From: an uncultured Candidatus Saccharibacteria bacterium
GTDB lineage: Bacteria > Patescibacteriota > Dojkabacteria > SC72
DNA: 64,000 nt
Assembly (NCBI GenBank): GCA_964480345.1
Contig: CAYZNW010000003.1
Coordinates: forward strand, 45,493 to 109,492
Reading direction: 5' to 3'
Part shown: piece by piece, positions 1 to 64,000 of the stretch
Numbering within the stretch: the first letter of the stretch is position 1
How the letters are laid out: each line of letters opens with the position of its first letter
Program-made: the position numbers and the translations under genes
The notes under the pieces: generated by a model
Database searches by the model: none
Seen by the model: only the letters and a program-made list of their open reading frames with translations
What the model was told of the DNA's origin: nothing

Positions 1-38
1 CTAGCAATAGCATGAGGGTTCGATTCCCTCCTCGACCA
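1..38 (+). tRNA. 3' portion of a tRNA gene (T-arm plus acceptor 3' strand, truncated by the window edge)
   Basis: The sequence GAGGG-TTCGATT-CCCTC forms a canonical T-stem/T-loop (GTTCGATTCC). It is followed by a 7-nt acceptor strand, CTCGACC, and discriminator A. CCA is not encoded. Confidence 0.6.
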
Positions 39-63
39 TATTTTTAATTAAAAGATAATTAAA

Positions 64-753
64 ATGGAACAATTCATATTAGACTTTTTCGGTTCTGTGG
101 GTAAGATAGATTTTAATTTCATTATTAAATTCCTTACTATCACTCTAGTTATATTTTGGATAGTAGTCCTGTATTGGGTTTGGTTTGATGCATCAGAGAG
201 AACTTCAAATAAATGGTCTAAGATTGGATATGTCCTGTTAGTAACATTTCTAAATATCATTGGGTTGCTAATATATCTTCTAATTAGACCTAGTAGAACA
301 ATAGAGGAGATATACTGGGCAGATTTAGAGAGAAGATATCTAAAGTATGAGACTTCTGAATTAGGTGATTGTCCAAAGTGTGGTACTCAATTAGCTCCTG
401 GATACAAGTACTGTCCTAACTGTAAATACAAATTGAAAGTAAAATGTTCTAACTGTGGAGTTTTTGTAGAAAGACACTCAAAATTCTGTGCTAATTGTGG
501 TAATGAATTACGAAAAAACAAAACATTTGTTCCAAATGTTGCTCCTACTAAAGAAGTTATGGAAGAGCAAATAGCTACAACCAAAGAGCAAGTTGTTGAA
601 GCTGTGGAATCAAACAAAGTAAAGTATTCCTCAGGTAAAAGTGTTGCAGTTAAGTTAGGAGATGTAATTCTAGGATTCCTCTCTCCATTTAAGAAAGAAA
701 AAGAGGAAGAGAAGAAAGTGGAGAAAAAGAAAAAAGATAAAAAGAAGAAATAG
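64..753 (+). CDS. membrane-anchored double zinc-ribbon (DZR) protein with poly-Lys/Glu C-terminal tail
   Basis: N-terminal TM helix; four CxxC pairs (CPKCG...CPNC...CSNCG...CANCG); C-terminus KKEKEEEKKVEKKKKDKKKK. Confidence 0.6.
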   Translation: MEQFILDFFGSVGKIDFNFIIKFLTITLVIFWIVVLYWVWFDASERTSNKWSKIGYVLLVTFLNIIGLLIYLLIRPSRTIEEIYWADLERRYLKYETSELGDCPKCGTQLAPGYKYCPNCKYKLKVKCSNCGVFVERHSKFCANCGNELRKNKTFVPNVAPTKEVMEEQIATTKEQVVEAVESNKVKYSSGKSVAVKLGDVILGFLSPFKKEKEEEKKVEKKKKDKKKK

Positions 754-804
754 TCTGAAGGATATTGTGCTATCATTATCATATTAAAGTTAGATTAATA
801 TTTT

Positions 805-1641
805 GTGTTTGAACAAATATCACAAAAAATTACCTCGTATGTCCCTGACTTAAGTCCACTGTTATTCTTCCTATTAACCTTATTCATCTGCCTATATATT
901 TTTTGGAAAGAGTGTTCCAGAACTAGAAAAAACAACTCTTCTGTATTTGATTCTTTCTTTGTTTCTGTAATCTCTGGAGTTATCTTTGGAAGGATATTTT
1001 ACATAATTGCAAACTGGGGTGATTTCTCAAAATATATTTGGTACTGGTTACCGTATGAGAAATACGGTAATGAAATATTCCTGTTCAGAGTACTTCCGTG
1101 GAGATTCTTTAGAGTATGGGATTTAGGTATAGATATTCTTTTCCTGTTGGTAGGCTTCTTTTTTATGTGTACAATCTGGGTGCTTCTTGTAAAGAAATGG
1201 AAATGGAGTCATCTCTTTCCAGCAATATATCTATCCTCATTTACAGTACTTGCTGTCTCTTTCTTCTTCATAGGAAAGATGACAGAGGATAGTAGATGGG
1301 TTACTCAAGGACTGTTCATGGTACTGCTGATACTGTTGTTCTTGTTAATTAAAAATATTTTGATCAAGTCATTAGTAGGTATTAGTGAGATGAAAGCTCT
1401 GTTAGGTTTAGATTCTTTCTTTGTCATCATATCTACCATCATAATTGTACTAATATATGTTAGCTCAAATATCTCAGTATTAGATGGAGTAGGTTTAGGA
1501 ATATTTGTAATTTGGTCTATGTTTGGTCTCCTTTTCCATGTATCTGATACTCGTAAAGCAACTGTAACCATTGAAAGGGTATCATCTGTGAGGCACATAT
1601 CTATAGATGAGGTCAAGAAAAGTATTAGATTACCAAAGTAA
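805..1641 (+). CDS. polytopic membrane protein, possibly prolipoprotein diacylglyceryl transferase (Lgt)-like
   Basis: It has multiple TM helices. 'GRIFYIIANWGDF' and 'FRVWDLG' resemble Lgt 'GGRIGYVLFYNF' and 'FRVWDGG'. The later Lgt signature is weak. Confidence 0.4.
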   Translation: MFEQISQKITSYVPDLSPLLFFLLTLFICLYIFWKECSRTRKNNSSVFDSFFVSVISGVIFGRIFYIIANWGDFSKYIWYWLPYEKYGNEIFLFRVLPWRFFRVWDLGIDILFLLVGFFFMCTIWVLLVKKWKWSHLFPAIYLSSFTVLAVSFFFIGKMTEDSRWVTQGLFMVLLILLFLLIKNILIKSLVGISEMKALLGLDSFFVIISTIIIVLIYVSSNISVLDGVGLGIFVIWSMFGLLFHVSDTRKATVTIERVSSVRHISIDEVKKSIRLPK

Positions 1642-1644
1642 TAT

Positions 1645-2616
1645 ATGGAAGTATTAGATAGCGATATTGGAAAAAGAGTAGACCTATTTCTTTTTGAAAA
1701 ATTAAAAGATCTTCCTGTTAGCAGAACCTTTCTGGTAGAGAATTGGAATGATTTCATTCTGATTAATGATAGGAGTGTTAAACCATCTTACAAAATCAGA
1801 AAAGATGATATCTATTTCATAGATACAGAAAAAGTGCAAAAGCTTCTAAATGCAAAGAGTAAACAGAGTTTGCTTCTAGGAGAGCATGGAAATATAGATA
1901 TACTGTATGAGGATGATAATTGTTTAGTCATTAACAAACAGAGTGGAGTAGTGGTACATCCTGGAGTAGGAAATGAAGAAGGAACATTAGCAAATTTTGT
2001 TAAGGGATATTTAGAACAGAAACAGGAGTTTGATCCTAATATTAAAAGAGCAGGAGTAGTTCATAGACTTGATAAAGGAGTATCGGGATTAATACTTTTT
2101 GCTAAGAATACAAAAGCACAGAATTACTTTCAGAAACAGTTTGAGAATCATACTGTTGAGAAAATATACCGTGCAAAGATAGAGTGTAGTAACTGCTCTA
2201 AAGAGTTTCTAAAATATTTCCCCAAAAAGAAGTTAGATATACAGGAGGAAATTGAGAAACTTGAGAGAAACAACTTCGTTTGTGATGAGAGATGGATGAA
2301 AATAGAGGGATATATAGGTAGAGATAGCGTGAATAGGATGAAAATGCACTTTACTAAATATGAGAGAGGAGGAAGTAAATACGCTTTAACATATATTAGA
2401 CCTGTTAGTTCAAATGAAATATTAGTAAAGATAGCTACTGGAAGAATGCATCAGATACGATGTACTTTAGAATATCTTGGAGCAAACATCGAGGGAGATA
2501 CTTTGTATAAAACAAAAAGTGGCAAGGGTGGAATTCCTGAGAAAATATCTCTATCATCAATATTCATATCTTTGAAAAATTTAAATGGAGATAATTTAAG
2601 AGTTTCTTTGTTTTAA
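1645..2616 (+). CDS. RluA-family 23S rRNA pseudouridine synthase (RluD-like) with S4 domain and a Cys-containing insertion
   Basis: N-terminal S4-like region; 'HRLDKGVSGLILFAKN' catalytic Asp motif; 'GRMHQIRCTLEYLGANIEGDTLY' matches the RluA C-terminal motif. Confidence 0.8.
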   Translation: MEVLDSDIGKRVDLFLFEKLKDLPVSRTFLVENWNDFILINDRSVKPSYKIRKDDIYFIDTEKVQKLLNAKSKQSLLLGEHGNIDILYEDDNCLVINKQSGVVVHPGVGNEEGTLANFVKGYLEQKQEFDPNIKRAGVVHRLDKGVSGLILFAKNTKAQNYFQKQFENHTVEKIYRAKIECSNCSKEFLKYFPKKKLDIQEEIEKLERNNFVCDERWMKIEGYIGRDSVNRMKMHFTKYERGGSKYALTYIRPVSSNEILVKIATGRMHQIRCTLEYLGANIEGDTLYKTKSGKGGIPEKISLSSIFISLKNLNGDNLRVSLF

Positions 2617-2619
2617 TAT

Positions 2620-3825
2620 ATGAGAAGACGGTTAAGAAAAGAGAATAAAAACAAATCTAAGAAAGTAAACTTTAAAGCTTTATGTAAGTTTGTTCTGTTT
2701 GCCATCTTCATATCTACTGTTGTTCTAATTGCTAGAGCTGTTGTCAATCTATCTTTAGTGAAAGTCATAGATTACACCAAAATCAATTCATCTAATGAAT
2801 ATATTTTGTCTAAAAACAGCACTGATTTAAAGAAGACATTAATACTTTTCGAACAGGGTACTGGAGAGAGAAGAAAGATATCTCATGCATATCTATTTGT
2901 TGAGAACAGTAAGAAGAAAAATGGAATGGTTGTATATATTCCTAATGATATGTATTTCAACGGCTTAGAAGAGGAGTTTGGAAACAAAATTCCCATATCT
3001 TCTTTGAGGTATGCAGGAGAGTATCTGCAGAAAGGACGAGGAGTAGAGTATGCACTATGGCAATTTGCTCAGCTTCTTGGAGTTAAATATGATGATTACA
3101 TATGGATTACTTCTGAGGGTGTAGAAGCTTTGAAAGATGTATATGGAGATATGGATGAGGTTAGCAGTACTCTTGCCAATATGTATTCATATGAGAAGGA
3201 TTTCAAAAGTAGCAATGATTTCCTGTTCTTTAATTCAGTATCCTCCAAGATTAATATGATGGATACATTAATATATGCTGATAAACTTAGTAATTTAAAT
3301 GAACAAATATATTCGAGTAAATCACTTTCAGATGTAATGAATCAGTTGAAAAGTGCAAATAGGAAAATTAAAGAGTACAAGATGTATCCTATGAATTTAA
3401 GTGATGAGAAATATTTTAAGGAGGAGGAGTTAAATAGTGGAGGAAAAGCTAAGGTTCTTAATACTCCTGCTTACGATGAGGTATTTAGAGATAAATATAG
3501 CAAAATAATTGGAACTGCTTTAGAAAAGGAACGAGGAAGAGTAGAGGTATATAACGGAAGTGATATTACTGGTATTGCATATCAGGTAGGTAGGAAGATA
3601 GAGAATACTGGAGGAGATGTAGTTAGATATGGGAATGCTCCATCCTCCGTAGAGAAAACCACTGTATATGTTCCAAATATGAAAGAGTATGAAAATACAT
3701 TTAAATTAGTTTCTGAAATACTCTCTGGTAGGTTTGATATTGTAGAAAGTAGAGCTTCTTTTATGACCACAGGAGATGTTGTCATAATATTGGGTAAAGA
3801 TATCAAGTTTATGTATAGCTTCTAA
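2620..3825 (+). CDS. LytR-CpsA-Psr (LCP) family cell-envelope protein with C-terminal LytR_C domain
   Basis: N-terminal TM anchor. The C-terminus 'VEVYNGSDITGIAYQVGRKIENTGGDVVRYGNAP...TTVYV' matches the LytR_C pattern. The central region has a weak LCP-like profile. Confidence 0.5.
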   Translation: MRRRLRKENKNKSKKVNFKALCKFVLFAIFISTVVLIARAVVNLSLVKVIDYTKINSSNEYILSKNSTDLKKTLILFEQGTGERRKISHAYLFVENSKKKNGMVVYIPNDMYFNGLEEEFGNKIPISSLRYAGEYLQKGRGVEYALWQFAQLLGVKYDDYIWITSEGVEALKDVYGDMDEVSSTLANMYSYEKDFKSSNDFLFFNSVSSKINMMDTLIYADKLSNLNEQIYSSKSLSDVMNQLKSANRKIKEYKMYPMNLSDEKYFKEEELNSGGKAKVLNTPAYDEVFRDKYSKIIGTALEKERGRVEVYNGSDITGIAYQVGRKIENTGGDVVRYGNAPSSVEKTTVYVPNMKEYENTFKLVSEILSGRFDIVESRASFMTTGDVVIILGKDIKFMYSF

Positions 3826-3866
3826 ATATTTGCTAATTATTCTGTTTTAATCTACAATTTCTCCAT

Positions 3867-6344
3867 ATGTGGATCATCATACTTACGATATTAATAATTT
3901 CGATTCTGTTTGCTCTCTTCATTATGATATGGGGAAAAAGTCATGTTGAGAAAATAGAAGTATATGAAGATTTAAGGAATCCTTCTGTTATGCAAGTCTT
4001 GGTTCCGAGAGAAAACGATAAATCAGCACTTGCTGCTGAACAGATGTTTGCTTCAATCCACGGTATTTTAGAGGGTAACAAGAAGTGTCTCGATGTAGTT
4101 AGTTTAGAGATTGTATCTATAGAGGATAGCGGTATCAAATTCTATATTGTTGCTCCAACCCCCTTAGCAAAATTCATAGAGGGGCAGGTCTACGCTCAGT
4201 ATCCAAATGCAGATATCCGCTATGTTGCTGACTATGTGAAAGAAAATATTGTAAGTACTGAAAGTTTTGTTACTACAGGAGAGATCGAGATGGAGAAGGA
4301 CTCAATATTTCCAATAAAAACTTTTAGAAACTTTGAAGTAGATCCCTTAGCAGCTATTACAGGAGCTATGAGCAAATTAAATATGGGAGAGCAAGTTTGG
4401 CTTCAGATTTTAATTAGACCTGTCTCAAACTATTGGCAAGCTAAATCCAAGAGCTATATCACTGCTATCAAAGAGGGATTAGATCCAAATGGTGTATCTT
4501 TTGGAGCATTAATAGGGAAAATGGTCGGTGGAATTGGGAAGACATTAACAACTTCTCCTGATGATAAGCCACAGAAAGAGGTAGTTAAATTGGTTCCTGG
4601 TCAGGAAGAGGAGTTGAAGGAGATAGAGAACAAGACTTTGAAAGTAGGTTTTGAGTTTAAGATAAGAATAGTTACGAAAGCAGAGGATCAGTTCAGATCA
4701 GAGCAGATCTTGCGAGATGTTGTTGCTAGTTTCAAGCAGTTTACAACAGCTCATCTAAATAACTTTGTACATGCTCAGCCACAAAAATCAGGTAAAGAGA
4801 TATATGACGAATATGTAAGTAGACATATGGAAGAGGATCAAGATATTTTAAATATTGAGGAGCTTGCATCTTTGTATCATTTACCAAATATTTCAGTAGA
4901 GACTCCTAATATTGCTTGGAGTAGGTCTAGGAAGTTAGAACCACCTATGAATATACCAAGAGCTACAGGGGATAATGTAACTATATTTGGAGAGACTGAT
5001 TATCGTGATGTAAAAGTTCAATTCGGTTTGAAAAGGAAGGATAGGCAAAGACACTTCTACTTACTTGGTAAGACAGGTAGTGGTAAATCTACGCTATTTA
5101 AAAATATGTTCATATCTGATGTGTTGTCTGGAGATGGAGCTTGTTTTGTTGATCCTCATGGAGATACGGTAGAGGAGTTGCTTCAATATATCCCTCCAAA
5201 TAGGGTGAAAGATGTAGTGTATTTCAATCCAGCAGATGTAGAGCATCCAATAGGGTTTAATTTGCTTGAGCTTAAAGATCAATCTCAAAGAGATTTGATA
5301 GCTGATGGGGTAGTTGAGGTGTTTAAAAAGCAGTTTGGAGATTCATGGGGTCCTAGGCTTCAATATATTTTAACTAACTCTGTAGCAACTGCATTAGAAG
5401 CTCAAGGGACGACTCTTTTAGCTGTAACTAGGATCCTTCTGGATTCTAACTATCGTAAGTTCATTTTGAAGCAGGTAAATGATCCAATACTGTATAAGTT
5501 CTGGGTGGAGGAGTATGCACAGATGTCACAGAACAATAAGCTGTTGTCTGAGACAGTATCTCCAATACAAAATAAGGTAGGAAGATTTATTTCTTCTGCT
5601 GTAACACGAAATATTGTTGGACAGGTAAAATCAACAATAGATTTGAGAGAGATTATGGATAACAAAAAGATTCTGTTAGTGAATTTAGCTCAGGGTAAAT
5701 TAGGAGAGGAAACAGCTTCATTGTTAGGCGGTATGATCATAACTAGGTTGCAGGCTACAGCTATGGAGAGAGTTGATATTCCAGAAGAACAAAGGGAAGA
5801 CTTCTTCCTTTATGTTGATGAGTTTCAGAACTTTGCAACAGAATCATTTGCGAAAATTCTTTCTGAAGCTAGGAAGTACAAGCTAGATTTAACTATGACT
5901 AACCAATATATTGATCAACTTCCGTTAACAGTGAGACAGGCCATATTTGGTAATGTTGGAACTTTAGGTTCTTTTGTCGTTAGTCAGTCTGATGCTAGTA
6001 TTTTAGAGAAAGAGTTTGCTCCTATGGTTTCTGCAGGGGATCTTGTTTCTTTAGATGCATACTCTATGTATGTTAAATTATGTATTGATGGTATGACATC
6101 TATACCTTTTAGTGCTAAATCTCTTCCTGTTAGATATGAGAAATTTGGATTAAGTGAAGAGATAGTGGCTCACTCTCGTGAACAGTATGGAACTTCTAAG
6201 ATCGAAATAGAGGAGAAGATAGCGAAGTGGAGTAATCAGTCATATAGTGATAAGGGGAACAGAAGTAATATGAATTTAAAGCAGGAGAAGGTGGGAGAGA
6301 AATCGGAACTAAAAAAAGAAGCAAATAACAAACCGCAAGAGTAG
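3867..6344 (+). CDS. membrane-anchored P-loop ATPase of the VirD4/VirB4/FtsK-HerA (T4SS coupling-protein-like, DUF87) superfamily
   Basis: It has an N-terminal TM helix. Its motifs are Walker A 'LLGKTGSGKST', 'DPHGD' and Walker B 'FFLYVDEFQNF'. A ~380-aa domain of unknown function precedes the ATPase. Confidence 0.6.
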   Translation: MWIIILTILIISILFALFIMIWGKSHVEKIEVYEDLRNPSVMQVLVPRENDKSALAAEQMFASIHGILEGNKKCLDVVSLEIVSIEDSGIKFYIVAPTPLAKFIEGQVYAQYPNADIRYVADYVKENIVSTESFVTTGEIEMEKDSIFPIKTFRNFEVDPLAAITGAMSKLNMGEQVWLQILIRPVSNYWQAKSKSYITAIKEGLDPNGVSFGALIGKMVGGIGKTLTTSPDDKPQKEVVKLVPGQEEELKEIENKTLKVGFEFKIRIVTKAEDQFRSEQILRDVVASFKQFTTAHLNNFVHAQPQKSGKEIYDEYVSRHMEEDQDILNIEELASLYHLPNISVETPNIAWSRSRKLEPPMNIPRATGDNVTIFGETDYRDVKVQFGLKRKDRQRHFYLLGKTGSGKSTLFKNMFISDVLSGDGACFVDPHGDTVEELLQYIPPNRVKDVVYFNPADVEHPIGFNLLELKDQSQRDLIADGVVEVFKKQFGDSWGPRLQYILTNSVATALEAQGTTLLAVTRILLDSNYRKFILKQVNDPILYKFWVEEYAQMSQNNKLLSETVSPIQNKVGRFISSAVTRNIVGQVKSTIDLREIMDNKKILLVNLAQGKLGEETASLLGGMIITRLQATAMERVDIPEEQREDFFLYVDEFQNFATESFAKILSEARKYKLDLTMTNQYIDQLPLTVRQAIFGNVGTLGSFVVSQSDASILEKEFAPMVSAGDLVSLDAYSMYVKLCIDGMTSIPFSAKSLPVRYEKFGLSEEIVAHSREQYGTSKIEIEEKIAKWSNQSYSDKGNRSNMNLKQEKVGEKSELKKEANNKPQE

Positions 6345-6417
6345 AATAGGGTAGAGATAAAAGTTGAAGAGAAAGTGCCTTCTGAAAAGGTATAGTTGAA
6401 GAATATCTCCATAGCAA

Positions 6418-6478
6418 GATATAATATGGTATATCTATTATCTTAGATATAGATATACGGTTCGTTAACAACAAAGGG
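6418..6478 (+). promoter_or_regulatory. conserved promoter/leader element (copy A) with a -10 TATAAT at 6420-6425
   Basis: It is ~80% identical over ~60 nt to 7727-7792. It contains the shared core 'ATATCTATTATCTTAG' and 'ACAAAGG'. Confidence 0.5.
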
Positions 6479-6523
6479 TTAGGTGTCTTCAAATAGTTTT
6501 CTGTTTAGTGTTAAGGAGATAAT

Positions 6524-6814
6524 ATGGGGTCTAAAAAAACTGAGAGTAAAAAGCTCGAATATAAATGGTATGAGTTAGGTGTAAAGCTGAATGATTGTAA
6601 GGATGTAAATAAGAAGATATTTACTCTAAAACTTAAGAGTTTACCTTGTGATAAGATAGTTCGAGATTTGTGGTGTATAAAAGGAGTGTCTAGAGTTTTT
6701 CCTTTTCCTGGTAATAGATTTATACGAGTGTTGAAAGAAGATACGTCAGATTGGCTAGATCTTTATCCAAGTATTTATGATGTATTTAAGAAACACTTTC
6801 CTAAACAATATTAA
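6524..6814 (+). CDS. small hypothetical protein (cassette A, 96 aa)
   Basis: There is an AAGGAG RBS 7 nt upstream of the ATG. It is flanked by the conserved leader and conserved tail. Confidence 0.5.
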   Translation: MGSKKTESKKLEYKWYELGVKLNDCKDVNKKIFTLKLKSLPCDKIVRDLWCIKGVSRVFPFPGNRFIRVLKEDTSDWLDLYPSIYDVFKKHFPKQY

Positions 6815-6828
6815 TCCTTTGTTCCGTA

Positions 6829-6874
6829 AGGGACTCTATATATTTTCATATAAAGAGTCCCTCTTTCTTTTCTT
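6829..6874 (+). terminator. rho-independent terminator
   Basis: Stem AGGGACTCT/AGAGTCCCT followed by CTTTCTTTTCTT. Confidence 0.7.
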
Positions 6875-6924
6875 AAAATATCCTTTGTGTTAGAATAATG
6901 TCAGTAATATAATGTTTCTACTAT

Positions 6925-7704
6925 ATGTCAGGACACTCTAAATGGGATACCATCAAACATAAAAAGGCATTAAATGATGCAAAAAAAGGAAAAAGTTTCT
7001 CTAAGGTTTCTGCATTAATATCACATGCTGCAAAACAGGGAGGTGGTGATCCTAATATGAATCCTACCTTGAGATTGCAAATATCAAAAGCAAAAGAGTT
7101 AGGATTTCCTACAGATAAGATAGAGAAAGCTATACAGAAAGGTACTGGAGAGGGTGGTGATGGAGTTATATTTGAAGAGGTAACATATGAGGGCTTTGGT
7201 CCTTTTGGAATACAAATAATTGTAGATACTCTAACAGATAATAAAAACAGAACAGTAGCTGATTTAAGACAGCTATTTGATGAGATAGGGGGGAATATTG
7301 GAGATTCAGGATCTGTTTCTTGGAATTTTGAAACAAAAGGATATATTCAGATATATTCTGGTCATATGGAAAAATCTCCAAAATACGGTGAACCGGATGT
7401 CTTTGTAGAAGAGAACCCTGAAGAGGTTATGCTATCACTTATGGATATAGAGGGTGTGTTAGATATAGAAGAGATAGAGGAGGATAGTAAGAAAGGGTTT
7501 GTAGTATATACGAAGTATGATAGCTTTGGTTTTGTTAGAGATGAGATAGGTAAGTTAGGTTATTTAATTAAAGATGCTCAGTTAATAAAGGAAGCAAATA
7601 TTTTGAAGGAGTTAACTCCTGAGCAGTTTACCAAAGCCCAGGAAGCTATATCAAAGTTAGATGAAAATGATGATGTACAAAATGTTTGGAGTGATATAGA
7701 GTAG
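6925..7704 (+). CDS. yebC: YebC/PmpR family DNA-binding regulatory protein
   Basis: N-terminus 'MSGHSKWDTIKHKKA' is the YebC family signature; about 259 aa. Confidence 0.9.
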   Translation: MSGHSKWDTIKHKKALNDAKKGKSFSKVSALISHAAKQGGGDPNMNPTLRLQISKAKELGFPTDKIEKAIQKGTGEGGDGVIFEEVTYEGFGPFGIQIIVDTLTDNKNRTVADLRQLFDEIGGNIGDSGSVSWNFETKGYIQIYSGHMEKSPKYGEPDVFVEENPEEVMLSLMDIEGVLDIEEIEEDSKKGFVVYTKYDSFGFVRDEIGKLGYLIKDAQLIKEANILKELTPEQFTKAQEAISKLDENDDVQNVWSDIE

Positions 7705-7726
7705 TGATATGAATCCCCTATAGTGT

Positions 7727-7792
7727 GATATAATATAAGTAGATATCTATTATCTTAGTATAAAGATATATCGTTCATTTAAAACAAAGGAT
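7727..7792 (+). promoter_or_regulatory. conserved promoter/leader element (copy B) with an extended -10 TGaTATAAT at 7726-7734
   Basis: Paralogous to 6418-6478. Confidence 0.5.
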
Positions 7793-7829
7793 AAATATTT
7801 CAAAGAGGTTTTTAGGGAAGGAGAGTAGA

Positions 7830-8150
7830 GTGTCTAATAACATATCGTTATGTCATGCTCGTTATAGTCGTGATATAAATGTCGAGGTGTGGGATAAGTG
7901 TGTTTCTTCTACCAAATTGAAAATATATATACGATTCCCAATGGGAAAGAAAGAGGAAAAGGTTCAATTAGAAGGAAAGAAGCTTTTACAAAAGATTTTG
8001 TACAATATAGCTAATCATCCACATATTGATAAGATACACAGGTCTGCTTATCAAGCGACAATCAAAAAAGACAAATGTTTGAATTCGTATTATTTAGCTG
8101 CAGATATTATTAATATTGTTCTCAAAGAAAGCTCTGAAAATCCTAATTAA
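7830..8150 (+). CDS. small hypothetical protein (cassette B, 106 aa, GTG start)
   Basis: There is an AAGGAGAG RBS upstream. The same 11-nt tail 'TCCTTTGTTCC' follows the stop, as in cassette A. Confidence 0.45.
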   Translation: MSNNISLCHARYSRDINVEVWDKCVSSTKLKIYIRFPMGKKEEKVQLEGKKLLQKILYNIANHPHIDKIHRSAYQATIKKDKCLNSYYLAADIINIVLKESSENPN

Positions 8151-8164
8151 TCCTTTGTTCCAAA

Positions 8165-8204
8165 GAAGGAACTTTTTACATACATCCTTGTAAGAAGTTC
8201 CTTC
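8165..8204 (+). terminator. hairpin (terminator-like) after cassette B
   Basis: Stem GAAGGAACT/AGTTCCTTC; weak U-tract. Confidence 0.45.
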
Positions 8205-8266
8205 AATTCAATATACAAATATCCTCTATATACAAAAATTCCTTTCTAGCATACAATAATAATCAT

Positions 8267-8761
8267 ATGAGAATACTAGGAATAGATCCAGGATTAGCGA
8301 TAACAGGATGGGCAGTTGTAGATTTTGATCCTCATTCTACACCAAACATAGTAGATTACGGATGCATATTTACTGAAAAAGGGCTCACCGTGTCCCAAAG
8401 ATTAAAAGAAATATATGGAGATATTAAAGAAATTGTTTCTACACATAAGCCTGAGTATGCAGGCATAGAAACATTACTGTTCTGTAATAATGCTAAAACA
8501 GCAATAGCTGTAGGAGAGGCTAGGGGAGTTGTTCTTTTAGCTTTAGAAGAAGAAAATATACCCATTAGAGAGTTTACACCTTTACAAGTAAAAAGCTCCA
8601 TAGCAGGATATGGGAAAGCTAACAAGAAGCAGGTTCAAGAAAATGTGAAATTACTCTACGGTCTTAATGAAGTTCCAAAACCTGATGATGCAGCTGATGC
8701 TTTAGCTATTGCGATGGCTACAGAAGTCATTGTATCTAGAGACAGCATTATTCTTAATTAA
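8267..8761 (+). CDS. ruvC: Holliday junction resolvase RuvC
   Basis: 'MRILGIDPGLAITGWAVVD' RuvC N-terminal motif; ~164 aa. Confidence 0.9.
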   Translation: MRILGIDPGLAITGWAVVDFDPHSTPNIVDYGCIFTEKGLTVSQRLKEIYGDIKEIVSTHKPEYAGIETLLFCNNAKTAIAVGEARGVVLLALEEENIPIREFTPLQVKSSIAGYGKANKKQVQENVKLLYGLNEVPKPDDAADALAIAMATEVIVSRDSIILN

Positions 8762-9360
8762 TGCTGTATAATGTATATATGATTACATATATTACTGGTA
8801 AAATACTCAAATCAAATATAGCAAAAGACTCATATGTAGATCTAATAACTACCTCTGGAGTTGGATATAGAGTAAATATCCCTAATTCATATATATGTCC
8901 TGAATCTGGTTCTGATTACTCCCTATACACATATTTGCATGTAAGAGAGGACTTGCAAATGCTTTTCGGTTTTGAGAAGGAGGATGAAAGAGACTTTTTC
9001 ATTGAATTGATTTCTGTGTCTGGAGTAGGACCTAAAATAGCTCTGGCGATACTCTCTAATTTCTCTCGAAGAGAGTTAGAAGAGTTAATAAATGATGGTG
9101 ATGCAAGAGCGTTAAGTAAAGTCCCAGGATTAGGTCTAAAGAAAGCTCAAAAGATTATACTGGAGCTAAGAGGTAAGATAGATCTTACTATTACAGATGG
9201 AAAAGGTGATTCGGTTATAAAGGAGGTAAAAGAGGCATTGAAATCACTTGGTTTTGTTGGTGATTCATTGAAAGAGAAGATTAAATTAGCTGAAAGTATT
9301 TTAGAAATTAATAGTGAGATTGAGATAGAAGATTTAATAAAGAAGATTTTAAGTGCTTAA
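8761..9360 (+). CDS. ruvA: Holliday junction DNA helicase subunit RuvA (true start possibly a few codons downstream)
   Basis: HhH motifs 'ELISVSGVGPKIALAIL' and 'LSKVPGLGLKKAQKI'; the start overlaps the ruvC stop in TAATG. Confidence 0.85.
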   Translation: MLYNVYMITYITGKILKSNIAKDSYVDLITTSGVGYRVNIPNSYICPESGSDYSLYTYLHVREDLQMLFGFEKEDERDFFIELISVSGVGPKIALAILSNFSRRELEELINDGDARALSKVPGLGLKKAQKIILELRGKIDLTITDGKGDSVIKEVKEALKSLGFVGDSLKEKIKLAESILEINSEIEIEDLIKKILSA

Positions 9361-10397
9361 TGATTTCTTCAAGCAAAGAGAAACAAAAGAATAATAGTTT
9401 GGATAAAAGTAGGAGTGATTCTTCTAAGGATGCTTCTTTGTATGAAGAGAAAATTAGACCATCAAAACTAGATGAGATAATTGGTAGAACTTTAGAAAAG
9501 GAAACTTTGAAGATGATGATTAATTCAGCAAAGAGGAGAAAAGAGGTTGTTGATCATATACTGTTCTACGGTCCTCCAGGTCTTGGTAAGACAACATTTG
9601 CTATGGCTATAGCTAATGAGGTAGGAGCTTCTGTAAAAATTACTTCAGGTCCAGCAATAGAAAGACAGGGTGATTTAGCTGCAATTTTAACAGGGCTTAA
9701 ACAAAATGATATCTTGTTTATCGACGAAATACACAGATTACCAAAGGTAATAGAGGAGGTTTTGTACCCTGCTATGGAAGATAGAGTTCTTGATATTGTG
9801 ATGGGAAAAGGTCCTTCAGCAAAGACGATTAGGCTTAGTTTGGAGCCGTTTACATTGATTGGAGCTACTACACAGATAGGAAAGATTAGCTCTCCTATGA
9901 GAGATAGGTTTGGTTTGATTCAAAGATTAGATTTCTTCTCTCAGGAAGATCTAGTATCTATTCTCTCTAGAGCTTGCCGTTTGTGGGATATTAATATAGA
10001 TAGTGAAGCTTTAGAAATACTCTCTGGCTGTTCAAGAGGTACAGCTAGGGTAGGGCTACGATTACTTAGAAGAAGCCGAGATTACGCTGAGAGTAAGAAT
10101 AAAGGGCAAATAAATACAGATGTAGTTTCAAAAACAATAAAAATGCTTGGAGTAGATAAGTTAGGGTTGGAAAAGATTGATAGGGAGCTGCTACTCTCCT
10201 TACTGAATAACTTCGCTGGTGGTCCTATTGGACTATCAACACTTGCAGCTTCTATCTCTGAAGATGAAGTAACTGTTACTGATGTTAATGAGCCGTATCT
10301 GATGAAATGTGGTTTTCTTAAGAGAACTTCTAGAGGTAGAGTGCTAACACAGAAAGGTTTAAAATATGTAGAATCTTTAGAGTATGAGAAGAAATAG
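9360..10397 (+). CDS. ruvB: Holliday junction helicase RuvB
   Basis: AAA+ Walker A 'GPPGLGKTT'. It has the RuvB-like length and motifs. Its start is TAATG-coupled to the ruvA stop. Confidence 0.9.
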   Translation: MISSSKEKQKNNSLDKSRSDSSKDASLYEEKIRPSKLDEIIGRTLEKETLKMMINSAKRRKEVVDHILFYGPPGLGKTTFAMAIANEVGASVKITSGPAIERQGDLAAILTGLKQNDILFIDEIHRLPKVIEEVLYPAMEDRVLDIVMGKGPSAKTIRLSLEPFTLIGATTQIGKISSPMRDRFGLIQRLDFFSQEDLVSILSRACRLWDINIDSEALEILSGCSRGTARVGLRLLRRSRDYAESKNKGQINTDVVSKTIKMLGVDKLGLEKIDRELLLSLLNNFAGGPIGLSTLAASISEDEVTVTDVNEPYLMKCGFLKRTSRGRVLTQKGLKYVESLEYEKK

Positions 10398-11214
10398 TAG
10401 CGAATCTAGCACAGATAGAGAGAAAAGAGGAAAGCTTCTTCTTCTTGCTGCTTTTATTGCCTTATCTCTTTTCGTAAGTAAAGTAATTCAAAAAGATACT
10501 CAAATTGTAATATCGAGAGTGTATCTTAATGCTTTGATATATTTTGTAATTGTTTTTGTTGGTTTACTTTGGGCATTTAATTTCCAAGTTAAGAGGAAAT
10601 CACTTATCTATCTTTTACAACCTGCCTTATTTGTTTTCTCTCAAGAGTTATTTGTAGAGTTTTTTTTCTTTCAGAAATTTAGCAGAATATATGAAGCTTT
10701 TATACTTCTGTTATTAGTGATAGTTGTATTTTTTGTTAACTATTTCTCCTTCCTTTCAGCAAATGTATTTAATGTAAACCTATACAAAAAGATCCCACTT
10801 GCTCAAGTGGCTAGAACATCTTCTTACATTATTTCTGTCTTAACTATGTACTTCCTTACTTTTAGTTTTTTGTTGAGTGAATTTAATGTTTATTTCTTGC
10901 TTGGATCTATATTGCCGTTTTATATGATTATTACATTAATTCACTATATTAATATTGAAGTAGAGGAGGGAGAGCTGATACGAAAGTCCTTTCTTACAGC
11001 ATTTATATCTTTCATACTTCTAATTGGAGTGTTTCTGTCTGGAAATATTCATGAAATAATTTCTATTGCGCCAGTAGTAGGGTACTATTTCTCGGTTAGT
11101 ATGGTTACTCAAGAGAATATGATTCGTGGTAATTACAAGAATATTGGATTGTATGTAATTACTTTGATACTACTGTTTATTGCTATTTTGTTTGTAAACA
11201 TTTTAGGTAGGTAG
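10384..11214 (+). CDS. polytopic membrane protein, unknown function
   Basis: About 8 hydrophobic helices; overlaps the ruvB stop. Confidence 0.5.
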   Translation: MRRNSSESSTDREKRGKLLLLAAFIALSLFVSKVIQKDTQIVISRVYLNALIYFVIVFVGLLWAFNFQVKRKSLIYLLQPALFVFSQELFVEFFFFQKFSRIYEAFILLLLVIVVFFVNYFSFLSANVFNVNLYKKIPLAQVARTSSYIISVLTMYFLTFSFLLSEFNVYFLLGSILPFYMIITLIHYINIEVEEGELIRKSFLTAFISFILLIGVFLSGNIHEIISIAPVVGYYFSVSMVTQENMIRGNYKNIGLYVITLILLFIAILFVNILGR

Positions 11215-11670
11215 ATCTGCACAGAGTAGGGGGTAGAGTGCTAAAAGCCTGTAGTAATACTGTTTCACAGAAACCCTATAGTAACTTACTTGTGGATAAG
11301 TAAATCTATCTCTCCTTCTAATTTTTCAATATTTTGATGGGTAAGTAGTTGTAATCAAATTCCAGTTTTGATGGATATCTATCAGTGTGGTGTAGGAGGT
11401 TCTACTCTAACGAGAAATATGTTACAATTAGAAAATACAGGGCCGAGTATAATGTCCCTTATATGCGGTTTGTATATAAAAACTTTAGAATAGTGCCTCT
11501 TATGCTTATTTATAATAAAATCAAAAAAGAAGAATTAAATCATTTATATATCTTCTTTTGTTTTCTTTCTTGTACTCTTCTTTTCTCTCATATCTCTCTT
11601 TTGTCAGAAATCTTCAAAATAGCCCCCTACTCTAATTTTCTTAAATTTAATTTTAATGTAATATATAAAT

Positions 11671-13005
11671 ATGAATACATTCCCTAAATTAAATGATCAG
11701 GATGATTTCCTCATCTCCTTACAGAACGATAATTACAGTCTTCAGACTATTGTTAACTATGCGAGAGATTTATGTATATTTGCTGTGTTTTTGCATTTTA
11801 GAAATGTTGATTTTATGAAGATAACTAAAAAGGATATTAGTAGTTTCAAAGGTTACTTAATTGCTGGTCAGCATCTTACAGATTTGGATAAAATTAGAGA
11901 GAAAAGTACTAGAAACATAGACACAGTAAGGCTTAATAATATCGAGGCTCTAGGAGGCTCTAGAAGGCCTTCGAAAAAAGATGCAGGTGTAAGTAGACCT
12001 TTGAGTGATGAAGAAAATGAGTCTGGAAGCGGTAAAAGGTTTGAGAGTGATTTTTTGTCTCAGATCTACAGTAAGGTATACGGTGGTCTTGGTGTCTGGA
12101 GTAATCCTCAGAATAAAGCTGGAAGAAAAAATGAGGGTTTAGATCCAAATAGTATAAATAGAATGTTGTCTGCGTTAAGATCGTTTCTTAGGTTTAGAAT
12201 AAGTTGGGATTTACCAATACCGTTGCCACCTGATGCAGTTGATATGATGAAGACTGAAAAGAGATTGAAAAAGGTTGCTTCTAAGGATGATCTTGTGTCT
12301 TTGATTGAAGCTCCTATGGAGTTTGAGAAGGATGAGAAGATAGCTATTAGGAATAGATGTATGTTAGAGATGCTTTTTGCAACAGGTATGAGGATTTCTG
12401 AGTTGATTGGATTGGATTTAGATCAGATTAATAGCGAGGGTAAGATGTATATTTGGGGTAAGGGACAGAAGGAAAGAAGTGTCTTTATGACGCCAAGAAG
12501 TCTTGATTGGTTAAATAGCTACTTGAGGGTGCGGTTAGAATTTGCATTTACTGATAGGGGGAGTGATGAACAAGATATGTTTTTGAAAGAAAATATTAAT
12601 GAGGATCAATCTAATTTAAATTTAGAGATGTTTGATAAGGGGAATAGGAAGTATATTAGGTTAGTAGAGGAATATAGGGAAAGTGGGTATTTAGAAAAGT
12701 TTGACTCCCCTGCCCTGTTTATTCCTTTTTCTGGAAGTCGTGCCAAGAAATCTGATGCTAGGATATCAACTAATCATTTTCAGGAGAAGATAGCTGAATA
12801 CAGGAGAAAGCTTGGTATTCAGATTCCGACTTCGGCACATAGTTTGAGGCATGGTTTTGCTACTTATTTGGCTGAGGAAGGTGCTAGTCCTGTTGCATTG
12901 CAGGTGTTATTGGGTCATTCTAGTCTTAATACCACGACAAAGTACGTTCATGCTAGTGAGAAGTTTGCTGAAGAGACTGTTAGAAAGAGTCATCCATTAC
13001 AGTAG
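11671..13005 (+). CDS. tyrosine site-specific recombinase, XerC/XerD family, with two low-complexity insertions
   Basis: It has an N-terminal SAM-like core-binding region. The C-terminus 'HSLRHGFATYLAEEGASPVALQVLLGHSSLNTTTKYVH' carries the catalytic RHR-Y motifs. Confidence 0.8.
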   Translation: MNTFPKLNDQDDFLISLQNDNYSLQTIVNYARDLCIFAVFLHFRNVDFMKITKKDISSFKGYLIAGQHLTDLDKIREKSTRNIDTVRLNNIEALGGSRRPSKKDAGVSRPLSDEENESGSGKRFESDFLSQIYSKVYGGLGVWSNPQNKAGRKNEGLDPNSINRMLSALRSFLRFRISWDLPIPLPPDAVDMMKTEKRLKKVASKDDLVSLIEAPMEFEKDEKIAIRNRCMLEMLFATGMRISELIGLDLDQINSEGKMYIWGKGQKERSVFMTPRSLDWLNSYLRVRLEFAFTDRGSDEQDMFLKENINEDQSNLNLEMFDKGNRKYIRLVEEYRESGYLEKFDSPALFIPFSGSRAKKSDARISTNHFQEKIAEYRRKLGIQIPTSAHSLRHGFATYLAEEGASPVALQVLLGHSSLNTTTKYVHASEKFAEETVRKSHPLQ

Positions 13006-13018
13006 TTTTAGTCGAGTT

Positions 13019-13474
13019 TTAATGTCTTAATAAAGCTCGTTCTATGTTGTCGATTTTTGTTGCATTGCTTCTTTCAATATCTAAAGATTGAGTACTATTT
13101 TGTCTCAAAATATTTATTTCTCTTCCCATATCTAAGAGTTGGTTTGTCAGTGCATTGTTTTTTTCTAATGTAGTAAGAAGTATCCCAATTAATTCTCTTT
13201 CAGATGGTTGTTGTATTTCTTGTTTTGGTGAACTTTCTAATATTTCTTTAACTTTCTTTTCTACTTGTTCGTTTATTATTTGTTTAATTTCTTCAGAAAG
13301 TTCTGGTTTTTGTTGTTCTACTTGAGGTTGTTGCGTTGGTTGTTCTGAAGGTGCTACTGGTTGTGCAGTGTTGAATTCAGGTTGGTTTGATGGTTGTTCG
13401 CTTGATTGTATGGGAGTTGTTTCTGATTCTGTTGGGAGATTATTACTTAATTCGAAATTGTTTAGCTCGTCCAT
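13019..13474 (-). CDS. hypothetical Pro/Gln-rich coiled-coil protein
   Basis: ORF only; low complexity. Confidence 0.35.
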   Translation of the reverse strand: MDELNNFELSNNLPTESETTPIQSSEQPSNQPEFNTAQPVAPSEQPTQQPQVEQQKPELSEEIKQIINEQVEKKVKEILESSPKQEIQQPSERELIGILLTTLEKNNALTNQLLDMGREINILRQNSTQSLDIERSNATKIDNIERALLRH

Positions 13475-13497
13475 AATTATTAAATTTACAAATTATA

Positions 13498-13956
13498 TTA
13501 TTGTGGTGAATCAGTAGTATCTCCCTGTGGTAAGAAAGTACTTTCTGGTTCATCTGAAGCTATAATGTTTTGATACATTTCTGTTTGTTTTGCTTTCTCT
13601 AATATTTCTTGTGCCTCCGCATCTCCACTGTTAGCTTTTTCTATTAATTCTTGTGCATCTTTGATATTTTGGTTGTAATCTTCTATTAGTTTGAAATACA
13701 TACTCTTTATAGCTTCTGTTTTTGATTCTCCATATACTGTTGTTGCAATTTCATCAATAATTGTTTCAAAATGTTCTGTGGATTTTGATTCCTCTATTCT
13801 TTTTTTTATAACTTCTAACTCTTCATCTGTAGAATCTTCTGCTAAGTCTTGGAAAAGTTGATCGAGTACCTGTTCTGAAAGTAATTCGTAAAATTCATAA
13901 ACATTTTCTTCTGGTATTCCAATCTCTTTGATTTTAGTAATTATTTCTTGACTCAT
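13498..13956 (-). CDS. hypothetical acidic protein
   Basis: ORF only; highly acidic. Confidence 0.4.
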   Translation of the reverse strand: MSQEIITKIKEIGIPEENVYEFYELLSEQVLDQLFQDLAEDSTDEELEVIKKRIEESKSTEHFETIIDEIATTVYGESKTEAIKSMYFKLIEDYNQNIKDAQELIEKANSGDAEAQEILEKAKQTEMYQNIIASDEPESTFLPQGDTTDSPQ

Positions 13957-13979
13957 TTAAGGTTATTAATATTAAAAAC

Positions 13980-15752
13980 TTATGATCCTAATAGGGCTTG
14001 GGCAGCTGCTTGTGCTGCTTCTATTGGGTTTGCATTATTGTAGAGAGATCTCCAGTATGGAATAATTTTATTAGCATTTGCCTGTCCATCTAGAAGTGAT
14101 CTTGGTACTAATCTACCTAACTCTCTGAAGAATTGTCCTTGATTAGACCCATCTATACTTCCTTCTAAGAATACAGTGTTACCTCTTATTCCTAATGTTT
14201 GTGCGTTCCAATCTAGGTCAGTAATATTGAATGTTGAGTTTTCAAATAGGGCTGAAGAGTTTCCGGAGATATTTTCTACAATGGGTTGAGCTACTTGGTC
14301 TGGAATAGTAGGAGCCGGTGAAGGAGATTCAGGTAATATTGGAGGATTGGTAGTTTGGGTTGGTGTATGTGTATCGATTGTAGGATTTGTGTTTTGGCTT
14401 GATATATGTGTGTCTACTGATGAAGTGCTATGCTTTACAAGTGCCCGATCTAAACCAAATACATTTTCTATTGCCGTTGTAAGAGCATATCCTTGAGAGG
14501 CTCCAACGACAAACGAGGAAGCATATCCTAATATATTTGCCCACCTTTCATTTCTTCTTTGTGCTTTAGCATTCTCTTCAATTTGAGTTGCTGTCATTCC
14601 TGTTATGTTTGTAAATTTCAAAGATCTTGCTTGCTCACGATATTTTTCAGATAGTTTCTTTAATCCTTTACCAACTGCTTCCCCACCTAAGAGAACTCCT
14701 ACTATACCTAATGCACTTATTGCTGGAGTAGCAATAGCAACACCTACTCCTACTACTCCACCCAGTATTTTAGCAATTTTCTCATTTCTTTTTTGCTTTT
14801 TCTCTTCTTCTATAGTTCGCTGTCTTATACGAGTATCCGTAGCTCTTTGTTCTTGTTGTATCTCAACAAATCTTCTGTATTCTGCATCAGTGAGTGTTTC
14901 GCCTCTATCCAGTTTTGATTGTAGTACATTTAATTCTTCTTGTAACATAGTATGTCGTTGTTCTGGAGTACGATTTACATAGTGACCAGAGCCTGGAGGT
15001 ATTCGGTCTGTTGGTTGGTTCGCAGGATTAGAAGTTGTTTGATTATCAGGTGTAGGAGTTTGTGGGATTACTATAAACTCGCCATCAATAATTTGATTTG
15101 ATGCTGGTACATCAGGTTTCTGAGGCAAATTGTTTTGTACATTACTATCTGTAGATTGTTTGTTACTTTGTTGATTACTTTCTTTTTCTTCTTTTGGTGT
15201 ATTATCTTCGTTCTGTTTTTTTAGTAAATCATTAAGATCTTCTATTTGCTTTTTAAACTCATCTAATTTCTTTTCAAAATTCTCTCGTTTCTCTTTCTCA
15301 TTACGAAGTTCCTCTTTTAATAAGTCAATTTCATTCTTTGTTTCTTTATGTTCTACAGGTTCGAAAGAATGTTGCTGTTGTCTATCTTCACTCTTTGATT
15401 CTGCTTTACTCTCTTCTTGGTTCTCATTATTCGTTGTAGATTGATTTAATATATCATTAGATTGTTGATTTTTTGGTTCTAAGGCATTTTGATATCTTTT
15501 AGCTTCGTCCTCTTCCATTATAGAAGAAGCTCCGAGACCTTGATTACGTCTACGAGTGTCAGCTGCATAATAAGCAATGTCACTATGTGTAAGATTATTC
15601 TTGGATATAAATTCATTATCAGGTTGTTCTTGTGTCAACGGTGAAGTATCTGTCTGGTCATCTTGTTCCTCTCTCTGCTGAGGTGTTTTAAAATCATCCA
15701 CATCATATAACTCGGACATAATATGTAGCTTTCTAAACTTATAAATCTGCAC
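13980..15752 (-). CDS. hypothetical coiled-coil protein with glycine-zipper membrane segment
   Basis: 'GGVVGVGVAIATPAISALGIVGVLLGGEAVG' GxxxG-repeat TM segment; coiled coils; Thr/Pro/Gln-rich C-terminal region. Confidence 0.45.
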   Translation of the reverse strand: MQIYKFRKLHIMSELYDVDDFKTPQQREEQDDQTDTSPLTQEQPDNEFISKNNLTHSDIAYYAADTRRRNQGLGASSIMEEDEAKRYQNALEPKNQQSNDILNQSTTNNENQEESKAESKSEDRQQQHSFEPVEHKETKNEIDLLKEELRNEKEKRENFEKKLDEFKKQIEDLNDLLKKQNEDNTPKEEKESNQQSNKQSTDSNVQNNLPQKPDVPASNQIIDGEFIVIPQTPTPDNQTTSNPANQPTDRIPPGSGHYVNRTPEQRHTMLQEELNVLQSKLDRGETLTDAEYRRFVEIQQEQRATDTRIRQRTIEEEKKQKRNEKIAKILGGVVGVGVAIATPAISALGIVGVLLGGEAVGKGLKKLSEKYREQARSLKFTNITGMTATQIEENAKAQRRNERWANILGYASSFVVGASQGYALTTAIENVFGLDRALVKHSTSSVDTHISSQNTNPTIDTHTPTQTTNPPILPESPSPAPTIPDQVAQPIVENISGNSSALFENSTFNITDLDWNAQTLGIRGNTVFLEGSIDGSNQGQFFRELGRLVPRSLLDGQANANKIIPYWRSLYNNANPIEAAQAAAQALLGS

Positions 15753-16520
15753 AAATATATGTATACAACAGGCAGATTATTATATATAGAATATGATTGA
15801 TTATGATCTATGTCAAGCGAAATAAGTAATATCTAATTGTATTTTTTGCTTAATGGAAAAACTCTAGCATGTGATTAAAGAAGTGATTGTTATTAGACAA
15901 TAAATGCTAGAGTTTATTATTCAATTACTGCAATCTTGTTCTACATAGGATTTCCCTAAGAATGCTTTGGCATTCCTGCGATATACCTAACATTTTACCT
16001 TCAATATGGTAGCATCTCTCCATTATTTGATAGTAGAAGTCCAGATTATCTTGAGGATCTATTTCGCTACATATTTTGACTAATCTGTGTATTTCGTCTT
16101 TTACATTTTCTAATTCCTCTGCTTTTTCAGAAAATGTATTGCAAATATTTGTAGATCTATCTGTGTTATTCATCCTCTATCCCTTCCTTCACCAGCAGCA
16201 TGAGGAATTTATCAATCTTATTTTCAAATTCTGTGTCGATTGTCATATTCTTTCTCCTAGTTAAGCTGTTTACCTTTCTAATATCTGTTAGACTTATACC
16301 AATAAACTGCTATGATCTCCTCTCTGTAAACTTTCATTATCGCTTTCCATATCTTCTCCTATCTATATTGTTTAATCACATGCTATTTATTCCGTATGTC
16401 TAGGAATTTATCACTAGTTTTACATAGGAAATTGTAAAGAACAGAACATTAATATGTTCTAAGAATACGATTATACTATAGGACCACTGTTTCATCAATA
16501 TCTGTAGATATTCAGAAATA

Positions 16521-19500
16521 TTGAATAATCTGGTATATTTTAACATGGTTAATACTGCAAAGAAGTTTGTCTTAATGTTTAGAAAGAGGTACGGTGTAAT
16601 ACTACTTGTTTTGTTGCTTTTTATAATCGGCCTCTTATCTCTTAGATGGGGAAAATATTTACTATCAAATGATAATTACTCACCAGAGTTAAATCCAAAG
16701 CTATCTATAGAGAGATACCTACTCTCCCCTGCATGGAGAGGCTATCGAGTATTAGGTGTACCTTCTGATAGTGAACAAGCAGATATTTTTCGATCTATAA
16801 TATTTTATATTTTGAAGCCTATACTTGCTGACTGGTTACTAGGTCAGCTATTCTATATTTTATGTTTAGTTATCGGCTCTCTCTCCACTGCATCTTTAGT
16901 ATATTCTATTCTTCAGAAGGGTAAGTTAAGGAAATACTCACAGACAGGCTTCTTTATTTCAGGAGTTATTTATATTACAACTTTATGGACAATGTGGTTG
17001 TATTACCAGAATATGGCTCCTTATATTAGCAATTTCGGATTTTTCCCATTACTTCTCTACTCTGCATATAAATATATCCAAAACTCTACTAAAAAAAGAG
17101 GCTTTTTATTACTTCTTTCAGCTATATTATTTTCATCTGTTTCTGTAATTTCTACATTATTTATTTTAGATTTTATTGCATTTCTGGGATTTATTTTATC
17201 TGTACCTCTATTTCTAGAAGTTGATAAGAGAAATATAAACAGAAAAATTATTAAAGCATTATTGATTTTTCTAGCCTCTCAGTTATTTTGGATTCTGCCA
17301 TTTATTTACTACACTATAACTAATAGTCAAAATGTAGTTGATTCATATACAAACAAAACAATAACAGCTAGTACTATAGATCTTGAGACAGAAATGCAAA
17401 GTTGGTTAAATTCTGCAAGATTATATAACCGCAATCTTTACGAAATGAATGGTGAACGTCCGCTATTTAGTATGTCAGCTGAATTCCAAGGTTATGATTT
17501 TTATAAATTAGTTGGATTACTACCTGCATTCTTCGCTCTGTTAGCAGTAGTATTCTCAATATTTAAGAAGAAGAAAACATTATGTTATTTTGTATTAGTT
17601 GCTTTTGTTTCTTGGTTTGTGATGAAAGTAATCAACCCACCTTTTGGCGAGGTATTTATTTGGATGCAGGAATCAATTCCTCTTTTTAAACAAGTTTTAA
17701 GATGGCCATTTTCTAAAGTAGGTCAGATATATGTGTGGTCTATTACTATAGTTGGTACATTTGGAATTTTGTTTTTTGTATCCTTTTTATCCTCTTTCAT
17801 CAAGAAAAGAAAAGTAAAGAAGATGTTTAAATTCTCTGTTTTATTATTTATAGTTCTTCTTCCACTACTCTATTCTGAATACATCTTTAAAGGAGAATTA
17901 TTTTCAGATAGAGCGGCAGTCGAATTACCTAAAGAATATTATGAATTAAAAGAATATCTAGAAGAAAATAATACAACGGACAGAATATTTTATGCTCCAC
18001 CATCTAATAATAACTATTTTAGACAATATAAATGGGGTTTTTGGGGTTCTCAGTTTATCTCATATATTTTACCCAATCCTATGATGGATATGTCTTCTGC
18101 TGTAGGAAGCGGTGCTGGTGAGGAGGCTATGTTGGAAATCAGTAATATATTTAGATCATATAATCGAGAAAAGTTTTACTCTCTATTGCAAAAGTATGAT
18201 GTTAAGTATGTATTATTAGATGAAAGTTTAGATTATAATGGTTATGTATTTGAAATAGAACCAGAAGGTATTGCAGAAATATTAAGTGGTTATGAAATAA
18301 TATGGAGTTCTGATTTCCTTAAATTATATAAGGTTCCAGTTAAAGAAACTCTATTAACAGAGTCTTTTTCGGGTAATAAGTTAAATGAGAATGTTTTTGT
18401 TCGAGAAACTAAACAATCACCAGCTATTGATATCTCTTCACTTCCTCTCTCAAATAAGATTTTAGTGGATAATAATATAATTGGAGAATATAAGTATGAC
18501 GGCGATACTTACTATGTGCAATCGAATCTTAGATATAATGACTTAATTAATTATCCCACTTCCTTTATTTCCAAAAAGAATGAAATCTTAGCAACTCCCA
18601 GCTACCCTCATATTGAAGGAGATAATGTCGAACTACCATTAAAGACTTTTAACAAATCTAATTATGATTATTATATTGTCGATAATAATGTGTTCTCTTC
18701 CAACCAAATAGATAAAGGAATTACTATTCAAAAAAGCTTTGCTTCTGTTAATGAGATGTTTGGAGTTAAAGAGGATAGTTTCTCTACGATTAATTTAATT
18801 CCTTCTGTATTGAAATCACAAGGTAGTGATTGTTCAGGAAATGAGATAACAAATAATACTGCTGTTCAAAGTTTGCAAGTCAGCTCTGGGTTGAATTTAA
18901 AAGGATCTAGCCTTCTCCCCTGTGTGTATTCAAAAATACATGCTCTTAATATAGCGAATAATTATGTACTTAAAGTAGATTTAAATTGGGAAGCGAATGA
19001 GAATAATTACCCAGGTTACTGTCTTTATTCGGAAACGGAGAAAAAGTGTTTAAATAAAGAAAAATTCTTTGATGTCTCCAATTCTTATGGTAATGATGAG
19101 TTCTTAATAGATACATTAGTAAAAGGTTCCGATCGTTTAACATTAATACTTTATGTTGTAAGTACGGACAATTCTTTATCAGCAGAAGCGATATTTAAGA
19201 AAGTAGAATTAAAGTATGCTCCATTAACCGATTTATTAAATATTAAAAAGAGTACTGATACTTTCACAAAATCAGATTTCCTTATGGTTAGTGGTAATAT
19301 GTATACTGTTAAAATACCAATAATCTACGGTAGCTCATCTTACGTGTATCAAGGAGGAAACATAAATAATGTTTTATGGAATTTGGTGAAGGATTCGTCT
19401 AGTAATGGCTACATTAACATCTCAGCTGATAATGGGATGAAACAAGTTGTCGAGAAACAGAGTGTAACTCAGTCTGTAGATCTGTTTAAAACAAAAAGAA

Positions 19501-20141
19501 ATGAAAAGTATTTTGTATACTGGAATGGGAAGAATATATCTAATATCCCTGCTAATCTTTGTTTTATATATTCTCTTGATGATAAATGTTGGTATCAAAA
19601 TATGTTTGATATTGATTCTGCATCTTCTCAAATTAATTTCTTTGATAGTGCTTCTATCGATGGGGAAGCAAAATTTATTTATGGTAGTGGTAGTAATAAA
19701 CTAAGATCAGAGAATATATTAAAATCTTTAGTTATTATGAAATATCCGGATTTATGGGAATCGATAGAGTATACAGGAGAAAATGGGGCACAATTTCAGG
19801 AAGTTATGTTGAAACCTACATATCCAAATAATCTTTCATATTATAAAAGTAATCTTAAGGATCTTACTTCTAATACAATAGTAAGTATTTCACAATCCAA
19901 TTCTTCGGGTTGGTTAGCATTTGGGAAAGAAGACGGCGGTTACAAACTAATTAGTAATAAAAATAAGGTTGTAATTAATGGTTGGAAGCAAGGTTGGGAT
20001 ATATCAGATAGTAGATATTCAGATATAATTGTTTTGTATTGGCCAAATGTCCTTTCCTATATAGGATATCTGCTATTAATTGTATTAGTATTTAGGTACA
20101 CAATTAAAATCTTAAAACCAAAGAAATATGAAATCAGATAG
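16521..20141 (+). CDS. 1206-aa polytopic membrane protein, putative GT-C-fold glycosyltransferase (YfhO/PMT/ArnT-like architecture)
   Basis: The N-terminus carries ~12 TM helices. A large extracytoplasmic domain and a C-terminal TM follow. The gene is translationally coupled to the GT2 gene. Confidence 0.35.
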   Translation: MNNLVYFNMVNTAKKFVLMFRKRYGVILLVLLLFIIGLLSLRWGKYLLSNDNYSPELNPKLSIERYLLSPAWRGYRVLGVPSDSEQADIFRSIIFYILKPILADWLLGQLFYILCLVIGSLSTASLVYSILQKGKLRKYSQTGFFISGVIYITTLWTMWLYYQNMAPYISNFGFFPLLLYSAYKYIQNSTKKRGFLLLLSAILFSSVSVISTLFILDFIAFLGFILSVPLFLEVDKRNINRKIIKALLIFLASQLFWILPFIYYTITNSQNVVDSYTNKTITASTIDLETEMQSWLNSARLYNRNLYEMNGERPLFSMSAEFQGYDFYKLVGLLPAFFALLAVVFSIFKKKKTLCYFVLVAFVSWFVMKVINPPFGEVFIWMQESIPLFKQVLRWPFSKVGQIYVWSITIVGTFGILFFVSFLSSFIKKRKVKKMFKFSVLLFIVLLPLLYSEYIFKGELFSDRAAVELPKEYYELKEYLEENNTTDRIFYAPPSNNNYFRQYKWGFWGSQFISYILPNPMMDMSSAVGSGAGEEAMLEISNIFRSYNREKFYSLLQKYDVKYVLLDESLDYNGYVFEIEPEGIAEILSGYEIIWSSDFLKLYKVPVKETLLTESFSGNKLNENVFVRETKQSPAIDISSLPLSNKILVDNNIIGEYKYDGDTYYVQSNLRYNDLINYPTSFISKKNEILATPSYPHIEGDNVELPLKTFNKSNYDYYIVDNNVFSSNQIDKGITIQKSFASVNEMFGVKEDSFSTINLIPSVLKSQGSDCSGNEITNNTAVQSLQVSSGLNLKGSSLLPCVYSKIHALNIANNYVLKVDLNWEANENNYPGYCLYSETEKKCLNKEKFFDVSNSYGNDEFLIDTLVKGSDRLTLILYVVSTDNSLSAEAIFKKVELKYAPLTDLLNIKKSTDTFTKSDFLMVSGNMYTVKIPIIYGSSSYVYQGGNINNVLWNLVKDSSSNGYINISADNGMKQVVEKQSVTQSVDLFKTKRNEKYFVYWNGKNISNIPANLCFIYSLDDKCWYQNMFDIDSASSQINFFDSASIDGEAKFIYGSGSNKLRSENILKSLVIMKYPDLWESIEYTGENGAQFQEVMLKPTYPNNLSYYKSNLKDLTSNTIVSISQSNSSGWLAFGKEDGGYKLISNKNKVVINGWKQGWDISDSRYSDIIVLYWPNVLSYIGYLLLIVLVFRYTIKILKPKKYEIR

Positions 20142-20964
20142 TCCACTAGCCTCAATAGTGATACCTGTCCATAATGGTGAGAGATATCTTACAGAGAGTA
20201 TTGATAGCTGTTTAAATCAAACATATGCAAATATTGAGATAATAATTGTAGATGATAAGAGTACAGATAACACTTTAAATATTTTGCGAGAGTATGAGAG
20301 AAAGGATAATAGAATAAAGATACTTCCTGTTGAAAAACAGAACGGTTTAGGCAATGTAATTAATATTGGTATAAAAGAATCAAAAGGAAAATATATTGTT
20401 AGGATGGATGCAGATGACATCATGTACCCTACCCGTATAGAGAAGCAGGTAGAGTATTTAGAGTCGAATGAAGAATGTGTAGCTGTAGGAGGTCAAATAG
20501 ACATTATAGATTCCAACTCCAATATTACAGGAAGTAGAGAGTATCCATATTCAGACAAAGATTTAAGAAAGAATCTTCTTCTATTCCAACCTTTTGCTCA
20601 CCCTGCAGTTACTTTAAGAAAATCTACAGTAGAAGAGATAGGATTGTATCCAGAGGATATGTGGAAAGTCGAAGATGTAAAGTTATTTCTAATTCTTAGT
20701 ACTAAGGGAGAATTTGCAAATATCTCAGAGAAGGTTCTTAAGTATCGTATGACATTTGATACTCAATCTCAATCGAAGATGGTTGATCATTTTAGAAAGA
20801 CTTCTGATATTAGAAAATGGGCAGTTAAGAATTTAAATATTAAACCTACTTTGCGAGAGTTATTTATTTGGAATTTAGAAAAGATAGGTGTAACAGTTAT
20901 GGGTATACTTCCTCCAAGGTTGTTTATGTGGGTATTTGAAAATTTTAGAAAGGTTTTAAAATAA
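20128..20964 (+). CDS. glycosyltransferase family 2
   Basis: 'SIVIPVHNGERYLTESIDSCLNQTY' GT2 N-terminal motif; DxD 'RMDADD'. Confidence 0.85.
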   Translation: MKSDSPLASIVIPVHNGERYLTESIDSCLNQTYANIEIIIVDDKSTDNTLNILREYERKDNRIKILPVEKQNGLGNVINIGIKESKGKYIVRMDADDIMYPTRIEKQVEYLESNEECVAVGGQIDIIDSNSNITGSREYPYSDKDLRKNLLLFQPFAHPAVTLRKSTVEEIGLYPEDMWKVEDVKLFLILSTKGEFANISEKVLKYRMTFDTQSQSKMVDHFRKTSDIRKWAVKNLNIKPTLRELFIWNLEKIGVTVMGILPPRLFMWVFENFRKVLK

Positions 20965-20965
20965 A

Positions 20966-20990
20966 AAAGAGGAGATTACTCTCCTCTTAT
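20966..20990 (+). terminator. hairpin terminator after the GT2 gene
   Basis: AGAGGAG-ATTACT-CTCCTCT. Confidence 0.5.
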
Positions 20991-21098
20991 AACAATATAT
21001 TCAATTAATATCTTTTCGTCCTCAATGTTTTTAAACATATGGACTCATCAGTAAGACTGTTAGTCTTAGAAGATTGATAGTGTGTGATGTTTGCAGAG

Positions 21099-21157
21099 TG
21101 GGAATGAGGAAAATAATTGTTGTATTAAACAACAATCAGTTAGTTCCTCATTCCCAG
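21099..21157. terminator. long imperfect inverted repeat, likely bidirectional terminator between convergent genes
   Basis: Outer arms TGGGAATGAGGAA/TTCCTCATTCCCA with inner ATTGTTGT/ACAACAAT. Confidence 0.45.
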
Positions 21158-21173
21158 GACAAGAGAGAGTTGG

Positions 21174-21866
21174 TTATCTTGGTGTCATCTCATAGATGAG
21201 ATTATCAGGTAACTTACAGTCACCTTCGAAATTCATACATACTTTAAAATCCACTCTTGAGTGGTCGGGAAAATAACCTAATTCAGTTTTCGTCCAGAAT
21301 GGAGAGTTAAATATATTCCCCGGATTATCTAAAGCTGTATTAATGCTAAGCTTCTCCTTTGTTACTGGATTCTCAATGGTCTGTTGACCATTGATGACAT
21401 ATGCAGTATTGTAGTTTGCAGTTTCCGGTACTCGGAAATTACTCAATACCCATACCCTATCTTGGAGATCAAATGTTATTGTACCATACGGAATTACGGT
21501 ACCAGGGGCAAAGTTGCTTATCCCATTATCAGGTCCTATGGCTTTAGAGCACATTGGAATATTGTTAGGTATAAGTGGATCTAATTTTACTCCGTATCGC
21601 CGAAACGCCATCCTTTCAAAGACCGAATTCATACAATCTGTCTTATTGAAAGATTCTACAACTGTTGTTGTAGATGGACATGCAGGACACGATCCTAACA
21701 TTTGAGTTTGTACATTTGTTTGCTGCCCAACTTGCTGGACTTTTGGTGCTCCAAAACCCCAAGCATATGTAGTACGACCTAATTTATAAGCTGCTGGAAT
21801 TGCAAACACCCCTATTACAAATAAAATTACCAACAACAAAAAAACTTTCCATACTTTATTCATCAT
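21174..21866 (-). CDS. secreted/anchored Cys-containing hypothetical protein
   Basis: N-terminal signal/TM; several Cys. Confidence 0.45.
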   Translation of the reverse strand: MMNKVWKVFLLLVILFVIGVFAIPAAYKLGRTTYAWGFGAPKVQQVGQQTNVQTQMLGSCPACPSTTTVVESFNKTDCMNSVFERMAFRRYGVKLDPLIPNNIPMCSKAIGPDNGISNFAPGTVIPYGTITFDLQDRVWVLSNFRVPETANYNTAYVINGQQTIENPVTKEKLSINTALDNPGNIFNSPFWTKTELGYFPDHSRVDFKVCMNFEGDCKLPDNLIYEMTPR

Positions 21867-22250
21867 TATCCTCCATTAATATTTCTTAAAACACTCTCTC
21901 TCTGCTTTGTAATTCCTAACGGAATACACAATATATCCAACATCGTATTAGATACATAATGTATTCCATTAAAAATATCAGAGTAAAATGAAAACTCTAC
22001 TCTATCATCACACACTATTTTATCTAAATATATACTGATTTAATCATTGTATATAATTTAGAAATTTTTAATGATCTTCGAGTTCATAAGAACTCATACA
22101 AGGTATACACCTCTCCTATCAATTCTTATGAATATATTTGTTATTTAATGAGCAGGATCTATATCTATTTTTCTGCTCATATTATACTATAGGATGCCCT
22201 GCTCAGTCAATACCTTAGTAGCGCATATTTTCTTGTGATATAATCGAAAA

Positions 22251-23231
22251 ATGGAGAACTTAGATATTGAGATTAGCTCAACAACATTAGGAAATCCCAA
22301 TGAACAAGGTGGTACTACTGGTGCTGTAACAGGACTTCTTACAGAAACTCTCTCAAAAGAACAGTATACAAATATTATTGTAAATAATGCCTTGAAAGCT
22401 GAAGAGATAACAAAAGAAAATATCCCTGAAGCAACTTTTGGAGTATCCGTATTAGCCTCAGCAATCAAAACAGAGAAGATGAAGGAATTGATATCCTCTG
22501 TAGATTATCCATATTTAGTAAAGTTTAATAGTGATTTCTTAAAAGAGAAAATAGAGAAAGTAAAGGAAGAAGGATATACAGGACTAGGGCTTGGAGTAGC
22601 ACTAGCACAGGAGTATGCCTACGGATTGCTTCAATCACATACTGCAGAGCAACAGAAGGAATCAACTCAAAATGCAGTTTTAAACTCTACTAGAGATGTG
22701 GTTAAGATTCGTACTTGTATAGAAACTGTAGGATTAGAAGAAGAGATAAAGAAGATTCGAGAGGTTAATGACAAGTTGCAGAATAATGGAAAGAATATAG
22801 TTTGGGCAATTGAACCAAACAAAAAGGTTGGAGATGGAACTTTAGTGGATTTCATGAGTAGGTATGAAAATATTAAAAATGATCCACAAAATAGAAACAT
22901 GAACTTTGGTATAGATTTGGATTTAGGAGGCTTACCTCAAGAAGAAAATCTCTTTGCAATTTTAGAAATATTAGAAAGAAACGGAGAAAATAGTTTGCCA
23001 CTCTATCTGTCTCTTAGTGGTCAAGAGTATACAGAAGGCTCTGTAAGAACACATCTTCCATTAGGGGAAAATGTAGATCTTAGTAAGAAACTAGGAGAGT
23101 GGATAAATAGTAGACAGTATCAAGGAAAGAAGATTCCCGCTCTCGTAGTTGAAACATCCCCTACTCAAAATATTCTTACAGATTATGAAAAATTTCTTTC
23201 TTCTTTAAAGAAAAGTCTTACTAATCATTAA
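22251..23231 (+). CDS. hypothetical protein
   Basis: ORF only. Confidence 0.4.
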   Translation: MENLDIEISSTTLGNPNEQGGTTGAVTGLLTETLSKEQYTNIIVNNALKAEEITKENIPEATFGVSVLASAIKTEKMKELISSVDYPYLVKFNSDFLKEKIEKVKEEGYTGLGLGVALAQEYAYGLLQSHTAEQQKESTQNAVLNSTRDVVKIRTCIETVGLEEEIKKIREVNDKLQNNGKNIVWAIEPNKKVGDGTLVDFMSRYENIKNDPQNRNMNFGIDLDLGGLPQEENLFAILEILERNGENSLPLYLSLSGQEYTEGSVRTHLPLGENVDLSKKLGEWINSRQYQGKKIPALVVETSPTQNILTDYEKFLSSLKKSLTNH

Positions 23232-23979
23232 ATCTTAACAAAGTAGAACTATTACTCAATGTAGCTCTATTCTGTTTTGAAATCATGAAAATATCTTTTA
23301 TCATTCTTACTGTCTGACCTATATTTGCTGATGTACTTTTACTTCTATTCTTGTTCATAAAGAAAGGAATAATATCAACTTCATACCCTACCTTACCTAT
23401 TTCGTTCAGAATCTCAGAATCAATTGCAAATCTATTAACCTTTAATGAAGGTAATATTCTCTTAATCAATTCTTTTCTAAACAATTTAATACCACAACCT
23501 ACATCACTTACATTTTTAGGTAATGAAAGTAAGAGCTTGTTTGTAAATATCAAACCAAAGGAAAGTATAGTTCTTCCAAAAGACATTTCAACATTAGAAT
23601 TCTTGTGAAATTTAGAAGGGATCACTGCCATAACAGAATTGTTCTTTATACTTTTAAGAGCATAACCTAAAGTTCTGATCTGAATATCAGTATCAGCATC
23701 TATAAATCCTACAACATCTCCTTTTGCTCTTTTCATACCGTATCTGACAGCGTAACCTTTACCTTTATTTCTCTTATATCCAATTACTGAAACTTTCTTT
23801 AATCTATTCTCTTTAATATATTTCTCCAAAATATCCTTACTATTATCAACATACCCATCGATTACAAAGATGAGTTCAAAATCTGGGTTTTTTCTAGAAA
23901 GAAAACTGTACACTCTTTCAAGTTGTTCTAATACCTCTCTTTCTTTTTTGTATGTTGGTATAACCAAAGATAATTTCAT
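23221..23979 (-). CDS. glycosyltransferase family 2 (polyprenol-phosphate sugar synthase/DPM-like)
   Basis: 'LSLVIPTYKKE', 'IFVIDGYVDNS', 'GFIDADTD' DxD. Confidence 0.75.
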   Translation of the reverse strand: MKLSLVIPTYKKEREVLEQLERVYSFLSRKNPDFELIFVIDGYVDNSKDILEKYIKENRLKKVSVIGYKRNKGKGYAVRYGMKRAKGDVVGFIDADTDIQIRTLGYALKSIKNNSVMAVIPSKFHKNSNVEMSFGRTILSFGLIFTNKLLLSLPKNVSDVGCGIKLFRKELIKRILPSLKVNRFAIDSEILNEIGKVGYEVDIIPFFMNKNRSKSTSANIGQTVRMIKDIFMISKQNRATLSNSSTLLRFND

Positions 23980-24041
23980 AACGATTCGAATAAATTAATG
24001 ACAGATTACATTTAAATAAAGCTCCCAAGGGAGCAGTCTCT

Positions 24042-24281
24042 TTATGCAACAGACTGCTTACCCTTAAGATTCTTAGCGATTGCTAAGACTATCATTCCTA
24101 CAGTAAATGCAACAAATGCGGCTAGGTAGAAAATATTAGTATCTCCAAAACCAGTTGGTAGTGGTTTATGAGGAGTGTATGGGTTATAAGGCCCATATGG
24201 ATTTCCACTAGCTAATACAGATGAAGCGTTTAAGAAGAAGATAGAGATAACAGCTAAGATAGCTGAAAATAACTTCCTCAT
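24042..24281 (-). CDS. 79-aa sortase substrate: signal peptide, Pro/Tyr-rich 20-aa core, LPTG-like motif, TM and cationic tail
   Basis: '...HKPLPTGFGD' is followed by a hydrophobic stretch and 'KNLKGKQSVA'. The gene lies immediately downstream of the sortase gene. Confidence 0.55.
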   Translation of the reverse strand: MRKLFSAILAVISIFFLNASSVLASGNPYGPYNPYTPHKPLPTGFGDTNIFYLAAFVAFTVGMIVLAIAKNLKGKQSVA

Positions 24282-24363
24282 ATTTAAAGGGCTATTAATT
24301 TAAATGTGAGTAATTATATGACAAATATGAGAAACAGTCAATACTATAGGGTGCATCCACTCT

Positions 24364-25002
24364 CTATCGAACTCGTTCTGCGTATCGAAAGATTCTTACT
24401 GGAGAATTGAAAAACTTACATGTATAAAGTATCAAGTCTGCGCTGTAATCAGAGATATATGTTGATTCTTCGCTTTTGTATATCCTATATTTATATTCTC
24501 TCTGATTCCAATAAATGGATATCTCATCACCGTCTGCTGTATCAGGTAGATTGTAATATGAGATCTTGTTTCTCTTCTCTATACTCCAGCTTGTATATCC
24601 AAATCTATGTGCAGCTAGGATAATTGGTAGTTCAGGATTTTCTGGAGTGCCGTAATCTGCTACTATCCAGGAGCCTTGTTTCAATCCTTCATTGTAATCT
24701 TTACTTACAGATATAGGTGATTCAACCGAAATCTTTGGTACTATTACAAACTTCCCTTCAGGTAATGAACTGTTTAATTCTGGAATACGATTGAGATTAC
24801 TACTCTCCTTCTTCTCTATTTGCTCAGCAGAAATCTCTTTTACTATCTTTGCTGTATCTTTCTCCGTCTCATCAGGGTTAATTCTGTACCATATATACGG
24901 CCATACAGGTATTGCTACAAGAATAAAAGCCACTGTCAGAAGTAGAAATCCAAATACTACATATATTCTATTCATTACATTTAACAAAGCTTTTCTTTCC
25001 AT
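24364..25002 (-). CDS. sortase family transpeptidase, membrane-anchored
   Basis: His 'ILAAHRFG', Cys 'LILYTCKF' (TLxTC) and Arg 'VRIFRYAERV' align with SrtA H120/C184/R197. There is an N-terminal TM anchor. Confidence 0.8.
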   Translation of the reverse strand: MERKALLNVMNRIYVVFGFLLLTVAFILVAIPVWPYIWYRINPDETEKDTAKIVKEISAEQIEKKESSNLNRIPELNSSLPEGKFVIVPKISVESPISVSKDYNEGLKQGSWIVADYGTPENPELPIILAAHRFGYTSWSIEKRNKISYYNLPDTADGDEISIYWNQREYKYRIYKSEESTYISDYSADLILYTCKFFNSPVRIFRYAERVR

Positions 25003-25026
25003 GTATAAATCCTATCATATTATTAA

Positions 25027-25848
25027 TTAATTTTTACTTTTTAGAAAATCTTCTAGAATCATGCCACTGTTTATCATCTCTTGCGCATTAGCTTTACCGA
25101 TATACCTAAAATGCCAACTCTCATAGCTATATCCTGTCACTAACTCTGCCCCTTTTGGAAAACTAATCACGAAGCCGTATTTCCATGAGTTATCGTACAA
25201 CCACTTGCTTGCTTTAGTACCTGCAAATATCCCACCTAATCCATCTTTTATCTCAGCACTACTAAAATCAACAGCTGTACCCAATTGATGCTGACTATGC
25301 CCTGCTCTAGCAGAAATCATATCTGCATAATCAGTGCTGCCTCCATTGTATCCCACCCAGTACTGATATGTAGAGACTTGTTGCTGATATGATCGATAGC
25401 CTGAGACCATACTAAGATCTATCCCTGCTCCCATCGCATCATTAATTAAATTTTTCAAATCAGGAATTAGAATATTTCTTAACAAATACTTCTCTCCTCT
25501 GCGGATGCCACTTGTACTAGCTGAAACTAAATCAGATGGAGCGTACCCACTTGGTAATTGATACTGTTTGTTTACATAGACCAACAGATCATTTCCATCT
25601 CTTTTTGTCGGTTTGATATCTGTGGGGTATGTCCACCACGCAATTCCTAGCGTTTTTCTTGGGGTGATAGCCGGAGAAGTCTTTTTAACATACACATCTT
25701 CGATATCTGTGTTCACGGCTCGATGCAATCCTGTCTTGTAAGATTCTACCTCATCGATATGTTGTTGAGTGTAAGGAATCGTTTGTGGAGCTAAAGCAAA
25801 AGTTACTGTAAGCAAAGTCTCCACAACCCCCTTAATCCATGCAATCAT
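25027..25848 (-). CDS. D-alanyl-D-alanine carboxypeptidase, peptidase M15B (VanY-like)
   Basis: 'SGYRSYQQQ', 'HSQHQLGTAVDF', 'ESWHFRY' zinc-peptidase motifs. Confidence 0.8.
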   Translation of the reverse strand: MIAWIKGVVETLLTVTFALAPQTIPYTQQHIDEVESYKTGLHRAVNTDIEDVYVKKTSPAITPRKTLGIAWWTYPTDIKPTKRDGNDLLVYVNKQYQLPSGYAPSDLVSASTSGIRRGEKYLLRNILIPDLKNLINDAMGAGIDLSMVSGYRSYQQQVSTYQYWVGYNGGSTDYADMISARAGHSQHQLGTAVDFSSAEIKDGLGGIFAGTKASKWLYDNSWKYGFVISFPKGAELVTGYSYESWHFRYIGKANAQEMINSGMILEDFLKSKN

Positions 25849-25889
25849 GCCTTGATTCTACAATATATCTCATTTAATATACAGAAGAC

Positions 25890-26110
25890 CTATTCTCTCT
25901 TTGGGTCTGCCCTAGACCTGCCCCGTGGTAAGAACTTTTTCATCTGACCTGAAACCTTTCTCTGGTGGGTTCTTTTAGCCGCTGGTAGAAATTTAGACAG
26001 GAGGCTTGCAGACAACCTGAGCAAGAGCGTCGAACAAAGAACTGTTAGACTGGCATGAACTGAGGTTATGAATAGCTTCTGTAAGGAGGTCGGACCTAGG
26101 TCCGACCTGC
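25890..26110. ncRNA. GC-rich structured intergenic segment (candidate leader/riboswitch or sRNA; class unassigned)
   Basis: It is about 50% GC in an AT-rich genome. It carries a 20-nt perfect palindrome at 26088-26107 and a hairpin at 25903-25924. It lies between divergent genes. Confidence 0.3.
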
Positions 26111-26228
26111 AGATAACTGAAATGGAATATAGTTTCTGTTATACAAGATTGGGATATCGTTATCTAGGTGATGAAGTATATTTTGTTTCTATTAAAATGT
26201 ATGTAATAAGTTAAACGGAGGAAATGGT

Positions 26229-26456
26229 ATGACTTTATCAAAATCAGATTTATTGGTTATTTCAAGTATATTTAATGCTAATTTGGCAGTTTATGATAAG
26301 CGATTTCAGAAGATGGAGAAGATTTTAGAGAAGATCTCGCACGAGAAGCATTTTAAACAAACCAAAAATATGACATATGATGAGTTGGCGAAGAATATAA
26401 TAGAAATAACTGGAGAAGAGTTCTACACAAGAGATTTTAATATCACTAGAGTATGA
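26229..26456 (+). CDS. small hypothetical protein
   Basis: ORF with a GGAGG RBS upstream. Confidence 0.4.
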   Translation: MTLSKSDLLVISSIFNANLAVYDKRFQKMEKILEKISHEKHFKQTKNMTYDELAKNIIEITGEEFYTRDFNITRV

Positions 26457-26460
26457 GGTT

Positions 26461-29199
26461 TTAAAGTATAGCTACAGTGGAAACTTTATCTCCTTCTGCG
26501 ATATTCATGACCTTTACACCTGATGTCTGTCGACCGAGCGTTGGCATATCTTTTATCTCTGCTCTAATCACTTTAGATTTCTCTGATATAACAACGATTT
26601 CTTCATCTTCACTTGTCAAGATTCTAGCACAAGCGATATTGCCTGTTTTTTGAGTTACTCTAAATGTGAATATTCCTGTTCCTCCTCGTTTCTGTGTTCC
26701 GTACTCTTTCAAAAGAGACATCTTACCGTAACCGTTTTCAGAAAGAGTTAACAGTTTCTGATCATCACTTTTAACTATTCCCATGCCTACAACAGAATCG
26801 GTTGCTTTTTTGAATTTAATACCTGTAACTCCTCTTGTGCTTCTTCCCATAGCTCTCACATCTGTTTCTTTAAATCTAACAGATTTACCTTCTCTAGTAA
26901 TGATAATCACCTCATCTTCTCCTGTAGTTGCTTTTACCCAGGTCAATTGATCGCCCTCATCAAGTTTAATCGCAGTTAATCCATTGGATCTAATCTTAAT
27001 AAACTCTTTTAGCTCGGTCTTTTTGATAACTCCTCTCTCTGTTGCCATTAAGAAATATTTGTAACTCTTGCTATTCTCTTCTTTCTCGGCACCCTCTTTT
27101 TTCTTTTCAGATACTTTACCTTTAGAATCTCTAGTCAAAACAGATGTTACCACCTCCTCTGGATCAAGTTGAACTAGATTTACAAGAGGTAACCCCTTAG
27201 CTGTTCTACTCAAATCAGGAATCTCAAATATTCTCAAATTAAAGACTTTTCCTTTATTGGTAAATAGGAGTAATTCATCAAGTGTATTACATAGAAACGC
27301 ATGTTCTACGAAATCTCCTTCTTTAGTATCTCCTCCTGAAACGCCCTTCCCACCTCTGTTTTGTGCCTTATATGTACTTGGCGCAAGTCTTTTAATATAT
27401 CCTGACTTAGTTATTGTCACTAATGTATCTTCGGAAGAAATCATATCCTCTTCTGCTATCTCGTTTACTTTGCTTTTAACGACTTTCGTCCTTCTTTCAT
27501 CGCCAAATTTCTGTTTAATTTCTTCTAAATCAGAGTTAATAACCTCAAGTATTTTATCCTGATTCTCTAGAATCTCATTGTATTCTTTAATTTTCTGCTC
27601 TAACTCTTTGTACTCGTTTTGTAATTTTAGCCTTTCTAAAGCTGCTAATCTCCTTAACTGCATATCTAAGATTGCTTGAGCCTGTACCTCCGTAAACTCA
27701 AATTTGTCCATCAAGTTTGTTTTTGCTGTCTCTTGTGTTTTTGAACCTCGAATTGTAGCAATAACTTCATCCAGCATGTCGAGAGCTTTTAGCAATCCTT
27801 CTAATATGTGAGCTCTAAATCTAGCTTCTGCAAGATCAAATTCATATCTTCGAATAGTGACTGTTAGTCTAAATGATAGGAACAGTTCCAATATCCTTTT
27901 AATTGGTAATGTTTTTGGCTCCTGTTCTACTAATGCAATAGTATTGGCATTAAATACTTTTTGCATCTCTGTGTATTTAAAGAGTTTGTTTAAAACAGCT
28001 TTTGGTTGTGCATCTCTTTTCAATACAATTATCACTTTCATTCCTTCAATATTTGATGCATCTAAGATGTCAGCTATTCCTTTAATCTTCTTGTCTTTAA
28101 CCAAATCAGCAATCTTGGAAATCATGTGTGCTTTGTTCACCTGATAAGGTATTTCTGTCACAACGATTTGATATCTGCCCTGTTTGCCTTCTACAATAGA
28201 TGCTTTTGCTCTTTGTAAAATTCTTCCTCTTCCTGTTGCGTATACATTTAGAATCTCTTGTTGATCATATACAATGCCTCCTGTTGGGAAATCAGGTGCT
28301 GGCATAATCTCTATTAATTCTGTTGGAGTAATTTCTGATTTAAATTCAGGATAGAGAACTGTTTGCTCTTCCTCTATCTTCTGTTTTAATTCATCTATGT
28401 CTTGTTGATATTCTAACTTGCTTGTATCTACATAGTTTTCAAGATAGTCTGCAGGTTTTGAATTCAATGTTTGAGGTATTTTCTCTTTTGATTCCTTCTT
28501 TTTTCTTAATTCGTTGTATATAGCAGTACCTACCCATTTATTACCCATGGATATCATCTTTTGTAAAGCTGTTATGAGCTCAGTAAGGTTGTACGGTGGG
28601 ATTTTTGTAGCCATACCTACTGCAATACCATCTCCTCCATTTGCTAAAACATTTGGGAATAGTGCTGGAAGTACTGTTGGTTCTAATCTAGTTCCGTCAT
28701 AGTTAGGTATAAATGTAACTGTACCTTTTGCTAAATCACGAATAAGTTCTGGAGTGATTTTACCCATTCTTGCCTCTGTGTATCTCATAGCTGCAGGTGG
28801 ATCTCCGTCGATAGATCCAAAGTTACCCTGTCCATCAATTAGTGGATATCTTGTTGAGAAATCTTGTGCTAGTTTTACTAATGTAGGATATACAACTGTT
28901 TCTCCGTGAGGATGGTAGTTACCTGATGTGTCTCCTGCTATTTTTGCACATTTTCTGTAGTGTGCATTTGGAAGAAGATTAAGATCGTTCATTGCAATAA
29001 GGACTCTCCTTTGGGAAGGTTTAAGTCCATCTTTTACTTCTGGCAACGCTCTTGAAACGATTACAGACATAGAGTAATCCAAGTAGTTAGATTTCATTTC
29101 ATCTACAATAGATCTGTATGAAATCTCTCCTGGTTTAAATGTCAAATCTTTATCAAGATCATCTATATTCTCTTGTGTTGTCTTTATATCTTCATCCAT
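26461..29199 (-). CDS. gyrA: DNA gyrase subunit A
   Basis: 'SVIVSRALPEVKDGLKPSQRRVL', 'AAMRYTEARM'; C-terminal beta-pinwheel repeats. Confidence 0.95.
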   Translation of the reverse strand: MDEDIKTTQENIDDLDKDLTFKPGEISYRSIVDEMKSNYLDYSMSVIVSRALPEVKDGLKPSQRRVLIAMNDLNLLPNAHYRKCAKIAGDTSGNYHPHGETVVYPTLVKLAQDFSTRYPLIDGQGNFGSIDGDPPAAMRYTEARMGKITPELIRDLAKGTVTFIPNYDGTRLEPTVLPALFPNVLANGGDGIAVGMATKIPPYNLTELITALQKMISMGNKWVGTAIYNELRKKKESKEKIPQTLNSKPADYLENYVDTSKLEYQQDIDELKQKIEEEQTVLYPEFKSEITPTELIEIMPAPDFPTGGIVYDQQEILNVYATGRGRILQRAKASIVEGKQGRYQIVVTEIPYQVNKAHMISKIADLVKDKKIKGIADILDASNIEGMKVIIVLKRDAQPKAVLNKLFKYTEMQKVFNANTIALVEQEPKTLPIKRILELFLSFRLTVTIRRYEFDLAEARFRAHILEGLLKALDMLDEVIATIRGSKTQETAKTNLMDKFEFTEVQAQAILDMQLRRLAALERLKLQNEYKELEQKIKEYNEILENQDKILEVINSDLEEIKQKFGDERRTKVVKSKVNEIAEEDMISSEDTLVTITKSGYIKRLAPSTYKAQNRGGKGVSGGDTKEGDFVEHAFLCNTLDELLLFTNKGKVFNLRIFEIPDLSRTAKGLPLVNLVQLDPEEVVTSVLTRDSKGKVSEKKKEGAEKEENSKSYKYFLMATERGVIKKTELKEFIKIRSNGLTAIKLDEGDQLTWVKATTGEDEVIIITREGKSVRFKETDVRAMGRSTRGVTGIKFKKATDSVVGMGIVKSDDQKLLTLSENGYGKMSLLKEYGTQKRGGTGIFTFRVTQKTGNIACARILTSEDEEIVVISEKSKVIRAEIKDMPTLGRQTSGVKVMNIAEGDKVSTVAIL

Positions 29200-29208
29200 A
29201 TTTCTTTC

Positions 29209-29685
29209 TTATCTTGCAGTCTTATTTAAATTTGTTTCTTCCTCTGCTACTTGTTTCTCTATTCTTGCGCTTATCTTATCCAATTCTTGCATAGTCTCTT
29301 CTGTTACATCATCTTTTGTAACTGGAATATTAGCGACTTTATGAAATAGTTCTTTCTCTTCATCTTCCCCTGTTTTGTAAACCATAACAGAAATCTCATC
29401 ACTCTCTCTCTCTTTCGTTACAACAAATGCAGTTTGTCCTTCTCTAGAATTAGTACGTCTTTCATGGGATACAATTTGTTCTATTGATGCTTTTCCACTC
29501 TCTTCTTCTTTCTTAGAATAGGTTTCTAAATTATTTCTGTAAAAATTTCCTCCATCTTTTTTCAATATATCTACAATCTCAGGAGTGAAATGATGGTTTC
29601 TTCTTAGGAATCTCTGTACAGTTAACTTTCTAAATGCTTCTGGATTGACTGTCTCTCTACTTGGCGCACCTATTAGTTGCTCCAT
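29209..29685 (-). CDS. hypothetical protein inserted between gyrB and gyrA
   Basis: ORF only. Confidence 0.4.
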   Translation of the reverse strand: MEQLIGAPSRETVNPEAFRKLTVQRFLRRNHHFTPEIVDILKKDGGNFYRNNLETYSKKEEESGKASIEQIVSHERRTNSREGQTAFVVTKERESDEISVMVYKTGEDEEKELFHKVANIPVTKDDVTEETMQELDKISARIEKQVAEEETNLNKTAR

Positions 29686-29703
29686 AATAAAAATAATTAA
29701 AAA

Positions 29704-31614
29704 TTAAATATCTAACTTAGCTTTGTTTGCATATGTTTGAATAAACCTTCTCCTTGGAGGAACTTCATTTCCCATTAACATTTCAAATATCTTCTCTGCT
29801 TCCTCGCCATCTTCTATATGTACTTGCTTTAACACTCTTTCCTCAGGATCCATTGTTGTTTCTCGCAACTGGTCTGGATTCATCTCTCCTAGTCCTTTAA
29901 ATCTATTCTCTATGGGGGCTTTACCTTCCATTTTAGCTTTCTGTACAAACGCAATTTTCTCTTCATCGTTTAAGAAGTAATATTTCTTTTTTCCTATTTC
30001 TACTTTATGTAGAGGAGGTTGAGCAACATATACATACCCCTTCTCTATCAAAGGTCTGAAAAATCTAAAGAGAAGTGTAAGAACAAGAGTTGTAATATGC
30101 AATCCGTCTACATCAGCATCACTCATTATGATAATTTTGTGATATCGAAGTTTTGAAATATCAAGAGTATCACCGATTCCTACCCCTAATGCTGTAGTTA
30201 TATCATTGAATTCATTATTTGAAAGTACCCTATCAACTCTGTATTTATGGGTATTTAGAATCTTACCTCTAAGAGGCAAAATAGCTTGAGTATGTCTATC
30301 CCTACCCTGTTTTGCCGAACCACCTGCAGAATCTCCCTCTACAATGAAAAGTTCACTTTCTGCTGGATCTTTGCTTGTACAATCTGCTAATTTACCAGGT
30401 AAAGTTGTTGTTTCTAAAGCATTTTTTCTAATTACAGCATCTCTAGCTGCCTTTGCTGCAGCTTTAGCTTTATTTGCTAGTACTGCCTTACCTATGATGT
30501 TCTTTGCTTCTTGTGGATGCTCATCAAAATATGTAAGAAGCTCATCTCTAACTACTCTTGAAACTATACTTTTAACTTCTGGATTATTTAATTTGATCTT
30601 TGTTTGTCCTTCAAATTGTGGATCTGGTACTTTTACAGAAACAACAGCAGTCAGACCCTCACGAACATCTTCTCCACTCAATGTACCATTGAGTCCCTTT
30701 AGTAATTCAGCTTTCTGAGCATATGTGTTAATTGCACTAGTAATTGCAGTTCTGAAACCAATTAAGTGAGTACCTCCCTCTGGATTAATGATGTTATTTG
30801 TATAGCATCTAACATCTTCGTCCATTTCATCAGTATATTGTAGTGCAACTTCTACCATCACATCTCCATCCTGTTTGTTCATATAGAAAGGCTCATCCCC
30901 TATAACTTTGTTATCGATATCCAAGAATTTAACATATGATTTAATACCATCTTCAAAATACAAATCATATGTTTTACCCTCTTTTTTTGAATTATCTGTA
31001 ACTGAAATTCGCAAACCAGCAGTCAAATATGCATGTTGCCTACATCTTTTAACTATTGTGACAAAATCAAATTCTGTGGTAGAGAAGATCTCAGGGTCTG
31101 GTAGAAATGTGTGTTGCGTACCTGTTTCTTTAGAATCGCCTATCTTTTCTACTGGCTTTACTGGCACACCTCGCTCATATTTTTGTTCATATATACCACC
31201 ATCTCTAGTTACTCTAGTAATCATCCATTTTGAAAGTGCATTAGTACATTTCATACCTACACCGTGTAATCCTCCTGACACCTTGTAGGCTCCCTGATCA
31301 AACTTACCTCCTGCATGCAAATTAGTCATAACTGTTTCCAATGTTGAAACCTTTGTTTCCGAGTGGATATCTACAGGAATACCTCTACCATTATCTCTTA
31401 CAGTTAAAGAGCCATCATCATTTAAAACAACCCATATGTGCGAACAGAAGCCTGCTATTGCTTCATCTACAGAGTTATCAAGAATCTCAGTAAATATATG
31501 GTGAAGACCGTGAGTATCTGTAGAACCAATATACATAGCTGGCCTTTTTCTGACAGCTTCTAATCCTTTGAGCACTTGAATATTTGATGCACCGTAACTT
31601 GAATCTTTACTCAT
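29704..31614 (-). CDS. gyrB: DNA gyrase subunit B
   Basis: GHKL ATPase 'LHHIFTEILDNSVDEA'; Toprim 'EGDSAGGSAKQGRDR'; 'PLRGKILN'. Confidence 0.95.
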   Translation of the reverse strand: MSKDSSYGASNIQVLKGLEAVRKRPAMYIGSTDTHGLHHIFTEILDNSVDEAIAGFCSHIWVVLNDDGSLTVRDNGRGIPVDIHSETKVSTLETVMTNLHAGGKFDQGAYKVSGGLHGVGMKCTNALSKWMITRVTRDGGIYEQKYERGVPVKPVEKIGDSKETGTQHTFLPDPEIFSTTEFDFVTIVKRCRQHAYLTAGLRISVTDNSKKEGKTYDLYFEDGIKSYVKFLDIDNKVIGDEPFYMNKQDGDVMVEVALQYTDEMDEDVRCYTNNIINPEGGTHLIGFRTAITSAINTYAQKAELLKGLNGTLSGEDVREGLTAVVSVKVPDPQFEGQTKIKLNNPEVKSIVSRVVRDELLTYFDEHPQEAKNIIGKAVLANKAKAAAKAARDAVIRKNALETTTLPGKLADCTSKDPAESELFIVEGDSAGGSAKQGRDRHTQAILPLRGKILNTHKYRVDRVLSNNEFNDITTALGVGIGDTLDISKLRYHKIIIMSDADVDGLHITTLVLTLLFRFFRPLIEKGYVYVAQPPLHKVEIGKKKYYFLNDEEKIAFVQKAKMEGKAPIENRFKGLGEMNPDQLRETTMDPEERVLKQVHIEDGEEAEKIFEMLMGNEVPPRRRFIQTYANKAKLDI

Positions 31615-31697
31615 ATTTATTCCGTTATTTGTAAGTAATCTATCAGTTCTTTTTCGTGTCGTATACTCCTATATTATACCATTTATCTCATCTAAAT

Positions 31698-32381
31698 TTA
31701 AGGTAAAACTCTTAAAATCATACCTTCTAATACCAGTTTTCTATTACAATTTGCCATCACCTTTTGTCGAGTGTCATCCACTATCTTTAACGATTCTAAA
31801 ATAGACCTCGAGCTCCCTATGTTACCATTTTTTATTTCTAATTCAAGTTCATCTCTAAAATATTTATCTAGAGAATTGAGAAGCTCTAACGCTAAATCCT
31901 TACTCTCCGAATATTGTTCTACTATTTGAAATTTTTCGAAAACATTTTTATCTGTGAAATCAATCTCTAATTCTGTTGGAGAATCTAACTTACTTTGCGA
32001 ATATATTATCCTTGATCGCGAGCGAATAGTTGGAAGCAGGTTCTTCTCATTGTCGACATAAAGAATATATATCGAATATGCACTGCTCTCTTCTAACATC
32101 TTCAGAAGAGCATTTTGAGATTGTACAGTTAACTTCTCTGCATCTATGATGATGCCAACCTGTAACTCTTCTTGAAAAGGCTTGAAAAGCATCTCTTTTT
32201 GAAAATCTTTTACCTGCTCTATGCCAATACTGTTTTGTTCTACTGGATCTAAGAAATGTATGTCAGGATTTGTGTTTAAGTCATACAGAGTGATATCTCT
32301 TTTGAAAAGTTTAGAAAGCAACGAGAAAAGAGAATCGAAATCGTTTTGCCTCTTAAATTTGTCCACAAGGATGTATGTCAT
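31698..32381 (-). CDS. DNA polymerase III delta'-like clamp-loader subunit lacking a P-loop
   Basis: 'IIDAEKLTVQSQNALLKMLEE' and 'LLPTIRSRSRIIY' match HolB box VI/sensor motifs; no Walker A. Confidence 0.5.
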   Translation of the reverse strand: MTYILVDKFKRQNDFDSLFSLLSKLFKRDITLYDLNTNPDIHFLDPVEQNSIGIEQVKDFQKEMLFKPFQEELQVGIIIDAEKLTVQSQNALLKMLEESSAYSIYILYVDNEKNLLPTIRSRSRIIYSQSKLDSPTELEIDFTDKNVFEKFQIVEQYSESKDLALELLNSLDKYFRDELELEIKNGNIGSSRSILESLKIVDDTRQKVMANCNRKLVLEGMILRVLP

Positions 32382-32418
32382 GAATATCCATTATACATTA
32401 TTCGCAAGGCCTGCCCTA

Positions 32419-32438
32419 GGTCCGACCTAGGTCGGACC
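32419..32438. repeat. 20-nt GC-rich perfect palindrome GGTCCGACCTAGGTCGGACC
   Basis: It is related to GGTCGGACCTAGGTCCGACC at 26088-26107. Both are preceded by 'CTGCCCTAG'-like sequence. Confidence 0.6.
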
Positions 32439-32447
32439 CATGTATGA

Positions 32448-32480
32448 CAGAAGAGGCGTTTGTCCTCTAGTGTTTTTTCT
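32448..32480 (+). terminator. terminator-like hairpin plus U-tract in the pilB upstream region
   Basis: AGAGG-CGTTTGT-CCTCT followed by AGTGTTTTTTCTG. Confidence 0.4.
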
Positions 32481-32553
32481 GTTGCTGAAATGTTGTTTAT
32501 AGGTCATACTATACCAAGTAAAACTGTCTAACTTTTGAGCAATATATGCTTGA

Positions 32554-34365
32554 ATGGCTATTGGTACATCTCTGCTTAAGTATTTGCAGTCTCAAAATTT
32601 AATTAGTGAGGATGATGCAAGGAAGGTCCTCTTGGAGAGAAGTAGATCGCAAAAAAGCGAAGAAGCTATTATTCGTGATTTAAATGTTGTTCCTGACATA
32701 GATATAGCGAAAGCTAAATCGGCAATATTTGGTATTCCTTTCATTGATATCTCTACTATGAATATTAATGAAAGTATCATAGCGGAAGTTCCAATCGACA
32801 ACTTAAATAAATACAAAGCTGTCCCATTTGAACGAGGTCAAGATTATGTAAAGATTGCTATGGAGGATCCTTTTGATATCCAAGCAACTCAGGTACTTGG
32901 TACAAAATATCCAAAAGGGACAAAGATAGAAGTATATATTACTACTGGAGATGCAGTTAGGAATATTTTAGACAGAAGGGTTGGTGATATGATGTCTTCC
33001 GAAGTAAGTGATGCGTTGGAAGACGCCGACGTTGGAGGCACAGTTACAGATATTACTGAAGATCCAAATCTGTTTGGAAGTACCAATATTTCAGCTGCAC
33101 CTGTTGCTAGAATTGTTAACTCAATTTTGCAGTATGCAGTTACCTCTAAGGCTTCTGATGTGCATGTTGAGCCTATGGAGAAGAAAGTGCGAGTCAGATT
33201 TAGAATTAACGGTGTAATGACAGAAAGATTATCTCTTCCAAAAAGTCTGAATGCAGCAGTTGTTTCTAGGATCAAAATTCTTTCAAATCTAAAAATTGAT
33301 GAAAGAAGAGTGCCACAGGATGGTCGTTTTCAGATTAAAGTTGCTAATACTAAAGTAGACTTAAGAATCTCTGTAATGCCAACTATTCATGGGGAGAAAG
33401 TAGTAATGAGGTTGCTAGAATCTGAAAACAACGATATTACTCTTGAGAGTACAGGTATTCGAGGAAATGCTTACAAAATTTTTGTAGATGCTCTTTCTGT
33501 TACAAACGGTATTGTTCTTGTTACTGGTCCTACAGGTAGTGGTAAAACAAGAACATTAGCTTGCTCATTGATTAAAGTAAATGATCCCACAGTAAATATC
33601 ATTTCATTGGAAAATCCTGTTGAGATTAGAATTCCTGGCGTAACTCAGGTACAGATAAACCCTGATGTAGGGCTTACATTTGCATATGGTCTACGATCTG
33701 TTTTACGACAAGACCCTGATATCGTAATGGTTGGAGAGATTCGAGACGAGGAAACAGCACAACTCGCTGTTCAAGCATCTCTTACTGGTCACCTAGTATT
33801 ATCTACTCTACACACGAACAGTGCAGCAGCAGCTATACCAAGACTTATGGATATGGGAATAGAACCGTATTTACTTGCTTCAACTATACGAGCTGTAGCA
33901 GGTCAAAGACTTCCTCGTACTATTTGCAAGGAGTGTATAGAAGCGTACCCTGCTACTCAAGAAGTCATAGAAAATATTAAGGAAGTGATGCAAGGAGCAG
34001 GCAACTTTGATTTAGTCACATATATTAACAGAGTGTTAGCATCTAGAAATATTGAAGGTTCTAAAGTTAGCCCTGCTATGAAAGCACCTGAAACAGGTCC
34101 TGATGGAAATGAGATAATATATCTGTATAAAGGGAAAGGTTGTGATAAGTGTGGAGGTTCGGGATATGCTGGGCGAACAGGTATATTTGAAGTTTTAGAT
34201 GTAACAGAAAATATTAGCAGAATGATTATGGAAAATGTTACCGCAGATGATATTGAGAAAGTAGCTATGAATCAAGGTATGATTACAATGATTCAAGATG
34301 GTTATCTAAAGGCATTAGAAGGTATTACTACCCTAGAAGAGGTTCTAAGGGTTTCAAAAGAATAA
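32554..34365 (+). CDS. pilB: type IV pilus assembly ATPase PilB (GspE family)
   Basis: Walker A 'VTGPTGSGKT'; tetracysteine 'CKEC...CDKCGGSG'; N-terminal T2SSE_N-like domain. Confidence 0.9.
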   Translation: MAIGTSLLKYLQSQNLISEDDARKVLLERSRSQKSEEAIIRDLNVVPDIDIAKAKSAIFGIPFIDISTMNINESIIAEVPIDNLNKYKAVPFERGQDYVKIAMEDPFDIQATQVLGTKYPKGTKIEVYITTGDAVRNILDRRVGDMMSSEVSDALEDADVGGTVTDITEDPNLFGSTNISAAPVARIVNSILQYAVTSKASDVHVEPMEKKVRVRFRINGVMTERLSLPKSLNAAVVSRIKILSNLKIDERRVPQDGRFQIKVANTKVDLRISVMPTIHGEKVVMRLLESENNDITLESTGIRGNAYKIFVDALSVTNGIVLVTGPTGSGKTRTLACSLIKVNDPTVNIISLENPVEIRIPGVTQVQINPDVGLTFAYGLRSVLRQDPDIVMVGEIRDEETAQLAVQASLTGHLVLSTLHTNSAAAAIPRLMDMGIEPYLLASTIRAVAGQRLPRTICKECIEAYPATQEVIENIKEVMQGAGNFDLVTYINRVLASRNIEGSKVSPAMKAPETGPDGNEIIYLYKGKGCDKCGGSGYAGRTGIFEVLDVTENISRMIMENVTADDIEKVAMNQGMITMIQDGYLKALEGITTLEEVLRVSKE

Positions 34366-34388
34366 ATTTTTGGTATAACTAAATAGAT

Positions 34389-36002
34389 ATGGAAGACACT
34401 GCCCAAAATACAATACAAAATAATGTGCCAGTACAGCCAGTAGCTCCTACTCCAGTTGTGAATAGTACGGTTACCTCTACTGCACCTCAGACTCCTGCTC
34501 CACAGCAAGTAGAAAGCAAAGGTGTAGAAGAAAGCCAAGATGAAAGACTAGCACAGTTAAGACAAAGTTTAAATGATTTACTAGATAATGAGAGTACAGC
34601 ACCACAGCAAAATGCTGCCCCTACTCCTCCTGTCGTTGAACAAAGTGTACCAGTACAACAATATTCGCAAACAGTAAATCCTCTTCCTGGTATTCAGACA
34701 AGTGTGAATAATGAAGAGAAAGATCTTTCAGAAGCAGTAAATTCTGTTACTGATGATATACCATCATCAACTCCACAACCTACAATTGCTCCTGATACGC
34801 CACTCAAAGAGGTAATCCCAGATGAGATTAAACCGAAAGCTATGATTAGAGATCCTAAGCCAAATAACCTTGCGACTCCTGTTGTATCTCCGGCTGACAG
34901 TGATGAGACAATATCTGGCAGCAATACTACTACAAACGCCAATTTAACAATAGAGAAACTTCTTGCTGAGGCTATAAATCGAAGTGCTTCAGACTTACAT
35001 ATATCAGTTGGATATCCACCAATCCTAAGACTAGATGGTGTTCTTGTTGATATGGAAGAGAAAGTCCTTGCTCCTGAAGATGTTGAGCAACTCATCTTCT
35101 CTGTATTAAGTGATGAGAAGAAAGAGCTACTTGAAGTTAATAGAGAGATAGATTTCGCCTATTTGTTTAATGGATCCGTCACTGCTCGATTTAGAGTAAA
35201 TGCATACTACTCTATGAAAAATCTCTCCGCAGCATTTAGACTAATTCCTTCAAGAGTACGAACAATAGAAGAGCTTATGCTTCCATCTATATACCACCAA
35301 TTAACCAAATTAAAACAGGGATTAGTTTTAGTCACAGGTCCAACAGGACACGGTAAAAGTACTACACTTGCTGCTATGCTTGAAGATATTAATAGAACAA
35401 GATTTAGCCATATTGTAACCATAGAAGATCCAGTAGAGTATGTATTTGAAGGAAAGAAAGCATTGATTGACCAAAGAGAAATGAACGATGATACTCTCTC
35501 TTGGAATATAGCACTGCGAAGCGCACTGCGACAAGATCCTGATGTTATTCTTGTAGGAGAAATGAGAGATTACGAAACAATTGCAGCAGCAATTACTCTT
35601 GCTGAAACAGGACATTTAGTATTTGCGACCTTACACACTAACAGTGCTGCTCAAACAGTAGATAGAATCATTGATGTATTCCCAGAAAACCAACAGCAAC
35701 AAATTCGAGCTCAAATAGCTAACACTTTAGAAGCAGTTGTAGCACAAAGATTAGTACCTCTTGATAAAGGAGGAAGAAGAGCAGTATCAGAAATCATGCT
35801 TAACAACTCTGCTATTGCAAACCTTATTCGTGAAGGTAAAACTCATCAAATAGATAATGTCATTAGAACAAGCTCTGATGTTGGTATGGTATATCTAGAG
35901 AAAGCTCTTGTAGGACTTGTACGAGAAGGAGTCATATCTGTACAGAAAGCACAAGAGTATGCAGTTCACCCAGAAGAAGTTTTAAGATTATTAAAAAATT
36001 AA
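34389..36002 (+). CDS. pilT: type IV pilus retraction ATPase PilT with a ~190-aa Pro/Gln/Thr-rich N-terminal extension
   Basis: 'LVTGPTGHGKSTT', 'GEMRDYETI', 'TGHLVFATLHTNSAAQTVDRI'. Confidence 0.85.
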   Translation: MEDTAQNTIQNNVPVQPVAPTPVVNSTVTSTAPQTPAPQQVESKGVEESQDERLAQLRQSLNDLLDNESTAPQQNAAPTPPVVEQSVPVQQYSQTVNPLPGIQTSVNNEEKDLSEAVNSVTDDIPSSTPQPTIAPDTPLKEVIPDEIKPKAMIRDPKPNNLATPVVSPADSDETISGSNTTTNANLTIEKLLAEAINRSASDLHISVGYPPILRLDGVLVDMEEKVLAPEDVEQLIFSVLSDEKKELLEVNREIDFAYLFNGSVTARFRVNAYYSMKNLSAAFRLIPSRVRTIEELMLPSIYHQLTKLKQGLVLVTGPTGHGKSTTLAAMLEDINRTRFSHIVTIEDPVEYVFEGKKALIDQREMNDDTLSWNIALRSALRQDPDVILVGEMRDYETIAAAITLAETGHLVFATLHTNSAAQTVDRIIDVFPENQQQQIRAQIANTLEAVVAQRLVPLDKGGRRAVSEIMLNNSAIANLIREGKTHQIDNVIRTSSDVGMVYLEKALVGLVREGVISVQKAQEYAVHPEEVLRLLKN

Positions 36003-36005
36003 TAA

Positions 36006-37217
36006 ATGAAGAAATTTAAATACTCAGCAAGAGATAACAGAGGACAAGTGATAGAAGGTGAATTAGAGGCAAAAGATATTGAATCAGTATCAGATATTTT
36101 GCATGACAAAGGATTAGTAACTGTCTCTGTCAAGGAAGGCTCAGGATTTGATTTACAGAAACTAAATGAGATAAATATTGGTGGTGTTCCGATGAAAGAT
36201 AAGGTGGTCTTCATGAGACAGATGTCAACAATGGTTGGTGCTGGTCTACCACTTACTAGAGCATTAGAGATTATGGTTCAACAAGCAAGTAATCCCAAAT
36301 TTAGAAAAGTATTACAAAGTGTTTTGCAATCTGTTGAGTCAGGTAAAACATTAGCGAACTCATTTAGAGAGCAGGAAGAGGTATTTGATAATATTACTGT
36401 TAATCTAATAGAAGCAGGAGAAGAAAGTGGTAACTTAGAAGTTATTTTAGAGAAGCTAGCTACTGAGCTTGAAGAAAGCCAATCTTTATCAAACAAAATT
36501 AGATCAGCGATGATATACCCAGCAATCATTCTTCTGGTTATCATAGGTGTAATCTTAATGATGATGTTTGTCTTAGTCCCATCTATGGCAGAGATATACA
36601 AAGATTTCGATGCAGAACTACCATGGACGACAAGATTCCTTATGAGTATGAGCTCCTTTTTCTTGAACTACTGGTGGGCTATATTAATAGTGATAATCTC
36701 ATTAGCATTAGGTATCAAATACTATCTTGGAACTGAAGCAGGAAGAGCTAACTTTGATAGATTGATATTAAAGGTTCCTGTTGTAGGTCCTATTATTTCT
36801 AAAATACAGCTTTCTCAATTTACTAGAATCTTAGCCTTACTATTAGGTAGTGGATTATCCATTATTAAGGCATTGGAATTAACAGCACAATCATTAAGTA
36901 ACTCAGAATATAGAGGTACAGTTTTAACAGCAAGAGATGAAGTCGAAAAGGGAGGAACATTGGCTCTCCCTATTGCTAGGAGTCCACACTTCCCTCTTCT
37001 AGTAAGTAGTATGATTTCAGTTGGAGAGGAAACAGGAGAGATAGATAATGTATTGAACAAAGTATCTGAATACTACAAAGAAGAGGTAGATACTGCAACA
37101 TCTAACATGTCTACGATTTTAGAGCCTCTGTTCTTAATTATCATGGGCTTAGCAATCGGATTTATTGCTCTAGCAGTGTACATGCCTATGTTCCAATTAT
37201 CCTCTGCTATTGGATAA
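36006..37217 (+). CDS. pilC: type IV pilus platform protein PilC (GspF family)
   Basis: Two GspF repeats; three TM segments. Confidence 0.9.
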   Translation: MKKFKYSARDNRGQVIEGELEAKDIESVSDILHDKGLVTVSVKEGSGFDLQKLNEINIGGVPMKDKVVFMRQMSTMVGAGLPLTRALEIMVQQASNPKFRKVLQSVLQSVESGKTLANSFREQEEVFDNITVNLIEAGEESGNLEVILEKLATELEESQSLSNKIRSAMIYPAIILLVIIGVILMMMFVLVPSMAEIYKDFDAELPWTTRFLMSMSSFFLNYWWAILIVIISLALGIKYYLGTEAGRANFDRLILKVPVVGPIISKIQLSQFTRILALLLGSGLSIIKALELTAQSLSNSEYRGTVLTARDEVEKGGTLALPIARSPHFPLLVSSMISVGEETGEIDNVLNKVSEYYKEEVDTATSNMSTILEPLFLIIMGLAIGFIALAVYMPMFQLSSAIG

Positions 37218-37288
37218 TTCATTGCTTGACATATCAATCAAAGTTCTGTAATTTATAAGTAATTAATTTGTTACTGTCTCTATTATTT

Positions 37289-37858
37289 ATGAAGAAGACT
37301 TCATACAAGGCATTCACATTGATTGAAATGCTTATCGTTATGGGTATCATTATCATTCTTATGGTAGTTGGTATAAGTGCGGCTAGGTTCGCTATTAACA
37401 GGGCAAATGATATTGCTCATCAAAATGCTGTTACTCAGATATTCCAAGCTTTAATGGCTTACTACACAGATAATAGACAGTATCCAGTTGCTCAAAATGT
37501 TCAGACATTGATAGGTACACCAGGAAATACCTCAGCTCCATTAAATAAATATATGAACGAGGGTTCATTTAAGGGTGGTACTCCAGCAAGTTATATATAT
37601 ATGGTAGATGATATACATCAGTCAGTTGCGGTTTGTGTTACATTAGGTGGTGTTAATGATGAAGCAGATAGGGGAATCTTCTGTGATGGTAATGCATTTG
37701 GAAGCCCTGAGCTAGAAACCCCAGTACAAGGTCCTTCCTTCACAAAGAAAGGAACTCTTGACTCTGAAGTGGATGAGCAAGTTTACGGGCTATTAAAAGG
37801 TTATACAGATGGTACATCTAACTGGTATGGAGATTCTACTGGTTGGACACAGAACTAA
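37289..37858 (+). CDS. type IV pilin (putative major pilin), prepilin leader MKKTSYKA|FTLIEML
   Basis: Class III signal with Glu+5 and a hydrophobic N-terminal helix; the ORF track starts at an upstream TTG (37268). Confidence 0.8.
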   Translation: MKKTSYKAFTLIEMLIVMGIIIILMVVGISAARFAINRANDIAHQNAVTQIFQALMAYYTDNRQYPVAQNVQTLIGTPGNTSAPLNKYMNEGSFKGGTPASYIYMVDDIHQSVAVCVTLGGVNDEADRGIFCDGNAFGSPELETPVQGPSFTKKGTLDSEVDEQVYGLLKGYTDGTSNWYGDSTGWTQN

Positions 37859-37883
37859 TAGCATGAGTGCTTAGTTGAAAATG

Positions 37884-37913
37884 AACCCCTCTTTTTAGAG
37901 GGGTTTTTCTTTT
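37884..37913 (+). terminator. rho-independent terminator
   Basis: CCCCTCT-TTTTAG-AGGGG followed by TTTTTCTTTT. Confidence 0.8.
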
Positions 37914-37935
37914 ATGTATATGATAATATATTCTC

Positions 37936-38697
37936 ATGTTTGTAATATATAGTTCTATATTTTTTCTAGGTGCATCTCTTGCCAGTTTTATTAATGCTAC
38001 TCTGTATAGGATTGATAACAAGAAAGAGTTTAAGAATAATTGGAGGACAATAGCCAGAAGAAACTCTTACTGTGAGAACTGTAAAAAAGAGCTTAATTGG
38101 ATAGAGCTATTCCCTATTGTTGGTTATTTAATATATGGAGGTAAATGTTCTAAATGTAGAAAATCTATAAATATCTATTATCCAATCTCTGAGTTTATAT
38201 TGGGAGTTTCTACTCTACTCTTCTATTTAAACAGTGTTCCTTTTTATCTTTATATAATTCTGATTTTTCTGTTTATACTTTCCTACTATGATTATATATA
38301 TAAAGCGGTACCGAAGAGTTTAGTTCATGTGTTTTTAGGTATATCGATTTTGTTTTTTATTGTTTTTAATTTCAGTTTAATTACTTTGGTAATAGTTCTA
38401 TCTTTAGCTATATCTCTATTGATTCTATCTGCTTTAATGAAAAAATCTTTTGGATTAGGAGATGTTTTAATATTAATAGGGCTTGGTATTGTAATGTCTT
38501 ACAAAAGCTTTTTAGTTATGTTTTGGATTGGAATATTACTAGCCCTACTCTGTTCTATAGTTTATTCTATATTGAAAAAAAGAGATTTGAGGAAGATAAA
38601 GATTCCTATGATTCCATTTTTTACGATTTCATTTCTGATTACGTGTATATATGGGTTACATATATATGATTTACTAACTAACTGGTTATCTACTTAG
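37936..38697 (+). CDS. pilD: prepilin peptidase (A24 family, PilD)
   Basis: N-terminal Zn ribbon 'CENC...CSKC'; polytopic; 'GLGDVLILIGLG' catalytic Asp region. Confidence 0.8.
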   Translation: MFVIYSSIFFLGASLASFINATLYRIDNKKEFKNNWRTIARRNSYCENCKKELNWIELFPIVGYLIYGGKCSKCRKSINIYYPISEFILGVSTLLFYLNSVPFYLYIILIFLFILSYYDYIYKAVPKSLVHVFLGISILFFIVFNFSLITLVIVLSLAISLLILSALMKKSFGLGDVLILIGLGIVMSYKSFLVMFWIGILLALLCSIVYSILKKRDLRKIKIPMIPFFTISFLITCIYGLHIYDLLTNWLST

Positions 38698-41600
38698 CCC
38701 ACCAGAACGGTTGTTTTACTCCACTATTAAACCATTTACCGTGTCTCATAATCTGGTTCATTGTAGGTCCATCTACTGTATAGTCTAACTGTACTTGATT
38801 AATTATTGGAGATACATCTGTATCTGTGCTTGTTAATGTTGCTTTGTACTGGAAGAATCTGTAGCTACTTCCTAGAGTTATTAGTTCTGGAGATACGGTT
38901 GGTAGATACTCTTCACTTGTTATGTTATCTATCCATATATTTCTTCCTCCGTATGTATTGTCTACTCTCATTGTTAGAAGGTTGGCTCTATCTAAATGGG
39001 TGTCTAATGTTCTTCCTTTGATTGGTAAATACTCTTTCTGCCATTTAAATACATTTGCTTTGGTAGTAAAGCCACCTGTTGGGAATGTAGATATACTCTC
39101 CCAATTTCTAACTGTGATAGCTCCTGTGTCTTTGTTTACACTTGTTACTACTCCCTGTGCTATGTACTCTCCACTACTGTTTTGTTCTCTTACTATGATC
39201 TTCTCTCCTGTATATATGTTACTTCCTTTGCTCTTCATTCCTTTTACTGTTCCATCTATTGTAAAGGAGGTATCAGAGGATGATGTTATGAGGTTAGAGC
39301 TATCTAATCCTGCTCCAAACTCTATTTCAATGTTATGTGTTCTTAATCCTACTTCATATGCTTGTCTTATTTCATCTGCACTTCTTGCTATGTTGGAGAT
39401 TCTAACTTCGTCTATTTCTCCATTAAACATTTCGACATAATTAGTAAATCCAATATATGGTAAATTAGAATACCCACTCAATCTTAAATTATATGTTGTG
39501 ACAGGAGAACCGTATGCTGTTGAGTTTGATGCTTTGAGTTCACCATTTAGATATATCTTTAAACCAGAAGAGTCTCCTGTAGCTACTACATGATACCATT
39601 TGTTGAGTTCTACAAGGTTAATTGGAGTTAATAACACATTAGTTCCTCCTCTATCCAGAAATTCTAAAGCACCTGTTGTATTTAATCTGATACGGTACCC
39701 AGAGTTATCACCTTTGTTTATAAAATTAGCAACATCATTAAACTCCTTTGGTTTTATCCACGCCTCTAGGGTGATAGCAGATGGATTTAATGAGGTTGAA
39801 TCAGGTATGACAATATAATCTGAGGTACCATTGAAGTTCCTAGCTCCTCCTATTCGACCGTTATTGGTATATGTAGTTCCTATTGACATTCCGTTGTTAT
39901 TGTATCCTGAACTATCTTTGATATATGCTCCATTCCCATCTATTTCATCTAAGTGCCATAGACCTACTGTATTTGCATCTGGTTGATAGTTTGCATATGC
40001 ACTCTCTCCTACTGTTGTAGATATGTTCTCTCCTACTTTATCACTAGCTATATATACAGGGAGAGAAATTTTTGATGATAGATTCTGTGTTGGTAATAGA
40101 TAATTTGAATATATTGATTTAGGTGAAGAGTTACGATCTACACCTTGAGTGTATTCAGCTAATATTTCGGATGCTGATAAAGCTCTATTGTATATTTTAA
40201 CTTCATCTATTAATCCATTGAATCCTGCTTCTCCAGGTATTTGCTTACTAATATTTAACTCTGTATTAGTTAAATTAACAGTGACCGCATATGTACTAAC
40301 TGCACTTGTAGAGACCTGAGCTCCATTTTTGTAGCAATATATATTAGTACCATCGTAGGAAAAAGTGACATGATTCCATTGAGAAATATCAAGATAAATA
40401 AAACATTGGGCTCCATTCCATATACCCGCAGATATATTACCATCGACATTGTACACTAAATGAATATTACTTGGTTCATACCCTCCAAGGCCAAGAATCC
40501 ATTGTCTCATGGTTGGTGAAGCGTATGGCTTAAGCCATAAATCTACTGTATGTACTTTATCTCCTGTTCCTAATCCACTATTTGGAACTGTTATATAATC
40601 ATTAGTTCCATTAAAACTTCTGCTTTTTCCTACTCGCCCATCTACTATTGTTGTTCCGGTAGCAGTACCTACCCTATCTCCTACCTTATCTGCAACTGTA
40701 GTGCCTGATAGCTCATCCATATCCCAATAGGAGATTAATCCTGTATTCTTTTTTTCAAAGATTGTTTTTAGAGAAGAGTATTCTTCAAAAATCTCTTGAG
40801 TGGAAAGTGTACGATTATATATTTTTGGTTCGTCTAATTGTCCGTTGAAAAACCCCGCTGATGCTATATTTGATCCTAGATAGGTATCTTTATCAGGTCC
40901 TAATGTAAATGTAGATGCAAATTCATTTTCAAGTACACCATCTATATATAATCGAGTCTTAGTTCCATCATTTGTTCCTGTTATTAAATGCCAATTACCA
41001 TCATTTATAGAGGATTTGCTTTCATGGGTAGCTGAGTTGTTACCAGATGTGTTATCAAAATCTATTAACACTTTACCAGTTGAAGAAAATGCGTTTATAT
41101 ATAGGAATAGTCCTCTTGATTGGAATAACATTGAATTTGATGTTGTAGTAGTTTTTACCCAAATACTAGCACTCATAGAAGTGAAAGAAGAAAAATCTAT
41201 TAATGGGACTTGTACATAATCGCTAGTCCCATTGAAGCTTCTACTATTATTTGCCTTACCTTGTGCTATTGTAGTTCCTGTAGCAGTTCCGTTATATGTA
41301 CCTACACTATCTTTAACTACACTTCCACTATTCTCATCCATCTTCCAATATGATACTAATCCATCATTTACAGTAGTCCCTATTCTATTTGATTTATATG
41401 GAAGTTCTTGATTATATAACCTCTCTATTTCATCAGATGTTTTAGCTGCGTTGTATATACGTACATCATCAACAATACCATTAAAACCTTTCCACCTATT
41501 AATGATAATATCGCCACTTGCTTGTCTTATTCCCATGTTACTATATGGTATGCTACTAACTTCTTTCCCATTAACATATAATCTAATAACACTATTTGGA

Positions 41601-44600
41601 CTATCTATTACTCCTACAACATGATACCAAGAATCCTCAGCTATTATCCCCACAGGGCTATTAAGTACAGTACTAGCTACTCCTATGTTATCTACCGATG
41701 TTGATATAAAGCTAATATATTTACCAACTGTATTTATTACTAACATGTATTGTCTATCGGAGCAATTTGTCTCACTACAATCAGCTGCTCCTGTATTTTT
41801 ATTTATCAAATCCATCCAAGTACCACTAAGCGTAGAGGTTTTGAACCATGTTGCTACTGAGAGTTGACTACCACTACCATTAATATCTAAATCTGGAGTA
41901 TTTGGTAATGTTATGTAATCAGTACTTCCATTAAAACTCCTAGCTTTATCATACTTACCATCTACTATTGTTGTTCCTGTTGCACTACCATTACTACTCC
42001 CTACGCTGTCTTTTACTTCGCTACCACTTAATTCATCCATCTTCCAATGAGATACTAAACTATCATCTAATGTACTAGTATTATCTGCAGTCATATTACT
42101 ACTACTTTGTGTAAGAGTAGATCTTTTCTCTATACCTTCTAAATAGTCTGATTGAATTCTATCTGCTGCAAGAGCTTTATTGTATAATTTTACTTCGTCG
42201 ATTATACCTGACAGGGTTCCATTAGGATATGTGTTATCACCCGCTATGAACAAATCTCCACTTCCCTGCCTAATTCCACTACTGCTATATGCTGTAGAAG
42301 CCATTAGTGCTCCATTAAGATAGATACGCATATATCCGTTAGTGCTATCAATTGTACCAACAATATGATACCAAGTGTTTGGATTTATATATCCCCATCC
42401 AACATCTGTTTGTCCTACTCCTATGTTATCTACTGCCGTTGAAGAGAAAACTAAAGTACCACTCTGATTAAGAAACATAGCATATTGCCTATTCACTCCA
42501 CTGTCTGGATTTGTATCAGCCTTATAAAGTAGTGTATGCCAATTCCTTTGTGACATATCAGAAATATTCATCCAGAAACTAACAGTAATTTTACTACCAG
42601 CTCCATTAATATCTAAAGAGCTACTGTTTGGTATTCTTACAACACCAGTATTTCCATTGAAGCTTCTAGCTTTTGCATATTTTCCATCTACTATCCCTGT
42701 TCCAGTAGCTGTACCGTTATTACCTGTTCCTGATATATCACTGACAGTTGTTCCACTCTCTTCATTCATACTCCAATACCCAACTAATCCATCTTCTTTA
42801 TTATTGTATAAGCTACTATTATCAAAAGATCTTAATGTACTCTTTGCTGTATTTTCTTTCCACTCACTCCATGTACCATCATTAGGGTTGTTACTATTTC
42901 CACCTCTAATATGAAATCTAGTATTTCCCGAGTTATAGTTTGAAAGAACTTCTGAGGAAGTAAGAGATCTACTGTAGATTCGAACAGAATCCATCAATCC
43001 TTTATAGTTATTCCCTCCTGCATTTGTAAGCCTTCCCATCTCTAAATTTGTACTGTTAGAAACACTATTTATAGGTCCTGCATTTATCACATCTGCTAGT
43101 CGACCATCAAGATATAATGATAATATTGTAGAGGATTTTGTGGCTACCACATGATGCCATTGATCGTCTACAACAATAAAGTTTGAAGAGCCAATATTTT
43201 TTGTTCCTCCGCTATCGTGAACTTCAAACAATATCTTTCCTTTAGGTTCACCATTAATAGAGATAACACTTAAATTGTAACCAATTCTAGTTGGAGAAAA
43301 AACTTGTTTACTAATTAATGTCGGAAAGGATTCTGCAATAGCATAATCTGCTTTGAACCATACTTCCAAACTAAAGTCTCCTGTACTAAAATCACCTACT
43401 GTACTGTTAGATGCTGTTACATAATCATCAACTCCATCAAACATTAATCCTCCACCTCCCCATCTCCTGTTGTTGTATGTCCAACCACTACCTATAACCT
43501 TATCTTGTCCTGTCGTATCAGAAAAATTAGTTAGAGTTCCATTACAACCACTACCACAACTACCTCCACTACTTGCTACTGTTCCACTACTCTCATTGAA
43601 ATTCCACTGAGCTACTAAGCCAGTAGTGCTATACGGTACCTCCCCATCTCCTGTATTTATACCTGATACAGTAGAAGATACATTTACTTTTGATACACTT
43701 GATCCTGAATCAAATACTGTAGATTCATACTCTCCTGAATATCTCTCTTTACCATACAAATATGTCTTATATATCTCATCTGCACTTCTAGCTATATTGG
43801 ATAAACGTACCTCATCTACTAACCCATTAAAGCCTACTTCGCTCCCTGGTCCTTTACCAATATTTAACTCTGTATTAGCTAAATTGACAGGAACTCCAAC
43901 AGTAGGAGCATTACTAGATACCTGTACTCCATTCTTATAGCAATACATATTAGTTCCGTTGTAGGTGAAAGCTATATGATTCCACTGAGAAATATCAAGG
44001 CGAATAGGACATTGTGAACCACTCCATATACCAGCATAAATATTCCCATCAGTACCATATATGAGATGTATATTACCTTGGTCATATCCTCCCATCACAA
44101 GAAGCCATTGTCTTATTGTTGGTAGAGTATATGGTTTAATCCATAAATCTATTGTATGTGTCTTATCTCCTGTTCCTAATCCACTATTTGGAACTGTTAT
44201 ATAATCATTCTCTCCATCAAATTCGTATCCTTTCCCTATCTTCCCATCTACACCAATTGGTGATATATCTAACAACTTAATTGATGTGAAAAAAGTAACT
44301 TCAGCTACAATAATATTATTAGTTGTAGGAGTGAAATTAACCCAAGTAGCATTGTTATTATATTGCCAACTACTTCCACTATATTTAACAGCAACAAAAT
44401 GATTACTGTTATTTGCTTCTAATCCAGTTATACCTTGAGCTGAAAGAGATGGAGAATACATGATATATCCACTACCTGCTTCAGCATCTGTAACAGCTAT
44501 TCCAGAGTTGATAGTAGGAGTGATTATCCTAATCCCATTCCGATCTATAAAATAGCAATTAGCATCACCATATGTACACTCAATATCTATCTCTCCAGCA

Positions 44601-46678
44601 TTATCAACTCCTCCATAACGATTTAATTTAAAAGTAAGATTAGAGCTTTGTATGCCATAGCTCATACCATTTAAAGAAGTTGCAATATGGTTATTATTAG
44701 TAGAACTGTCGGCTGCTGGTGTTAATGCTGGTATTCTGTATCTAACAATAACTATTCCCGATCCACCGTTTCCGCCTGCAAGGTATGCTCCTGTAAATGA
44801 ACCCCCACCCCCTCCTCCACCTGTATTCGCTATACCATTAGTACCTGCACCATTTAGAACTCCACTTCCTCCACCTCCATTTCCACCAGTACCAACATAA
44901 GAGCCATTAACTTCTCCACCACCTCCACCTCCTGCATATACAACTGCAGTTCCTGTAATATCGCTAACTCTTCCAGCACCACCATTACCTGATCCTGAAC
45001 TGTTTCCTCCGTCTGCTCCCACACCACCTGCACCTCCACCTCCTCCATTTGTTCCTACCCATCCTGAAACTATGTATCCAGCACCTCCGTTATATCCTTG
45101 GGAACCAATTCCTCCTGTTGATAAAGGAGCGGATACAACAACAGCACCACCACCACCACTACCTCCACTTCCACCTGCAAGTTGCCCATGAGTTATTCCG
45201 GCACCCCCTCCTTCAGCAATCAGAGATGAGAAGGCCGAATCTTGTCCTTTATTACCATTATATGCACCTCCGTCTGCTCCTCCATTACCTCCATTCCCTA
45301 CAGTGACTGCAATATTCCCTTTAGATACAGTAAAAGAAGATTGCTCTACAAAACCTCCTGCTCCTCCTCCAGAACCAGTATTTGCACCACCCCCTCCTCC
45401 TCCTATAACTAACACATCCACTTTCCCATCTGTATGTGCTGTAAAAGTTCCACTAGAAGTAAAAGTATGAATCACATAATCACCAACCCTTGTTACTGTT
45501 CCACCACTTGCTGAAAAATATGGAAGATCTCCAAAACTCCAATGCCCCACAGTATTAGAATCCACAACAGGCTTCTCCACACCTAATAACTCTACCCCAC
45601 TCACACTAGATACATAATCTGAACTTATATATGTACCACTATCAAAATCTACCTTACTGTTATGAACAATACTAGGATCTATTCTAATTGGAAAAACCCT
45701 ATCATTCGAATACAACCAATCGGAATCTAAAACTAACCTTATCTCATACCTACCTCCATCAATATGACTAATATTAAACTCCACATCATACGTCTTACTA
45801 TTAACTCCATCCACTGCAAAACTAGGAAGAAAATGACTAACATAATTACCATACCTATCCTCAAAATAGTAAACCTCCCTACTACCCTCACCTACATTAA
45901 ACCAACCCTTCTTTAACATTAACCCTTCTTCAACACTCAAATCAAAAACATACTCATTAGCAGGTAGAGAACAATCCTGTACATCCTCACAATCTTTAAT
46001 ATATGAATCTAAATTACGAATAATTATCTCCTCCTTAAGACCTATTCCCTCTATGATCTGATACTCTAAATCTATACCTTTTGATATTTCCTTATTTACT
46101 ACTGTCTTCTTAGTAATACTATCTTTCTCTTCTTCTCCAAACACTCTTCCCAAATCAACTAATTCTGTATTACTCTTAATATCTCTGTTACCCATTATCT
46201 CTGATACCTCTTTCAACTTCTCTTCATCTTTATCATTTAATTTCTCTAAATCGCTAACCTTAACCCCCTTTATTGACATCTCTATACCGTAGCTTTTAAT
46301 AGGTCTGAAGAAATTCTTAACCTTATCCCAAAACCCTCTTGTATTTTCTTCAAAAGGATTCCTCTTACTAATATCTGATTCAAACCTAACCCACTGAACA
46401 TCAGGTTGATCTCTTTTACCAAAATCTACTGAAAATTTAGGATTCTTGTTCCCATAAATAGTATGACTATTTGTACTTTGCAAAAATATATCAGAGTTAG
46501 GTTTTACACTACTAATATAGTAGATGAGGAATGACAGAAGAATAGCTATTCCAATAACAATACCAAATATAAATGATTTCTTACCTTTTAAGTTCTTCCA
46601 ATTAAATCTTCTTTTACTGTTGTTGAGATGTTTTAGGACAGATTTCATCATCATAAATATTAACATAGTAGAATACAT
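38690..46678 (-). CDS. giant (2662 aa) membrane-anchored surface protein with a Gly-rich segment and at least 8 LamG/Concanavalin-A-like lectin modules
   Basis: It has an N-terminal TM helix and a ~220-aa GGxGG-rich region. Units of 'W.MDE.SG...NG.ATG......GK...SFNG..DY' ending 'DEVRIYN.ALS..EI' recur throughout. Confidence 0.8.
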   Translation of the reverse strand: MYSTMLIFMMMKSVLKHLNNSKRRFNWKNLKGKKSFIFGIVIGIAILLSFLIYYISSVKPNSDIFLQSTNSHTIYGNKNPKFSVDFGKRDQPDVQWVRFESDISKRNPFEENTRGFWDKVKNFFRPIKSYGIEMSIKGVKVSDLEKLNDKDEEKLKEVSEIMGNRDIKSNTELVDLGRVFGEEEKDSITKKTVVNKEISKGIDLEYQIIEGIGLKEEIIIRNLDSYIKDCEDVQDCSLPANEYVFDLSVEEGLMLKKGWFNVGEGSREVYYFEDRYGNYVSHFLPSFAVDGVNSKTYDVEFNISHIDGGRYEIRLVLDSDWLYSNDRVFPIRIDPSIVHNSKVDFDSGTYISSDYVSSVSGVELLGVEKPVVDSNTVGHWSFGDLPYFSASGGTVTRVGDYVIHTFTSSGTFTAHTDGKVDVLVIGGGGGGANTGSGGGAGGFVEQSSFTVSKGNIAVTVGNGGNGGADGGAYNGNKGQDSAFSSLIAEGGGAGITHGQLAGGSGGSGGGGAVVVSAPLSTGGIGSQGYNGGAGYIVSGWVGTNGGGGGAGGVGADGGNSSGSGNGGAGRVSDITGTAVVYAGGGGGGEVNGSYVGTGGNGGGGSGVLNGAGTNGIANTGGGGGGGSFTGAYLAGGNGGSGIVIVRYRIPALTPAADSSTNNNHIATSLNGMSYGIQSSNLTFKLNRYGGVDNAGEIDIECTYGDANCYFIDRNGIRIITPTINSGIAVTDAEAGSGYIMYSPSLSAQGITGLEANNSNHFVAVKYSGSSWQYNNNATWVNFTPTTNNIIVAEVTFFTSIKLLDISPIGVDGKIGKGYEFDGENDYITVPNSGLGTGDKTHTIDLWIKPYTLPTIRQWLLVMGGYDQGNIHLIYGTDGNIYAGIWSGSQCPIRLDISQWNHIAFTYNGTNMYCYKNGVQVSSNAPTVGVPVNLANTELNIGKGPGSEVGFNGLVDEVRLSNIARSADEIYKTYLYGKERYSGEYESTVFDSGSSVSKVNVSSTVSGINTGDGEVPYSTTGLVAQWNFNESSGTVASSGGSCGSGCNGTLTNFSDTTGQDKVIGSGWTYNNRRWGGGGLMFDGVDDYVTASNSTVGDFSTGDFSLEVWFKADYAIAESFPTLISKQVFSPTRIGYNLSVISINGEPKGKILFEVHDSGGTKNIGSSNFIVVDDQWHHVVATKSSTILSLYLDGRLADVINAGPINSVSNSTNLEMGRLTNAGGNNYKGLMDSVRIYSRSLTSSEVLSNYNSGNTRFHIRGGNSNNPNDGTWSEWKENTAKSTLRSFDNSSLYNNKEDGLVGYWSMNEESGTTVSDISGTGNNGTATGTGIVDGKYAKARSFNGNTGVVRIPNSSSLDINGAGSKITVSFWMNISDMSQRNWHTLLYKADTNPDSGVNRQYAMFLNQSGTLVFSSTAVDNIGVGQTDVGWGYINPNTWYHIVGTIDSTNGYMRIYLNGALMASTAYSSSGIRQGSGDLFIAGDNTYPNGTLSGIIDEVKLYNKALAADRIQSDYLEGIEKRSTLTQSSSNMTADNTSTLDDSLVSHWKMDELSGSEVKDSVGSSNGSATGTTIVDGKYDKARSFNGSTDYITLPNTPDLDINGSGSQLSVATWFKTSTLSGTWMDLINKNTGAADCSETNCSDRQYMLVINTVGKYISFISTSVDNIGVASTVLNSPVGIIAEDSWYHVVGVIDSPNSVIRLYVNGKEVSSIPYSNMGIRQASGDIIINRWKGFNGIVDDVRIYNAAKTSDEIERLYNQELPYKSNRIGTTVNDGLVSYWKMDENSGSVVKDSVGTYNGTATGTTIAQGKANNSRSFNGTSDYVQVPLIDFSSFTSMSASIWVKTTTTSNSMLFQSRGLFLYINAFSSTGKVLIDFDNTSGNNSATHESKSSINDGNWHLITGTNDGTKTRLYIDGVLENEFASTFTLGPDKDTYLGSNIASAGFFNGQLDEPKIYNRTLSTQEIFEEYSSLKTIFEKKNTGLISYWDMDELSGTTVADKVGDRVGTATGTTIVDGRVGKSRSFNGTNDYITVPNSGLGTGDKVHTVDLWLKPYASPTMRQWILGLGGYEPSNIHLVYNVDGNISAGIWNGAQCFIYLDISQWNHVTFSYDGTNIYCYKNGAQVSTSAVSTYAVTVNLTNTELNISKQIPGEAGFNGLIDEVKIYNRALSASEILAEYTQGVDRNSSPKSIYSNYLLPTQNLSSKISLPVYIASDKVGENISTTVGESAYANYQPDANTVGLWHLDEIDGNGAYIKDSSGYNNNGMSIGTTYTNNGRIGGARNFNGTSDYIVIPDSTSLNPSAITLEAWIKPKEFNDVANFINKGDNSGYRIRLNTTGALEFLDRGGTNVLLTPINLVELNKWYHVVATGDSSGLKIYLNGELKASNSTAYGSPVTTYNLRLSGYSNLPYIGFTNYVEMFNGEIDEVRISNIARSADEIRQAYEVGLRTHNIEIEFGAGLDSSNLITSSSDTSFTIDGTVKGMKSKGSNIYTGEKIIVREQNSSGEYIAQGVVTSVNKDTGAITVRNWESISTFPTGGFTTKANVFKWQKEYLPIKGRTLDTHLDRANLLTMRVDNTYGGRNIWIDNITSEEYLPTVSPELITLGSSYRFFQYKATLTSTDTDVSPIINQVQLDYTVDGPTMNQIMRHGKWFNSGVKQPFWWAK
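40250..40630. repeat. intragenic DNA repeat, copy 2 (paralogous to 43850-44230)
   Basis: About 70 nt is near-identical (40551-40618 vs 44151-44215) within ~380 nt of 75-95% similarity. It encodes duplicated LamG modules. Confidence 0.6.
43850..44230. repeat. intragenic DNA repeat, copy 1
   Basis: See copy 2. Confidence 0.6.
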
Positions 46679-46742
46679 ATGTCATATTGTTGAGAATCAC
46701 TTGAAATATTGATACAAGTAAGATAATCTAAAATGTAGAAAG

Positions 46743-47510
46743 ATGAAAACTGCCAAAAAACACATATACTCTTACAGAGGAAAATATGAAGGATACACCC
46801 TAATAGAAATGCTAGTAGTAATGGCCATATTCGTCATCTTCGTAGCTATGTCTTTCTCTTCTTTCAGTGGATTACAGAATACAATTAAGATGAACGAGTA
46901 CTCATTAACGCTGGAACAAAATATTACCAATGTACAAAGAGCATCTATGTTGTTGGAGAAGAAAGCAGATGACAATTGGCTATACGGATTAGGAATAGAT
47001 CTAACTAAATTAAACCTAGAGGGTCATTACGATACATTTAAATGGTGTTCTCCTTTTACAGATTATGGAGATGTAACAACTAAATCATATATACCTTCTT
47101 TTAATCCAGCTCTAGATCTAGAATCTAGCTTAAACTTTGGCAAGAATGGATATATTCCTATCCCTACAGAAGCATCATATGCAGAAGGAACTTGCAAAAA
47201 TAGTACTTTATCCTCCATTGTTAGTTTAGTGGGATACAAAACAAGTTTAACTCCTCCAAAAGGTAAAATAACCACAAACAGCAATCCATTTAACAATAGA
47301 CCACTAAAATATCTTGTATTTGAGTCTGTTTCTGGAAGAGCATTCTTCTATGATGAAACAGGGAGAGTTGTCAATTACGATGCTAAAGGAAGACCCGTAA
47401 CAGGTCAACCTATCAACTTAGTTATTACCATAGATCCTGATACAAATATACCAATTAAGGAGATAGTTGTTGAGAATCTCTCTGGTCGTATATCAACTAT
47501 AAAGAAATAG
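46743..47510 (+). CDS. minor type IV pilin / pseudopilin
   Basis: Prepilin motif 'G|YTLIEMLVVMAIFVI'. Confidence 0.7.
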   Translation: MKTAKKHIYSYRGKYEGYTLIEMLVVMAIFVIFVAMSFSSFSGLQNTIKMNEYSLTLEQNITNVQRASMLLEKKADDNWLYGLGIDLTKLNLEGHYDTFKWCSPFTDYGDVTTKSYIPSFNPALDLESSLNFGKNGYIPIPTEASYAEGTCKNSTLSSIVSLVGYKTSLTPPKGKITTNSNPFNNRPLKYLVFESVSGRAFFYDETGRVVNYDAKGRPVTGQPINLVITIDPDTNIPIKEIVVENLSGRISTIKK

Positions 47511-47514
47511 TTTT

Positions 47515-48069
47515 ATGAAAATGAAAATAGAGACAAGTAAATATGAAGCAATGGGATTTGTTGAAGCTCTTGTAGCTATCATGGTAGTTGGTATATCAGC
47601 TGTAGTTCTAATGGAGATAGCTGCTAACACAATGCAAAATATGATACAGAATGAAAGAGTTGATCAAGTTACTCAGTACGCTGTAGAGGGGGCTGTAATG
47701 GCTCAGGTAATAGCTAGTAAAAACAAAGAAGCTGGAGGAGGGCTGTTTCCTACTGAGACAGGAGTAGAAAGATGTTATGCTATGGAGAAACTTCCTGATG
47801 GTGGATATGGGTTTGTAAAAGATGGAGAAAATGGATTTATAAGATTTTTAAATACTGACAGAAACCTATACAAAGAACAGGCTACTGTATACGATGAGAA
47901 AGGAGAAAAAACTGAATACTTTAGAATACTGTGTATTAACTTCCCTGCAGAATCAGATTACTCCTTCTTAATTGGACGAGTAGTTGTTGGACAAAGCACC
48001 TCTTCTGGAACTATAAGCAAGGGGAATCAGGTTAAAGATTACTCATATTATACCTCTATAAAATTGTAG
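47515..48069 (+). CDS. minor type IV pilin / pseudopilin
   Basis: 'G|FVEALVAIMVVGI'. Confidence 0.65.
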   Translation: MKMKIETSKYEAMGFVEALVAIMVVGISAVVLMEIAANTMQNMIQNERVDQVTQYAVEGAVMAQVIASKNKEAGGGLFPTETGVERCYAMEKLPDGGYGFVKDGENGFIRFLNTDRNLYKEQATVYDEKGEKTEYFRILCINFPAESDYSFLIGRVVVGQSTSSGTISKGNQVKDYSYYTSIKL

Positions 48070-48071
48070 AT

Positions 48072-48782
48072 ATGAAAGAAACAAATATTGAAGAACAAAA
48101 ATATGAAGCATTTAGTTTAGTAGAAATGTTATTAACTATTGTCATCATTGGGTTTGTAATGCTCATATCTGCTGTTACATTAACTACTTTAATTAAAGTC
48201 TCTACAGTCTCTAGTAATAAAACTAGAGTAAGAAATGAATCAGAGTATATATTGGAGTTAATTCGAAAAACAGTAAGAAACTCTAATCCATCAGATGTAT
48301 TTATTTTTAATTCACAAAATGCAAGAGTGTATGCGAGAAACAGTACTACTAATTCGATTACTATAGAAAGTACTGGAAGAGAAGATTTGAAAGCACTTTA
48401 CTCCTCACCTCTTGGAGAAAACGAGGTAGGGAATGAAATTCATTTTAGACCGTACGGCTACAATAGTTGGGTTTGTATAGGATTTTTCAAAGATAGGGAT
48501 TCGGAGAAAGGATATATAGTTAAAACAAATGTGGAAGATTTACTTAATAATCATGATTCATGTTTCCAAAGTGCACCTGGCAAATTCTTGATATCTTTAA
48601 ACTCAGACTATGTATCTGTGGATACTTTCTCTATAGCATATTCTAAAAGTTCAGATAACAATTATCTAATTCGTTTTGATATAGAAGCACAACCAGTTTT
48701 CTGGTATTTTGCTACTGGCGCTCCAGTTAGTAGGAAAGTTTTAAGACAGACAGTTGTGAAGACTGAAGGTTTGATATGGTAG
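48072..48782 (+). CDS. minor type IV pilin / pseudopilin
   Basis: 'A|FSLVEMLLTIVIIG'. Confidence 0.65.
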   Translation: MKETNIEEQKYEAFSLVEMLLTIVIIGFVMLISAVTLTTLIKVSTVSSNKTRVRNESEYILELIRKTVRNSNPSDVFIFNSQNARVYARNSTTNSITIESTGREDLKALYSSPLGENEVGNEIHFRPYGYNSWVCIGFFKDRDSEKGYIVKTNVEDLLNNHDSCFQSAPGKFLISLNSDYVSVDTFSIAYSKSSDNNYLIRFDIEAQPVFWYFATGAPVSRKVLRQTVVKTEGLIW

Positions 48783-48809
48783 TTACTATATGTTATCTTT
48801 ACTGTATAT

Positions 48810-49760
48810 ATGAATAACTGCTCTAAAAATCACCAAAACTTTCATGGATATTCTGCGCAGGCTATAGTAATAGCGTTGGTGGTCATAGTTGTCTCAGTTA
48901 TTATTGGTATGTCAGTAATATCGAGATCTTTGCGAGATAAAAAATCTGCAAATACTGAAAGATACTCCACTGAAGCTTTAGAGATCTCAGATTCAGTCAT
49001 AGATATCTTTTCTACTGTTGATACACAAACTCTGTTTGATAATATCGAATATGAAGATGCTAAGTTGAAGCGATTTAATGGTATAGCACAGCTTCAAGAG
49101 TATTTAAAAAGAATAGGAATAGAGAGTGATATATCCTCTCTATTTAAAAATTGTAGCGATAGCAATTCTGGAATAGTAGTATCTATGGATAAGGTAGATT
49201 CTGAAGAATTAGAATTGTTGGAATCAAACACATTTGGATATAGGCTTAATCCTTTGCAAGTGGCACAACAGTGTACTCTTTCTATTACTGCAGAACCTAG
49301 AGCAGCCTCTTCTGTTGGATTAATACTGCACAAGATATATGGAAAAGGATATCCTTCAGCTATAGAGTACAAGCGATATGATTTTGATGATGTAATAGCT
49401 TATTGTGTGTCTGAAGATACTACTTCATGTAAGAACAACTCTTTAGCAGATGGAGCTTGGAATATCTGGAACAAGGCAACTCCTATGAAAATAAATCTGA
49501 AAGAGGAGAAAGATGGTTTCGCTCTTGATGAAGTGAGAATCACTGCTATTGGGGGAGCATTAGGAATAGAGAACTCATTGAGTGTTGCAGGATGTGCAGG
49601 TGATATGGACTTAAAGATGGCAAAACTTACTGTAATGACTACATGTAATGGAGAATCAAGAGGTAAAGAGGTGTTAATACCAAGTCCTAATAATTTAAGT
49701 TACTCTACCCTCTTTGATTATGTCTTTTACAATAATCAAGGTTTTTTTCAACCATATTAA
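48810..49760 (+). CDS. large minor pilin lacking Glu+5 (GspK/PilX-like tip pseudopilin candidate)
   Basis: It has 'G|YSAQAIVIALVVIV' with Gln at +5. It is the largest of the quartet (316 aa). Confidence 0.5.
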   Translation: MNNCSKNHQNFHGYSAQAIVIALVVIVVSVIIGMSVISRSLRDKKSANTERYSTEALEISDSVIDIFSTVDTQTLFDNIEYEDAKLKRFNGIAQLQEYLKRIGIESDISSLFKNCSDSNSGIVVSMDKVDSEELELLESNTFGYRLNPLQVAQQCTLSITAEPRAASSVGLILHKIYGKGYPSAIEYKRYDFDDVIAYCVSEDTTSCKNNSLADGAWNIWNKATPMKINLKEEKDGFALDEVRITAIGGALGIENSLSVAGCAGDMDLKMAKLTVMTTCNGESRGKEVLIPSPNNLSYSTLFDYVFYNNQGFFQPY

Positions 49761-49778
49761 TTTATTTATTAAAAATTT

Positions 49779-50177
49779 ATGGATAATTCAAACAAAACAA
49801 TATTAATCATAGAAGATGAGCAAGATCTTTTAGATTCATATAAAGAGCTAATCAGTATGGGGGGATATTCGGTAGCTACCTCCATAGATGGATATCACGG
49901 TCTTGATTACTTAGCTACAAATATTGGTCATGTAGATCTGGTTCTTTTAGATCTGATGATGCCTGGTGTAGATGGTCTAGAAGTATTACGAGCCATTAAA
50001 GCTGATAAGGATAAGTATGGTGATATGCCAATCATCGTTTTAACAAATATGTCTAGTGAACTAGTCATAAAAGAAGCTTTTGATCTAGGGGCATCTTCAT
50101 ACTTGGTTAAATCAGACTTAGATTATGATGGTTTACTTAAGGAGCTTAATAAATATTTAGGAAGCAGTGATAAATAA
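49779..50177 (+). CDS. single-domain CheY-like response regulator receiver (PilH-like)
   Basis: 'ILIIEDE', 'LVLLDLMMPGVDG', 'YLVKS'. Confidence 0.8.
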   Translation: MDNSNKTILIIEDEQDLLDSYKELISMGGYSVATSIDGYHGLDYLATNIGHVDLVLLDLMMPGVDGLEVLRAIKADKDKYGDMPIIVLTNMSSELVIKEAFDLGASSYLVKSDLDYDGLLKELNKYLGSSDK

Positions 50178-51658
50178 TGAGTAAATATTACTTCTCAAAA
50201 GAATCAAAGATAAAGAGAATTCTACTTCGAATATTCATAGTCGTATTAGTAATTTCTTTAGGATATGGTGCATACTACTACTTTTCAAATATTGATAAGG
50301 ATATAACAACAAGATATTTAAATGGTACTAAATATGAATTCCTTAACAGATTTTATGAGAGTAATAATGGATACACCTATACATATACTGCCAAAGGGAT
50401 AGTTTACAATGCAAAAAAGAGTGATTCAGAGGTGACTTTTGATATTAATGCTTGGGATCCAAAAACAAAAGAGAGCTTGTACTACTCCAATATATCTCTC
50501 GGAAATGTAAAATCAGGTGCCCTATCAATAGAGGATGCTTTCTATGATTTCAAGCCAGTAAAGATACAGTTTGATTTCGTAAAGAAGAAATTGGTTAATG
50601 TAGAAGTTACTGATTTAGTTTTAGAACAGAAAGAGTATCAGTATGTAAATGACAGCATATTAAGGTTCCTTACAAAAGGATATTCAGCAAATATTAATGA
50701 GGAAGGCTCCACATATTCTGCAGATTTACCAGTAAATATATTTGATAGAAATGGGCAAATTTCTCTCTTGCCATTGTATGTTAACGGTGATGCTTTAACT
50801 GCTTTGTATGGCATAGCAGTATTAACAAAAGATACTGAAGTAGATACCACCTTTAATCCTGATACATACATTGAAGCGTCTGTCTCTCGAATTAGTAATA
50901 GTATGAAAGCAAACGGTATTCTGTCTACTATGATTCCTGATGGATGCTCTTTGCTTTTGAAAATAGAGCAAGAAGGAGTATACTCTGACTCTCAAATTAA
51001 TAAATTACGAAATATTTTTTGTTCTCAAGGAGAATTTACTTCCATATTTTCAAGAAAAGAAGAAAGTAAGTGGAAGGATTTACTCACTTTTGTAGGTTCA
51101 GAGAAATTAGATACTGCTTACAAACCAGATGTCGAATTCGTAGGACTTATGTCTCTGTCTGATGCCTACTCTATGGCGACTTTGTACGGTAAGACTCTTA
51201 CTGAGGCGGAGGTTACAAATGTAGAGAACAGAATAGTAAATTCAGTGATATCATCTGGACGAGATTTAACGACATACGCTGTTCCGTACAAAACCTTATG
51301 TTCGCTAGCCTACTCTTTAACCTCTGTACCTAACTACAGTAATATGGAGAAGTATAATTCGGTAGTTGTTGGATTAGAAGATACAGTAAGCTCATATTCT
51401 AATAACGAGGAGCTACTGAAACTGTTAGAGAAAGACACAAAATCTACTTTGATGTGTGCACAGGCTTTTGCAAATAGTGAAGATAAAAGAGTTAGAGATC
51501 TTTTTAGTTCTACTTTAATAAAGATGTTCTATTTAAATATGTATGATAAAGAGGGACATACTGGTCTTTGGTCAGTATTCCCTGAGTATATGATGATGAG
51601 TATTGAAGATAGTGTAAGGTATTTTAACTTGTTAAAGGTAGAGTATGCGAAAAAGTAG
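50177..51658 (+). CDS. N-terminally anchored extracytoplasmic hypothetical protein (493 aa)
   Basis: Single N-terminal TM; no recognised motifs. Confidence 0.45.
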   Translation: MSKYYFSKESKIKRILLRIFIVVLVISLGYGAYYYFSNIDKDITTRYLNGTKYEFLNRFYESNNGYTYTYTAKGIVYNAKKSDSEVTFDINAWDPKTKESLYYSNISLGNVKSGALSIEDAFYDFKPVKIQFDFVKKKLVNVEVTDLVLEQKEYQYVNDSILRFLTKGYSANINEEGSTYSADLPVNIFDRNGQISLLPLYVNGDALTALYGIAVLTKDTEVDTTFNPDTYIEASVSRISNSMKANGILSTMIPDGCSLLLKIEQEGVYSDSQINKLRNIFCSQGEFTSIFSRKEESKWKDLLTFVGSEKLDTAYKPDVEFVGLMSLSDAYSMATLYGKTLTEAEVTNVENRIVNSVISSGRDLTTYAVPYKTLCSLAYSLTSVPNYSNMEKYNSVVVGLEDTVSSYSNNEELLKLLEKDTKSTLMCAQAFANSEDKRVRDLFSSTLIKMFYLNMYDKEGHTGLWSVFPEYMMMSIEDSVRYFNLLKVEYAKK

Positions 51659-54077
51659 ATATATTTTAATAACAATAGCATCATCGTTAATACTACTCTC
51701 TCTCTCTTCAAGATTCGCTCAGTCTGCATGGGAACCTATTGGAACTAATGCAGATGGAAGCATACTGTATCAAAATGAAGAAGGAGGATGGTGTTCAGGT
51801 CCTGCAGGAGGTACAGAACCAGAGTGCCACCATGAAAGTGAACCACCATGCCAAACTCATGCTTGTACTCTTCCTGCCTGTCCTGATGATACTGTCCTAT
51901 ACAATACAGGATATTCTACACAATATACTGTTAGCTGTGATAAAGGTTGTGGAGAAGTAGAAAGAAAATCGTGCTATGAAAGACCCACAACATGTAATCC
52001 AGTATATGAGAATTGCGAAGATTCATACATATACAGTTTACAATCAGAAGTACAGTTTCAACCATTACAAACAACAAACAAAATGGGGTATACATCTACT
52101 ACATACTCAGGTTTAGAAATAAATAACCCTGTAGGAGTAGAAGCTAGATATTGGAGTACAGTTGATAACAGTAAACTTGAAGCTATATATTTCTGGATGG
52201 CGAAAGAAGGAAGTGGAGCTCCTGGGGTAACAGGAAGTAGTGTAGAAGAGATGATATGCACAGAATTTCAGATACGCCCCCAACCAAATGGAGAATGGGA
52301 ACATGTATGTACAAAAACTGCAAATATATCGCCAACAAAAACAGTAGGTATTGAGTGGTTGTATGACAATCAAGTATCAGCAGGAAATTCAATATCAAAT
52401 GGAAGTTGGGGGTTCATGGTTAGAAAAGTAAACGGTAATTGGTCAGATGTATATGTACCTCTTGTGACAAATAGCAGAACGTATTGGGCAAAGATAACAA
52501 ATGTGGGAACTACATTTACACTCCACTCTAAATCAGGTAGACCATTAGTAAATATCTCTGATTTAAAAATATCACAAACAGACAAAGTAATTTCAAATTT
52601 TAGAATAACCTTTCTAAATGAAAATTCAGGAGTATCTAACTATGAAAAAGTATCAGAGGGAGTATATAACGCATATACGATGGTAAACGATGAATTTGGA
52701 TTTACACCTTGGGATAACTACACAAGTCAGGAAATCAAAAACAAATTAGGGTACAAACCAAATCAGATTAGACTTAGTAATCAATGGAAAAAAGGACCAA
52801 GCTGGGGAGTAGATCTTACTAGACCTGCAATTAGCAGGTTACAATCGATAATCCCCTCCTCTACTAGATTAATGATAGATTGGGAAGGTCAAGATTTGGA
52901 AAGCTCTATCTCCTACTCTGTTGGTAATGTATTTAGATTAAAAGATGCATTAGTAAAAAACAGTCCTGTGATCTATCCTGCAGGAAGTGGTAGAACATTT
53001 ATACTAAATTTTCAATCAGAAAGTGATCTTGTAGGAAAGATAAATGGAAGTAATATCCTATGGCAGAAGGAAAACAGTAAATCAGGAGCAGAAGATATTG
53101 ATTTAGTAGATAACCGAGGAGGGTATATGGATTTCTATGTAACTGTATTTGATAAAGGTGGAAATCATCTTACACAAAATGTTCGTTTCAAATTAGGAGA
53201 GTGGATTCAGACAAAAGGAGGATTCTTCTACAGTAAAAGCGGAGCATATTTAGATACGCGTCGTATTACTCCAGGAATCTGGATAGAGAGAAATCTGTTT
53301 GATAAATATGGATTTAAAGAAAATCAGGTAGATTTAGGAACTGAGTTAATATCTGGAAATGTTTCCAGACAATCAGCTTTATCAGTTGTAAACTATCTAA
53401 ATCAAAATGGCGTATTTAGAGCTATCAATTATGCCGGTCATCGCAAATCAGATGTGTATTATGAATACTTAGAGAAAATGCAAAAATTAGATGAAAAGAA
53501 ATATGAGAAAATTACTGTTGGTAATCTATCAGGTAATTTAACTGACAGCTGTTTTGATAAAGAGAAATGTAAAAACTCCATAGTAGTGAATACTGTAAAC
53601 AGTGATTTAACAGTAAACTCAAACTTCACATGTGATACTAGAGCAGTTATGCTAGTTAATGGAAATATCTATATAAATCCAGATATTACTAATTTAGATA
53701 ACCGATCAGCTTGTGTATTTATTGCAAAAGAGAATATATATATCAGAGAGGGAGCACATAAATCTGGAGCAAATATAGGTTTTGATGTCGTAGAAGGATA
53801 CTTCTTAGCTAATGGGACAATTAAAATAGAGAAAGAAAACAAACCATCTTCTGATAGAACAGATGGCTTATTCATAGAGGGAGGAATACTCTCATTTGGA
53901 ACTGATCCTGCAGAAAATGCTAGTATTATGCTAAAAAGAGAATTACATTTGGCCGATAGACATCCATATCCAGTATTAAATATAATTCATCATCCAAAAT
54001 ATGGTAAACTAATGCAAGATTTGTTTGAAGGTGATAGATTAGTATTTAAGACAGAGGTTGGTTTTAAACAATTCTAG
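51645..54077 (+). CDS. secreted 810-aa protein with Cys-rich N-terminal module
   Basis: Signal peptide; ~14 Cys in the first ~120 mature residues. Confidence 0.5.
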   Translation: MRKSRYILITIASSLILLSLSSRFAQSAWEPIGTNADGSILYQNEEGGWCSGPAGGTEPECHHESEPPCQTHACTLPACPDDTVLYNTGYSTQYTVSCDKGCGEVERKSCYERPTTCNPVYENCEDSYIYSLQSEVQFQPLQTTNKMGYTSTTYSGLEINNPVGVEARYWSTVDNSKLEAIYFWMAKEGSGAPGVTGSSVEEMICTEFQIRPQPNGEWEHVCTKTANISPTKTVGIEWLYDNQVSAGNSISNGSWGFMVRKVNGNWSDVYVPLVTNSRTYWAKITNVGTTFTLHSKSGRPLVNISDLKISQTDKVISNFRITFLNENSGVSNYEKVSEGVYNAYTMVNDEFGFTPWDNYTSQEIKNKLGYKPNQIRLSNQWKKGPSWGVDLTRPAISRLQSIIPSSTRLMIDWEGQDLESSISYSVGNVFRLKDALVKNSPVIYPAGSGRTFILNFQSESDLVGKINGSNILWQKENSKSGAEDIDLVDNRGGYMDFYVTVFDKGGNHLTQNVRFKLGEWIQTKGGFFYSKSGAYLDTRRITPGIWIERNLFDKYGFKENQVDLGTELISGNVSRQSALSVVNYLNQNGVFRAINYAGHRKSDVYYEYLEKMQKLDEKKYEKITVGNLSGNLTDSCFDKEKCKNSIVVNTVNSDLTVNSNFTCDTRAVMLVNGNIYINPDITNLDNRSACVFIAKENIYIREGAHKSGANIGFDVVEGYFLANGTIKIEKENKPSSDRTDGLFIEGGILSFGTDPAENASIMLKRELHLADRHPYPVLNIIHHPKYGKLMQDLFEGDRLVFKTEVGFKQF

Positions 54078-54121
54078 TCTCTGATATTATATATAAATAT
54101 AAATTGAAGAATTTGTAGAAC

Positions 54122-55153
54122 ATGGCTAAGCTGCCCGATCATGTTGGAATAGATTTTGGAACTCACTCAGTAAAAGCTGTAGAGTTGGTAAACATCTCTT
54201 CGAATACACCAAAGTTATCAAATTTAGGATCCCAATTAACTCCCAAAGGAGTTATAAACAGCGAGAACAAAGCTGATCAAGAAAAACTAGCTGGAGTATT
54301 GAAAAAACTTTATGAATCCTCAGGATTAAAGAATAAAGCTGTAGTTATGGCACTACCAGAGTTCTCTGTGTTCACTAGATTCTTAGAATTCCCAGGAGTA
54401 AAACAGGAAGAGTTAAAAGATGTTGTATACTATGAAGCCAAGCAGTATATCCCTATGCCACTTACAGAAGTTCAGTTAAGCTATGTACCAATAGGATTTA
54501 ATGCTGAAAGAAATGCTCCTAAAGTATTGATAGTAGCAGCACCTAGAAAAATAATAGATATATATATTAATGTAGCTGTCTTTGCAGGACTGGATCTGGT
54601 AGCAATGGAAACTGAATCAGTGGCAATGGGAAGAGCTATGTTTAAATCTACAGGCAAAAAGAACTTAGTAATGCTTGATTTCGGAGCTAACAGTACAGAT
54701 ATGAGTATTTTAGCAGATGGTAATCTTGTATTCTCACAAAGTATAGCAATCGGTTCTGACTCATTAACCCAAGCGATTATTAATAAATTCAACTTCGAAT
54801 ACCAAAGAGCTGAAGAGTTTAAACGGAACTACGGAGTAGTTGAAAATGTCCTTGAAGGTAAAATCTATGCAGTACTCTCCCCCATATTAGAATCAATCAT
54901 GATAGAAGTAAGACGAGGAGTTGAATTCTACAAATCTAGAACTTTAGCCTCAGCTCCCTCAGAGTACATATTAAACGGAGATGGTGCTTTACTACCAGGA
55001 ATCAAAGAGTTCATAGCTAAAAGTTTAGGCGCTACTGTTTCCGTAGCTGTTCCATGGAACAATATATTAGTAGAAGATAAATTCAAAGATATCGTTGCAA
55101 AAGGAGGCCCATCCTACTCTGTTGCAATAGGACTTGCATTAAAAGATGAATAA
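54122..55153 (+). CDS. pilM: type IV pilus assembly protein PilM (actin-like ATPase fold)
   Basis: 'HVGIDFGTHSVKAVEL' N-terminal phosphate-1 motif. Confidence 0.75.
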   Translation: MAKLPDHVGIDFGTHSVKAVELVNISSNTPKLSNLGSQLTPKGVINSENKADQEKLAGVLKKLYESSGLKNKAVVMALPEFSVFTRFLEFPGVKQEELKDVVYYEAKQYIPMPLTEVQLSYVPIGFNAERNAPKVLIVAAPRKIIDIYINVAVFAGLDLVAMETESVAMGRAMFKSTGKKNLVMLDFGANSTDMSILADGNLVFSQSIAIGSDSLTQAIINKFNFEYQRAEEFKRNYGVVENVLEGKIYAVLSPILESIMIEVRRGVEFYKSRTLASAPSEYILNGDGALLPGIKEFIAKSLGATVSVAVPWNNILVEDKFKDIVAKGGPSYSVAIGLALKDE

Positions 55154-55820
55154 CCAACAAAATCAAACACAACCAAATAACCCTGTTCCTAAAACTCCAG
55201 AAGAAACACAGGCTAATTTGAAGAAGGAACAATTCATCGATACAAACATGTTAGATGGCTCCTCTGGTATTAACCTTGTACCATTGATGAGCAAAGAAGA
55301 AATTGTCAAAGAGGAGAAGAAACAGAAGTTAAATATGTCCTCTATCATTATTATCATTATCCTTATTGTCATAACCATCATTGTAGTAGGATTCAATGTA
55401 ATATCAAAAATGGAATTAAATTCTGCTAAATCAAAATTAACAGAATTAGAAAATGAAGCAAACACATACTCTGAGAAAATAAAAAGTAATGATGAAATTC
55501 TTGACAGAGTATTTCTGTACAAAGAGATTGAAAGTAAACAGTACTCTTCTAAATCAGTAGTTGAATATATTACAGATATAGCAAGGAAGAGTGGCAATGT
55601 AAGCTTAATATCATTTGATTTCGTAGGAAAAGAGTCAATTGCATTTGAGGGAAATTCTGAAAACTTAGAAACAGCAGCAAAGTTTTGGTATCTTCTAAAC
55701 AGTGATACTAATTTTGAGAATATGAGCATGGAAACTATTTCCAAAACCCCTTCTGAAATTAGATTCTCTTTTGAAGGGAAAATATTAGTAGATAGATTTT
55801 TAAACTCTGAGAAGATATAA
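55146..55820 (+). CDS. PilN-like bitopic pilus assembly protein
   Basis: Cytoplasmic N-terminus, single TM, then coiled coil; overlaps the pilM stop. Confidence 0.55.
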   Translation: MNNQQNQTQPNNPVPKTPEETQANLKKEQFIDTNMLDGSSGINLVPLMSKEEIVKEEKKQKLNMSSIIIIIILIVITIIVVGFNVISKMELNSAKSKLTELENEANTYSEKIKSNDEILDRVFLYKEIESKQYSSKSVVEYITDIARKSGNVSLISFDFVGKESIAFEGNSENLETAAKFWYLLNSDTNFENMSMETISKTPSEIRFSFEGKILVDRFLNSEKI

Positions 55821-55823
55821 GAC

Positions 55824-56546
55824 ATGGCAGAATCAGTACCAATACAAACACAACAAGCAACAACAAAGGAAACATTAAAACAAGCTAATAACGCTAAAAT
55901 TAAACCTAAGTTAAAACTGACTGATTTAATAATACCGATAACTTTAGGTTTAGTTTCTATAATAATTAGTGTTTTTGTATTTGTACCTATGGTTGAGTCA
56001 GCATTTACATCAAGGACAGAATTAAAAGATGTAAAATCTAAACAGACTCAGATAACTAATCTTAACAGAGCAGTAAGTTCCATAGATGATGGAACTATGC
56101 AGATTGATCTATTGAATGCGAAAAAAGTTATTCCTAAATCTTTAACAGTCTCTAGCTTTATATACTATGTAGATGAATTAGCTAAACAGCTGAATTTAAC
56201 ATCAAAAACCTTATCTGCAGGAGATATTCAAATTACTACTGGAGGTCGAGATGAGAAGAAAAACTACTCTGGAGTTAGTGGTCCATTAGCATACTCTGGT
56301 ACAAGAGAAGATGTACTTAACTTCTTAGATAGCCTTTATGCTGCTTCCCCATATATTATCTCGGCAGACAATATATCATTAGAGCAGTCTTCCATGACAG
56401 CTGAGTGGAAAGTTGCACTTAACATAACAGGATATTATGTTTTAGAAAAAGATTACAGAGTAAATCTATACCTTCCGTTTAGTGTCTATACAAACAAACC
56501 AGAAGTAATTAAAACCTTTACTGAAAAAGCTGAAAAGTTGAAATAG
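55824..56546 (+). CDS. PilO-like bitopic pilus assembly protein
   Basis: Single TM 'LIIPITLGLVSIIISVFVFVPMV' followed by a coiled coil; position after pilM/N. Confidence 0.5.
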   Translation: MAESVPIQTQQATTKETLKQANNAKIKPKLKLTDLIIPITLGLVSIIISVFVFVPMVESAFTSRTELKDVKSKQTQITNLNRAVSSIDDGTMQIDLLNAKKVIPKSLTVSSFIYYVDELAKQLNLTSKTLSAGDIQITTGGRDEKKNYSGVSGPLAYSGTREDVLNFLDSLYAASPYIISADNISLEQSSMTAEWKVALNITGYYVLEKDYRVNLYLPFSVYTNKPEVIKTFTEKAEKLK

Positions 56547-56557
56547 AGAGTTACCTT

Positions 56558-56875
56558 TTATTCACCAAAAATATCACTATCATCCTCAGGATCTGTACTC
56601 TCTTCTTTGTTATCTTTTACCTCTACATTCCTACTATCATCCTTTAGAATAACTTTTACTCTTTTATCATTTCTTATTGCATTAATAGTGATCAAATCTC
56701 TGATTGCATTTATAGTTCTACCCTTTCTACCAATAACAATACCTTTGTCCTCCTCACCTACCTCTATGGATAGAATCATTAAACCTGGAAAGTCGACACT
56801 CTCTTTCTCCTCAACAACAACTGCATCAGGATTATTAACTATGGACTTAACAATATATTCTAGTAATTCTTTCAT
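56558..56875 (-). CDS. khpA: KH-domain RNA-binding protein KhpA (YlqC family) with acidic C-tail
   Basis: 'KGIVIGRKGRTINAIRDLI' GxxG KH motif; downstream of rpsP. Confidence 0.8.
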   Translation of the reverse strand: MKELLEYIVKSIVNNPDAVVVEEKESVDFPGLMILSIEVGEEDKGIVIGRKGRTINAIRDLITINAIRNDKRVKVILKDDSRNVEVKDNKEESTDPEDDSDIFGE

Positions 56876-56912
56876 TGTAGTGTATCAAAATATTATATAT
56901 ATTTTTATTATA

Positions 56913-57215
56913 CTACTCTTCTTTCTCTTTTGTCTTCTTTTCAGTCTTAGGTTTTGTAGACCCTCTCTTCAAACTTTTAAGTAAGCCCTCTTTTACAAAG
57001 AATTGAGCAATTGTAGCAGATGGCTGAGCTCCCTGTTTTAACCACTGAGCTGCTTTCTCCTTATCTACTGTAAAGACATTATCTTTATTTCTTGGAGCGT
57101 AGAAACCTATCTCATCAATAGTTCTACCATCTCTAGGTTGAGAAGATTCCATTATTACAATCCTGTAACTAGGTTGCTTACTTCGTCCTACTTTCTTTAA
57201 TCTAATTTTTAACAT
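56913..57215 (-). CDS. rpsP: 30S ribosomal protein S16
   Basis: 'MLKIRLKKVGRSKQPSYRIV'; the ORF track extends 6 codons upstream; Lys-rich tail. Confidence 0.9.
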   Translation of the reverse strand: MLKIRLKKVGRSKQPSYRIVIMESSQPRDGRTIDEIGFYAPRNKDNVFTVDKEKAAQWLKQGAQPSATIAQFFVKEGLLKSLKRGSTKPKTEKKTKEKEE

Positions 57216-57248
57216 GATTCTGGATTCTATCAAATGATTTTAGTTAAT

Positions 57249-57986
57249 TCAAGGCCTTTTCTTACCTTTCTTTTCTAACAGCACCAAAGCATTCTTAGCA
57301 GCATCCTCTTCTGCTCTCTGCTTACTACTACCGTATCCTTCTGAAAACTTCTTCTCTCCTATTTTGAGAACAACGGTGAAGTGTTTATCATGATCAGGAC
57401 CGTGCTCCTTTACTGTCTCGTAGGTAGGAGTTACTTTATACTTTGCTTGTACTATCTCTTGAGTCTTAGTTTTAGGATCTACAAACAACTCCTGTGATAC
57501 TATCTTATCTACTTTCTTAAGTAATGTTCTGCTTACAAATTGCTTACATACCTCAAAACCTTTATCAATATATATTGCTCCTAATACTGCTTCATACATA
57601 TTTGCAAGAAGATACTCCTTATCTTTTCCTCCAGACACCTCTTCTCCTTTTGACATTAACAGATACTGACCAATATCAAGAAGCCTACTCTCCTGAGCTA
57701 AACTCTCTGTTCTAACAATGGCTGATCTAATAGCAGTAAGCTCTCCTTCGGGTTTGTCAGGATATTTGGAGTATATATACTCTGATATTATTAACTCTAA
57801 GACAGCATCTCCTAGAAACTCTAACCTCTCATTATTACTCTGTTCTTTCCTATTTTCATTAATATATGATCTATGTATTAATGCATTTCTTAAAGTCTGC
57901 TTATTTGAGAAAGTAATCCCTAAGTTACTCTCTATTTCTGTATAGCTATTCTTTTTCATTATCTTTTCTTTCTTCATATACGGCAC
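57249..57986 (-). CDS. rnc: ribonuclease III
   Basis: '[20 protein letters not shown]' RNase III signature; C-terminal dsRBD; the true start is probably the internal Met at 57956/57977. Confidence 0.9.
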
Positions 57987-58386
57987 CTAAAACTCCATTA
58001 ACAAATTTACCACTAACCTCACCTCCGAAATCTTTTGCAATTTCAATAGCTTCATCTATTGCTACCTTTGGAGGTGTAATCTGTAGAGTGAAGGCTTCTA
58101 AAATTGCAATTCTTAAAATTAGTAAATCTACTAACTTCATCTGCGGTATTGTCCACTGAGGAGCATATTTAGTGATTATCTTATCTAACTCTTCTAAATT
58201 CTCTTTAACTCCAGTAAGTAATTTCTCATAAAGCTCTTTGTCATACTCCTCAATCTCATTGATCTCCTTCAATTCCTCAACATCTATACTTTCTGTAACA
58301 AAGTTATTGTTTGGAAAAAAGAAAGTAAAAAGCTCCTGAAGTGTGAGAACTCTAGCTAAATGTCTAGGGTCAGTTGATCTCTTCAT
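57946..58386 (-). CDS. nusB: transcription antitermination factor NusB
   Basis: '[28 protein letters not shown]' matches the NusB C-terminal consensus. Confidence 0.8.
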
Positions 58387-58401
58387 AAACTTTCTAAAGA
58401 A

Positions 58402-58560
58402 TTAAGATTTGTAAGTACCGCAATAACTACATTCAAAATGGCTTCTCTTTGCTTTACCACATTTTGGACATACTGAAGCACCAGTTACCTCAAGTGCATT
58501 ATGTGCTCTTCGTCTTCCTTTTCTACCTTTACTAATTTTTCTTTTTGGCTGTGCACCCAT
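58402..58560 (-). CDS. rpmF: 50S ribosomal protein L32 (zinc-ribbon type), absent from the ORF track (<60 aa)
   Basis: My translation of the minus strand gives MGAQPKRKISKGRKGRRRAHNALEVTGASVCPKCGKAKRSHFECSYCGTYKS. Confidence 0.85.
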   Translation of the reverse strand: MGAQPKRKISKGRKGRRRAHNALEVTGASVCPKCGKAKRSHFECSYCGTYKS

Positions 58561-58635
58561 TCGTGTTTATTAAATATATTTTAGCTTAGTGATTATATAT
58601 TATGAATACTTAAGAAGCAACTTATACTGCATGAA

Positions 58636-61356
58636 TTATGTTATCCAACTCTCTTTTATTACAATATTCTCTCCAGACTTAATCTCCTGCTCTATTATTC
58701 CTTTTGCAATCTGGCCTTCTATCTTATCCTGTATATATCTTCTCATAGGTCTTGCTCCAAATCCTGGTTCATTTGATTTATTAGCTATGAGCATAGGTAT
58801 CTGTTCTGACCATGTTACAGTAATACCTTTCTCCAAAAGCCTTTTCGCTAAATCAGTGAGTAACAAGTTAGCAATCTGAGCAAGATTATTTAACTCATGT
58901 GGAGCAAATACAATTATCTTATCAAACCTATTTAAAAGCTCAGGTTTAACAGATTGTCTAAGTTCCAGTAAAGCTCTGTCTTTAGCCTCATCCCAAAGAA
59001 CATTCTTTTGATCAAGAGAATCAAGAAGAATCTTACTTCCAATATTACTGGTACAAATAATAATTGCATTTGTGAAATCTACAGTTTCTCCATGAGCGCT
59101 TGTCAAAATTCCATCATCAAAAATCTGTAAGAATAGATCTAGAATCTTAGGATTCGCTTTCTCTATCTCATCAAACAAAACTACAGAGTGAGGATTACTC
59201 TTTATCCTATCAATCAACGATATAGATGCTTGTCCCAAAATACTACTTCCGTCAGAACTACCCAAGAATTTATCAATACTAGATATATCCTGATACTCTG
59301 ACATATCTACTCTAATCATATTATCCTTCGCTGCAAAGAACTCTTCAGCTACAACCTTTGCAACATGAGTCTTACCCACCCCAGTTGGTCCCATAAATAG
59401 AAAGGTGCCAATTGGTTTATTCGGATTTCGTATATCAGTTCTTGCTCTTCTTAAAGCCTCAGCTATTGCTGTAACTGCATCATCTTGGCCTACAACTTTA
59501 CTCCTAATATTCTCCTCTAACTTCATTAACCTATTACTCTCCTCCTGATCTATAGCTGTAATATTTATATTCTTCTGTATAGAGACAGCCTTTGAAACAT
59601 GCTCTGCTGTAATCTTCTCAATACCATTACTCTGAGCCCAAGCACAAGTAGCCTCTATAGTTTGAACTGCACTACTAGGCAACTTCCTATCCTTAATATA
59701 TCTTTGAGAAACATCTACTGCCGCAGCCAAAGCAGGAAAAGTTAAAAAGCAATTAAAATTCTTTTCCAAAACAGGCACCTTACTCTCCAAAATCTTCATA
59801 GCATCATTGGCAGATATCTCCTTAATCTCTATATTTGTAAAACTTTGCCGCAAAGACTCATTACTGTAGAAATATTTTTTGTAATCAGCATAATTGATAC
59901 TACCGATAATTGGGAACTTGCTGTTTAAAACATATGGAAGCAAAATACCTGCTAGATTGTATCCTGTATTCCCTTCCTTACTAGGTACTAACTGTTGAAT
60001 CTCATCAATATACAAAATCGTATTACCTGCCTTCTCCAATTCGTTCATAGTTTTAATAACTAACTCTTCAATATTTGAATACTTCTGAGATGTAGCAACT
60101 AAATTATTCAAATCAAGCTGAATAATCCTCTTGTCTTTTAATTGAGCAGGAACATCAGCATAGTTAATCCTCTGAGCCAAACCAAGGATAATACTCGATT
60201 TACCTACCCCTGGCTCACCTATTAACAAAGCATTCTTGTTAGACAGTTTACCTAATACAGAGACTATTGCATCTACCTCCTCATCATGACCTATTCCAAA
60301 AATATCAGGAGATTCTGCCACCTCCTTATTTATCTCTTTACTAAAATGACTAAGTATGAAAGTATAGCCATAAATCCATTGATTCCCTATACCACCTTTC
60401 CTAAAATACGGAATATTTGGGTTCAGATACTGCCCTCTTTTTCTTTTCCTCATCAAATCATATTCATATATACATACCTCTCTTAAAATATCTAAATTAA
60501 TATTACTTCTCTTTAGATACTTAGAAAGATCTGGCACTATTTTTGTAATCGCCAAGAATAAATGTTCTAAACCTAACTGAGGAGCTTCACTCAACACCCC
60601 CTCTTCTGCTATATATACAAACAAATCTCGCAACGAAGAAATAGAGATACTCTCCAAATCTCCAAACAGAATATTCTCATTCTGTATAACTGTAGAATCC
60701 AATACAACTCCAGCTCTTCTTAAAATCTGCTTAACCTCGTAGTTCTCATCAATTAATTCTTTGTAAATATTAAACAGATTAATTCTCCCATTCTTATGAT
60801 GAATACAAAGCTCTTCAAGTAACTCTTCATTTGCAAAAGAGATAATATTAAGATGGGCATACCTACCAAACTTAAACCCTACCCCCTTAATCTCATCTAT
60901 ATCCTTTTGTGGAATCCTTTTCACTTTTGGCATCTGCACAGGATGACTCTTGTCCTCATAGAAATCATGCCAAAGAATAATAATTGCAAAAATCGAGATA
61001 CCAAAAAGCACATTAATGAATTTAGAAGAAAGAATACTCAAAATAGTTGGATAATCTTCAAGCAAAGTAGCATATTTCAAAATAAGTCCAAACGCAATTA
61101 AAACACCAAACACAACGAAAATATCTGCTACCAGTCTCTTTATCCTATTAAAATCTCTATACCTTAGAAAATTTGCAAGTACAGACTCTATCTGCGGAGA
61201 TGACACAGAGAAAAAATGATCTCTTGTTACTAGAAAAAGAGATTCATCCTCACTATCTAACAGTGGATATTTATTCTCTATCAAAGCAAAACTGTTTTTA
61301 GTACGGTTATGCTTTCCTATTATGCTTTTTTTGATACTTCCAAATTCTATAGCCAT
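58636..61356 (-). CDS. membrane-anchored ClpA/ClpC-like double-AAA+ ATPase (two N-terminal TM helices, Clp_N-like region, D1 and D2, no M-domain)
   Basis: Walker A 'GEPGVGKSS' and 'GPTGVGKTH'; Walker B 'LYIDEIQQL' and 'VVLFDEIEKA'; sensor-2 'GARPMRRYIQ'; 'GLEHLFLAI' Clp_N-like. Confidence 0.75.
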   Translation of the reverse strand: MAIEFGSIKKSIIGKHNRTKNSFALIENKYPLLDSEDESLFLVTRDHFFSVSSPQIESVLANFLRYRDFNRIKRLVADIFVVFGVLIAFGLILKYATLLEDYPTILSILSSKFINVLFGISIFAIIILWHDFYEDKSHPVQMPKVKRIPQKDIDEIKGVGFKFGRYAHLNIISFANEELLEELCIHHKNGRINLFNIYKELIDENYEVKQILRRAGVVLDSTVIQNENILFGDLESISISSLRDLFVYIAEEGVLSEAPQLGLEHLFLAITKIVPDLSKYLKRSNINLDILREVCIYEYDLMRKRKRGQYLNPNIPYFRKGGIGNQWIYGYTFILSHFSKEINKEVAESPDIFGIGHDEEVDAIVSVLGKLSNKNALLIGEPGVGKSSIILGLAQRINYADVPAQLKDKRIIQLDLNNLVATSQKYSNIEELVIKTMNELEKAGNTILYIDEIQQLVPSKEGNTGYNLAGILLPYVLNSKFPIIGSINYADYKKYFYSNESLRQSFTNIEIKEISANDAMKILESKVPVLEKNFNCFLTFPALAAAVDVSQRYIKDRKLPSSAVQTIEATCAWAQSNGIEKITAEHVSKAVSIQKNINITAIDQEESNRLMKLEENIRSKVVGQDDAVTAIAEALRRARTDIRNPNKPIGTFLFMGPTGVGKTHVAKVVAEEFFAAKDNMIRVDMSEYQDISSIDKFLGSSDGSSILGQASISLIDRIKSNPHSVVLFDEIEKANPKILDLFLQIFDDGILTSAHGETVDFTNAIIICTSNIGSKILLDSLDQKNVLWDEAKDRALLELRQSVKPELLNRFDKIIVFAPHELNNLAQIANLLLTDLAKRLLEKGITVTWSEQIPMLIANKSNEPGFGARPMRRYIQDKIEGQIAKGIIEQEIKSGENIVIKESWIT

Positions 61357-61357
61357 A

Positions 61358-61858
61358 CTATCTAAAGATTGATATTAAAATGAAAACAATAGTGCCTATT
61401 GGGAGAACAAACCATCCTAAGATTAATAGTATTTGAAATGTGATAACAATGAGATATATGGAGATGGCGATTGGTAAATAAAGCAGTTTTATTAATATTC
61501 CAAAGAAAAAGCCAATTACGGAATAATCTCTATGCCATGGGATAAAAAAGTGTCTTAAGAGTATTGAGATAGACAGAAAATCATCTATGACAACAGAAAG
61601 CCTAGCTAGCCTTCTTAAATGCCATAACGGCATCTGAACATACCACCATTTAAGAAAATCTTGAACTGAGTATATCCAGACAGTTGTATATGTATCTATC
61701 TTGTTTTGATTTAGTAATTGTTGGCCGGAGCCATCCAATACAGTGTTTTTGGATTCCATGTTAAGGCAGTATTTAAGTACGTTTAAGTATACATAAAAGT
61801 CTTCTTGGGGTAAAGCTAGGGCGGAAAATTCATAAATATTTAAGAGGCTATGAGTCAT
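61358..61858 (-). CDS. small polytopic membrane protein
   Basis: Its stop lies 1 nt from the Clp-like start, so the two are likely co-transcribed. Confidence 0.45.
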   Translation of the reverse strand: MTHSLLNIYEFSALALPQEDFYVYLNVLKYCLNMESKNTVLDGSGQQLLNQNKIDTYTTVWIYSVQDFLKWWYVQMPLWHLRRLARLSVVIDDFLSISILLRHFFIPWHRDYSVIGFFFGILIKLLYLPIAISIYLIVITFQILLILGWFVLPIGTIVFILISIFR

Positions 61859-62034
61859 TTCCGAGAAACAAGTGAAAGAAACATCTTATTTATGGTTTGT
61901 CCACATGTCATAAATGACAATACGGTAATCCACATCACCATATATGGTTAGATATCTTCCTATATTCCACCTATAGGTTCTTAAATATTTATGAAATCAT
62001 CCTACTTTATTGCCTCTCTAAGCTATTATTTGAT

Positions 62035-62970
62035 ATGCTTAAACGTATGTTATTAAAAGTTTTGGCTCCAATGGAAGGGATTACGGACTCTGTTTTTAGA
62101 CAGATGATTTGTGATATAGGGAAACCAGATTTGTTTTTCACGGAATTTCTTAATGTGGAAGGATTTTGTTCTAAAGGACGGAAGAATGTAGAGCATCGTA
62201 TTCGTTTTGTAGATAAGGAGCGCCCTATTGTGTTCCAACTTTGGGGAAATAATCCAGATATGTATGCAGAAACTGTGAGAGAGATAATAAATTTGCGTCC
62301 AGATGGTATTGATATCAACATAGGATGCTCTGTTCATGACATTATTTCAGGTGGTCGAGGTTCTGCATTGATAAAAGACAAGCCTCTTGTGAAAGAGATT
62401 CTCTCTGCTGTACGTGATAGCTTGAAAGGTAGTAATATCTCTTTATCGGTTAAAACACGTCTTGGTTTTGATTTCGTAGATATTGATGGTTGGATTGGAT
62501 TTCTTCTTAATGAGAAGCTGGATATGATCACTGTTCATGGGCGATTGTCAAAGGATAGTTATGCTACTCCATCTAACTGGGAGTTGATAGGAAAATGTGC
62601 TGATCTACGTGATCAGATATCTCCTTCTACGAAGATTTTAGGTAATGGTGATTTAAAAGATATTATTCAGGGTGAGGAGTATTGTAGGAAATACAATCTT
62701 GATGGTTTTATGATAGGTAGAGGAATATTAAATAATCCTTGGTTGTTTTCTGGTCGAAGTGAGATTAGTAAGGAGGAACGGATTGAGACTCTTCTCAAGC
62801 ATCTGAATCTTTTTGAAGAGTTTTGGATAGACTCTAAACCGTTTCAAAGTCAAAAAAAATATGTAAAAGCATATTTAAACAATTTTGATGGAGTTAATGA
62901 ATTGAGGCAGAGTTTGTTGCTTTCAGAGAGCTTGGATGAGATGCGATTGATTCTTAAGAATAATTTGTAA
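62035..62970 (+). CDS. dus: tRNA-dihydrouridine synthase
   Basis: 'LAPMEGITDSVFRQMI' Dus motif; TIM-barrel FMN family. Confidence 0.85.
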   Translation: MLKRMLLKVLAPMEGITDSVFRQMICDIGKPDLFFTEFLNVEGFCSKGRKNVEHRIRFVDKERPIVFQLWGNNPDMYAETVREIINLRPDGIDINIGCSVHDIISGGRGSALIKDKPLVKEILSAVRDSLKGSNISLSVKTRLGFDFVDIDGWIGFLLNEKLDMITVHGRLSKDSYATPSNWELIGKCADLRDQISPSTKILGNGDLKDIIQGEEYCRKYNLDGFMIGRGILNNPWLFSGRSEISKEERIETLLKHLNLFEEFWIDSKPFQSQKKYVKAYLNNFDGVNELRQSLLLSESLDEMRLILKNNL

Positions 62971-62986
62971 AGTAAAAAAATATAGT

Positions 62987-63739
62987 ATGGAGTACAAATT
63001 GTCTTTTCTTGAGGGTTGTAAGGAGTGGGTTGTTAATGAGTTGAAAAACAGATATTCTCATATCAATATATTAAAGGAGTTCTCGGATAGTATAGAGTTT
63101 GTTTCTGAGATTGAGAATATTAATGAATTTAGAATTATTAAATCTGCACGAAATATCACAGACAGTAATGGTAAGAGTATTAATCTAGCAAAAAGAAAGT
63201 GGAGAAAAGAGTTTGTACCTGCTGGCATTGATCCTTCGTTAGCTTATATTATGTGCAGTATAGCGAATGTTAGTAACGATACTATTCTTTTTGATCCATT
63301 TTGTGGTGGAAGTACAATTGGTATTACAGCGATTAAAGATTTCTCAGCTAAGAGAGTCTTATGTTCTGATATTAGTGGTAAGGCTATAAAAAGCAGTAAG
63401 GTGAATTTCGAATTAGCTGGTATAGAGGAATCAAAATATATGCTTTTTGAAAGTGATATTTGTAAGATTAGACTGAATAAGCAGAATATAGATTTAATTA
63501 TTTCTAATCTACCTTTTGGTATTAGAGTTGGTAATCACAATGAGAATATTCGTTCATATAGCTGTTTGGAAATGGTTTCAAGGAAGGTTTTAAGAAGAAA
63601 AGGAATACTTGTTTTGTTAACTCAGGAGAAGAAATTACTAAGAGAGGTCTTTTCTAAAGAGTTTTGGAGTGTGAAAAGTGTACTTCAGGTAAATGAAGGA
63701 GGCTTACTTCCTGAGGTGTTTGTGATTAGAAGGAAGTAA
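62987..63739 (+). CDS. class I SAM-dependent RNA methyltransferase (N6-adenine/N2-guanine type; THUMP-associated RlmL/Trm11-like)
   Basis: 'FDPFCGGSTIGI' SAM motif I; 'NLPFG' (NPPY-like) motif IV. Confidence 0.6.
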   Translation: MEYKLSFLEGCKEWVVNELKNRYSHINILKEFSDSIEFVSEIENINEFRIIKSARNITDSNGKSINLAKRKWRKEFVPAGIDPSLAYIMCSIANVSNDTILFDPFCGGSTIGITAIKDFSAKRVLCSDISGKAIKSSKVNFELAGIEESKYMLFESDICKIRLNKQNIDLIISNLPFGIRVGNHNENIRSYSCLEMVSRKVLRRKGILVLLTQEKKLLREVFSKEFWSVKSVLQVNEGGLLPEVFVIRRK

Positions 63740-63823
63740 ATTTCTTAAATTTTAATGATTTTGCAATATATTTATTCCTGTTCTATATTGTACTATTATT
63801 AAATATATTAACAGTATAAATAT

Positions 63824-64000
63824 ATGAGTCTAGAATTAATTCTTGTTATATCTTTCTTAATAATCTTAATTATTGGTACTCTACTTCATTTCACTCATGA
63901 TTGGTTTAAGAAGGGTTTGTTGCTTCATCTGTTTTCTGCATTGAATGAAAGTACGTGGGAGCATATGAAATTGCTTCTTTTCCCTACTATTTTAGTTATG
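63824..64000 (+). CDS. 5' part of a membrane protein gene running off the window
   Basis: An ATG at 63824 opens a frame that stays open to the end of the window. The translation is hydrophobic. Confidence 0.3.
   Translation, partial: MSLELILVISFLIILIIGTLLHFTHDWFKKGLLLHLFSALNESTWEHMKLLLFPTILVM

Follow-up and report, generated by a model that had tools for sequence, protein, structure and literature searches.

The window, the whole 64,000-nucleotide stretch of DNA analysed here, comes from an ultra-small bacterium of the Dojkabacteria (CPR) and contains a type IV pilus (T4P) locus with a single giant gene on the opposite strand. The open reading frame of about 8 kb and 2662 aa in the original prediction proved correct to the nucleotide, an identical protein (P0001) is already recorded at NCBI, and the gene order in the window bears out its placement between pilD and a minor-pilin quartet from which it is divergent. 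The features of the locus are as follows.

32554..38697, plus strand: pilB, pilT, pilC, a major-pilin-like gene and pilD, the upstream half of a T4P operon split by an insertion, from orthologous loci
37936-38697, plus strand: pilD, its 3' end overlapping the 3' end of the giant gene by 8 bp
38690..46678, minus strand: giant gene, ATG start, 2662 aa, about 286 kDa
46701..46727, plus strand: promoter-like element TTGAAA...GATAAT before the minor-pilin genes, from direct sequence comparison with the uninterrupted locus L164
46743-49760, plus strand: four minor-pilin-like ORFs, divergent from the giant gene
46743..56546, plus strand: downstream half of the T4P operon, with the four minor-pilin-like genes, a response regulator, orf493, orf810, pilM and pilN/pilO-like genes

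The order in the downstream half is thus the four minor-pilin ORFs, the response regulator, the two ORFs orf493 and orf810 and then pilM/N/O, and the giant gene and the minor pilins have a common 64-bp control region between them. Homologues of the giant protein begin MKSVL..., so that the real start of the gene may be Met10 or Met11, near 46648-46651 and about 30 nt downstream of the annotated ATG. The protein is divided, all on the minus strand, into the following parts.

46511..46678, minus strand: aa 1-56, basic N-terminal tail followed by one hydrophobic stretch (aa ~35-56, FIFGIVIGIAILLSFLIYYIS), which forms a signal-anchor or TM helix and shows no pilin-type G/FTLIE motif
45479..46510, minus strand: aa 57-400, family-defining N-terminal domain lacking a Pfam match, predicted beta-supersandwich
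44735..45460, minus strand: aa 407-648, Gly_rich_2 domain (Pfam), 38% Gly
44282..44734, minus strand: aa 649-799, module of ~150 aa with no assigned family, at other positions in relatives
43766..44278, minus strand: aa 801-971, LamG_3 module 1, 62% identical to module 6
42944..43504, minus strand: aa 1059-1245, LamG_3 module 2
42149..42721, minus strand: aa 1320-1510, LamG_3 module 3, 47% identical to module 4
41420..41995, minus strand: aa 1562-1753, LamG_3 module 4
40784..41296, minus strand: aa 1795-1965, LamG_3 module 5
40160..40672, minus strand: aa 2003-2173, LamG_3 module 6
39362..39901, minus strand: aa 2260-2439, LamG_3 module 7
38693..39358, minus strand: aa 2441-2662, family-defining C-terminal domain, ending GPTMNQIMRHGKWFNSGVKQPFWWAK

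Hydropathy analysis supports the predicted N-terminal anchor: the Kyte-Doolittle score peaks at 2.65 at aa 37, within the one hydrophobic segment, and does not exceed 1.6 elsewhere in the giant protein. The ectodomain is acidic (pI 4.9). The predicted fold class of the N-terminal domain is a beta-supersandwich of the galactose-mutarotase or glycosidase-accessory type. The Gly-rich segment that had been noted earlier is the Pfam domain Gly_rich_2 (PF21722; 80.1 bits, cut-off 24.3), with aa 407-648 covering positions 1-226 of the 226-position profile, and is missing at the corresponding point from the closest paralogue-type proteins, P0002-P0006. LamG_3 modules had likewise been predicted, and Pfam recovered Laminin_G_3 (PF13385) at 540.9 bits against a cut-off of 27.6 (E = 2.8e-164), but in seven stretches where at least eight had been proposed; a module HMM that we built ourselves also returned seven domains, scoring 192-239 bits, with the rest of the protein at noise. 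The unassigned module at aa 649-799 is not LamG-like when compared with LamG using hhalign (probability 0.2). LamG/ConA-like folds are known from non-adhesive proteins too. The C-terminal domain was modelled as a small beta-barrel, which is confident, and a poorly modelled, unstructured part, and the C-terminus carries a [ML][RK]HG[KQ]WF motif 12-16 residues ahead of the stop. DUF2341 (PF10102), the domain of the DUF2341/MJ1470 'type IV pili-like system component' proteins, had no match at E<=10, either along the full length of the giant protein or in the parts of it that have no assigned domain; it is present in some distant homologues.

Two observations would speak for a secreted enzyme that degrades polysaccharides, or for a tail-fibre-like element derived from a phage: glycosidases and lyases often have an accessory domain of the same fold class as the N-terminal domain, and the C-terminal barrel and Gly_rich_2 show a weak likeness to portions of phage tail fibres or tailspikes. 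However, no catalytic domain was detected in the giant protein by Pfam, PDB sequence search or fold search, viral fold matches reached a TM-score of no more than 0.32 and phage genes are absent next to the giant gene. We regard this reading as highly improbable, and as largely excluded. Searches of the C-terminal 222 aa and the N-terminal 350 aa likewise turned up no enzyme domain, in keeping with the predicted adhesin.

Profile and pairwise comparisons place the giant protein in a large family of giant surface proteins that is specific to Patescibacteria. The family signature is an N-terminal beta-supersandwich domain and a C-terminal domain ending GPTMxQIMRHGKWF...FWW, neither of them in Pfam, with a variable, shuffled middle. 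The two terminal domains are each kept in 72 of 119 homologues, the middles of which differ. The N-domain, ~340 aa following the TM segment, is 40-58% identical between the window protein and at least 44 homologues, and its profile matched 182 representatives at E<=1e-30 and, at E<=1e-10, 538; the match is N-terminal in every case, and those of the proteins that are full length have roughly 1,500-6,400 aa. Several genomes hold at least two copies of the family, and copy number, length and module content differ widely among close relatives. Between the window protein and its syntenic orthologue L005 identity is 45-57%, whilst the genes flanking L005 encode PilB, PilC and PilT that are 91.5%, 87% and 80% identical to those of the window; L004, a non-syntenic paralogue from the same MAG as L005, is 64% identical to the window protein over aa 1732-2662, and P0002 is 97.7% identical in the C-domain and 58% in the N-domain. 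Judged from these alignments, evolution of the family is fast and mosaic.

Conservation of both termini around a variable middle would also suit an S-layer-like or wall-spanning structural component of the envelope, fixed at both ends and not an adhesin, and two further observations point the same way: the nearest solved sequence relative of LamG_3 module 7 is the S-layer-domain protein 4qvs (E = 3.6e-8), and the usual family copy is followed by a gene for a membrane-anchored PPIase that could be a folding helper. Such a scaffold is nevertheless unlikely, since Pfam gave no match to SLH or other known wall-binding domains in the giant protein, and the wide variation among close relatives fits a variable interaction surface better.

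The usual order in Dojkabacteria is giant gene-PPIase-ComEA-ComEC, not linked to the T4P locus. PPIase-ComEA-ComEC lay within 5 kb of the family gene and on its strand at 24 of the 62 genome loci with at least 3 kb downstream, and the order was also seen at 22 of 38 metagenome loci. Another 14 of the 62 had pilin-like genes within 5 kb (nine directly adjacent), one locus had pilins only at 5-10 kb, and about 24 of the 62 fell in neither the PPIase-ComEA-ComEC nor the pilin context. Family members of the Microgenomates lie next to a pilin gene triplet. Because family members across Patescibacteria often adjoin pilin or comEA/comEC genes, a looser link of the family to pili or competence is possible, and the window lineage would add a third, independent pilus-related context. 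The family could then be an accessory of competence or T4P, tied to the pilus and DNA-uptake apparatus and not a pilus subunit, for example holding the cell on the host surface while pili and ComEA/ComEC import DNA. The loci do not, however, represent independent cases: both the comEA/comEC and the pilin arrangements are bordered by rho and a LysM-M23 peptidase gene and may therefore belong to a single ancient block of synteny that includes housekeeping genes (ArgRS, Obg, Rho), and the loci in neither context count against the link, so that we consider an accessory role rather unlikely. An extended form of the idea, which we rate slightly lower, would make the family a conserved accessory of the patescibacterial pilus and DNA-uptake apparatus, a membrane-anchored, multivalent lectin attaching the cell to a host envelope at the place where DNA or nutrients are taken up by type IV pili and ComEA/ComEC. 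If true, this would account for PPIase-comEA-comEC in Dojkabacteria, for the pilin triplet in Microgenomates and for retention of the spare copy in the T4P operon, and the conserved C-terminal domain would dock to the pilus or competence machinery. As they stand, these neighbours are recurrent but non-obligatory.

In five other Dojkabacteria T4P loci (PilC 86-74% identical) the minor pilins directly follow pilD and the giant gene is absent, the uninterrupted order being pilB-T-C-pilin-pilD-minor pilins on a single strand. The spacer between pilD and the minor pilins in L164 is 43 bp and can be aligned to window positions 46701-46740, and the TTGAAA...GATAAT element conserved with it marks the right-hand edge of the insertion. 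Among more than 100 fetched family members only two have the T4P context in common with the window, L005 (seen on the pilD side) and L084 (seen on the minor-pilin side), both very close relatives; the insertion has been kept whole in the window genome at least, and in part in these two. One 760-kb contig carries a family member ~115 kb from its T4P locus. Comparison of these loci identifies the window copy as a paralogue recently inserted antisense, exactly after the stop codon of pilD and before the promoter-like spacer that precedes the minor pilins, in a T4P operon that is otherwise contiguous and on one strand. As a recent insertion and not an ancestral pilus component, its location says little about pilus function, although its retention and the control region in common with the minor pilins mean that some functional coupling to them may exist.

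These loci bear directly on the positional analogy to PilY1/PilC1 in the original prediction, under which the minor-pilin quartet would present the giant protein at the T4P tip as a pilus adhesin. The divergent position beside the quartet, with its intervening control region, speaks for this, as does the lack of a large adhesin module in any of the four minor pilins (the largest being 316 aa), and CPR pili have known lectin-type tip adhesins (PMC11623550). The analogy is not supported, however, when relatives are considered: the gene is missing from the five related T4P loci, the pili of which therefore work without the giant protein, and family members lie nearly all away from T4P machinery, co-occurrence thus failing in both directions, with T4P loci lacking the gene and family members lacking a T4P locus. 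Pfam also found no N_methyl match, and the N-terminus (...KGKKSFIFGIVIG...) is without the G/A-F-T-L-x-E motif of a class III signal that the neighbouring window pilins do carry; the PilY1/Neisseria PilC beta-propeller had no Pfam match and the C-terminal model no propeller matches, the domain content being, as originally predicted, unlike that of PilY1/PilC1. The TM7x tip adhesins, moreover, are modular pilins and not separate membrane-anchored giants (PMC11623550), and a protein of 2662 aa that is fixed by a TM helix at its N-terminus could not travel on a pilus unless cleaved. We therefore think a role at the pilus tip very unlikely.

We consider it probable that the giant protein is a fast-evolving, membrane-anchored, lectin-like surface adhesin, encoded by a paralogue recently inserted antisense in the T4P operon. 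The earlier proposal of a pilus-presented or cell-surface adhesin is thus retained in its second half, with which the anchor, the acidic ectodomain and the seven ConA-like modules agree, and not for pilus presentation. We infer surface exposure, lectin or adhesin activity and any coupling to pilus expression. The single N-terminal helix is most likely what keeps the protein in the cytoplasmic membrane, and is followed by the conserved beta-supersandwich domain, the fold class of which is common among carbohydrate-handling proteins, by an outward variable chain of Gly_rich_2, the one unassigned module and the seven LamG/ConA-like modules, and by the conserved C-terminal beta-barrel domain with its aromatic tail. 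The whole would act as a fibrillar, multivalent lectin-type adhesin for glycans or surface polymers on a host cell or substrate, the Dojkabacterium being presumably episymbiotic, with the conserved ends serving anchoring and display and the middle probably diversified through module duplication and recombination among paralogues. N-terminal anchoring would put the strongly conserved C-terminal domain at the distal tip, which is unusual for a host-range adhesin; this domain could instead bind a conserved partner of its own cell.

For the window the main value is corrective, in that the position of the giant gene in the pilus locus, being due to a recent insertion, should not count as evidence for a new pilus-tip adhesin. 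The analysis also marks out a large sub-family, not described before, of giant surface proteins with lectin repeats and two non-Pfam terminal domains; these proteins are reasonable candidates for host-range determinants. Host recognition and attachment in CPR/Patescibacteria are largely unexplained beyond a few cultivated Saccharibacteria. Epibiotic growth of a Saccharibacterium requires glycan-binding envelope proteins (PMC10633639), and giant, reshuffled surface proteins of Patescibacteria have been put forward as adhesins (PMC11809585).

Comparison with known systems places the window protein among several partial likenesses. Like PilY1/PilC1 of Gram-negative T4aP it is a large non-pilin protein that is encoded beside four minor pilins and for which adhesion has been suggested, but it lacks the C-terminal PilY1 beta-propeller and a vWA domain, and its gene is divergent from the minor-pilin operon, not within it, and absent from the T4P loci of close relatives. 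Modular minor pilins carrying lectin modules include PilB/PilC of Streptococcus sanguinis. The modular minor pilins PilX1/PilX2 of Saccharibacteria TM7x similarly associate lectin or jelly-roll modules with T4P in monoderm or CPR bacteria (PMC11623550). There, however, the lectin module is joined to a pilin that bears a class III signal peptide, whereas the window protein has no such signal and is ~10x larger. Fibrillar adhesins of monoderm bacteria combine an anchor, a repeat stalk and a binding domain. The window protein resembles them in its single anchor, long beta-sandwich array, acidic ectodomain and rapid repeat variation, but its anchor is an N-terminal TM helix and not a C-terminal LPXTG, its repeats are lectin-type LamG and not Ig-like stalk domains, and its distal end is its most conserved part. 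LamG-type similarity, in seven stretches, extends to the haloarchaeal Tat-fimbria subunit TafC (NF052521), from which the window protein differs in domain of life and architecture (PMC11821415). The TafC score of 203.5 bits is far under the 410-bit NCBIfam equivalog cut-off, and the window protein has no Tat signal. The giant surface proteins of Patescibacteria/CPR, reported as containing FhaB, DUF2341 or LamG domains and named 'LamG domain-containing protein' by NCBI, are like the window protein in phylum, size and N-terminal anchor. They share with it repeated carbohydrate-binding-type modules, the reshuffling of domains among relatives and a proposed role in host adhesion (PMC11809585). The window protein has neither an FhaB nor a DUF2341 domain, and its sub-family is set apart by terminal domains that we found neither in Pfam nor in the literature searched: its own supersandwich N-domain and a C-terminus formed by the barrel and MRHGKWF...FWW.

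The giant open reading frame occupies window positions 38690-46678 on the minus strand and encodes 2662 aa, as described in the original prediction, and an identical protein is present in NCBI (P0001) on a 111.5-kb contig. The gene lies within a full set of type IV pilus (T4P) genes, bordered by gyrA-gyrB-holB on one side and by rnc and clpB on the other. The proteins encoded beside it reach 91.5% identity with their counterparts in a Candidatus Dojkabacteria (WS6) MAG, which identifies the source as a Dojkabacterium within the Patescibacteria/CPR. The genes of the T4P locus are as follows:

starts 32554, plus strand: pilB, upstream half of the locus
starts 34389, plus strand: pilT, upstream half
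starts 36006, plus strand: pilC, upstream half
starts 37268, plus strand: pilin gene, upstream half
37936-38697, plus strand: pilD, upstream half, adjoining the giant gene
46743-49760, plus strand: four pilin-like genes, downstream half
after the pilin-like genes, plus strand: response regulator, 493-aa ORF, 810-aa ORF, pilM and pilN/pilO-like genes, downstream half

The G/A-[FY]-[TS]-L-[IV]-E signal is clear in three of the four pilin-like genes and non-canonical in the fourth. PilD and giant genes are convergent, their 3′ ends overlapping by 8 bp (38690-38697), and no terminator-like site was found there. Upstream of the T4P locus the window also encodes a TrwB/HerA-like coupling-protein ATPase (825 aa, 3867-6344), a tyrosine integrase (444 aa, 11671-13005) and a 1206-aa ORF lacking a Pfam match (16521-20141), which may be pieces of a mobile or conjugative element.

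Since the giant gene lies beside the minor pilins it had been likened to the pilus-tip adhesins PilY1/PilC1 of Gram-negatives, and its position was tested both from the giant gene (80 genome and 38 strong metagenome loci) and from the pilus locus. Co-occurrence of the family with T4P minor pilins did not extend across relatives, a T4P context being restricted to two loci, L005 and L084. Among the 80 genome loci, pilD-pilin-pilC-pilT-pilB adjoin a family member only in L005, which derives from a sister MAG (PilB, PilC, PilT and pilin 91.5, 87, 80 and 76% identical to those of the window) carrying a second family copy elsewhere (L004), and one further locus has a distant PilB. Among the 38 metagenome loci, the window's minor pilins are upstream and divergent only in L084, a 3.4-kb contig whose N-domain is 72% and whose minor pilins are 75-83% identical to those of the window. 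From the pilus side, five Dojkabacteria T4P loci (L164-L168) were reached via PilC homologues 86, 80, 76, 76 and 74% identical; in all five the order is gyrA-gyrB-holB, pilB-pilT-pilC-pilin-(pilD where called)-minor pilins-response regulator-...-pilM on one strand, and the giant gene is absent, with no N- or C-domain match across 13-21 kb. A spacer of 43 bp separates the pilD stop from the first minor-pilin start in L164, and this spacer (GTTCTTGAAATATTGGAACAAGTAATATAATC...) aligns to window 46701-46740; the giant gene therefore occupies the exact junction of the pilD stop with the promoter-like spacer that precedes the minor pilins. The T4P locus (fetched at 528,948-550,159) and a family member (664,661-685,551) are unlinked on the 760-kb contig Ga0334889_1000001. 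We conclude that the window copy is a paralogue that entered, in antisense orientation, a T4P operon otherwise unbroken, and did so in a narrow lineage; insertion is more parsimonious than five losses. With five related T4P loci devoid of the gene, no propeller in the protein and no conserved linkage to minor pilins, a PilY1-like tip adhesin is very improbable.

A promoter-like element, TTGAAA-N15-(G/T)ATAAT, precedes the minor-pilin genes both in the window (46701-46727) and in the uninterrupted L164 (about 4405-4431), and because of this conservation the minor pilins are probably transcribed from a promoter of their own that does not depend on read-through from pilD. A promoter and terminator scan of the divergent spacer gave five hits against 2.8 expected from shuffling, which is not above expectation, and no terminators. 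The PilD C-terminus in the window and L005, both with the insertion, is shorter than and different from that of L164. The 493-aa (50177-51658) and 810-aa (51645-54077) ORFs between the response regulator and pilM have no Pfam match, the latter being Cys-rich with a signal-like N-terminus. Closer relatives keep both in their T4P loci (L164, with 41% and 64% identity respectively, L165 and L166), and both are missing from L167 and L168; being large and conserved with the locus, they make stronger candidates than the giant gene for factors associated with the pilus.

The giant protein is built as follows:

aa 1-56: basic tail and sole hydrophobic segment (aa ~35-56); pilin-type signal absent
aa 57-400: conserved N-domain; no match in Pfam and PDB sequence searches
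aa 407-648: Gly_rich_2 (80 bits, 38% Gly)
aa 649-799: module lacking a family assignment; not LamG-like by hhalign
aa 801-2439: seven LamG_3 modules, by Pfam and module delimitation (aa 801-971, 1059-1245, 1320-1510, 1562-1753, 1795-1965, 2003-2173 and 2260-2439)
aa 2441-2662: conserved C-domain, by homologue comparison

We thus count seven LamG modules rather than the predicted minimum of eight; identity is 62% between modules 1 and 6 and 47% between modules 3 and 4. The segment at aa 649-799 was considered as an eighth module and rejected (hhalign probability 0.2; only a chance-level Nepo_coat match in Pfam). Pfam searches at E ≤ 10 and PDB sequence searches with the N-, C- and Gly-rich domains gave nothing meaningful. 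In the structural model of the C-domain the first ~100 residues form a small beta-barrel predicted with confidence, and the remaining half is of low confidence. Its fold matches were generic small barrels only (tailspike N-terminal domains, EF-Tu domain II), at rmsd values of up to 17 Å and viral TM-scores of at most 0.32, and included no enzyme. An enzyme or a phage-derived fibre, for which the tailspike matches might speak, seems extremely unlikely. The protein ends in GPTMNQIMRHGKWFNSGVKQPFWWAK; the tail motif occurs once per fetched locus, nearly always 12-16 residues before the stop of the family member. As it was found once per locus and in family members only among the sampled loci, the MRHGKWF tail was rejected as a general sorting signal.

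Searching with the whole protein brought up giant relatives from Dojkabacteria/WS6 and from Microgenomates-type lineages (Levy-, Roizman-, Gottesman-, Shapiro-, Collier-, Blackburn- and Woykebacteria). What the relatives have in common is both ends, not the LamG array: the N-domain and the C-domain were each found in 72 of 119 homologues, and the middle modules vary in number and kind (LamG, Gly_rich_2, fibrinogen-like, DUF2341, FN3 and others). Against 1.84 billion proteins the N-domain profile matched 182 cluster representatives at E ≤ 1e-30 and 538 at E ≤ 1e-10, invariably at residues ~30-400, full-length matches being giants of roughly 1,500-6,400 aa. In one sub-group (P0043-P0068, P0084 and P0110) the C-termini have FN3-like repeats instead of the MRHGKWF tail and a short repeated terminal motif of the type F-x-L-E-G-L-x-L-x-G-[IL]-x-[IF]-x, which may act as a different signal for anchoring or assembly. 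Several MAG records titled Gammaproteobacteria, Pseudomonadales, Vitreimonas or Saccharibacteria (L024, L025, L029, L054, L055, L067 and others) carry typical patescibacterial neighbourhoods and are probably mislabelled bins.

In Dojkabacteria the usual order, on one strand, is rho - LysM/M23 - ... - second giant gene - family member - PPIase - comEA - comEC - MBL - argS, an arrangement found in 24 of the 62 genome loci that extend at least 3 kb downstream and in 22 of the 38 metagenome loci. The second giant gene, which immediately precedes the family member in many of these loci (e.g. 5049-9998 in the comparison locus L003), encodes about 1,000-1,850 aa where complete, with a signal peptide and no Pfam match, and has no homologue in the window. 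The PPIase, of the membrane-anchored cyclophilin type, directly follows the usual family copy before comEA/comEC (L003, 16652-17308; ~27 loci) and may be a dedicated folding helper of the giant protein. The Microgenomates-type order is giant - giant - one to three pilin-like genes (T2SSG/ComP-like) - Wzy_C/TPR membrane protein - obg - LysM/M23 - rho. Pilin-like genes lie within 5 kb in 14 of 62 loci, directly adjacent in nine, and solely at 5-10 kb in one. The Wzy_C (O-antigen-ligase-like) and TPR membrane protein is ~680 aa (L030, 11031-15174; L024, L029, L034, L055, L068 and others) and resembles pilin O-glycosylation enzymes such as PglL/TfpO. Pilin and competence genes thus recur beside the family. 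Since rho and an M23 peptidase gene border both arrangements, the pilin and competence contexts may represent one ancient syntenic block, not repeated independent associations. The family may be functionally tied to pili or competence, but a role of the giant protein as a pilus or competence accessory, to which these neighbourhoods would lend themselves, is unlikely.

The evolution of the protein is mosaic. At L005 the syntenic orthologue shares only 45-57% identity with the window protein, beside the far closer pilus proteins of that locus, and the non-syntenic paralogue of the same sister MAG (L004) is closer, at 64% over aa 1732-2662. P0002, a homologue of 2391 aa without Gly_rich_2, is 97.7% identical in the C-domain (aa 2441-2662) and 58% in the N-domain, which suggests that paralogues have recently recombined or undergone gene conversion. 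When the window protein is aligned with its closest paralogue-type relatives (P0002-P0006), its Gly_rich_2 domain is seen to be inserted after ...TVGHWSF. Several MAGs have at least two family copies. Such a pattern is that of a fast-evolving, recombining surface protein, in agreement with the domain reshuffling proposed for large patescibacterial proteins (PMC11809585).

We consider that the giant protein is probably a surface adhesin of the lectin type, multivalent and anchored in the membrane. Its N-terminal helix would be the anchor, the supersandwich N-domain would lie close to the envelope, the Gly-rich modules and LamG modules would form a long variable binding array and the conserved C-domain would be the distal end. 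The analysis establishes the domain content, the single hydrophobic segment, the family, the insertion and the mosaic evolution; surface exposure, glycan binding and host attachment are what we infer. A role as an envelope scaffold we regard as improbable. The original prediction holds for the gene itself, save for the module count; of its readings, the cell-surface adhesin remains the best, and the PilY1 analogy drawn from position is not supported. Epibiotic growth of a Saccharibacterium requires T4P and several glycan-binding envelope proteins (PMC10633639). The pilus adhesins of TM7x are minor pilins of modular build that carry lectin or propeller modules, and further close-range surface adhesins have been postulated (PMC11623550); the window protein fits the latter category.

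Compared with known families, the LamG_3 and Gly_rich_2 membership of the giant protein is bona fide. It is not a member of PilY1/PilC, lacking the propeller and the conserved minor-pilin linkage, nor is it a pilin, since the class III signal is absent, nor a DUF2341 protein. Identity with TafC was rejected (203 bits versus a cut-off of 410), the score reflecting generic LamG similarity. No description of the family was found in the literature on LamG/laminin G, Dojkabacteria or pili; the protein joins a known class, the giant modular surface proteins of CPR bacteria, within a sub-family whose terminal domains are undescribed. By analogy, it would be most like the monoderm fibrillar adhesins in its working, from which it differs in having an N-terminal TM anchor and lectin-type repeats.

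Follow-up and report, generated by a model that had tools for sequence, protein, structure and literature searches.

Introduction

The periscope proteins (SasG, Rib/alpha C, Sgo_0707 and CdrA) are large surface proteins of bacteria, assembled from repeats of folded domains, in which repeat number changes as the repeats recombine homologously within the gene (Whelan et al. 2021, PMC8201768). Their stalks consist of tandem repeats that are highly identical in DNA and that vary in number between close strains. The giant gene analyzed here encodes a protein of the same general build, and two members of its family, P0031 and P0275, behave likewise. Unlike in the periscope proteins, however, adjacent modules share only 20-46% amino acid identity, and the sole similar pair, modules 1 and 6 (M1 and M6), has four modules between its members and a nucleotide identity of 77%. 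Moreover, whereas the periscope stalk is passive, the modules of the giant protein are of lectin type and probably have a binding role.

A second group of related systems comprises the gene-conversion cassettes that vary surface proteins, including Neisseria pilE/pilS, Mycoplasma genitalium MgpB/MgPar, Borrelia vlsE and Treponema tprK. In these, non-reciprocal recombination replaces variable segments set between conserved ones and yields mosaic surface proteins, with hypervariable blocks alternating with constant scaffold. The giant gene has in common with these systems variable blocks bounded by conserved sequence, as seen in its mosaic relationship with the homolog P0002 and in the contrast between cores and flanks at slots 1 and 6 of its module array. 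Unlike pilE/pilS-type systems, it is accompanied by no silent donor cassettes in the 64-kb stretch of DNA that we analyzed (the window), and it further differs from cassette systems in that exchange affects the ~130-aa core of an entire folded domain, in an array of seven such slots, with donors that are apparently other slots or paralogous full-length genes.

Phage tail fibres and the HcN-type lectin domains of clostridial neurotoxins follow a shared logic, in which binding modules are swapped on a conserved scaffold. The structural model of M6 resembles the HcN/NTNH jelly-roll and the carbohydrate-binding domain of the arabinanase AbnA, a match of fold only, at 13-26% sequence identity, and the giant gene is unlike HcN, tail-fibre and AbnA genes in lacking a toxin, phage or glycosidase context. 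Closer in lineage are the ConA-like lectin/LamG surface proteins of Patescibacteria, which appear among listed putative attachment factors (PMC12911398) and which have in common with the giant protein the family PF13385, the phylum-level lineage and a presumed role in attachment of the episymbiont to its host.

Architecture and genomic setting of the giant gene

The giant gene forms an intact 7989-nt ORF on the minus strand of the window (38690..46678; all its parts below lie on this strand), and its 2662-aa translation is identical to the NCBI protein P0001, which is encoded on a 111,550-nt contig. According to the ORF list, translation and Pfam searches, an N-terminal membrane anchor is followed by an N-terminal domain, a Gly_rich_2 domain, seven LamG (Laminin_G_3) modules and a C-terminal domain. 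The anchor is predicted from the sole strongly hydrophobic segment in a Kyte-Doolittle scan (aa ~34-56, 46511..46579), which may also be a signal; no C-terminal anchor motif was found in the protein. The glycine-rich domain (PF21722, aa 407-648, 44735..45460, 38% Gly; 80.1 bits against a cut-off of 24.3) is an insertion that is missing in the closest homologs, P0002-P0006. The conserved C-terminal domain (aa 2452-2662, 38693..39325) has no Pfam family and is 98% identical to that of P0002 and 83-85% identical to those of the relatives L001, L003 and L011.

The Pfam match to Laminin_G_3 (PF13385) reached 540.9 bits (cut-off 27.6) over seven stretches, and we set the module borders with a purpose-built HMM: M1 at aa 810-981 (43736..44251), module 2 at aa 1060-1258 (42905..43501), module 3 at aa 1321-1521 (42116..42718), module 4 at aa 1563-1765 (41384..41992), module 5 at aa 1796-1977 (40748..41293), M6 at aa 2012-2184 (40127..40645) and module 7 at aa 2262-2451 (39326..39895). 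An AF2 model of aa 1985-2200, covering M6, yielded a beta-sandwich of 14 strands (pLDDT 82.4, pTM 0.79), and Foldseek matched it in the PDB to lectin-like HcN/NTNH domains and to domain 4 of AbnA (E 4e-11, TM 0.65-0.68). The modules are thus predicted to have a ConA-like lectin/LamG beta-sandwich fold. Taken as a whole, the product, from an ultra-small bacterium of the Dojkabacteria (CPR/Patescibacteria), is probably a membrane-anchored surface protein, and we infer that it resides on the cell surface and probably acts as an adhesin for the host cell.

The giant gene sits within a type IV pilus cluster. At its 3' end, plus-strand genes (32554..38697) encode a PilB-like ATPase, a second T2SSE ATPase, PilC, a pilin and a prepilin peptidase, and these are syntenic in the Dojkabacteria MAG SBF912SR1HQ0033 (61-92% aa identity); at its 5' end lie pilin-like (N_methyl) genes, unknown ORFs and PilM (46743..55153, plus strand), a region syntenic with L005/L012. 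Conservation of the neighbouring genes among relatives is mostly 75-95% (range 37-95%), and a second conserved locus of the giant-protein family lies beside comEA/comEC. The giant protein itself was rejected as a type IV pilin or minor pilin: unlike neighbouring ORFs, it has no N_methyl (PF07963) match, and its N-terminus shows no G-F-T-L-x-E pattern. Neither Rfam families nor tRNA genes were detected when the window was scanned for them.

An old and diverged pair of LamG modules

The preliminary description had claimed that similar segments of this gene, 3.6 kb apart, encode duplicated LamG modules, and had proposed a dot-plot of the gene against itself as a check. Self-blastn bears this out, with one outstanding off-diagonal match (43790-44221 against 40181-40615; 76% identity over 438 nt, E=1e-86) that pairs M1 with M6, the first and sixth of the seven modules. 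A repeat search divided the similarity into 300 nt at 79% and 37 nt at 92%. The copies are spaced by 3606 nt, or 1202 codons, in frame, with one 3-nt indel further downstream, and M1 and M6 share 65% amino acid identity compared with 20-46% for all other module pairs (46% for modules 3 and 4). Both peptide strings quoted for the segments occur in both copies. In the span of ~70 nt described as almost perfectly identical, 44151-44215 in fact pairs with 40545-40609, which puts the second interval given, 40551-40618, ~6 nt off. This span, which contains a perfect 47-nt block, agrees at 58/65 positions (89%), or at 69/77 when widened slightly.

The 47-nt block is the longest exact run (44163..44209 in M1, codons N824-K839, NDYITVPNSGLGTGDK; 40557..40603 in M6, codons 2026-2041) and occurs twice in the window, the M1 copy marking the 5' junction of the replaced core described below. 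In 100 shuffles, no matches to it were expected even when three mismatches were allowed. Chance or codon bias was rejected as its source, with the same codon used at identical residues at a rate of 0.68 in M1/M6, against 0.50 expected from codon usage and 0.37-0.61 in other module pairs; a row of 15 identical codons in this pair had a permutation p of 0.0025, and Fisher's test gave p=0.013.

Over the whole M1/M6 core, dN is 0.20 and dS is 0.65-0.70, a synonymous divergence implying that the two copies have long coexisted. Along the core, dS rises from 0.21 in codons 824-860 to 0.95 in codons 861-955, a contrast within one 132-codon pair whose segments were chosen post hoc. M1 and M6 are an old, diverged pair that is probably now a poor recombination substrate. 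The earlier proposal that the repeats serve as substrates for recombination is upheld in part: past recombination between the two is supported, since their cores are mutually closest and synonymous divergence is much lower towards the 5' end of the core, and the mechanism operates in P0031/P0275.

Evidence for replacement of the module cores

The likeness between M1 and M6 is confined to a ~130-aa core, denoted type X (aa 824-955, 43814..44209 in M1; aa 2026-2158, 40205..40603 in M6), where the two are 70% identical in amino acids and 77% in nucleotides; the module edges share 46-50% amino acid identity. At slot 1, flank identity to orthologs is 71-94%, but the core is only 19-24% identical to the orthologs' slot-1 cores, which share 48-84% with one another; at slot 6, the corresponding values are 13-23% for the core and 66-79% for the flanks. 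Ortholog matches of 13-24% in the cores, set between edge strands and linkers matching at 66-94%, indicate that both cores were replaced in this lineage. Compared with L003, L011 and L001, dN is 0.85-0.97 in the replaced cores and 0.11-0.21 in the flanks, where dS is 0.85-1.2. The dS between the M1 and M6 cores lies ~0.2-0.5 below the flank divergence between the giant gene and L003; both values are near saturation, and the difference lends slight support to a lineage-specific event. Among relatives, slot 6 carries at least four unrelated core types. In the M6 model, the replaced part spans approximately residues 47-172, most of the beta-sandwich, leaving in place the four short strands at its start, the final strand and the helix.

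The nearest relatives of M1 and M6 are each other, with the next best at 46% in a set of 426 proteins that includes the best 150 of 1.84 billion representatives. An exhaustive search of the representatives with M1 returned 52,432 LamG relatives, and no single module exceeded 46% among the best 150. Genome and metagenome scans found no relative above 64-72% in any segment, and a profile search of a word-indexed database with the M1 and M6 alignment gave three weak matches, the query's own protein not being among them.

We consider it likely that the repeat is the footprint of a cassette-like replacement of LamG cores through ectopic gene conversion. According to this model, the ~130-residue central core of both M1 and M6 would have been overwritten in this lineage with a single foreign core type. 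The simplest course is that one slot gained the new core, which was then copied into the other slot; copying from M1 to M6 and the reverse fit equally. The breakpoints would fall in motifs that every module conserves (5' side, F-[ND]-G-x-x-D-Y-I; 3' side, F-N-G-L-[VI]-D-E-V), which may have been used as recombination anchors. After copying, the M1 and M6 copies would have diverged to 77% nucleotide identity, and the first ~110 nt of the core, including the perfect 47-nt block, were apparently re-homogenised later. A donor cassette was found neither in the window, nor in viral contigs, nor in protein databases; tblastn and blastn detected no module copies in the window outside the giant gene, and the viral contigs held relatives of type-X cores at no more than 37%, giving no sign of a phage donor.

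Core exchange and module-number change across the family

A sliding comparison with the nearest homolog, P0002, revealed a periodic mosaic of scaffold at 90-100% identity and cores at 17-57%, with several scaffold blocks only 70-83% identical. The scaffold likeness is compatible with either strong purifying selection or recent recombination, two causes that protein comparison does not separate. Among relatives in general, cores are 13-57% and scaffolds 66-100% identical. Similar pairs within one protein recur across the family, with 14 of 895 module pairs at 55% identity or more and a maximum of 93%.

In one case, a change in module number could be traced. P0031 and P0275 are 99% identical alleles that differ by one 2343-nt unit of three modules, equal to the spacing of a module repeat (595 nt, 93% identical, with a 287-nt perfect run) that bounds the unit, and a single-switch hybrid copy is present. 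These alleles show that unequal recombination between similar non-adjacent modules alters module number in this family. The syntenic ortholog has 9 modules compared with 7 in the giant gene, and relatives overall have 6, 7 or 9, differences that map to the zone of modules 3-5 and not between M1 and M6. Six 90%-identity clusters contain more than one full-length protein, and within each of them the length spread is no more than ~60 residues, less than one module; a whole-module difference within a 90% cluster occurs only in that of P0031/P0275, and P0004 is identical in two samples.

The suggestion in the preliminary description that module number could expand or contract is borne out among relatives. 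For the giant gene itself, the databases yielded no variant in which the M1-M6 interval is missing or doubled; its protein stands alone in its 90% cluster, and the nearest genome, judged by PilC, is 87% identical. In our model, the family would evolve in two ways, by exchange of cores between otherwise conserved scaffolds and by occasional unequal crossing-over between similar modules that changes module number. Recombination between M1 and M6 would still be possible and would produce an in-frame deletion or duplication of 1202 codons.

Alternative explanations

The repeats could instead be active RecA-type substrates at present, with 3606-nt deletions or duplications arising at appreciable frequency and the adhesin varying in length between cells or strains. 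The perfect, in-frame 47-nt block, the same mechanism documented in P0031/P0275 and the range of module numbers among relatives all favour such activity, and independent Logan assemblies break inside the giant gene, which is compatible with heterogeneity. However, identity outside the block is only 77%, at a dS of ~0.65-0.7, and the proven P0031/P0275 case had a perfect run of 287 nt and 93% identity, as opposed to 47 nt here. The stable lengths of the other clusters, the unchanged P0004, the position of the relatives' differences in modules 3-5 and the lack of database variants of the giant gene also argue against it, and a paralog with a near-identical scaffold would account equally well for the Logan breaks. 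We therefore regard present-day switching as unlikely, and favour reading the repeat as something that recombination has left behind over reading it as a length switch still in operation.

Separate acquisition of the two type-X cores from two related external donors, such as a paralogous giant gene or another bacterium, appears quite improbable. A type-X subtype does occur in P0007 (in two tandem copies, 75% alike), P0025, P0047, P0055 and P0075, the family has its second conserved locus beside comEA/comEC, and the 30% amino acid divergence of M1 and M6 is large relative to the 0-10% scaffold divergence from P0002. Nevertheless, the best external module reaches 46% to either core, the best 150 representatives included, while the cores are 64-70% identical to each other, and the 5' tract of low dS with its 47-nt block requires direct exchange in any case.

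The shared scaffold with P0002 also raises the prospect of an assembly artefact, in which the gene would be a chimera of two paralogs with near-identical scaffolds and the type-X cores would not truly lie in one gene. P0002 has scaffold blocks 90-100% identical to those of the giant gene and a different core at every position, and it probably stems from the same genome, because no database genome is closer than 87% (PilC); if it is a paralog in that genome, a short-read assembler could mis-phase cores. Logan contigs of the same population run only ~30 nt into the gene from its 3' end, or stop at ~aa 329. Even so, an intact ORF of 7989 nt lies on a contig of 111 kb, the scaffold blocks at 70-83% to P0002 provide the assembler with anchors, the repeat copies are too diverged for collapse, and mis-phased cores would remain a real intragenomic pair; we judge this explanation highly improbable.

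CPR bacteria commonly carry diversity-generating retroelements (DGRs), which act on lectin-like folds, but a DGR template/variable repeat pair or other programmed hypermutation, despite the two similar repeats a few kb apart, has virtually no chance of being correct and was rejected, as mismatches affect every base with a symmetric spectrum (changes at A sites 48/146 in one direction and 50/146 in the other), both copies are coding modules, identity is 77% and not above 90%, and Pfam found no reverse transcriptase among ORFs of at least 150 aa at 16.5-64 kb of the window (~22 kb upstream and ~17 kb downstream of the gene).

Discussion

The repeat is real, yet old and diverged, and offers no evidence of a length switch; ectopic core replacement is its probable origin. 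CPR/Patescibacteria live attached to host cells, and their host recognition is largely unknown. The combination of variable cores (13-57%), conserved scaffold (66-100%) and conserved neighbouring genes makes the giant lectin array a strong candidate for a determinant of host specificity. The clean borders between core and scaffold define testable units for binding studies, and genes of this kind are prone to assembly breaks, and possibly to mis-phasing, in MAGs built from short reads.

More tentatively, core replacement could form part of a multi-slot lectin display in Dojkabacteria, a possibility that we regard as speculative. Such a display would span two loci, the pilus cluster and comEA/comEC, with a near-identical scaffold, ligand-binding cores swapped as cassettes between slots and paralogs, slots 1 and 6 as a matched pair, and an array resized by unequal recombination between similar cores. 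If true, this would represent recombination-driven variation of host range or attachment in episymbiotic CPR bacteria that operates without silent cassettes, invertases or retroelements.

An internal repeat pairs the cores of two LamG modules

In a self-comparison of the giant gene (38690-46678, minus strand; 2662 aa), which is the sole very long minus-strand ORF of the window, the dominant off-diagonal match joined 43790-44221 to 40181-40615 (76% identity over 438 nt, E=1e-86), all remaining internal matches being far weaker. Exact identity extends for at most 47 nt (44163-44209 and 40557-40603). The window contains this block two times only, against zero occurrences expected in shuffled sequences even when three mismatches are allowed, and no further copy of the repeat exists elsewhere in the 64 kb. 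The copies are spaced 3606 nt (1202 codons) apart and in frame, with a single 3-nt indel further on. The preliminary description had noted an almost perfect identity of about 70 nt encoding duplicated LamG peptides. This observation is confirmed, and both of the peptide strings it quoted are found in both copies, with the small corrections that the identity is 89% (58/65) and that the true partner segment is 40545-40609.

Pfam resolves the protein into a glycine-rich domain (PF21722, aa 407-648) and seven Laminin_G_3 modules (540.9 bits): M1 (outer bounds about aa 805-983), M2 (1060-1258), M3 (1321-1521), M4 (1563-1765), M5 (1796-1977), M6 (outer bounds about 2003-2186) and M7 (2262-2451). The repeat corresponds to M1 and M6, which share 65% amino acid identity, compared with 20-46% for every other module pair. 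Their similarity is restricted to the module core (M1 aa 824-955, window 43814-44209; M6 aa 2026-2158, window 40205-40603), where it reaches 70% at the amino acid and 77% at the nucleotide level; the 5' and 3' module edges are 50% and 46% identical in amino acids. In itself, such a repeat is unremarkable in a modular surface protein.

The giant protein has a single strongly hydrophobic segment, at aa 34-56, and neither Pfam nor inspection of the N-terminus revealed a pilin-type motif. An AlphaFold2 model of M6 is a beta-sandwich (pLDDT 82) whose PDB matches are lectin-like jelly-roll domains. Patescibacterial ConA-like lectins are commonly presumed to act in attachment (PMC12911398), and we infer such a role for the giant protein. 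The homologs P0002-P0006 lack the glycine-rich domain, which is an insertion. Encoded at 44735-45460 and 38% glycine, it has its nearest relatives (59-69%) in the otherwise different giant proteins P0058 and P0029; its DNA carries dense short GGN-codon repeats at 44805-45407 (four repeat families, D4, D5, D9 and D10), and GC skew is strongly negative across it. A 172-aa plus-strand ORF (38922-39440), lying wholly within the giant gene on the opposite strand, is most likely spurious.

Module cores appear to be exchanged on a conserved scaffold

Aligned to its nearest homolog, P0002, the giant protein is a periodic mosaic in which scaffold blocks (module edges, linkers and C-terminus) are mostly 90-100% identical and cores, the central parts of about 130 aa, are 17-57% identical. 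Core types are shared discordantly among relatives, the M5 core being 73% identical to that of the homologous locus L003, 66-68% to those of P0003, P0004 and P0006, and 36% to that of P0002, which indicates that cores are probably exchanged from a common pool rather than set apart by fast point divergence.

At slot 1, the window protein tracks P0002, L003 and P0003-P0006 up to F-D-G-x-N-D-Y-I, and the close match resumes at D-E-V-R-[IL]-S-N-I-A-R-S-A-D-E-I. Identity in the flanks is 71-94% to the two closest homologs; the intervening core reaches only 19-24% with any ortholog core, and those ortholog cores agree with one another at 48-84%. At slot 6, where relatives hold at least four unrelated core types, flanks are 66-79% and the core 13-23% identical. 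Measured against the loci L003, L011 and L001, the two cores show a dN of 0.85-0.97 and the flanks a dN of 0.11-0.21 (dS 0.85-1.2). Low core against high flank identity, together with the core and flank dN values, argues that the cores of M1 and M6 were probably both replaced by a type foreign to those slots, type X, while edge strands, linkers and the C-terminal domain appear to have remained orthologous. On the M6 model, the replaced part (residues ~47-172) accounts for the bulk of the sandwich, with four short strands at the start, the last strand and the helix after it being kept. One regularity is that slots 1 and 6 match in core type, both in the window protein (type X, 69%) and, with a different type, in P0002-P0006 (type Y, 46-54%).

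Two of the homologous loci, L001 (ORF aa 449-866) and L003 (ORF aa 1022-1443), contain a complete LamG module apparently nested inside another, the host module being split into an N-terminal part (HMM positions 1-51/53) and a C-terminal part (56/96-190). This split roughly coincides with the 5' breakpoint of the replaced cores.

In independent Logan assemblies made from this population (SRR15237811 and SRR15237809), contigs stop near either end of the giant gene. L098 ends at window ~38723, having entered the gene's 3' end by some 30 nt, and L099 starts at ~45692 (~aa 329), leaving aa ~330 to the C-terminus unassembled. These breaks fit a shared repeat or heterogeneity, and they bring a modest risk that the gene's cores are mis-phased in the assembly.

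Origin and age of the M1/M6 pair

Type X cores occur elsewhere at 39-46% identity, in P0007 (two tandem copies), P0025, P0047, P0055, P0075 and P0303. Since M1 and M6 are mutual closest relatives among 426 fetched proteins, which include the best 150 matches of an exhaustive search over 1.84 billion representatives, copying between slots 1 and 6 would be the most economical origin of the pair. A retroelement template/variable pair is excluded by the symmetric mismatch spectrum, in which all bases are involved, and by the absence of a reverse transcriptase among the ORFs of at least 150 aa scanned with Pfam at 16.5-64 kb of the window.

The paired cores have a dS of 0.65-0.70 and a dN of ~0.20 (omega ~0.3). 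This dS lies ~0.2-0.5 below the divergence from the lineage of the related MAG SBF912SR1HQ0033, a gap that, because it rests on near-saturated values, hints weakly that the pair may be younger than that split. Synonymous divergence is uneven along the core, rising from 0.21 over its first 37 codons to 0.95 over the other 95, and the 47-nt block represents a run of 15 identical codons (p=0.0025, permuting same-codon labels among identical residues). Coming from a single module pair, this pattern is moderate evidence that a shorter tract at the core's 5' junction was converted later.

Length variation within the family

It had been proposed that recombination between the repeats could make the adhesin length-variable. 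No deletion or duplication variant of the giant gene was found in databases, where its 90% cluster has one member; in six other 90% clusters, full-length members differ by at most ~60 residues, under one module, and P0004 is identical in two samples. The mechanism itself is seen in the family, leaving the proposal as a whole partly supported. P0031 (1845 aa, five modules) and P0275 (2626 aa, eight modules) occupy the same locus in two metagenomes, from JGI samples 3300045909 and 3300033889, with DNA 99.1-99.7% identical. Two modules that are not neighbours form a 595-nt direct repeat, 93% identical, whose spacing of 2343 nt is exactly the length difference between these alleles; at the junction, the copy is a hybrid with a single switch. 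The difference may instead be a tandem duplication collapsed by short-read assembly. Unequal recombination between modules nevertheless appears, from this comparison, to be a real process in the family. Perfect identity extends over 287 nt in the P0031/P0275 repeat, six times the length of the M1/M6 block.

Module number is seven in the window protein, P0002-P0005 and L003, six in P0006 and nine in L001, the syntenic ortholog. These differences map between link 2-3 and link 6-7, away from the M1/M6 pair. Across the family, 14 of the 895 within-protein module pairs are at least 55% identical.

Genomic setting of the giant genes

The giant gene is enclosed by a complete-looking type IV pilus cluster and runs on the opposite strand. 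One flank, from 32554 to 38697, encodes a PilB-like ATPase, a second ATPase, PilC, a pilin and a prepilin peptidase, whose ORF (end 38697) is convergent with the giant gene (stop 38690) and overlaps it by 8 nt; the other (46743-56546) comprises three pilin-like ORFs and PilM, then two short coiled-coil ORFs. A 132-aa response-regulator receiver gene, below the 150-aa cut-off of the window ORF list, lies between 316-aa and 493-aa ORFs at ~49779-50177 (from L099 4112-4510). Three large ORFs lack a Pfam family (1206 aa with a TTG start, 493 aa and 810 aa, in 16521-20141 and 50177-54077). The 493-aa ORF is 37% identical to its syntenic counterpart, against 78-92% for its neighbours, and looks like a further fast-evolving gene of the pilus cluster.

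Homologs and neighbours place the source organism in Candidatus Dojkabacteria (WS6; CPR/Patescibacteria). The same gene arrangement occurs in SBF912SR1HQ0033 (loci L001 and L005), with neighbours mostly 75-95% identical (GyrB 95%, PilB 92%, PilM 92%), except for the prepilin peptidase (61%), one unknown ORF (37%) and the giant protein (~45%). The syntenic giant gene of this MAG is divided over two contig ends (L005/L001) and interrupted by a frameshift from frame 0 to frame 1 (L001 nt ~1336-1408), either a sequencing error or a genuine disruption.

Giant LamG paralogs have a second conserved home, in which the giant gene is accompanied by genes for a cyclophilin PPIase, ComEA, ComEC, a metallo-beta-lactamase and ArgRS (L003 276-11305, L010 6001-16381, L102 and L103; three different genomes or metagenomes). 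Pilus or DNA-uptake machinery adjoins the giant genes at both loci. We suspect that P0002 is a second-locus paralog from the window's own genome, because its N-terminal half resembles L003, a member of this second locus, and because the database holds no sufficiently close genome: the nearest PilC in it is 87% identical, and therefore no genome present is close enough for the 98%-identical C-terminus of P0002. L003, which belongs to the Dojkabacteria MAG, also encodes, a few kb downstream of its giant gene, a 456-aa homolog of the RuBisCO large subunit (13772-15142), consistent with the form II/III RuBisCO known from CPR bacteria.

Relation to known systems

Repeat-driven length variation corresponds to the Periscope proteins, which need tandem, highly identical repeats and strain-level variation in repeat number (PMC8201768). 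The giant gene does not have tandem, highly identical repeats. Its core/scaffold mosaic resembles gene-conversion cassette systems; unlike these, it has no silent cassettes in the 64-kb window, and the unit of exchange is the core of one domain in an array of seven slots. In its wider setting, this pilus-cluster gene of a CPR bacterium probably exchanges its lectin cores like cassettes while keeping a conserved scaffold.

Follow-up and report, generated by a model that had tools for sequence, protein, structure and literature searches.

A gene pair in the type IV pilus locus of Dojkabacteria encoding a candidate pilus-borne adhesin and its membrane-anchored partner

Results

Organization of the locus

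The window, a stretch of 64,000 nucleotides, holds a type IV pilus locus of Candidatus Dojkabacteria, a member of the CPR (Table 1). About 30 related loci are built in the same way, with pilB, pilT, pilC, a pilin gene and pilD followed by four minor pilins, a response regulator, one to three A–B pairs and pilMNO. The order of minor pilins 1–4, response regulator, A, B and pilMNO is retained in ~30 loci of Dojkabacteria, including those where ORFB identity is as low as 25%, and the synteny with pilMNO envisaged in the first-pass annotation therefore holds. Twenty loci extend over both flanks, and in these the A–B pair lies between the minor pilins and pilMNO. The order of the first three minor-pilin-like genes is kept in ~25 loci, and the first and third match the N_methyl motif (PF07963) in Pfam. 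The fourth, minor4, has the N-terminus HG/YSAQAIVIALVV; PilX_N (PF14341) is weakly matched by seven of 22 members of its family (best E 0.0036), and a PDB profile search with the minor4 set gave nothing usable. The receiver protein occupies the same slot in every primary locus and its stop overlaps the ORFA start (junction ATAATG). In all primary loci pilMNO are found downstream of the last B gene. The pilN-like gene has a weak PilN match in Pfam, and PilN and PilO contain one transmembrane (TM) segment each. A terminator and promoter scan gave a result not above chance.

The two genes between the response regulator and pilM (50177–54077), encoding an anchored protein of 493 residues (ORFA) and a secreted one of 810 residues (ORFB), are present exactly as first described. 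They are more than chance open reading frames, because relatives of ORFB were found and ORFA has an orthologue in the same position. The overlap between them suggests translational coupling. At the A–B junctions of related loci, 22 of 33 overlap and eight more have a gap of ≤15 nt, and an A-like bitopic gene precedes nearly every B paralogue. The first-pass annotation had placed the pair in the position of PilP/PilQ. In Gram-negative loci the PilP/PilQ genes come after pilO, and PilY1 is found after the minor pilins in fimU-pilVWXY1 operons; since the genes described here follow four core minor pilins, their slot is that of PilY1 and not that of PilP/PilQ.

Table 1. Positions of genes and protein regions in the window
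Feature	Position	Strand	Remarks
Three minor-pilin-like genes (255, 184, 236 aa)	46743..48782	+	each with N-terminal hydrophobic pilin helix
minor4, fourth minor pilin (316 aa), PilX/GspK-like	48810..49760	+	no Glu at +5
Stand-alone response-regulator receiver protein (132 aa)	49779..50177	+	PF00072, E 8.8e-22
ORFA, bitopic membrane protein (493 aa)	50177..51658	+	ATG start; N-in by positive-inside rule
ORFA membrane anchor, about residues 15–37	50219..50287	+	hydropathy; conserved tail MSKYxFSxxSKxKR before anchor
ORFA membrane-proximal β domain, residues ~53–146	50333..50614	+	six strands, low-confidence model
ORFA helical ectodomain, residues 147–493, hypervariable	50615..51655	+	all-helical prediction from residue 229, pLDDT <50
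14-nt overlap of ORFA stop with ORFB start	51645..51658	+	junction sequence
ORFB, Sec-exported multidomain protein (810 aa)	51645..54077	+	ATG start
ORFB Cys-rich head, residues 28–125	51726..52019	+	10 Cys, from Cys positions
ORFB β-sandwich domain, residues 131–350	52035..52694	+	AF2 pLDDT ~80–96 over most
ORFB FN3/Ig-like β-sandwich region, residues 380–520	52782..53204	+	start of module common to all distant relatives
ORFB residues 521–599	53205..53441	+	strongly conserved (GEWIQTKGGxxYS...DLxTEL), no confident model
ORFB C-terminal β-helix domain, residues 600–810	53442..54074	+	conserved tail ...YGKLxxxLFGxxRxVFKTEVGFK
pilM, pilN-like and pilO-like genes	54122..56546	+	PilM 54122–55153, PF11104 (PilM_2) E 1.2e-52

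The exported protein ORFB

ORFB opens with a hydrophobic segment at residues 6–25 followed by AQS/AW, a Sec-like signal whose cleavage site was placed by inspection. This N-terminus, MRKSRYILITIASSLILLSLSSRFAQS/AW, has neither a G/E5 pilin motif nor an N_methyl match. Unlike the neighbouring pilins, both ORFA and ORFB lack the class III pilin leader (Gly-1, helix, Glu5; PF07963). After the ORFB signal there is no further TM segment and no covalent anchor motif. The protein contains 16 cysteines, ten of them in residues 50–124, two at 205/222 and four at 636–690; the earlier figure of ~14 clustered near the N-terminus was overstated. The head ends in a conserved six-Cys “neck” unit, CTLPxCP...SC....C......CYE, whose Cys columns are nearly invariant, and its cysteines probably form disulfides. 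A metal-binding head was set aside as the leading idea: ORFB has no CxxC pairs, Cys counts are mostly even, and the single PDB match is an insignificant ferredoxin (E 3.9).

The β-sandwich domain that follows the head carries the invariant motif FGFTPxDNY. The invariant W520 is at the end of the FN3/Ig-like part, and the next segment, up to residue 599, contains the invariant residues G525, G526, S530, G533, W546, D563, L564, E567 and G571; pLDDT falls below 50 at 520–547 and 560–602. No Pfam, NCBIfam or PDB (phmmer) match was obtained for ORFB, and PDB profile searches with its family and with the C-terminal domain yielded nothing usable. Foldseek relates its folds to adhesins and to proteins of the matrix (RbmA, InvE, UafA and SiiE among others), and the best structural matches of the β-helix are non-enzymatic ice-binding-like helices. 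The C-terminal domain does not match the DUF3494/ice-binding-like family PF11999, for which the best paralogue scores 17.1 bits and the gathering cut-off is 28.7, and only the ORFB family has the conserved flanking segments, residues 521–599 and the C-terminal tail. A fold search of a viral structure library returned generic FN3/Ig matches only. GAST composition was tried as an indicator of shed pilus proteins; it was not informative and does not single out ORFB as a sheared-off component of the pilus.

The membrane-anchored protein ORFA

ORFA has a K/R-rich tail of 14 residues and then a single hydrophobic segment (~residues 10–37), with no further one. Tail and TM segment are the only part in common with the positional equivalents in loci L005 and L006 (hhalign probability 95%). 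The β domain is the conserved part of the protein (residues 24–146 are 63% identical to the orthologue) and satellite locus L035 has it in its A-like gene. The helical ectodomain, by contrast, is only 27% identical to that of the orthologue, against 75–94% for the flanking genes. This orthologue, in the same position and 36% identical, is the sole sequence relative of ORFA, and a search with a seven-sequence profile recovered the same two proteins again. There is no Pfam or NCBIfam match, PDB phmmer hits are insignificant (best E 0.02), and a PDB profile search with the ORFA set gave nothing usable; as the first-pass annotation held, both proteins are uncharacterised and extracytoplasmic. Jackhmmer and hhalign comparisons among the A-like clusters demonstrated no homology between clades beyond the tail and TM segment, except for the β domain of the L035 protein. 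The structure model, built from two sequences, is unusable (pLDDT 39.8), and an α/α-barrel fold for the helical domain, an impression from the alignment, was dropped.

Relatives, tandem paralogues and satellite loci

ORFB belongs to an undescribed family. Sixteen relatives of ORFB at 33–78% identity were found among 5.8 billion proteins, and a profile search extends the family to 551 representative clusters. Across 30 paralogues the body (~680 aa) is constant in length and has 35 invariant residues, whereas the head varies from 98 to 502 aa with 1–56 Cys; repeated six-Cys units were detected in the heads with an HMM of the unit. Distant relatives have in common only the C-terminal ~430 aa, their other modules being LamG/pentaxin, DUF2341 or Gly_rich_2. 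A Pfam scan of the 30 B paralogues and 35 A-like proteins matched nothing except Gly_rich_2 insertions in two B proteins.

Some of the MAGs that carry these loci come from bioreactor metagenomes (AnMBR bins). Primary loci contain one to three tandem B paralogues with very different heads. In two satellite loci without pilMNO, B adjoins its own PilX-like minor pilin: L034 is arranged A-B-minor4 (minor4 30% identity, E 2e-43) and L035 B-minor4-A-B-minor4, the minor4 copies, at 29–32% identity, lying directly beside the B-like genes. Two A–B pairs adjoin a divergent pilin set and pilC in L033, and the satellite B genes of L038 are without a neighbouring pilin.

Discussion

The pair travels with pilus-tip genes, and its most likely identity is therefore a pilus-borne adhesin of a new kind with its helper, rather than a channel through the wall. 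We give about an even chance to the full form of this reading, in which ORFB, itself no pilin, is a modular adhesin associated with the pilus, analogous to PilY1 in function and not homologous to it, and ORFA is its cognate anchored partner. ORFB would be a Sec-exported, disulfide-rich, modular surface protein of the Dojkabacteria type IV pilus system. Its C-terminal module (FN3-like plus β-helix, ~380–810) would attach to the PilX/GspK-like minor pilin within the priming/tip complex, and the variable N-terminal head would touch the target surface, through Cys-rich repeats here and through LamG, DUF2341 or Gly-rich insertions in the relatives. It would thus do the job of PilY1 in Gram-negative type IVa pili through an unrelated protein. 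For ORFA, function is assigned from position and topology alone: presumably made from the same transcript as ORFB by coupled translation, and membrane-anchored with its domains outside, it would most likely hold, fold or load ORFB at the pilus base. The constant body with a variable Cys-repeat head, the FN3/Ig-like sandwiches and β-helix, and the lack of Glu5 in minor4 together with its weak PilX_N matches count for the adhesin. Counted against it are the segments 521–599 and 745–781, which have many invariant residues yet are poorly modelled, the single minor4 of those primary loci that carry two or three B genes, the L038 genes, and the lack of homology to PilY1 by Pfam and fold search.

PilY1 is a non-pilin tip adhesin of type IVa pili (PMC7541494, PMC8833165). 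Like ORFB, the PilY1/PilC proteins of Pseudomonas, Neisseria and Myxococcus are large, Sec-exported non-pilin proteins encoded with four core minor pilins, have a conserved C-terminal and a variable N-terminal part, and are associated with a PilX-like minor pilin; in Myxococcus there are also several paralogues with different heads. ORFB likewise has a Sec signal peptide rather than a prepilin leader, and it is encoded with minor1–4, the response regulator and A in primary loci, and with a minor4 homologue directly after B in satellites. In contrast to PilY1/PilC, it has no β-propeller and no PF05567 match, its C-terminal module is FN3-like plus β-helix, its head consists of six-Cys repeats, every copy comes with a membrane-anchored partner gene of its own, and the host is a monoderm CPR bacterium. 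PilX1 and PilX2 of Nanosynbacter lyticus TM7x (Saccharibacteria) are large CPR pilus proteins with lectin-like/propeller accessory domains and non-canonical signal peptides that were proposed as tip adhesins for host binding (PMC11623550). By their description these are pilins with an N-terminal helix (a “lollipop” with a C-terminal domain), whereas ORFB begins with a plain Sec signal, lacks a pilin helix and is built from a different set of folds. The Pam pilus of CPR, reported mainly in Saccharimonadia and Microgenomatia, consists of Sec-exported donor-strand-exchange pilins of 39–55 kDa with two domains and a truncated Ig-like CTD, and its operon encodes the chaperones PamC/D between ATP synthase genes (bioRxiv 10.64898/2026.03.03.709456); compared by description, the A–B pair differs in being flanked by type IV pilus genes. 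A possible model for ORFA is TfcP of Myxococcus, an accessory protein that stabilises PilY1.1 and is a dedicated extracytoplasmic protein encoded with its adhesin (PMC8833165).

It is rather unlikely, though a live possibility, that the pair is a cell-surface or secreted protein co-regulated with the pilus and not carried on it. ORFB would then be displayed on the envelope via the ORFA tether, or released, possibly through the pilus machinery in the manner of TcpF and CofJ, and would act alone as a host-binding or effector protein, so that the “secreted effector” of the first-pass annotation keeps its place. TcpF and CofJ are Sec-exported proteins, encoded in the pilus operon, that type IVb pili secrete via a tip minor pilin; they resemble ORFB in being non-pilin, Sec-exported products of a pilus operon but are small soluble colonisation factors with unrelated folds, whereas ORFB, encoded in a type IVa-like locus, is large and bears repeats. 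The Sec signal without a covalent anchor motif, the adhesin-like folds, an immediate upstream gene that always encodes a membrane anchor bearing a large outside domain, and satellite pairs that may have no adjoining pilin gene (L038) fit such a protein. Its constant place between minor pilins and pilMNO in the 20 loci with both flanks speaks against it, as does the PilX-like pilin that accompanies each B-like gene in L034 and L035, a pairing not easily accounted for if B has no contact with the pilus.

Less probable still is a structural role in the monoderm pilus machine, with ORFA as a PilP/GspC-like membrane-anchored connector and ORFB as a collar or conduit guiding the pilus through the wall or S-layer. 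The pair does lie directly upstream of pilMNO, the ORFB body is constant in length with 35 invariant residues in 30 paralogues, and GspC/PilP have a TM segment plus β domain, a layout that ORFA shares in a low-confidence model. Against this, no sequence or fold similarity to secretins, PilP or GspC was detected: the secretin (PilQ/GspD) domain PF00263 with N0/N1 has no Pfam match and no secretin is among the structural matches, ORFA has no lipobox Cys (its first Cys is residue 257), and neither it nor 34 A-like proteins match PF04351 or any other Pfam family. ORFA shows no sequence or reliable structural similarity to TfcP either, and the long hypervariable helical domain sets it apart from all three models. 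Its identity of 27–37%, against 92% for PilM, is unusual in a core machine part. With one to three tandem paralogues whose variable Cys-rich heads are very different, and PilX-like-paired satellite copies free of any machine genes, an adhesin is favoured over the pilus “outer component” suggested by the first-pass annotation. An extracellular enzyme, for instance a β-helix polysaccharide lyase or hydrolase opening the host or own wall with ORFA as inhibitor or anchor, is very improbable: the β-helix resembles non-enzymatic proteins, none of the 30 paralogues matches an enzyme family in Pfam, nor does the PDB profile search, and no catalytic motif was identified. Homology to an unrelated enzyme did not appear for either protein.

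The adhesin reading can tentatively be taken further, to a CPR-specific, exchangeable “host-recognition cassette” for type IV pili, which we regard as possible and somewhat doubtful. B would be a tip adhesin family whose FN3 and ice-binding-like β-helix docking module plugs onto a PilX-like minor pilin, and A a dedicated membrane-anchored loader or chaperone with a hypervariable ectodomain that co-diversifies with the adhesin head. Duplication of such cassettes, sometimes with their own PilX-like pilin, and their exchange between primary and satellite loci might change host range.

Attachment to other microbes is the presumed way of life of CPR/Patescibacteria, and among their attachment devices type IV pili have the best support. 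To our knowledge, a host-recognising component on a CPR pilus is known for one Saccharibacteria model only. The ORFB family, large and undescribed, with a variable, predicted disulfide-knotted head, a conserved putative docking body and a fast-evolving partner, is a concrete candidate for pilus-borne host recognition across the whole class Dojkabacteria. If so, monoderm ultra-small bacteria would have reinvented the work of PilY1 using an unrelated fold, and the family could provide markers for predicting host range from metagenomes.

A DsbA–VKOR pair near one satellite locus also counts for the adhesin reading. A thiol-disulfide oxidoreductase family and VKOR, whose genes are often neighbours, have both been reported as enriched in CPR, and a part in the folding of secreted pilins was proposed for them (PMC6744442).

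A paired, exported protein in the type IV pilus operon

The type IV pilus locus in the window (GC ~33%) is complete, and between the genes for the pilus response regulator and PilM it carries two open reading frames, ORFA and ORFB, both as the first-pass annotation had described them. They overlap by 14 nt. The gene upstream encodes a 132-aa receiver-domain protein (PF00072, E 8.8e-22), whose stop overlaps the ORFA start, and pilM (PF11104, E 1.2e-52) starts 44 nt past ORFB. The position had been likened to that of PilP/PilQ; it is not that slot, and neither protein resembles PilP or PilQ. The LamG-repeat gene of the locus, which encodes an N-terminal transmembrane (TM) segment, seven LamG (Laminin_G_3) repeats and a Gly_rich_2 domain, is found only in the window and its closest relative (L001/L009); in all other Dojkabacteria loci pilD is directly followed by pilins, without this gene. 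Distant ORFB-like proteins also contain insertions of both domain types. The 3' end of ORFB holds, ~135 nt ahead of pilM, a sigma-70-like site close to consensus (TAGACA-18-TATAAT, 11/12). It may serve as an internal promoter, but promoter-like sites are no commoner here than in shuffles.

Features of the window and of related loci (handles L004 to L038; A and B, counterparts of ORFA and ORFB)
Locus	Feature	Position	Strand	Length or remark
Window	TrwB/VirD4-like coupling-protein/HerA-type ATPase	3867-6344		825 aa
Window	Tyrosine integrase	11671-13005		444 aa
Window	Multi-pass membrane protein, family-2 glycosyltransferase	16521-20964	+	1206 aa (membrane protein)
Window	PilB, PilT-like ATPase, PilC, pilin, PilD	32554-38697		
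Window	LamG-repeat gene	38690-46678	-	2662 aa; between pilD and minor-pilin genes
Window	Four pilin-like genes	46743-49760		then response regulator, ORFA, ORFB, PilM, PilN-/PilO-like genes
Window	ORFA	50177-51658	+	493 aa
Window	ORFB	51645-54077	+	810 aa
Window	Six-Cys unit of ORFB	51846-51980		one copy
Window	Sigma-70-like site	53957-53986	+	
L004	Histidyl-tRNA synthetase gene	12304-13608		
L015	Two consecutive B genes	6041-12145		
L026	Two consecutive B genes	4385-10200		
L033	VKOR and DsbA/thioredoxin gene pair	1465-2888		
L033	Two A-B pairs			adjoining divergent pilin set and pilC; DsbA and VKOR nearby
L034	A-like, B-like (DUF2341), then pilin	5475-11546		355, 1358 and 307 aa
L035	B, minor4-like, A-like, B, minor4-like	1930-12966		B: 1211 and 1302 aa
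L036	B-like protein with LamG/pentaxin modules			short contig
L037	B then pilM			primary locus (within pilus operon)
L038	A-B then housekeeping genes			

Conserved gene order and a fast-evolving partner

Synteny was followed in 26 genome loci and in six contigs found by looking up exact protein matches. The relatives are annotated as Candidatus Dojkabacteria (WS6, CPR lineage), and some labelled 'uncultured Candidatus Saccharibacteria' show the same gene order and similarity. All 20 loci that reach from the minor pilins to pilM have one order, pilB-pilT-pilC-pilin-pilD-(pilin)-minor1-4-RR-[A-B]-pilM-N-O (RR, response regulator), with KH, S16, RNase III, NusB and ClpB on the opposite strand beyond it, and ORFB identity among syntenic loci goes down to ~25%. 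Conserved synteny was the check proposed in the first-pass annotation and, since the order is conserved throughout, ORFA and ORFB are genuinely associated with pilMNO. Genomes further away have two or three ORFB paralogues at this position, nearly all of them with an A-like gene upstream; its product consists of a short basic tail, a single TM segment and an outside domain (180–570 aa). The A-B junctions overlap in 22 of 33 cases and have a gap of ≤15 nt in eight more, which argues for coupled translation and pairwise function. Exceptions to the pairing occur in L015 and L026, where a second B gene directly follows the first, with no A-like gene between them. In the distant locus L004, a histidyl-tRNA synthetase gene lies between the ORFB homologue and pilM.

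ORFA itself has a K/R-rich 14-residue tail followed by a single hydrophobic segment, and only one relative was detectable (36% identity). Compared with the nearest genome, ORFA is 37% identical, PilM 92%, the response regulator 94%, the minor pilins 75–86%, ORFB 78%, PilN 77% and PilO 83%. The divergence of ORFA from its nearest relative is mostly C-terminal (63% identity over residues 24-146, 27% over 147-493). Its positional equivalents in sister clades have the tail and TM segment alone in common, the A-like genes of deeper clades form separate clusters between which homology is not demonstrable, and no Pfam match was found among A-like proteins. The ORFA model, built from two sequences, is unusable (pLDDT 39.8); the organization it hints at has a β domain of six strands (53-146) between a TM helix and a helical domain (229-492).

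Constant body and variable head of ORFB

ORFB begins with a Sec-like signal (…SSRFAQS↓AW, cleavage by inspection), beyond which there are no further hydrophobic segments. Ten of its 16 cysteines fall in residues 50-124, two are at 205/222 and four at 636-690, so the earlier figure of ~14 near the N-terminus is somewhat high. The body (window residues 130-810) is constant in length across 30 paralogues, except for C-terminal insertions in the two from L030; the head measures 98 to 502 aa and has 1 to 56 Cys. Its building block is a ~47-aa unit with six nearly invariant Cys columns (consensus PCSDCTLPSCPSPLTNT…RSC…C……CYE), one copy of which always adjoins the body; long paralogues carry additional units, and in the pilM-proximal ones (L013-L031 set) the unit is tandemly repeated, and as many as 56 Cys occupy a head of 460 aa. 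The head in L004 has only one Cys. The mostly even Cys counts, in an exported protein, suggest disulfides. Pfam offers no match for this repeat (CTLPxCPxPLTNT…SC…C……CYE), which is undescribed.

Searches of Pfam, NCBIfam and PDB sequences found no match for ORFB, its 29 paralogues or the family profiles. An AlphaFold2 model built from 17 sequences (mean pLDDT 68.9) confidently shows a β-sandwich (131-350), FN3/Ig-like sandwiches (380-520) and a short-strand β-helix (610-700); residues 521-599 and 745-781 contain many invariant positions yet are poorly modelled. Ice-binding-like structural matches, which carry no aligned ranges, were assigned to residues ~600-800 of the model because this is its sole solenoid-like part. 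Sub-threshold Pfam matches of the paralogues' C-terminal 215 aa (Ice_binding, E 0.0045; Cthe_2159, 0.005; DUF7305, 0.016) also support this placement. No paper in the literature searched connects DUF3494 with pili.

The wider family and its satellite loci

Searching 1.84 billion representatives with a profile yielded 551 clusters, of which 217 reached E ≤ 1e-30. In many, the match is confined to profile positions ~340-772, which direct BLASTP equates with ORFB from residue 357-389 or so through 810, and the N-terminal half is a different one. ORFB represents an undescribed, sizeable protein family, consistently paired with a fast-evolving partner and embedded with it in a known machine.

Genomic context was examined for six distant B-like proteins. 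The 307-aa pilin of L034 is 30% identical to minor4, the fourth minor pilin of the window (E 2e-43), and the PilX-like minor pilins of the satellite loci L034 and L035, outside the pilus operon, are 29–32% identical to it. Minor4 lacks Glu5, and PilX_N is weakly matched by 7 of 22 members (best E 0.0036). Taken with the satellite contexts, these features show that even without pilMNO the C-terminal module conserved in B is again found beside a PilX/GspK-like minor pilin. The A-like protein of L035 has a β domain in common with ORFA. Triads of A-like, B-like and PilX-like minor pilin genes recur in satellite loci. In L033, a VKOR-DsbA pair ~7 kb from the satellite A-B locus fits disulfide formation in Cys-rich heads but is no evidence of linkage.

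Relation to known systems and proposed function

The functionally closest known system is PilY1/PilC, a Sec-exported non-pilin encoded with the core minor pilins, which has a conserved C-terminal and a variable N-terminal part, and paralogues (PMC7541494, PMC8833165). ORFB shares all these features; it lacks, however, a propeller and a PF05567 match, which rules out membership of that family. The TM7x proteins PilX1/PilX2 (CPR) are proposed tip adhesins, but their published description makes them pilins that carry accessory domains (PMC11623550), whereas ORFB is a non-pilin. The CPR Pam pilus, compared by description only, has a different genomic context.

The reading we prefer, at about even confidence, makes ORFB a modular adhesin that is associated with the pilus without being a pilin and docks on a PilX-like pilin, with ORFA as its cognate anchored partner. 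Docking would be the task of the conserved FN3 and β-helix module, with the PilX-like minor pilin in the priming/tip complex as its partner; target binding would fall to the head, which is variable and either disulfide-rich or lectin-like; and membrane-anchored ORFA would hold or load ORFB. The analysis shows the export signals, the conserved place in the operon, the pairing of A with B, the folds, the pattern of variability and the joint occurrence with minor4; from these we infer that ORFB sits on the pilus, what it docks to, that it is adhesive and what ORFA does. That the pair is instead a pilus-independent surface or secreted protein seems unlikely, if the most plausible alternative. Still less probable is a structural role in the monoderm machine, as collar or connector: the tandem paralogues differ in their heads, satellite copies occur where machine genes are absent, and ORFA is hypervariable. 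An enzymatic ORFB, for which there is no family or motif support, would be very surprising.

Other features of the window

No tRNA genes, and no Rfam families at gathering threshold, were found within the 64-kb window. Its 5' part, with the coupling-protein-like ATPase and the integrase, may be a mobile or conjugative element. The 1206-aa membrane protein, which has no Pfam match, is overlapped by the downstream glycosyltransferase gene, and the two may form an envelope glycan assembly pair.

Follow-up and report, generated by a model that had tools for sequence, protein, structure and literature searches.

The locus and its two genes

The minus strand of the 64,000-nt window, that is, of the whole stretch of DNA analysed, carries two closely abutting genes: gene B, which codes for a small membrane protein, and, downstream of it, gene A, which codes for an ATPase of the Hsp100/Clp family (Table 1). 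The first-pass annotation had located both open reading frames correctly and had noted a gap of 1 nt between the stop of B and the start of A; the sequence at the junction (...TTTAGATAG-T-ATGGCT), with exactly 1 nt between TAG and ATG, bears this out; so close a spacing is of the kind associated with translational coupling. A scan for promoters and terminators gave no signal above the shuffled expectation.

Table 1. Positions, in the window, of the two genes and of the features encoded by gene A
Feature	Position	Strand	Residues	Remarks
Gene A	58636..61356	minus		906-aa membrane-anchored class I Hsp100/Clp-family ATPase; stop codon counted
Gene B	61358..61759	minus		small membrane protein, probably 133 aa from M34
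B stop (TAG), 1-nt spacer and A start (ATG)	61354..61360	minus		
A, small four-stranded beta domain	61207..61329	minus	~10-50	predicted cytoplasmic
A, TM helix 1	61072..61134	minus	~75-95	
A, TM helix 2	60973..61035	minus	~108-128	
A, divergent Clp_N (double Clp-repeat) domain	60436..60909	minus	~150-307	
A, D1 AAA+ module and lid	59509..60297	minus	~354-616	Walker A GEPGVGKSS; Walker B D451-E452
A, D1 finger site	59842..59850	minus	503-505	R-Q-S where ClpA/B/C have E-R-R
A, D2 AAA+ module (AAA_2) and ClpB_D2-small	58639..59508	minus	617-906	
A, D2 pore-1 loop	59230..59262	minus	699-709	G-SSDGSSIL-G-Q; in ClpB/ClpC, G-APPGYVG-Y

The mechanical ORF of gene B extends up to 61858 and corresponds to 166 aa, the length at which its product had been described as a polytopic membrane protein. 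The membrane character stands, but the length probably does not: because its homologues mostly have 132-133 aa, and because one related locus (L001) has an in-frame stop just 5' of the Met equivalent to M34, the true start is most likely M34 (MESKNT...), which gives a protein of 133 aa (61358-61759). The N-terminus of B is hydrophilic and variable. An amphipathic region kept across the homologues (WWY..MP, R53, D60, S63, FF.PWHRD) precedes a C-terminal hydrophobic stretch of ~52 aa, which we read as two predicted TM helices (G..K..YLPI and W..LP). The residues W38, W39, R53, D60, S63, F71, P74, P96, and P120 are invariant. B is best described as a small orphan membrane protein; its comparison with curated families, by both sequence and fold, gave no match, and a profile search found only 170 relatives.

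A trivial origin of this arrangement, in which a single gene was broken in two by a frameshift or by faulty sequencing, or the hydrophobic N-terminus of A reflects a mis-called start, has the 1-nt spacing in the window as its sole support. A survey of 17 related loci found B and A as distinct ORFs, abutting or overlapping, in 16 of them; B lies upstream of A in 16/17, including relatives with 21-29% identity in the N-terminal region of A. The spacers over these loci are -4 (ATGA), -1, +1, +2, +3, +4, and +10 nt, and B and A stand to each other in every one of the three possible frame offsets. Further, at least 120 clusters of A have a uniform length of 901-907 aa, with a query coverage of 99-100%. 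The +1 frameshift or sequencing error that the first-pass annotation had raised is thus excluded by the distinctness of the ORFs in 16/17 loci with varied spacers and frames, as is a fusion of the two genes, and the likelihood that the arrangement is an artefact in any of these forms is negligible. Judged from these loci, A and B are a genuine gene pair, conserved in Candidatus Dojkabacteria.

Both families appear to be restricted to Dojkabacteria and close relatives (CPR/Patescibacteria). The N-terminal 345 aa of A have only 32 matches with E <= 1e-3 among 1.84 billion cluster representatives, and the informative source names of the relatives of A and B are Dojkabacteria, WS6, or Patescibacteria. 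Six genome records of relatives are labelled uncultured Candidatus Saccharibacteria, which we take to be automated labels. In the annotated contexts, the pair occupies a conserved core-genome position, with Dus, RsmD, L32-NusB-RNase III-S16-KH (rpmF-nusB-rnc-rpsP-KH), and PilMNO (pilMNO) around it; these surroundings are a matter of general genome synteny and offer no functional clue. Only B is consistently linked to A in these contexts, and genes for secretion do not recur next to the pair. A Band_7 neighbour (L008) and a LemA neighbour (L003) were each seen once. Literature searches on Clp or Hsp100 in Dojkabacteria/Patescibacteria and on membrane-anchored ClpB-like proteins found nothing relevant.

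Architecture and conservation of the ATPase

A begins with a small beta domain, after which come a membrane hairpin of two helices, a Clp_N domain of divergent sequence, and the AAA+ modules D1 and D2. The beta domain belongs to no known family. AlphaFold2 (AF2) places its strands at residues 12-17, 22-25, 38-43, and 47-50 (pLDDT ~85-94), and G14, H16, F41, T44, R45, F49, and Q55 are the conserved positions of this region. Two TM helices ahead of a Clp_N-like region had been proposed earlier, and our calls, which rest on hydropathy, charge bias, AF2, and a crude Hessa-type sum, largely concur. The hydrophobic segments show Kyte-Doolittle peaks of 2.80 (~75-95) and 2.04 (~108-128) with a 19-aa window, AF2 models long helices at both (53-95 and 112-137), and K/R residues number five before TM1, one in the loop, and four after TM2, a 5/1/4 bias that fits an N-in/C-in hairpin. 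The borderline case is TM2: the Hessa-type sum, which is crude, gives -1.0 kcal/mol for TM1 and +1.6 kcal/mol for TM2, and the latter, taken alone, would be only marginally hydrophobic on such a scale. TM1 has the family consensus A-N-I-L-x-I-P-G-L-x-I-A, with N78, P83, and G84 present in 113, 122, and 129 of the 131 members, respectively; the copy in the window carries D78 and F83. At the cytoplasmic end of TM2 lies a near-invariant L128-W129-H130-D131. To judge from the alignment, this conservation (N78, P83, G84, F118, G119, S121, and L128-W-H-D131) far exceeds the needs of a passive anchor. The domain that follows the hairpin is a Clp_N domain with the double Clp repeat, and its closest Foldseek matches are the N-domains of ClpC/ClpC1; the Clp_N-like region of the earlier description is therefore a true, if divergent, Clp_N fold.

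Pfam recognizes AAA (1.8e-19, in two stretches), AAA_lid_9 (1.7e-11), AAA_2 (4.9e-46), and ClpB_D2-small (8.3e-19) in A, and this tandem of AAA+ modules, in which D2 is of the AAA_2 type and ends in ClpB_D2-small, places it among the class I Hsp100 proteins. The first-pass annotation had called both modules intact. This is true of the Walker A/B sets, which the family (131 members) keeps in both rings, and of the finger and sensors of D2, but not of the RR arginine fingers of D1 nor of the pore-loop tyrosines of either ring. The D2 module has Walker A GPTGVGKT, Walker B FDE, sensor-1 N771, arginine finger R810, and sensor-2 GARP, and the protein ends in a conserved IKESWI-x. Of the catalytic motifs of D2 that were checked, every one is strictly kept by at least 125/131 members (the arginine finger, NR[FY]D, in 127/131 and GARP in 126/131), which implies selection for ATP hydrolysis in most lineages. 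In three relatives (P0189, P0192, and P0200), Walker B, the arginine finger, and sensor-2 of D2 are gone, along with D1 motifs, yet the N-terminal part (beta domain, TM hairpin, and Clp_N) is still there and B still lies upstream, suggesting a role that does not always need hydrolysis.

The losses elsewhere in the protein are more general. LRQSF replaces the LERRF (or LARRF) of the D1 fingers in 114/131 members. R503, which is invariant in the close members of the family, might act as a substitute finger; the distant members have K/E/S/G in its place, and neither canonical finger position holds an arginine. The tyrosine position of the D1 pore loop is taken by K/N/G/R. The D2 pore loop is rich in S/G/E and has no tyrosine; with indels, its length ranges from 0 to 10 residues across the family, and it is deleted outright in P0194, P0200, and P0205. 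Position 706 of this loop is gapped in 50/131 members and position 707 is L/F/M, with most members keeping a hydrophobic-Gly pair, (I/L/V)(L/F/M)G708. Across the 131 members, neither pore loop has a conserved aromatic residue.

The M-domain and the IGF/IGL loop for ClpP docking, both reported missing at the outset, are indeed absent. ClpA aligns to A as one continuous stretch (354-897), the M-domain of ClpC (398-454) has no counterpart, and ClpB aligns in two separate stretches with its M-domain skipped; between LPSS (560) and VVGQD (621), A has ~65 aa, as in ClpA. Opposite KYVGFN of ClpC, there is a 6-residue gap in A, whereas the same segment aligns without gaps to ClpB.

Proposed function and rival readings

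We propose, with a probability of about one half, that the two genes constitute a module particular to Candidatus Dojkabacteria, namely a ClpP- and DnaK-independent, D2-driven, membrane-tethered remodelling ATPase that works with B. Because the gripping tyrosines, the ClpP-docking loop, and the DnaK-coupling domain have all been lost, the likely activity of A is the remodelling of some membrane-located target in a manner so far undescribed for relatives of ClpB/ClpC. A hexamer of A would be tethered at the cytoplasmic face of the membrane, with its N-terminal (D1) face and Clp_N domains towards the bilayer and its TM hairpins packed against B in a membrane-embedded collar. D2 would be the working motor, with ATP binding by D1 serving chiefly for assembly or regulation, and the clients of the complex, embedded in the membrane or associated with it, would be handled with neither ClpP nor a coupling to DnaK. 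Pore-loop tyrosines drive threading in ClpA/B/C/Hsp104. Since the pore loops of A have no aromatic residue and little conservation, remodelling or release over a short range, driven by ATP, would be likelier than processive threading of the ClpB/ClpC type, and the mechanism may, by analogy, be closer to that of Torsin or Msp1 than to that of a processive ClpB/ClpC unfoldase. Non-aromatic pore loops may be able to grip a polypeptide in some AAA+ rings, and the hydrophobic-Gly pair of the D2 loop could conceivably do the same, which would leave room for processive threading.

The locus had initially been taken to encode a membrane-associated unfoldase or extraction machine. Of this, membrane association and the partnership with B hold up, as does the independence from ClpP and the M-domain, and all of these are shared across the lineage; the label of unfoldase or extractor is not supported as it stands, given the missing tyrosines and D1 finger, the variable D2 loop, and the relatives without D2 catalytic motifs. 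A role in extraction is weakened by these losses, but the geometry would suit it, as the N-terminal anchor sets the D1 entry face towards the membrane. In its strongest form, this role would make A a processive unfoldase or extractor of the canonical sort, whose hexamer, like a protease-less FtsH or Msp1, threads membrane proteins out via the axial channel from D1 to D2, with B as adaptor or substrate receptor. The position of the entry face, which FtsH and Msp1 likewise turn to the membrane, is consistent with such a motor, as are the full catalytic set of D2, the hydrophobic-Gly pair kept by most members, and the presence of Clp_N, the usual substrate/adaptor site. However, the conserved Tyr of KYR/GYVG is found in neither ring, the D2 loop is variable to the point of deletion, D1 has no arginine finger, and some members are without the D2 catalytic motifs; we regard such a motor as possible, with the odds clearly against it. 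The same members, devoid of D2 motifs yet equipped with the N-terminal module and B, are what one would expect if A were no motor in the main but a scaffold or switch under nucleotide control, whose rings oligomerise with ATP into a platform for B and the TM collar or for some other membrane complex. The high conservation of the TM segments and the N-terminal region agrees with this; the strict conservation of the D2 catalytic motifs in nearly all members argues against it and makes a mere scaffold improbable.

Two further possibilities have less to recommend them. The pair could be an export or translocon motor that pushes unfolded proteins out across the membrane, perhaps towards a host cell of this episymbiont lineage, like HSP101-EXP2 in the Plasmodium PTEX. 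In the Hsp100 motors known so far, the substrate moves from D1 to D2, and as D1 of A would lie on the membrane side, threading would draw the substrate away from the membrane; with the degenerate pore loops and the lack of consistently linked secretion genes, this is very unlikely. Alternatively, A could be the ATPase partner of ClpP in a membrane-bound Clp protease. Related genomes do encode ClpP (tig-clpP lies 3-4 kb upstream in L005 and L006) without an adjoining clpX, and databases label the family ClpA or ClpC. A tblastn search of the window with ClpP of the lineage found none, A has no IGF/IGL/VGF loop but the gap opposite ClpC, and its 417 bits are far under the ClpA equivalog cut-off of 993; a protease partnership is scarcely credible. 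With the ClpP loop missing, the database name "ClpA/ClpC, ATP-dependent Clp protease ATP-binding subunit" is misleading for A.

Beyond the remodelling module that we favour, a bolder and rather unlikely reading is that six copies of A together with B form an undescribed membrane-embedded Hsp100 machine, in which the conserved TM hairpins of A and the two TM helices of B would make up a collar or conduit of at least 24 helices directly above the D1 entry. Such a machine would carry out protease-free, DnaK-independent dislocation or remodelling of membrane proteins or envelope assemblies, e.g., type IV pili; it would employ a non-tyrosine grip and be a bacterial two-ring counterpart of the Torsin-cofactor/Msp1 principle. 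More speculatively, an invariant arginine of B (R53 or R77) might reach in trans into the D1 site, which has no finger, and complete it in the way that LAP1/LULL1 do for Torsin.

To our knowledge, Hsp100/Clp ATPases have been described as soluble threading motors in which the conserved pore-loop tyrosines are essential. The A family is predicted to be membrane-integral, has an orphan membrane protein as its partner, and is common throughout an entire class of the CPR; its D2 ATPase is fully equipped, but the tyrosines, the D1 arginine fingers, the M-domain, and the ClpP loop have all gone. If A is active, it would show that bacteria have come by a route of their own to the mode known until now from the eukaryotic Torsins, which is pore-loop-less and cofactor-dependent, or, alternatively, show that aliphatic pore loops suffice for extraction. 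It would also be a component of membrane proteostasis that only ultra-small bacteria dependent on a host possess.

Comparison with known systems

The best solved relatives of A in a phmmer search of the PDB are ClpB (1qvr, 3.6e-111) and ClpC (1.7e-108). A shares with ClpB/Hsp104 the two AAA+ rings, Clp_N, and ClpB_D2-small, and is nearest to it in D2 (~41% identity to D2 of Thermus ClpB, 1qvr) and in the ClpB-like length of the segment after sensor-1, without a ClpP loop. It differs in lacking the M-domain, and hence DnaK coupling, the KYR/GYVG tyrosines, and the D1 RR fingers, and in adding the N-terminal beta domain, the TM hairpin, and the small membrane partner B. With 462.5 bits against an equivalog cut-off of 1232.1 bits (TIGR03346) and no M-domain, A is not a ClpB. 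The contiguity of D1 and D2, with no long M-domain between them, recalls ClpA, and the N-domain recalls ClpC, against which D1 also scores best. In contrast to both, A has no IGL/VGF docking loop and no half-M-domain of the ClpC kind, its pore loops are degenerate, and it is membrane-anchored; an assignment to ClpA (TIGR02639; 416.9 bits versus a cut-off of 993.15 bits) fails on score and on the absent ClpP loop. ClpV/TssH is likewise rejected (363 bits versus 884.95 bits), with no T6SS genes in the annotated contexts. An anti-phage defence system is also rejected: PADLOC gives generic AAA-domain matches only, the strongest in D2 (DolB, 3.1e-35; PDC-M37B), and no match with B.

Among membrane-bound AAA+ proteins, FtsH and Msp1/ATAD1 have an N-terminal TM anchor that sets the entry face of the ring against the cytoplasmic side of the membrane, the same disposition as predicted for A. 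They belong, however, to another AAA+ clade, with one classical AAA ring and aromatic pore loops, of which A has none, and FtsH has an M41 peptidase. No Peptidase_M41 occurs in the best 25 of the 42 Pfam matches of A, and the region after D1 is wholly taken up by the AAA_2 and D2-small domains, so A is not an FtsH. Two Hsp100 proteins located at membranes, Hsp93/ClpC of the chloroplast inner envelope and HSP101 of the Plasmodium PTEX, are peripheral rather than integral and have kept canonical pore loops and M-domains, whereas the anchor of A, a TM hairpin, is covalent and its pore loops are degenerate.

An analogy may also be drawn with the Torsins, Clp/Hsp100-related and membrane-associated proteins that have neither aromatic pore loops nor an arginine finger and need membrane cofactors (PMC5425593). 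The association with the membrane through N-terminal hydrophobic segments, the absence of aromatic pore loops, and the membrane-protein partner all liken A and B to Torsin with LAP1/LULL1 of the eukaryotic ER and nuclear envelope. Yet Torsins have one AAA+ ring, reside in the ER lumen, and have no finger of their own, whereas A has two rings and its own D2 finger, R810; A scores 23.3 bits against PF06309, below the cut-off of 27 bits, and is not itself a Torsin. B, for its part, is far too small for a degenerate AAA+ cofactor. The resemblance concerns the likely mode of working and not descent.

Family placement and motif state of the ATPase

As judged from sequence, the 906-aa membrane-anchored Clp-like ATPase (protein A) has the domain make-up that defines the class-I Hsp100 superfamily and lies outside every named Hsp100/Clp subfamily. 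Its Pfam matches are AAA (two stretches), AAA_lid_9, AAA_2 (4.9e-46) and ClpB_D2-small. Its scores fall far below the cut-offs of the NCBIfam equivalog models for ClpB (462 vs 1232), ClpA (417 vs 993), TssH (363 vs 885), and ClpK and ClpG (~360 vs 1900). Among proteins of solved structure, the closest are Thermus ClpB (3.6e-111) and Bacillus ClpC (1.7e-108), each aligning in two segments that leave out its M-domain, whereas E. coli ClpA aligns in one unbroken stretch (A 354-897 to ClpA 188-730). The alignments thus establish that A lacks an M-domain, as the first-pass annotation had proposed. They equally bear out its view that there is no obvious ClpP-docking loop: the segment after sensor-1 of the second AAA+ module (D2) is ungapped against ClpB, a 6-residue gap falls exactly opposite the ClpP-docking KYVGFN of ClpC, and no docking tripeptide was found in that segment. 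Hence, A is missing both the M-domain that defines ClpB and the ClpP loop that defines ClpA, ClpC and ClpE; it fails as ClpV on score and genomic context, and lacks the defining features of both Torsin and FtsH. The C-terminus carries a conserved I-K-E-S-W-I-x tail (window 58639-58659, residues 900-906; E902 in 124/131 and W904 in 126/131 family members), which is absent from the aligned ClpB and ClpC sequences and could be a docking tail or merely the final strand of the D2-small domain.

The motif states were established across 131 family members and the Thermus ClpB and Bacillus ClpC segments. The earlier description of two intact AAA+ modules holds for the Walker motifs of both rings and the catalytic set of D2, but not for the arginine fingers of the first module (D1) or the pore-loop tyrosines of either. 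In D1, nearly every member retains Walker A as G(V/T)GKSS, and 123/131 have Walker B as IDE; the D1 arginine-finger motif LERRF is replaced by LRQSF in 114, with distant members also devoid of arginine at both canonical finger positions, and K, N, G or R stands in place of the pore-loop tyrosine (KYR). D2 has Walker A GVGKT (126/131), Walker B FDE (125/131), sensor-1 TSN (N771 invariant in a 53-sequence alignment), the arginine finger NR[FY]D (127/131) and sensor-2 GARP (126/131). Its GYVG pore loop gives way to an S/G/E-rich loop of 0-10 residues that ends in (I/L/V or gap)(L/F/M)G, in which no tyrosine was found across the family; this loop is shorter in the relative P0119 and missing altogether from P0194, P0200 and P0205. 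In three distant relatives, P0189, P0192 and P0200, the Walker B, arginine finger and sensor-2 of D2 are gone, as are D1 motifs, yet the beta/TM/Clp_N N-terminus and the upstream gene B persist. Possibly they act as pseudo-ATPase scaffolds or pair with an active paralogue not yet seen.

The predicted N-terminal membrane hairpin

The two N-terminal TM helices of the original annotation are supported by two hydropathy peaks (2.80 at 75-93 and 2.04 at 108-126) and by an AlphaFold2 model from a 17-sequence alignment (pLDDT 81.7, pTM 0.75), which together establish a hydrophobic hairpin. The model has four beta strands (12-50), two long helices (53-95 and 112-137) and, at 150-307, a helical domain. 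By a rough Hessa-type estimate the first helix (TM1) comes to -1.0 kcal/mol and the second (TM2) to +1.6, which makes TM2 borderline on its own. The K/R distribution (5 ahead of TM1, 1 in the inter-helix loop and 4 past TM2) fits an N-in/C-in hairpin, which a cytoplasmic ATPase would also require; the predicted topology thereby puts a short loop outside, at about residues 96-107, and the AAA+ modules inside. Against PDB, a family profile retrieved nothing but Clp N-domains below E ~1 (best 1.6e-4, residues 242-295); Pfam Clp_N is reached by 5 of 17 relatives, and the window's copy falls short of it. Unusually strong conservation of N78 (113/131), P83 (122/131) and G84 (129/131) in TM1, and of F118, G119, S121 and L128-W129-H130-D131 further along, points to specific packing within the membrane rather than simple passive anchoring. 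The window's copy itself deviates in TM1 (61072-61134), with D78 and F83 at two of these near-invariant positions.

Gene B, the locus and its distribution

Immediately upstream lies the small membrane-protein gene B; the reported 1-nt separation is confirmed by a single T between the TAG of B and the ATG of A. The upstream product had been described as a 166-aa polytopic protein, of which the hydrophobic character stands but the length probably does not: since homologues are mostly 132-133 aa, and one relative's locus (L001) has an in-frame stop shortly ahead of the corresponding MESKN start, the real gene is most likely 61358-61759 (133 aa). A variable hydrophilic N-terminus is followed by a conserved region (WWY..MP, R53, D60, S63, FF.PWHRD) and a C-terminal hydrophobic stretch of ~52 aa, read as two TM helices (G..K..YLPI, W..LP). 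AlphaFold2 (pLDDT 84.7) places helices at 24-62, 64-69 and 81-132. Pfam, NCBIfam and PADLOC assigned B to no family, and a fold search gave no informative match.

The co-conservation of A and B is established by a survey of 17 loci around close and distant A homologues, the most divergent being 21-29% identical over the N-terminal region. In 16 of these loci a homologue of B directly precedes A on the same strand; in the 17th, the sequence begins only 195 nt ahead of A. The spacing between the two genes takes the values -4 (ATGA), -1, +1, +2, +3, +4 and +10 nt and covers all three frame offsets. Because spacers and frames vary while the pairing is kept, a frameshift artefact is ruled out, and the junctions fit translational coupling and a stoichiometric complex.

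The chromosomal position of the pair is also conserved. One flank continues beyond the L32 gene with NusB, RNase III, S16, a KH protein and PilO/N/M (from translations by eye and synteny with annotated relatives); the other has Dus and a methyltransferase-like ORF, divergently transcribed. A type IV pilus gene set at 32554-37217 and 54122-56546 encodes a PilB-like T2SSE, another T2SSE that is PilT-like, PilC (T2SSF) and PilM/N/O, and in the distant relative L003, genes for prepilin peptidase, pilin, PilC and PilB also stand a few kb away from the B-A pair; this proximity is possibly mere synteny. At the position of the window's 810-aa ORF, L001 and L019 encode large proteins with no Pfam match or with a Laminin_G_3 domain. 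Taken together, the TrwB/VirD4/HerA-like ATPase and tyrosine recombinase are possible signs of an integrated mobile element within the window's first 13 kb. The window as a whole has ~33% G+C.

Features of the window and of two relatives' loci
Feature	Coordinates	Strand	Remarks
Gene A	58636-61356	minus	906 aa
Gene B	61358-61858	minus	166 aa counted from first ATG
L32 gene	58402-58560		flank of B-A pair
Giant ORF	38690-46678	minus	2662 aa
Large ORF	16521-20141	plus	1206 aa; no Pfam match at E <= 1e-5
Large ORF	13980-15752	minus	590 aa; no Pfam match at E <= 1e-5
Large ORF	50177-51658	plus	493 aa; no Pfam match at E <= 1e-5
TrwB/VirD4/HerA-like ATPase	3867-6344	plus	
Tyrosine recombinase (Phage_integrase)	11671-13005	plus	
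810-aa protein	51645-54077	plus	signal-like hydrophobic segment at the N-terminus, plus a Cys-rich region; pilM follows immediately
gyrB and gyrA	26461-31614	minus	neighbours with 158-aa ORF (29209-29685) in between; ordinary housekeeping genes
P0200	L005:5001-7565		motif-degenerate A relative
P0192	L006:5001-7820		motif-degenerate A relative

Among 1.84 billion cluster representatives, the N-terminal 345 aa of A have just 32 relatives at E <= 1e-3, and the profile of B finds 170 proteins in all. Informative genome records or source names of the homologues point to Dojkabacteria, WS6 or Patescibacteria; six records labelled uncultured Candidatus Saccharibacteria are taken to be automated labels. 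On the database names of its homologues, the window belongs to Candidatus Dojkabacteria (WS6), a lineage of the CPR/Patescibacteria. The pair occurs on contigs of 0.7-0.76 Mb, where the genomes are probably near-complete. No second Hsp100 gene was found in 238 kb of related DNA. The suggested search for ClpP gave a divided result: none in the window, and within the 238 kb a tig-clpP arrangement in L005 and L006 alone. There, trigger factor and ClpP are adjacent (L005:332-2132 and L006:1-1090); the B-A pair comes 3-4 kb further downstream, and clpP is not followed by clpX.

A proposed role at the membrane

Hsp100 proteins are hexamers that thread substrates from D1 to D2. Given this order and the N-terminal anchor, the Clp_N/D1 face of A would abut the membrane from its cytoplasmic side, a placement of the ring known from FtsH and Msp1. 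Plausibly, the conserved hairpins of A pack with the TM helices of B; D2 would be the hydrolytic motor, and D1, being without an arginine finger, probably a tier that binds ATP for assembly or regulation. The first-pass annotation envisaged a membrane-associated unfoldase or extraction machine. The hydrophobic hairpin and the partnership with B uphold its membrane association, but tyrosine-free pore loops, an unstable D2 loop and the persistence of catalytically degenerate members speak against processive unfolding. For these reasons we favour an ATP-driven action over short distances that remodels or releases clients associated with the membrane. A true extraction motor is possible, as most D2 loops keep an aliphatic-Gly pair. 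Coupling to ClpP is disfavoured by the missing docking loop, and a PTEX-like export role by the orientation of the rings.

The B-A pair is a real, conserved and uncharacterised system with an unusual mix of losses and gains. Full-text literature searches returned no account of a membrane-integral bacterial Hsp100 or of any Dojkabacteria Clp protein. Of the known membrane-located Hsp100s, HSP101 of PTEX is peripheral. Chloroplast Hsp93 is likewise peripheral (PMC10500165), whereas A is predicted to be integral. The nearest mechanistic precedent, by analogy, would be Torsin, a Clp/Hsp100-related, membrane-associated protein whose pore loops are not aromatic and which relies on cofactors in the membrane (PMC5425593).
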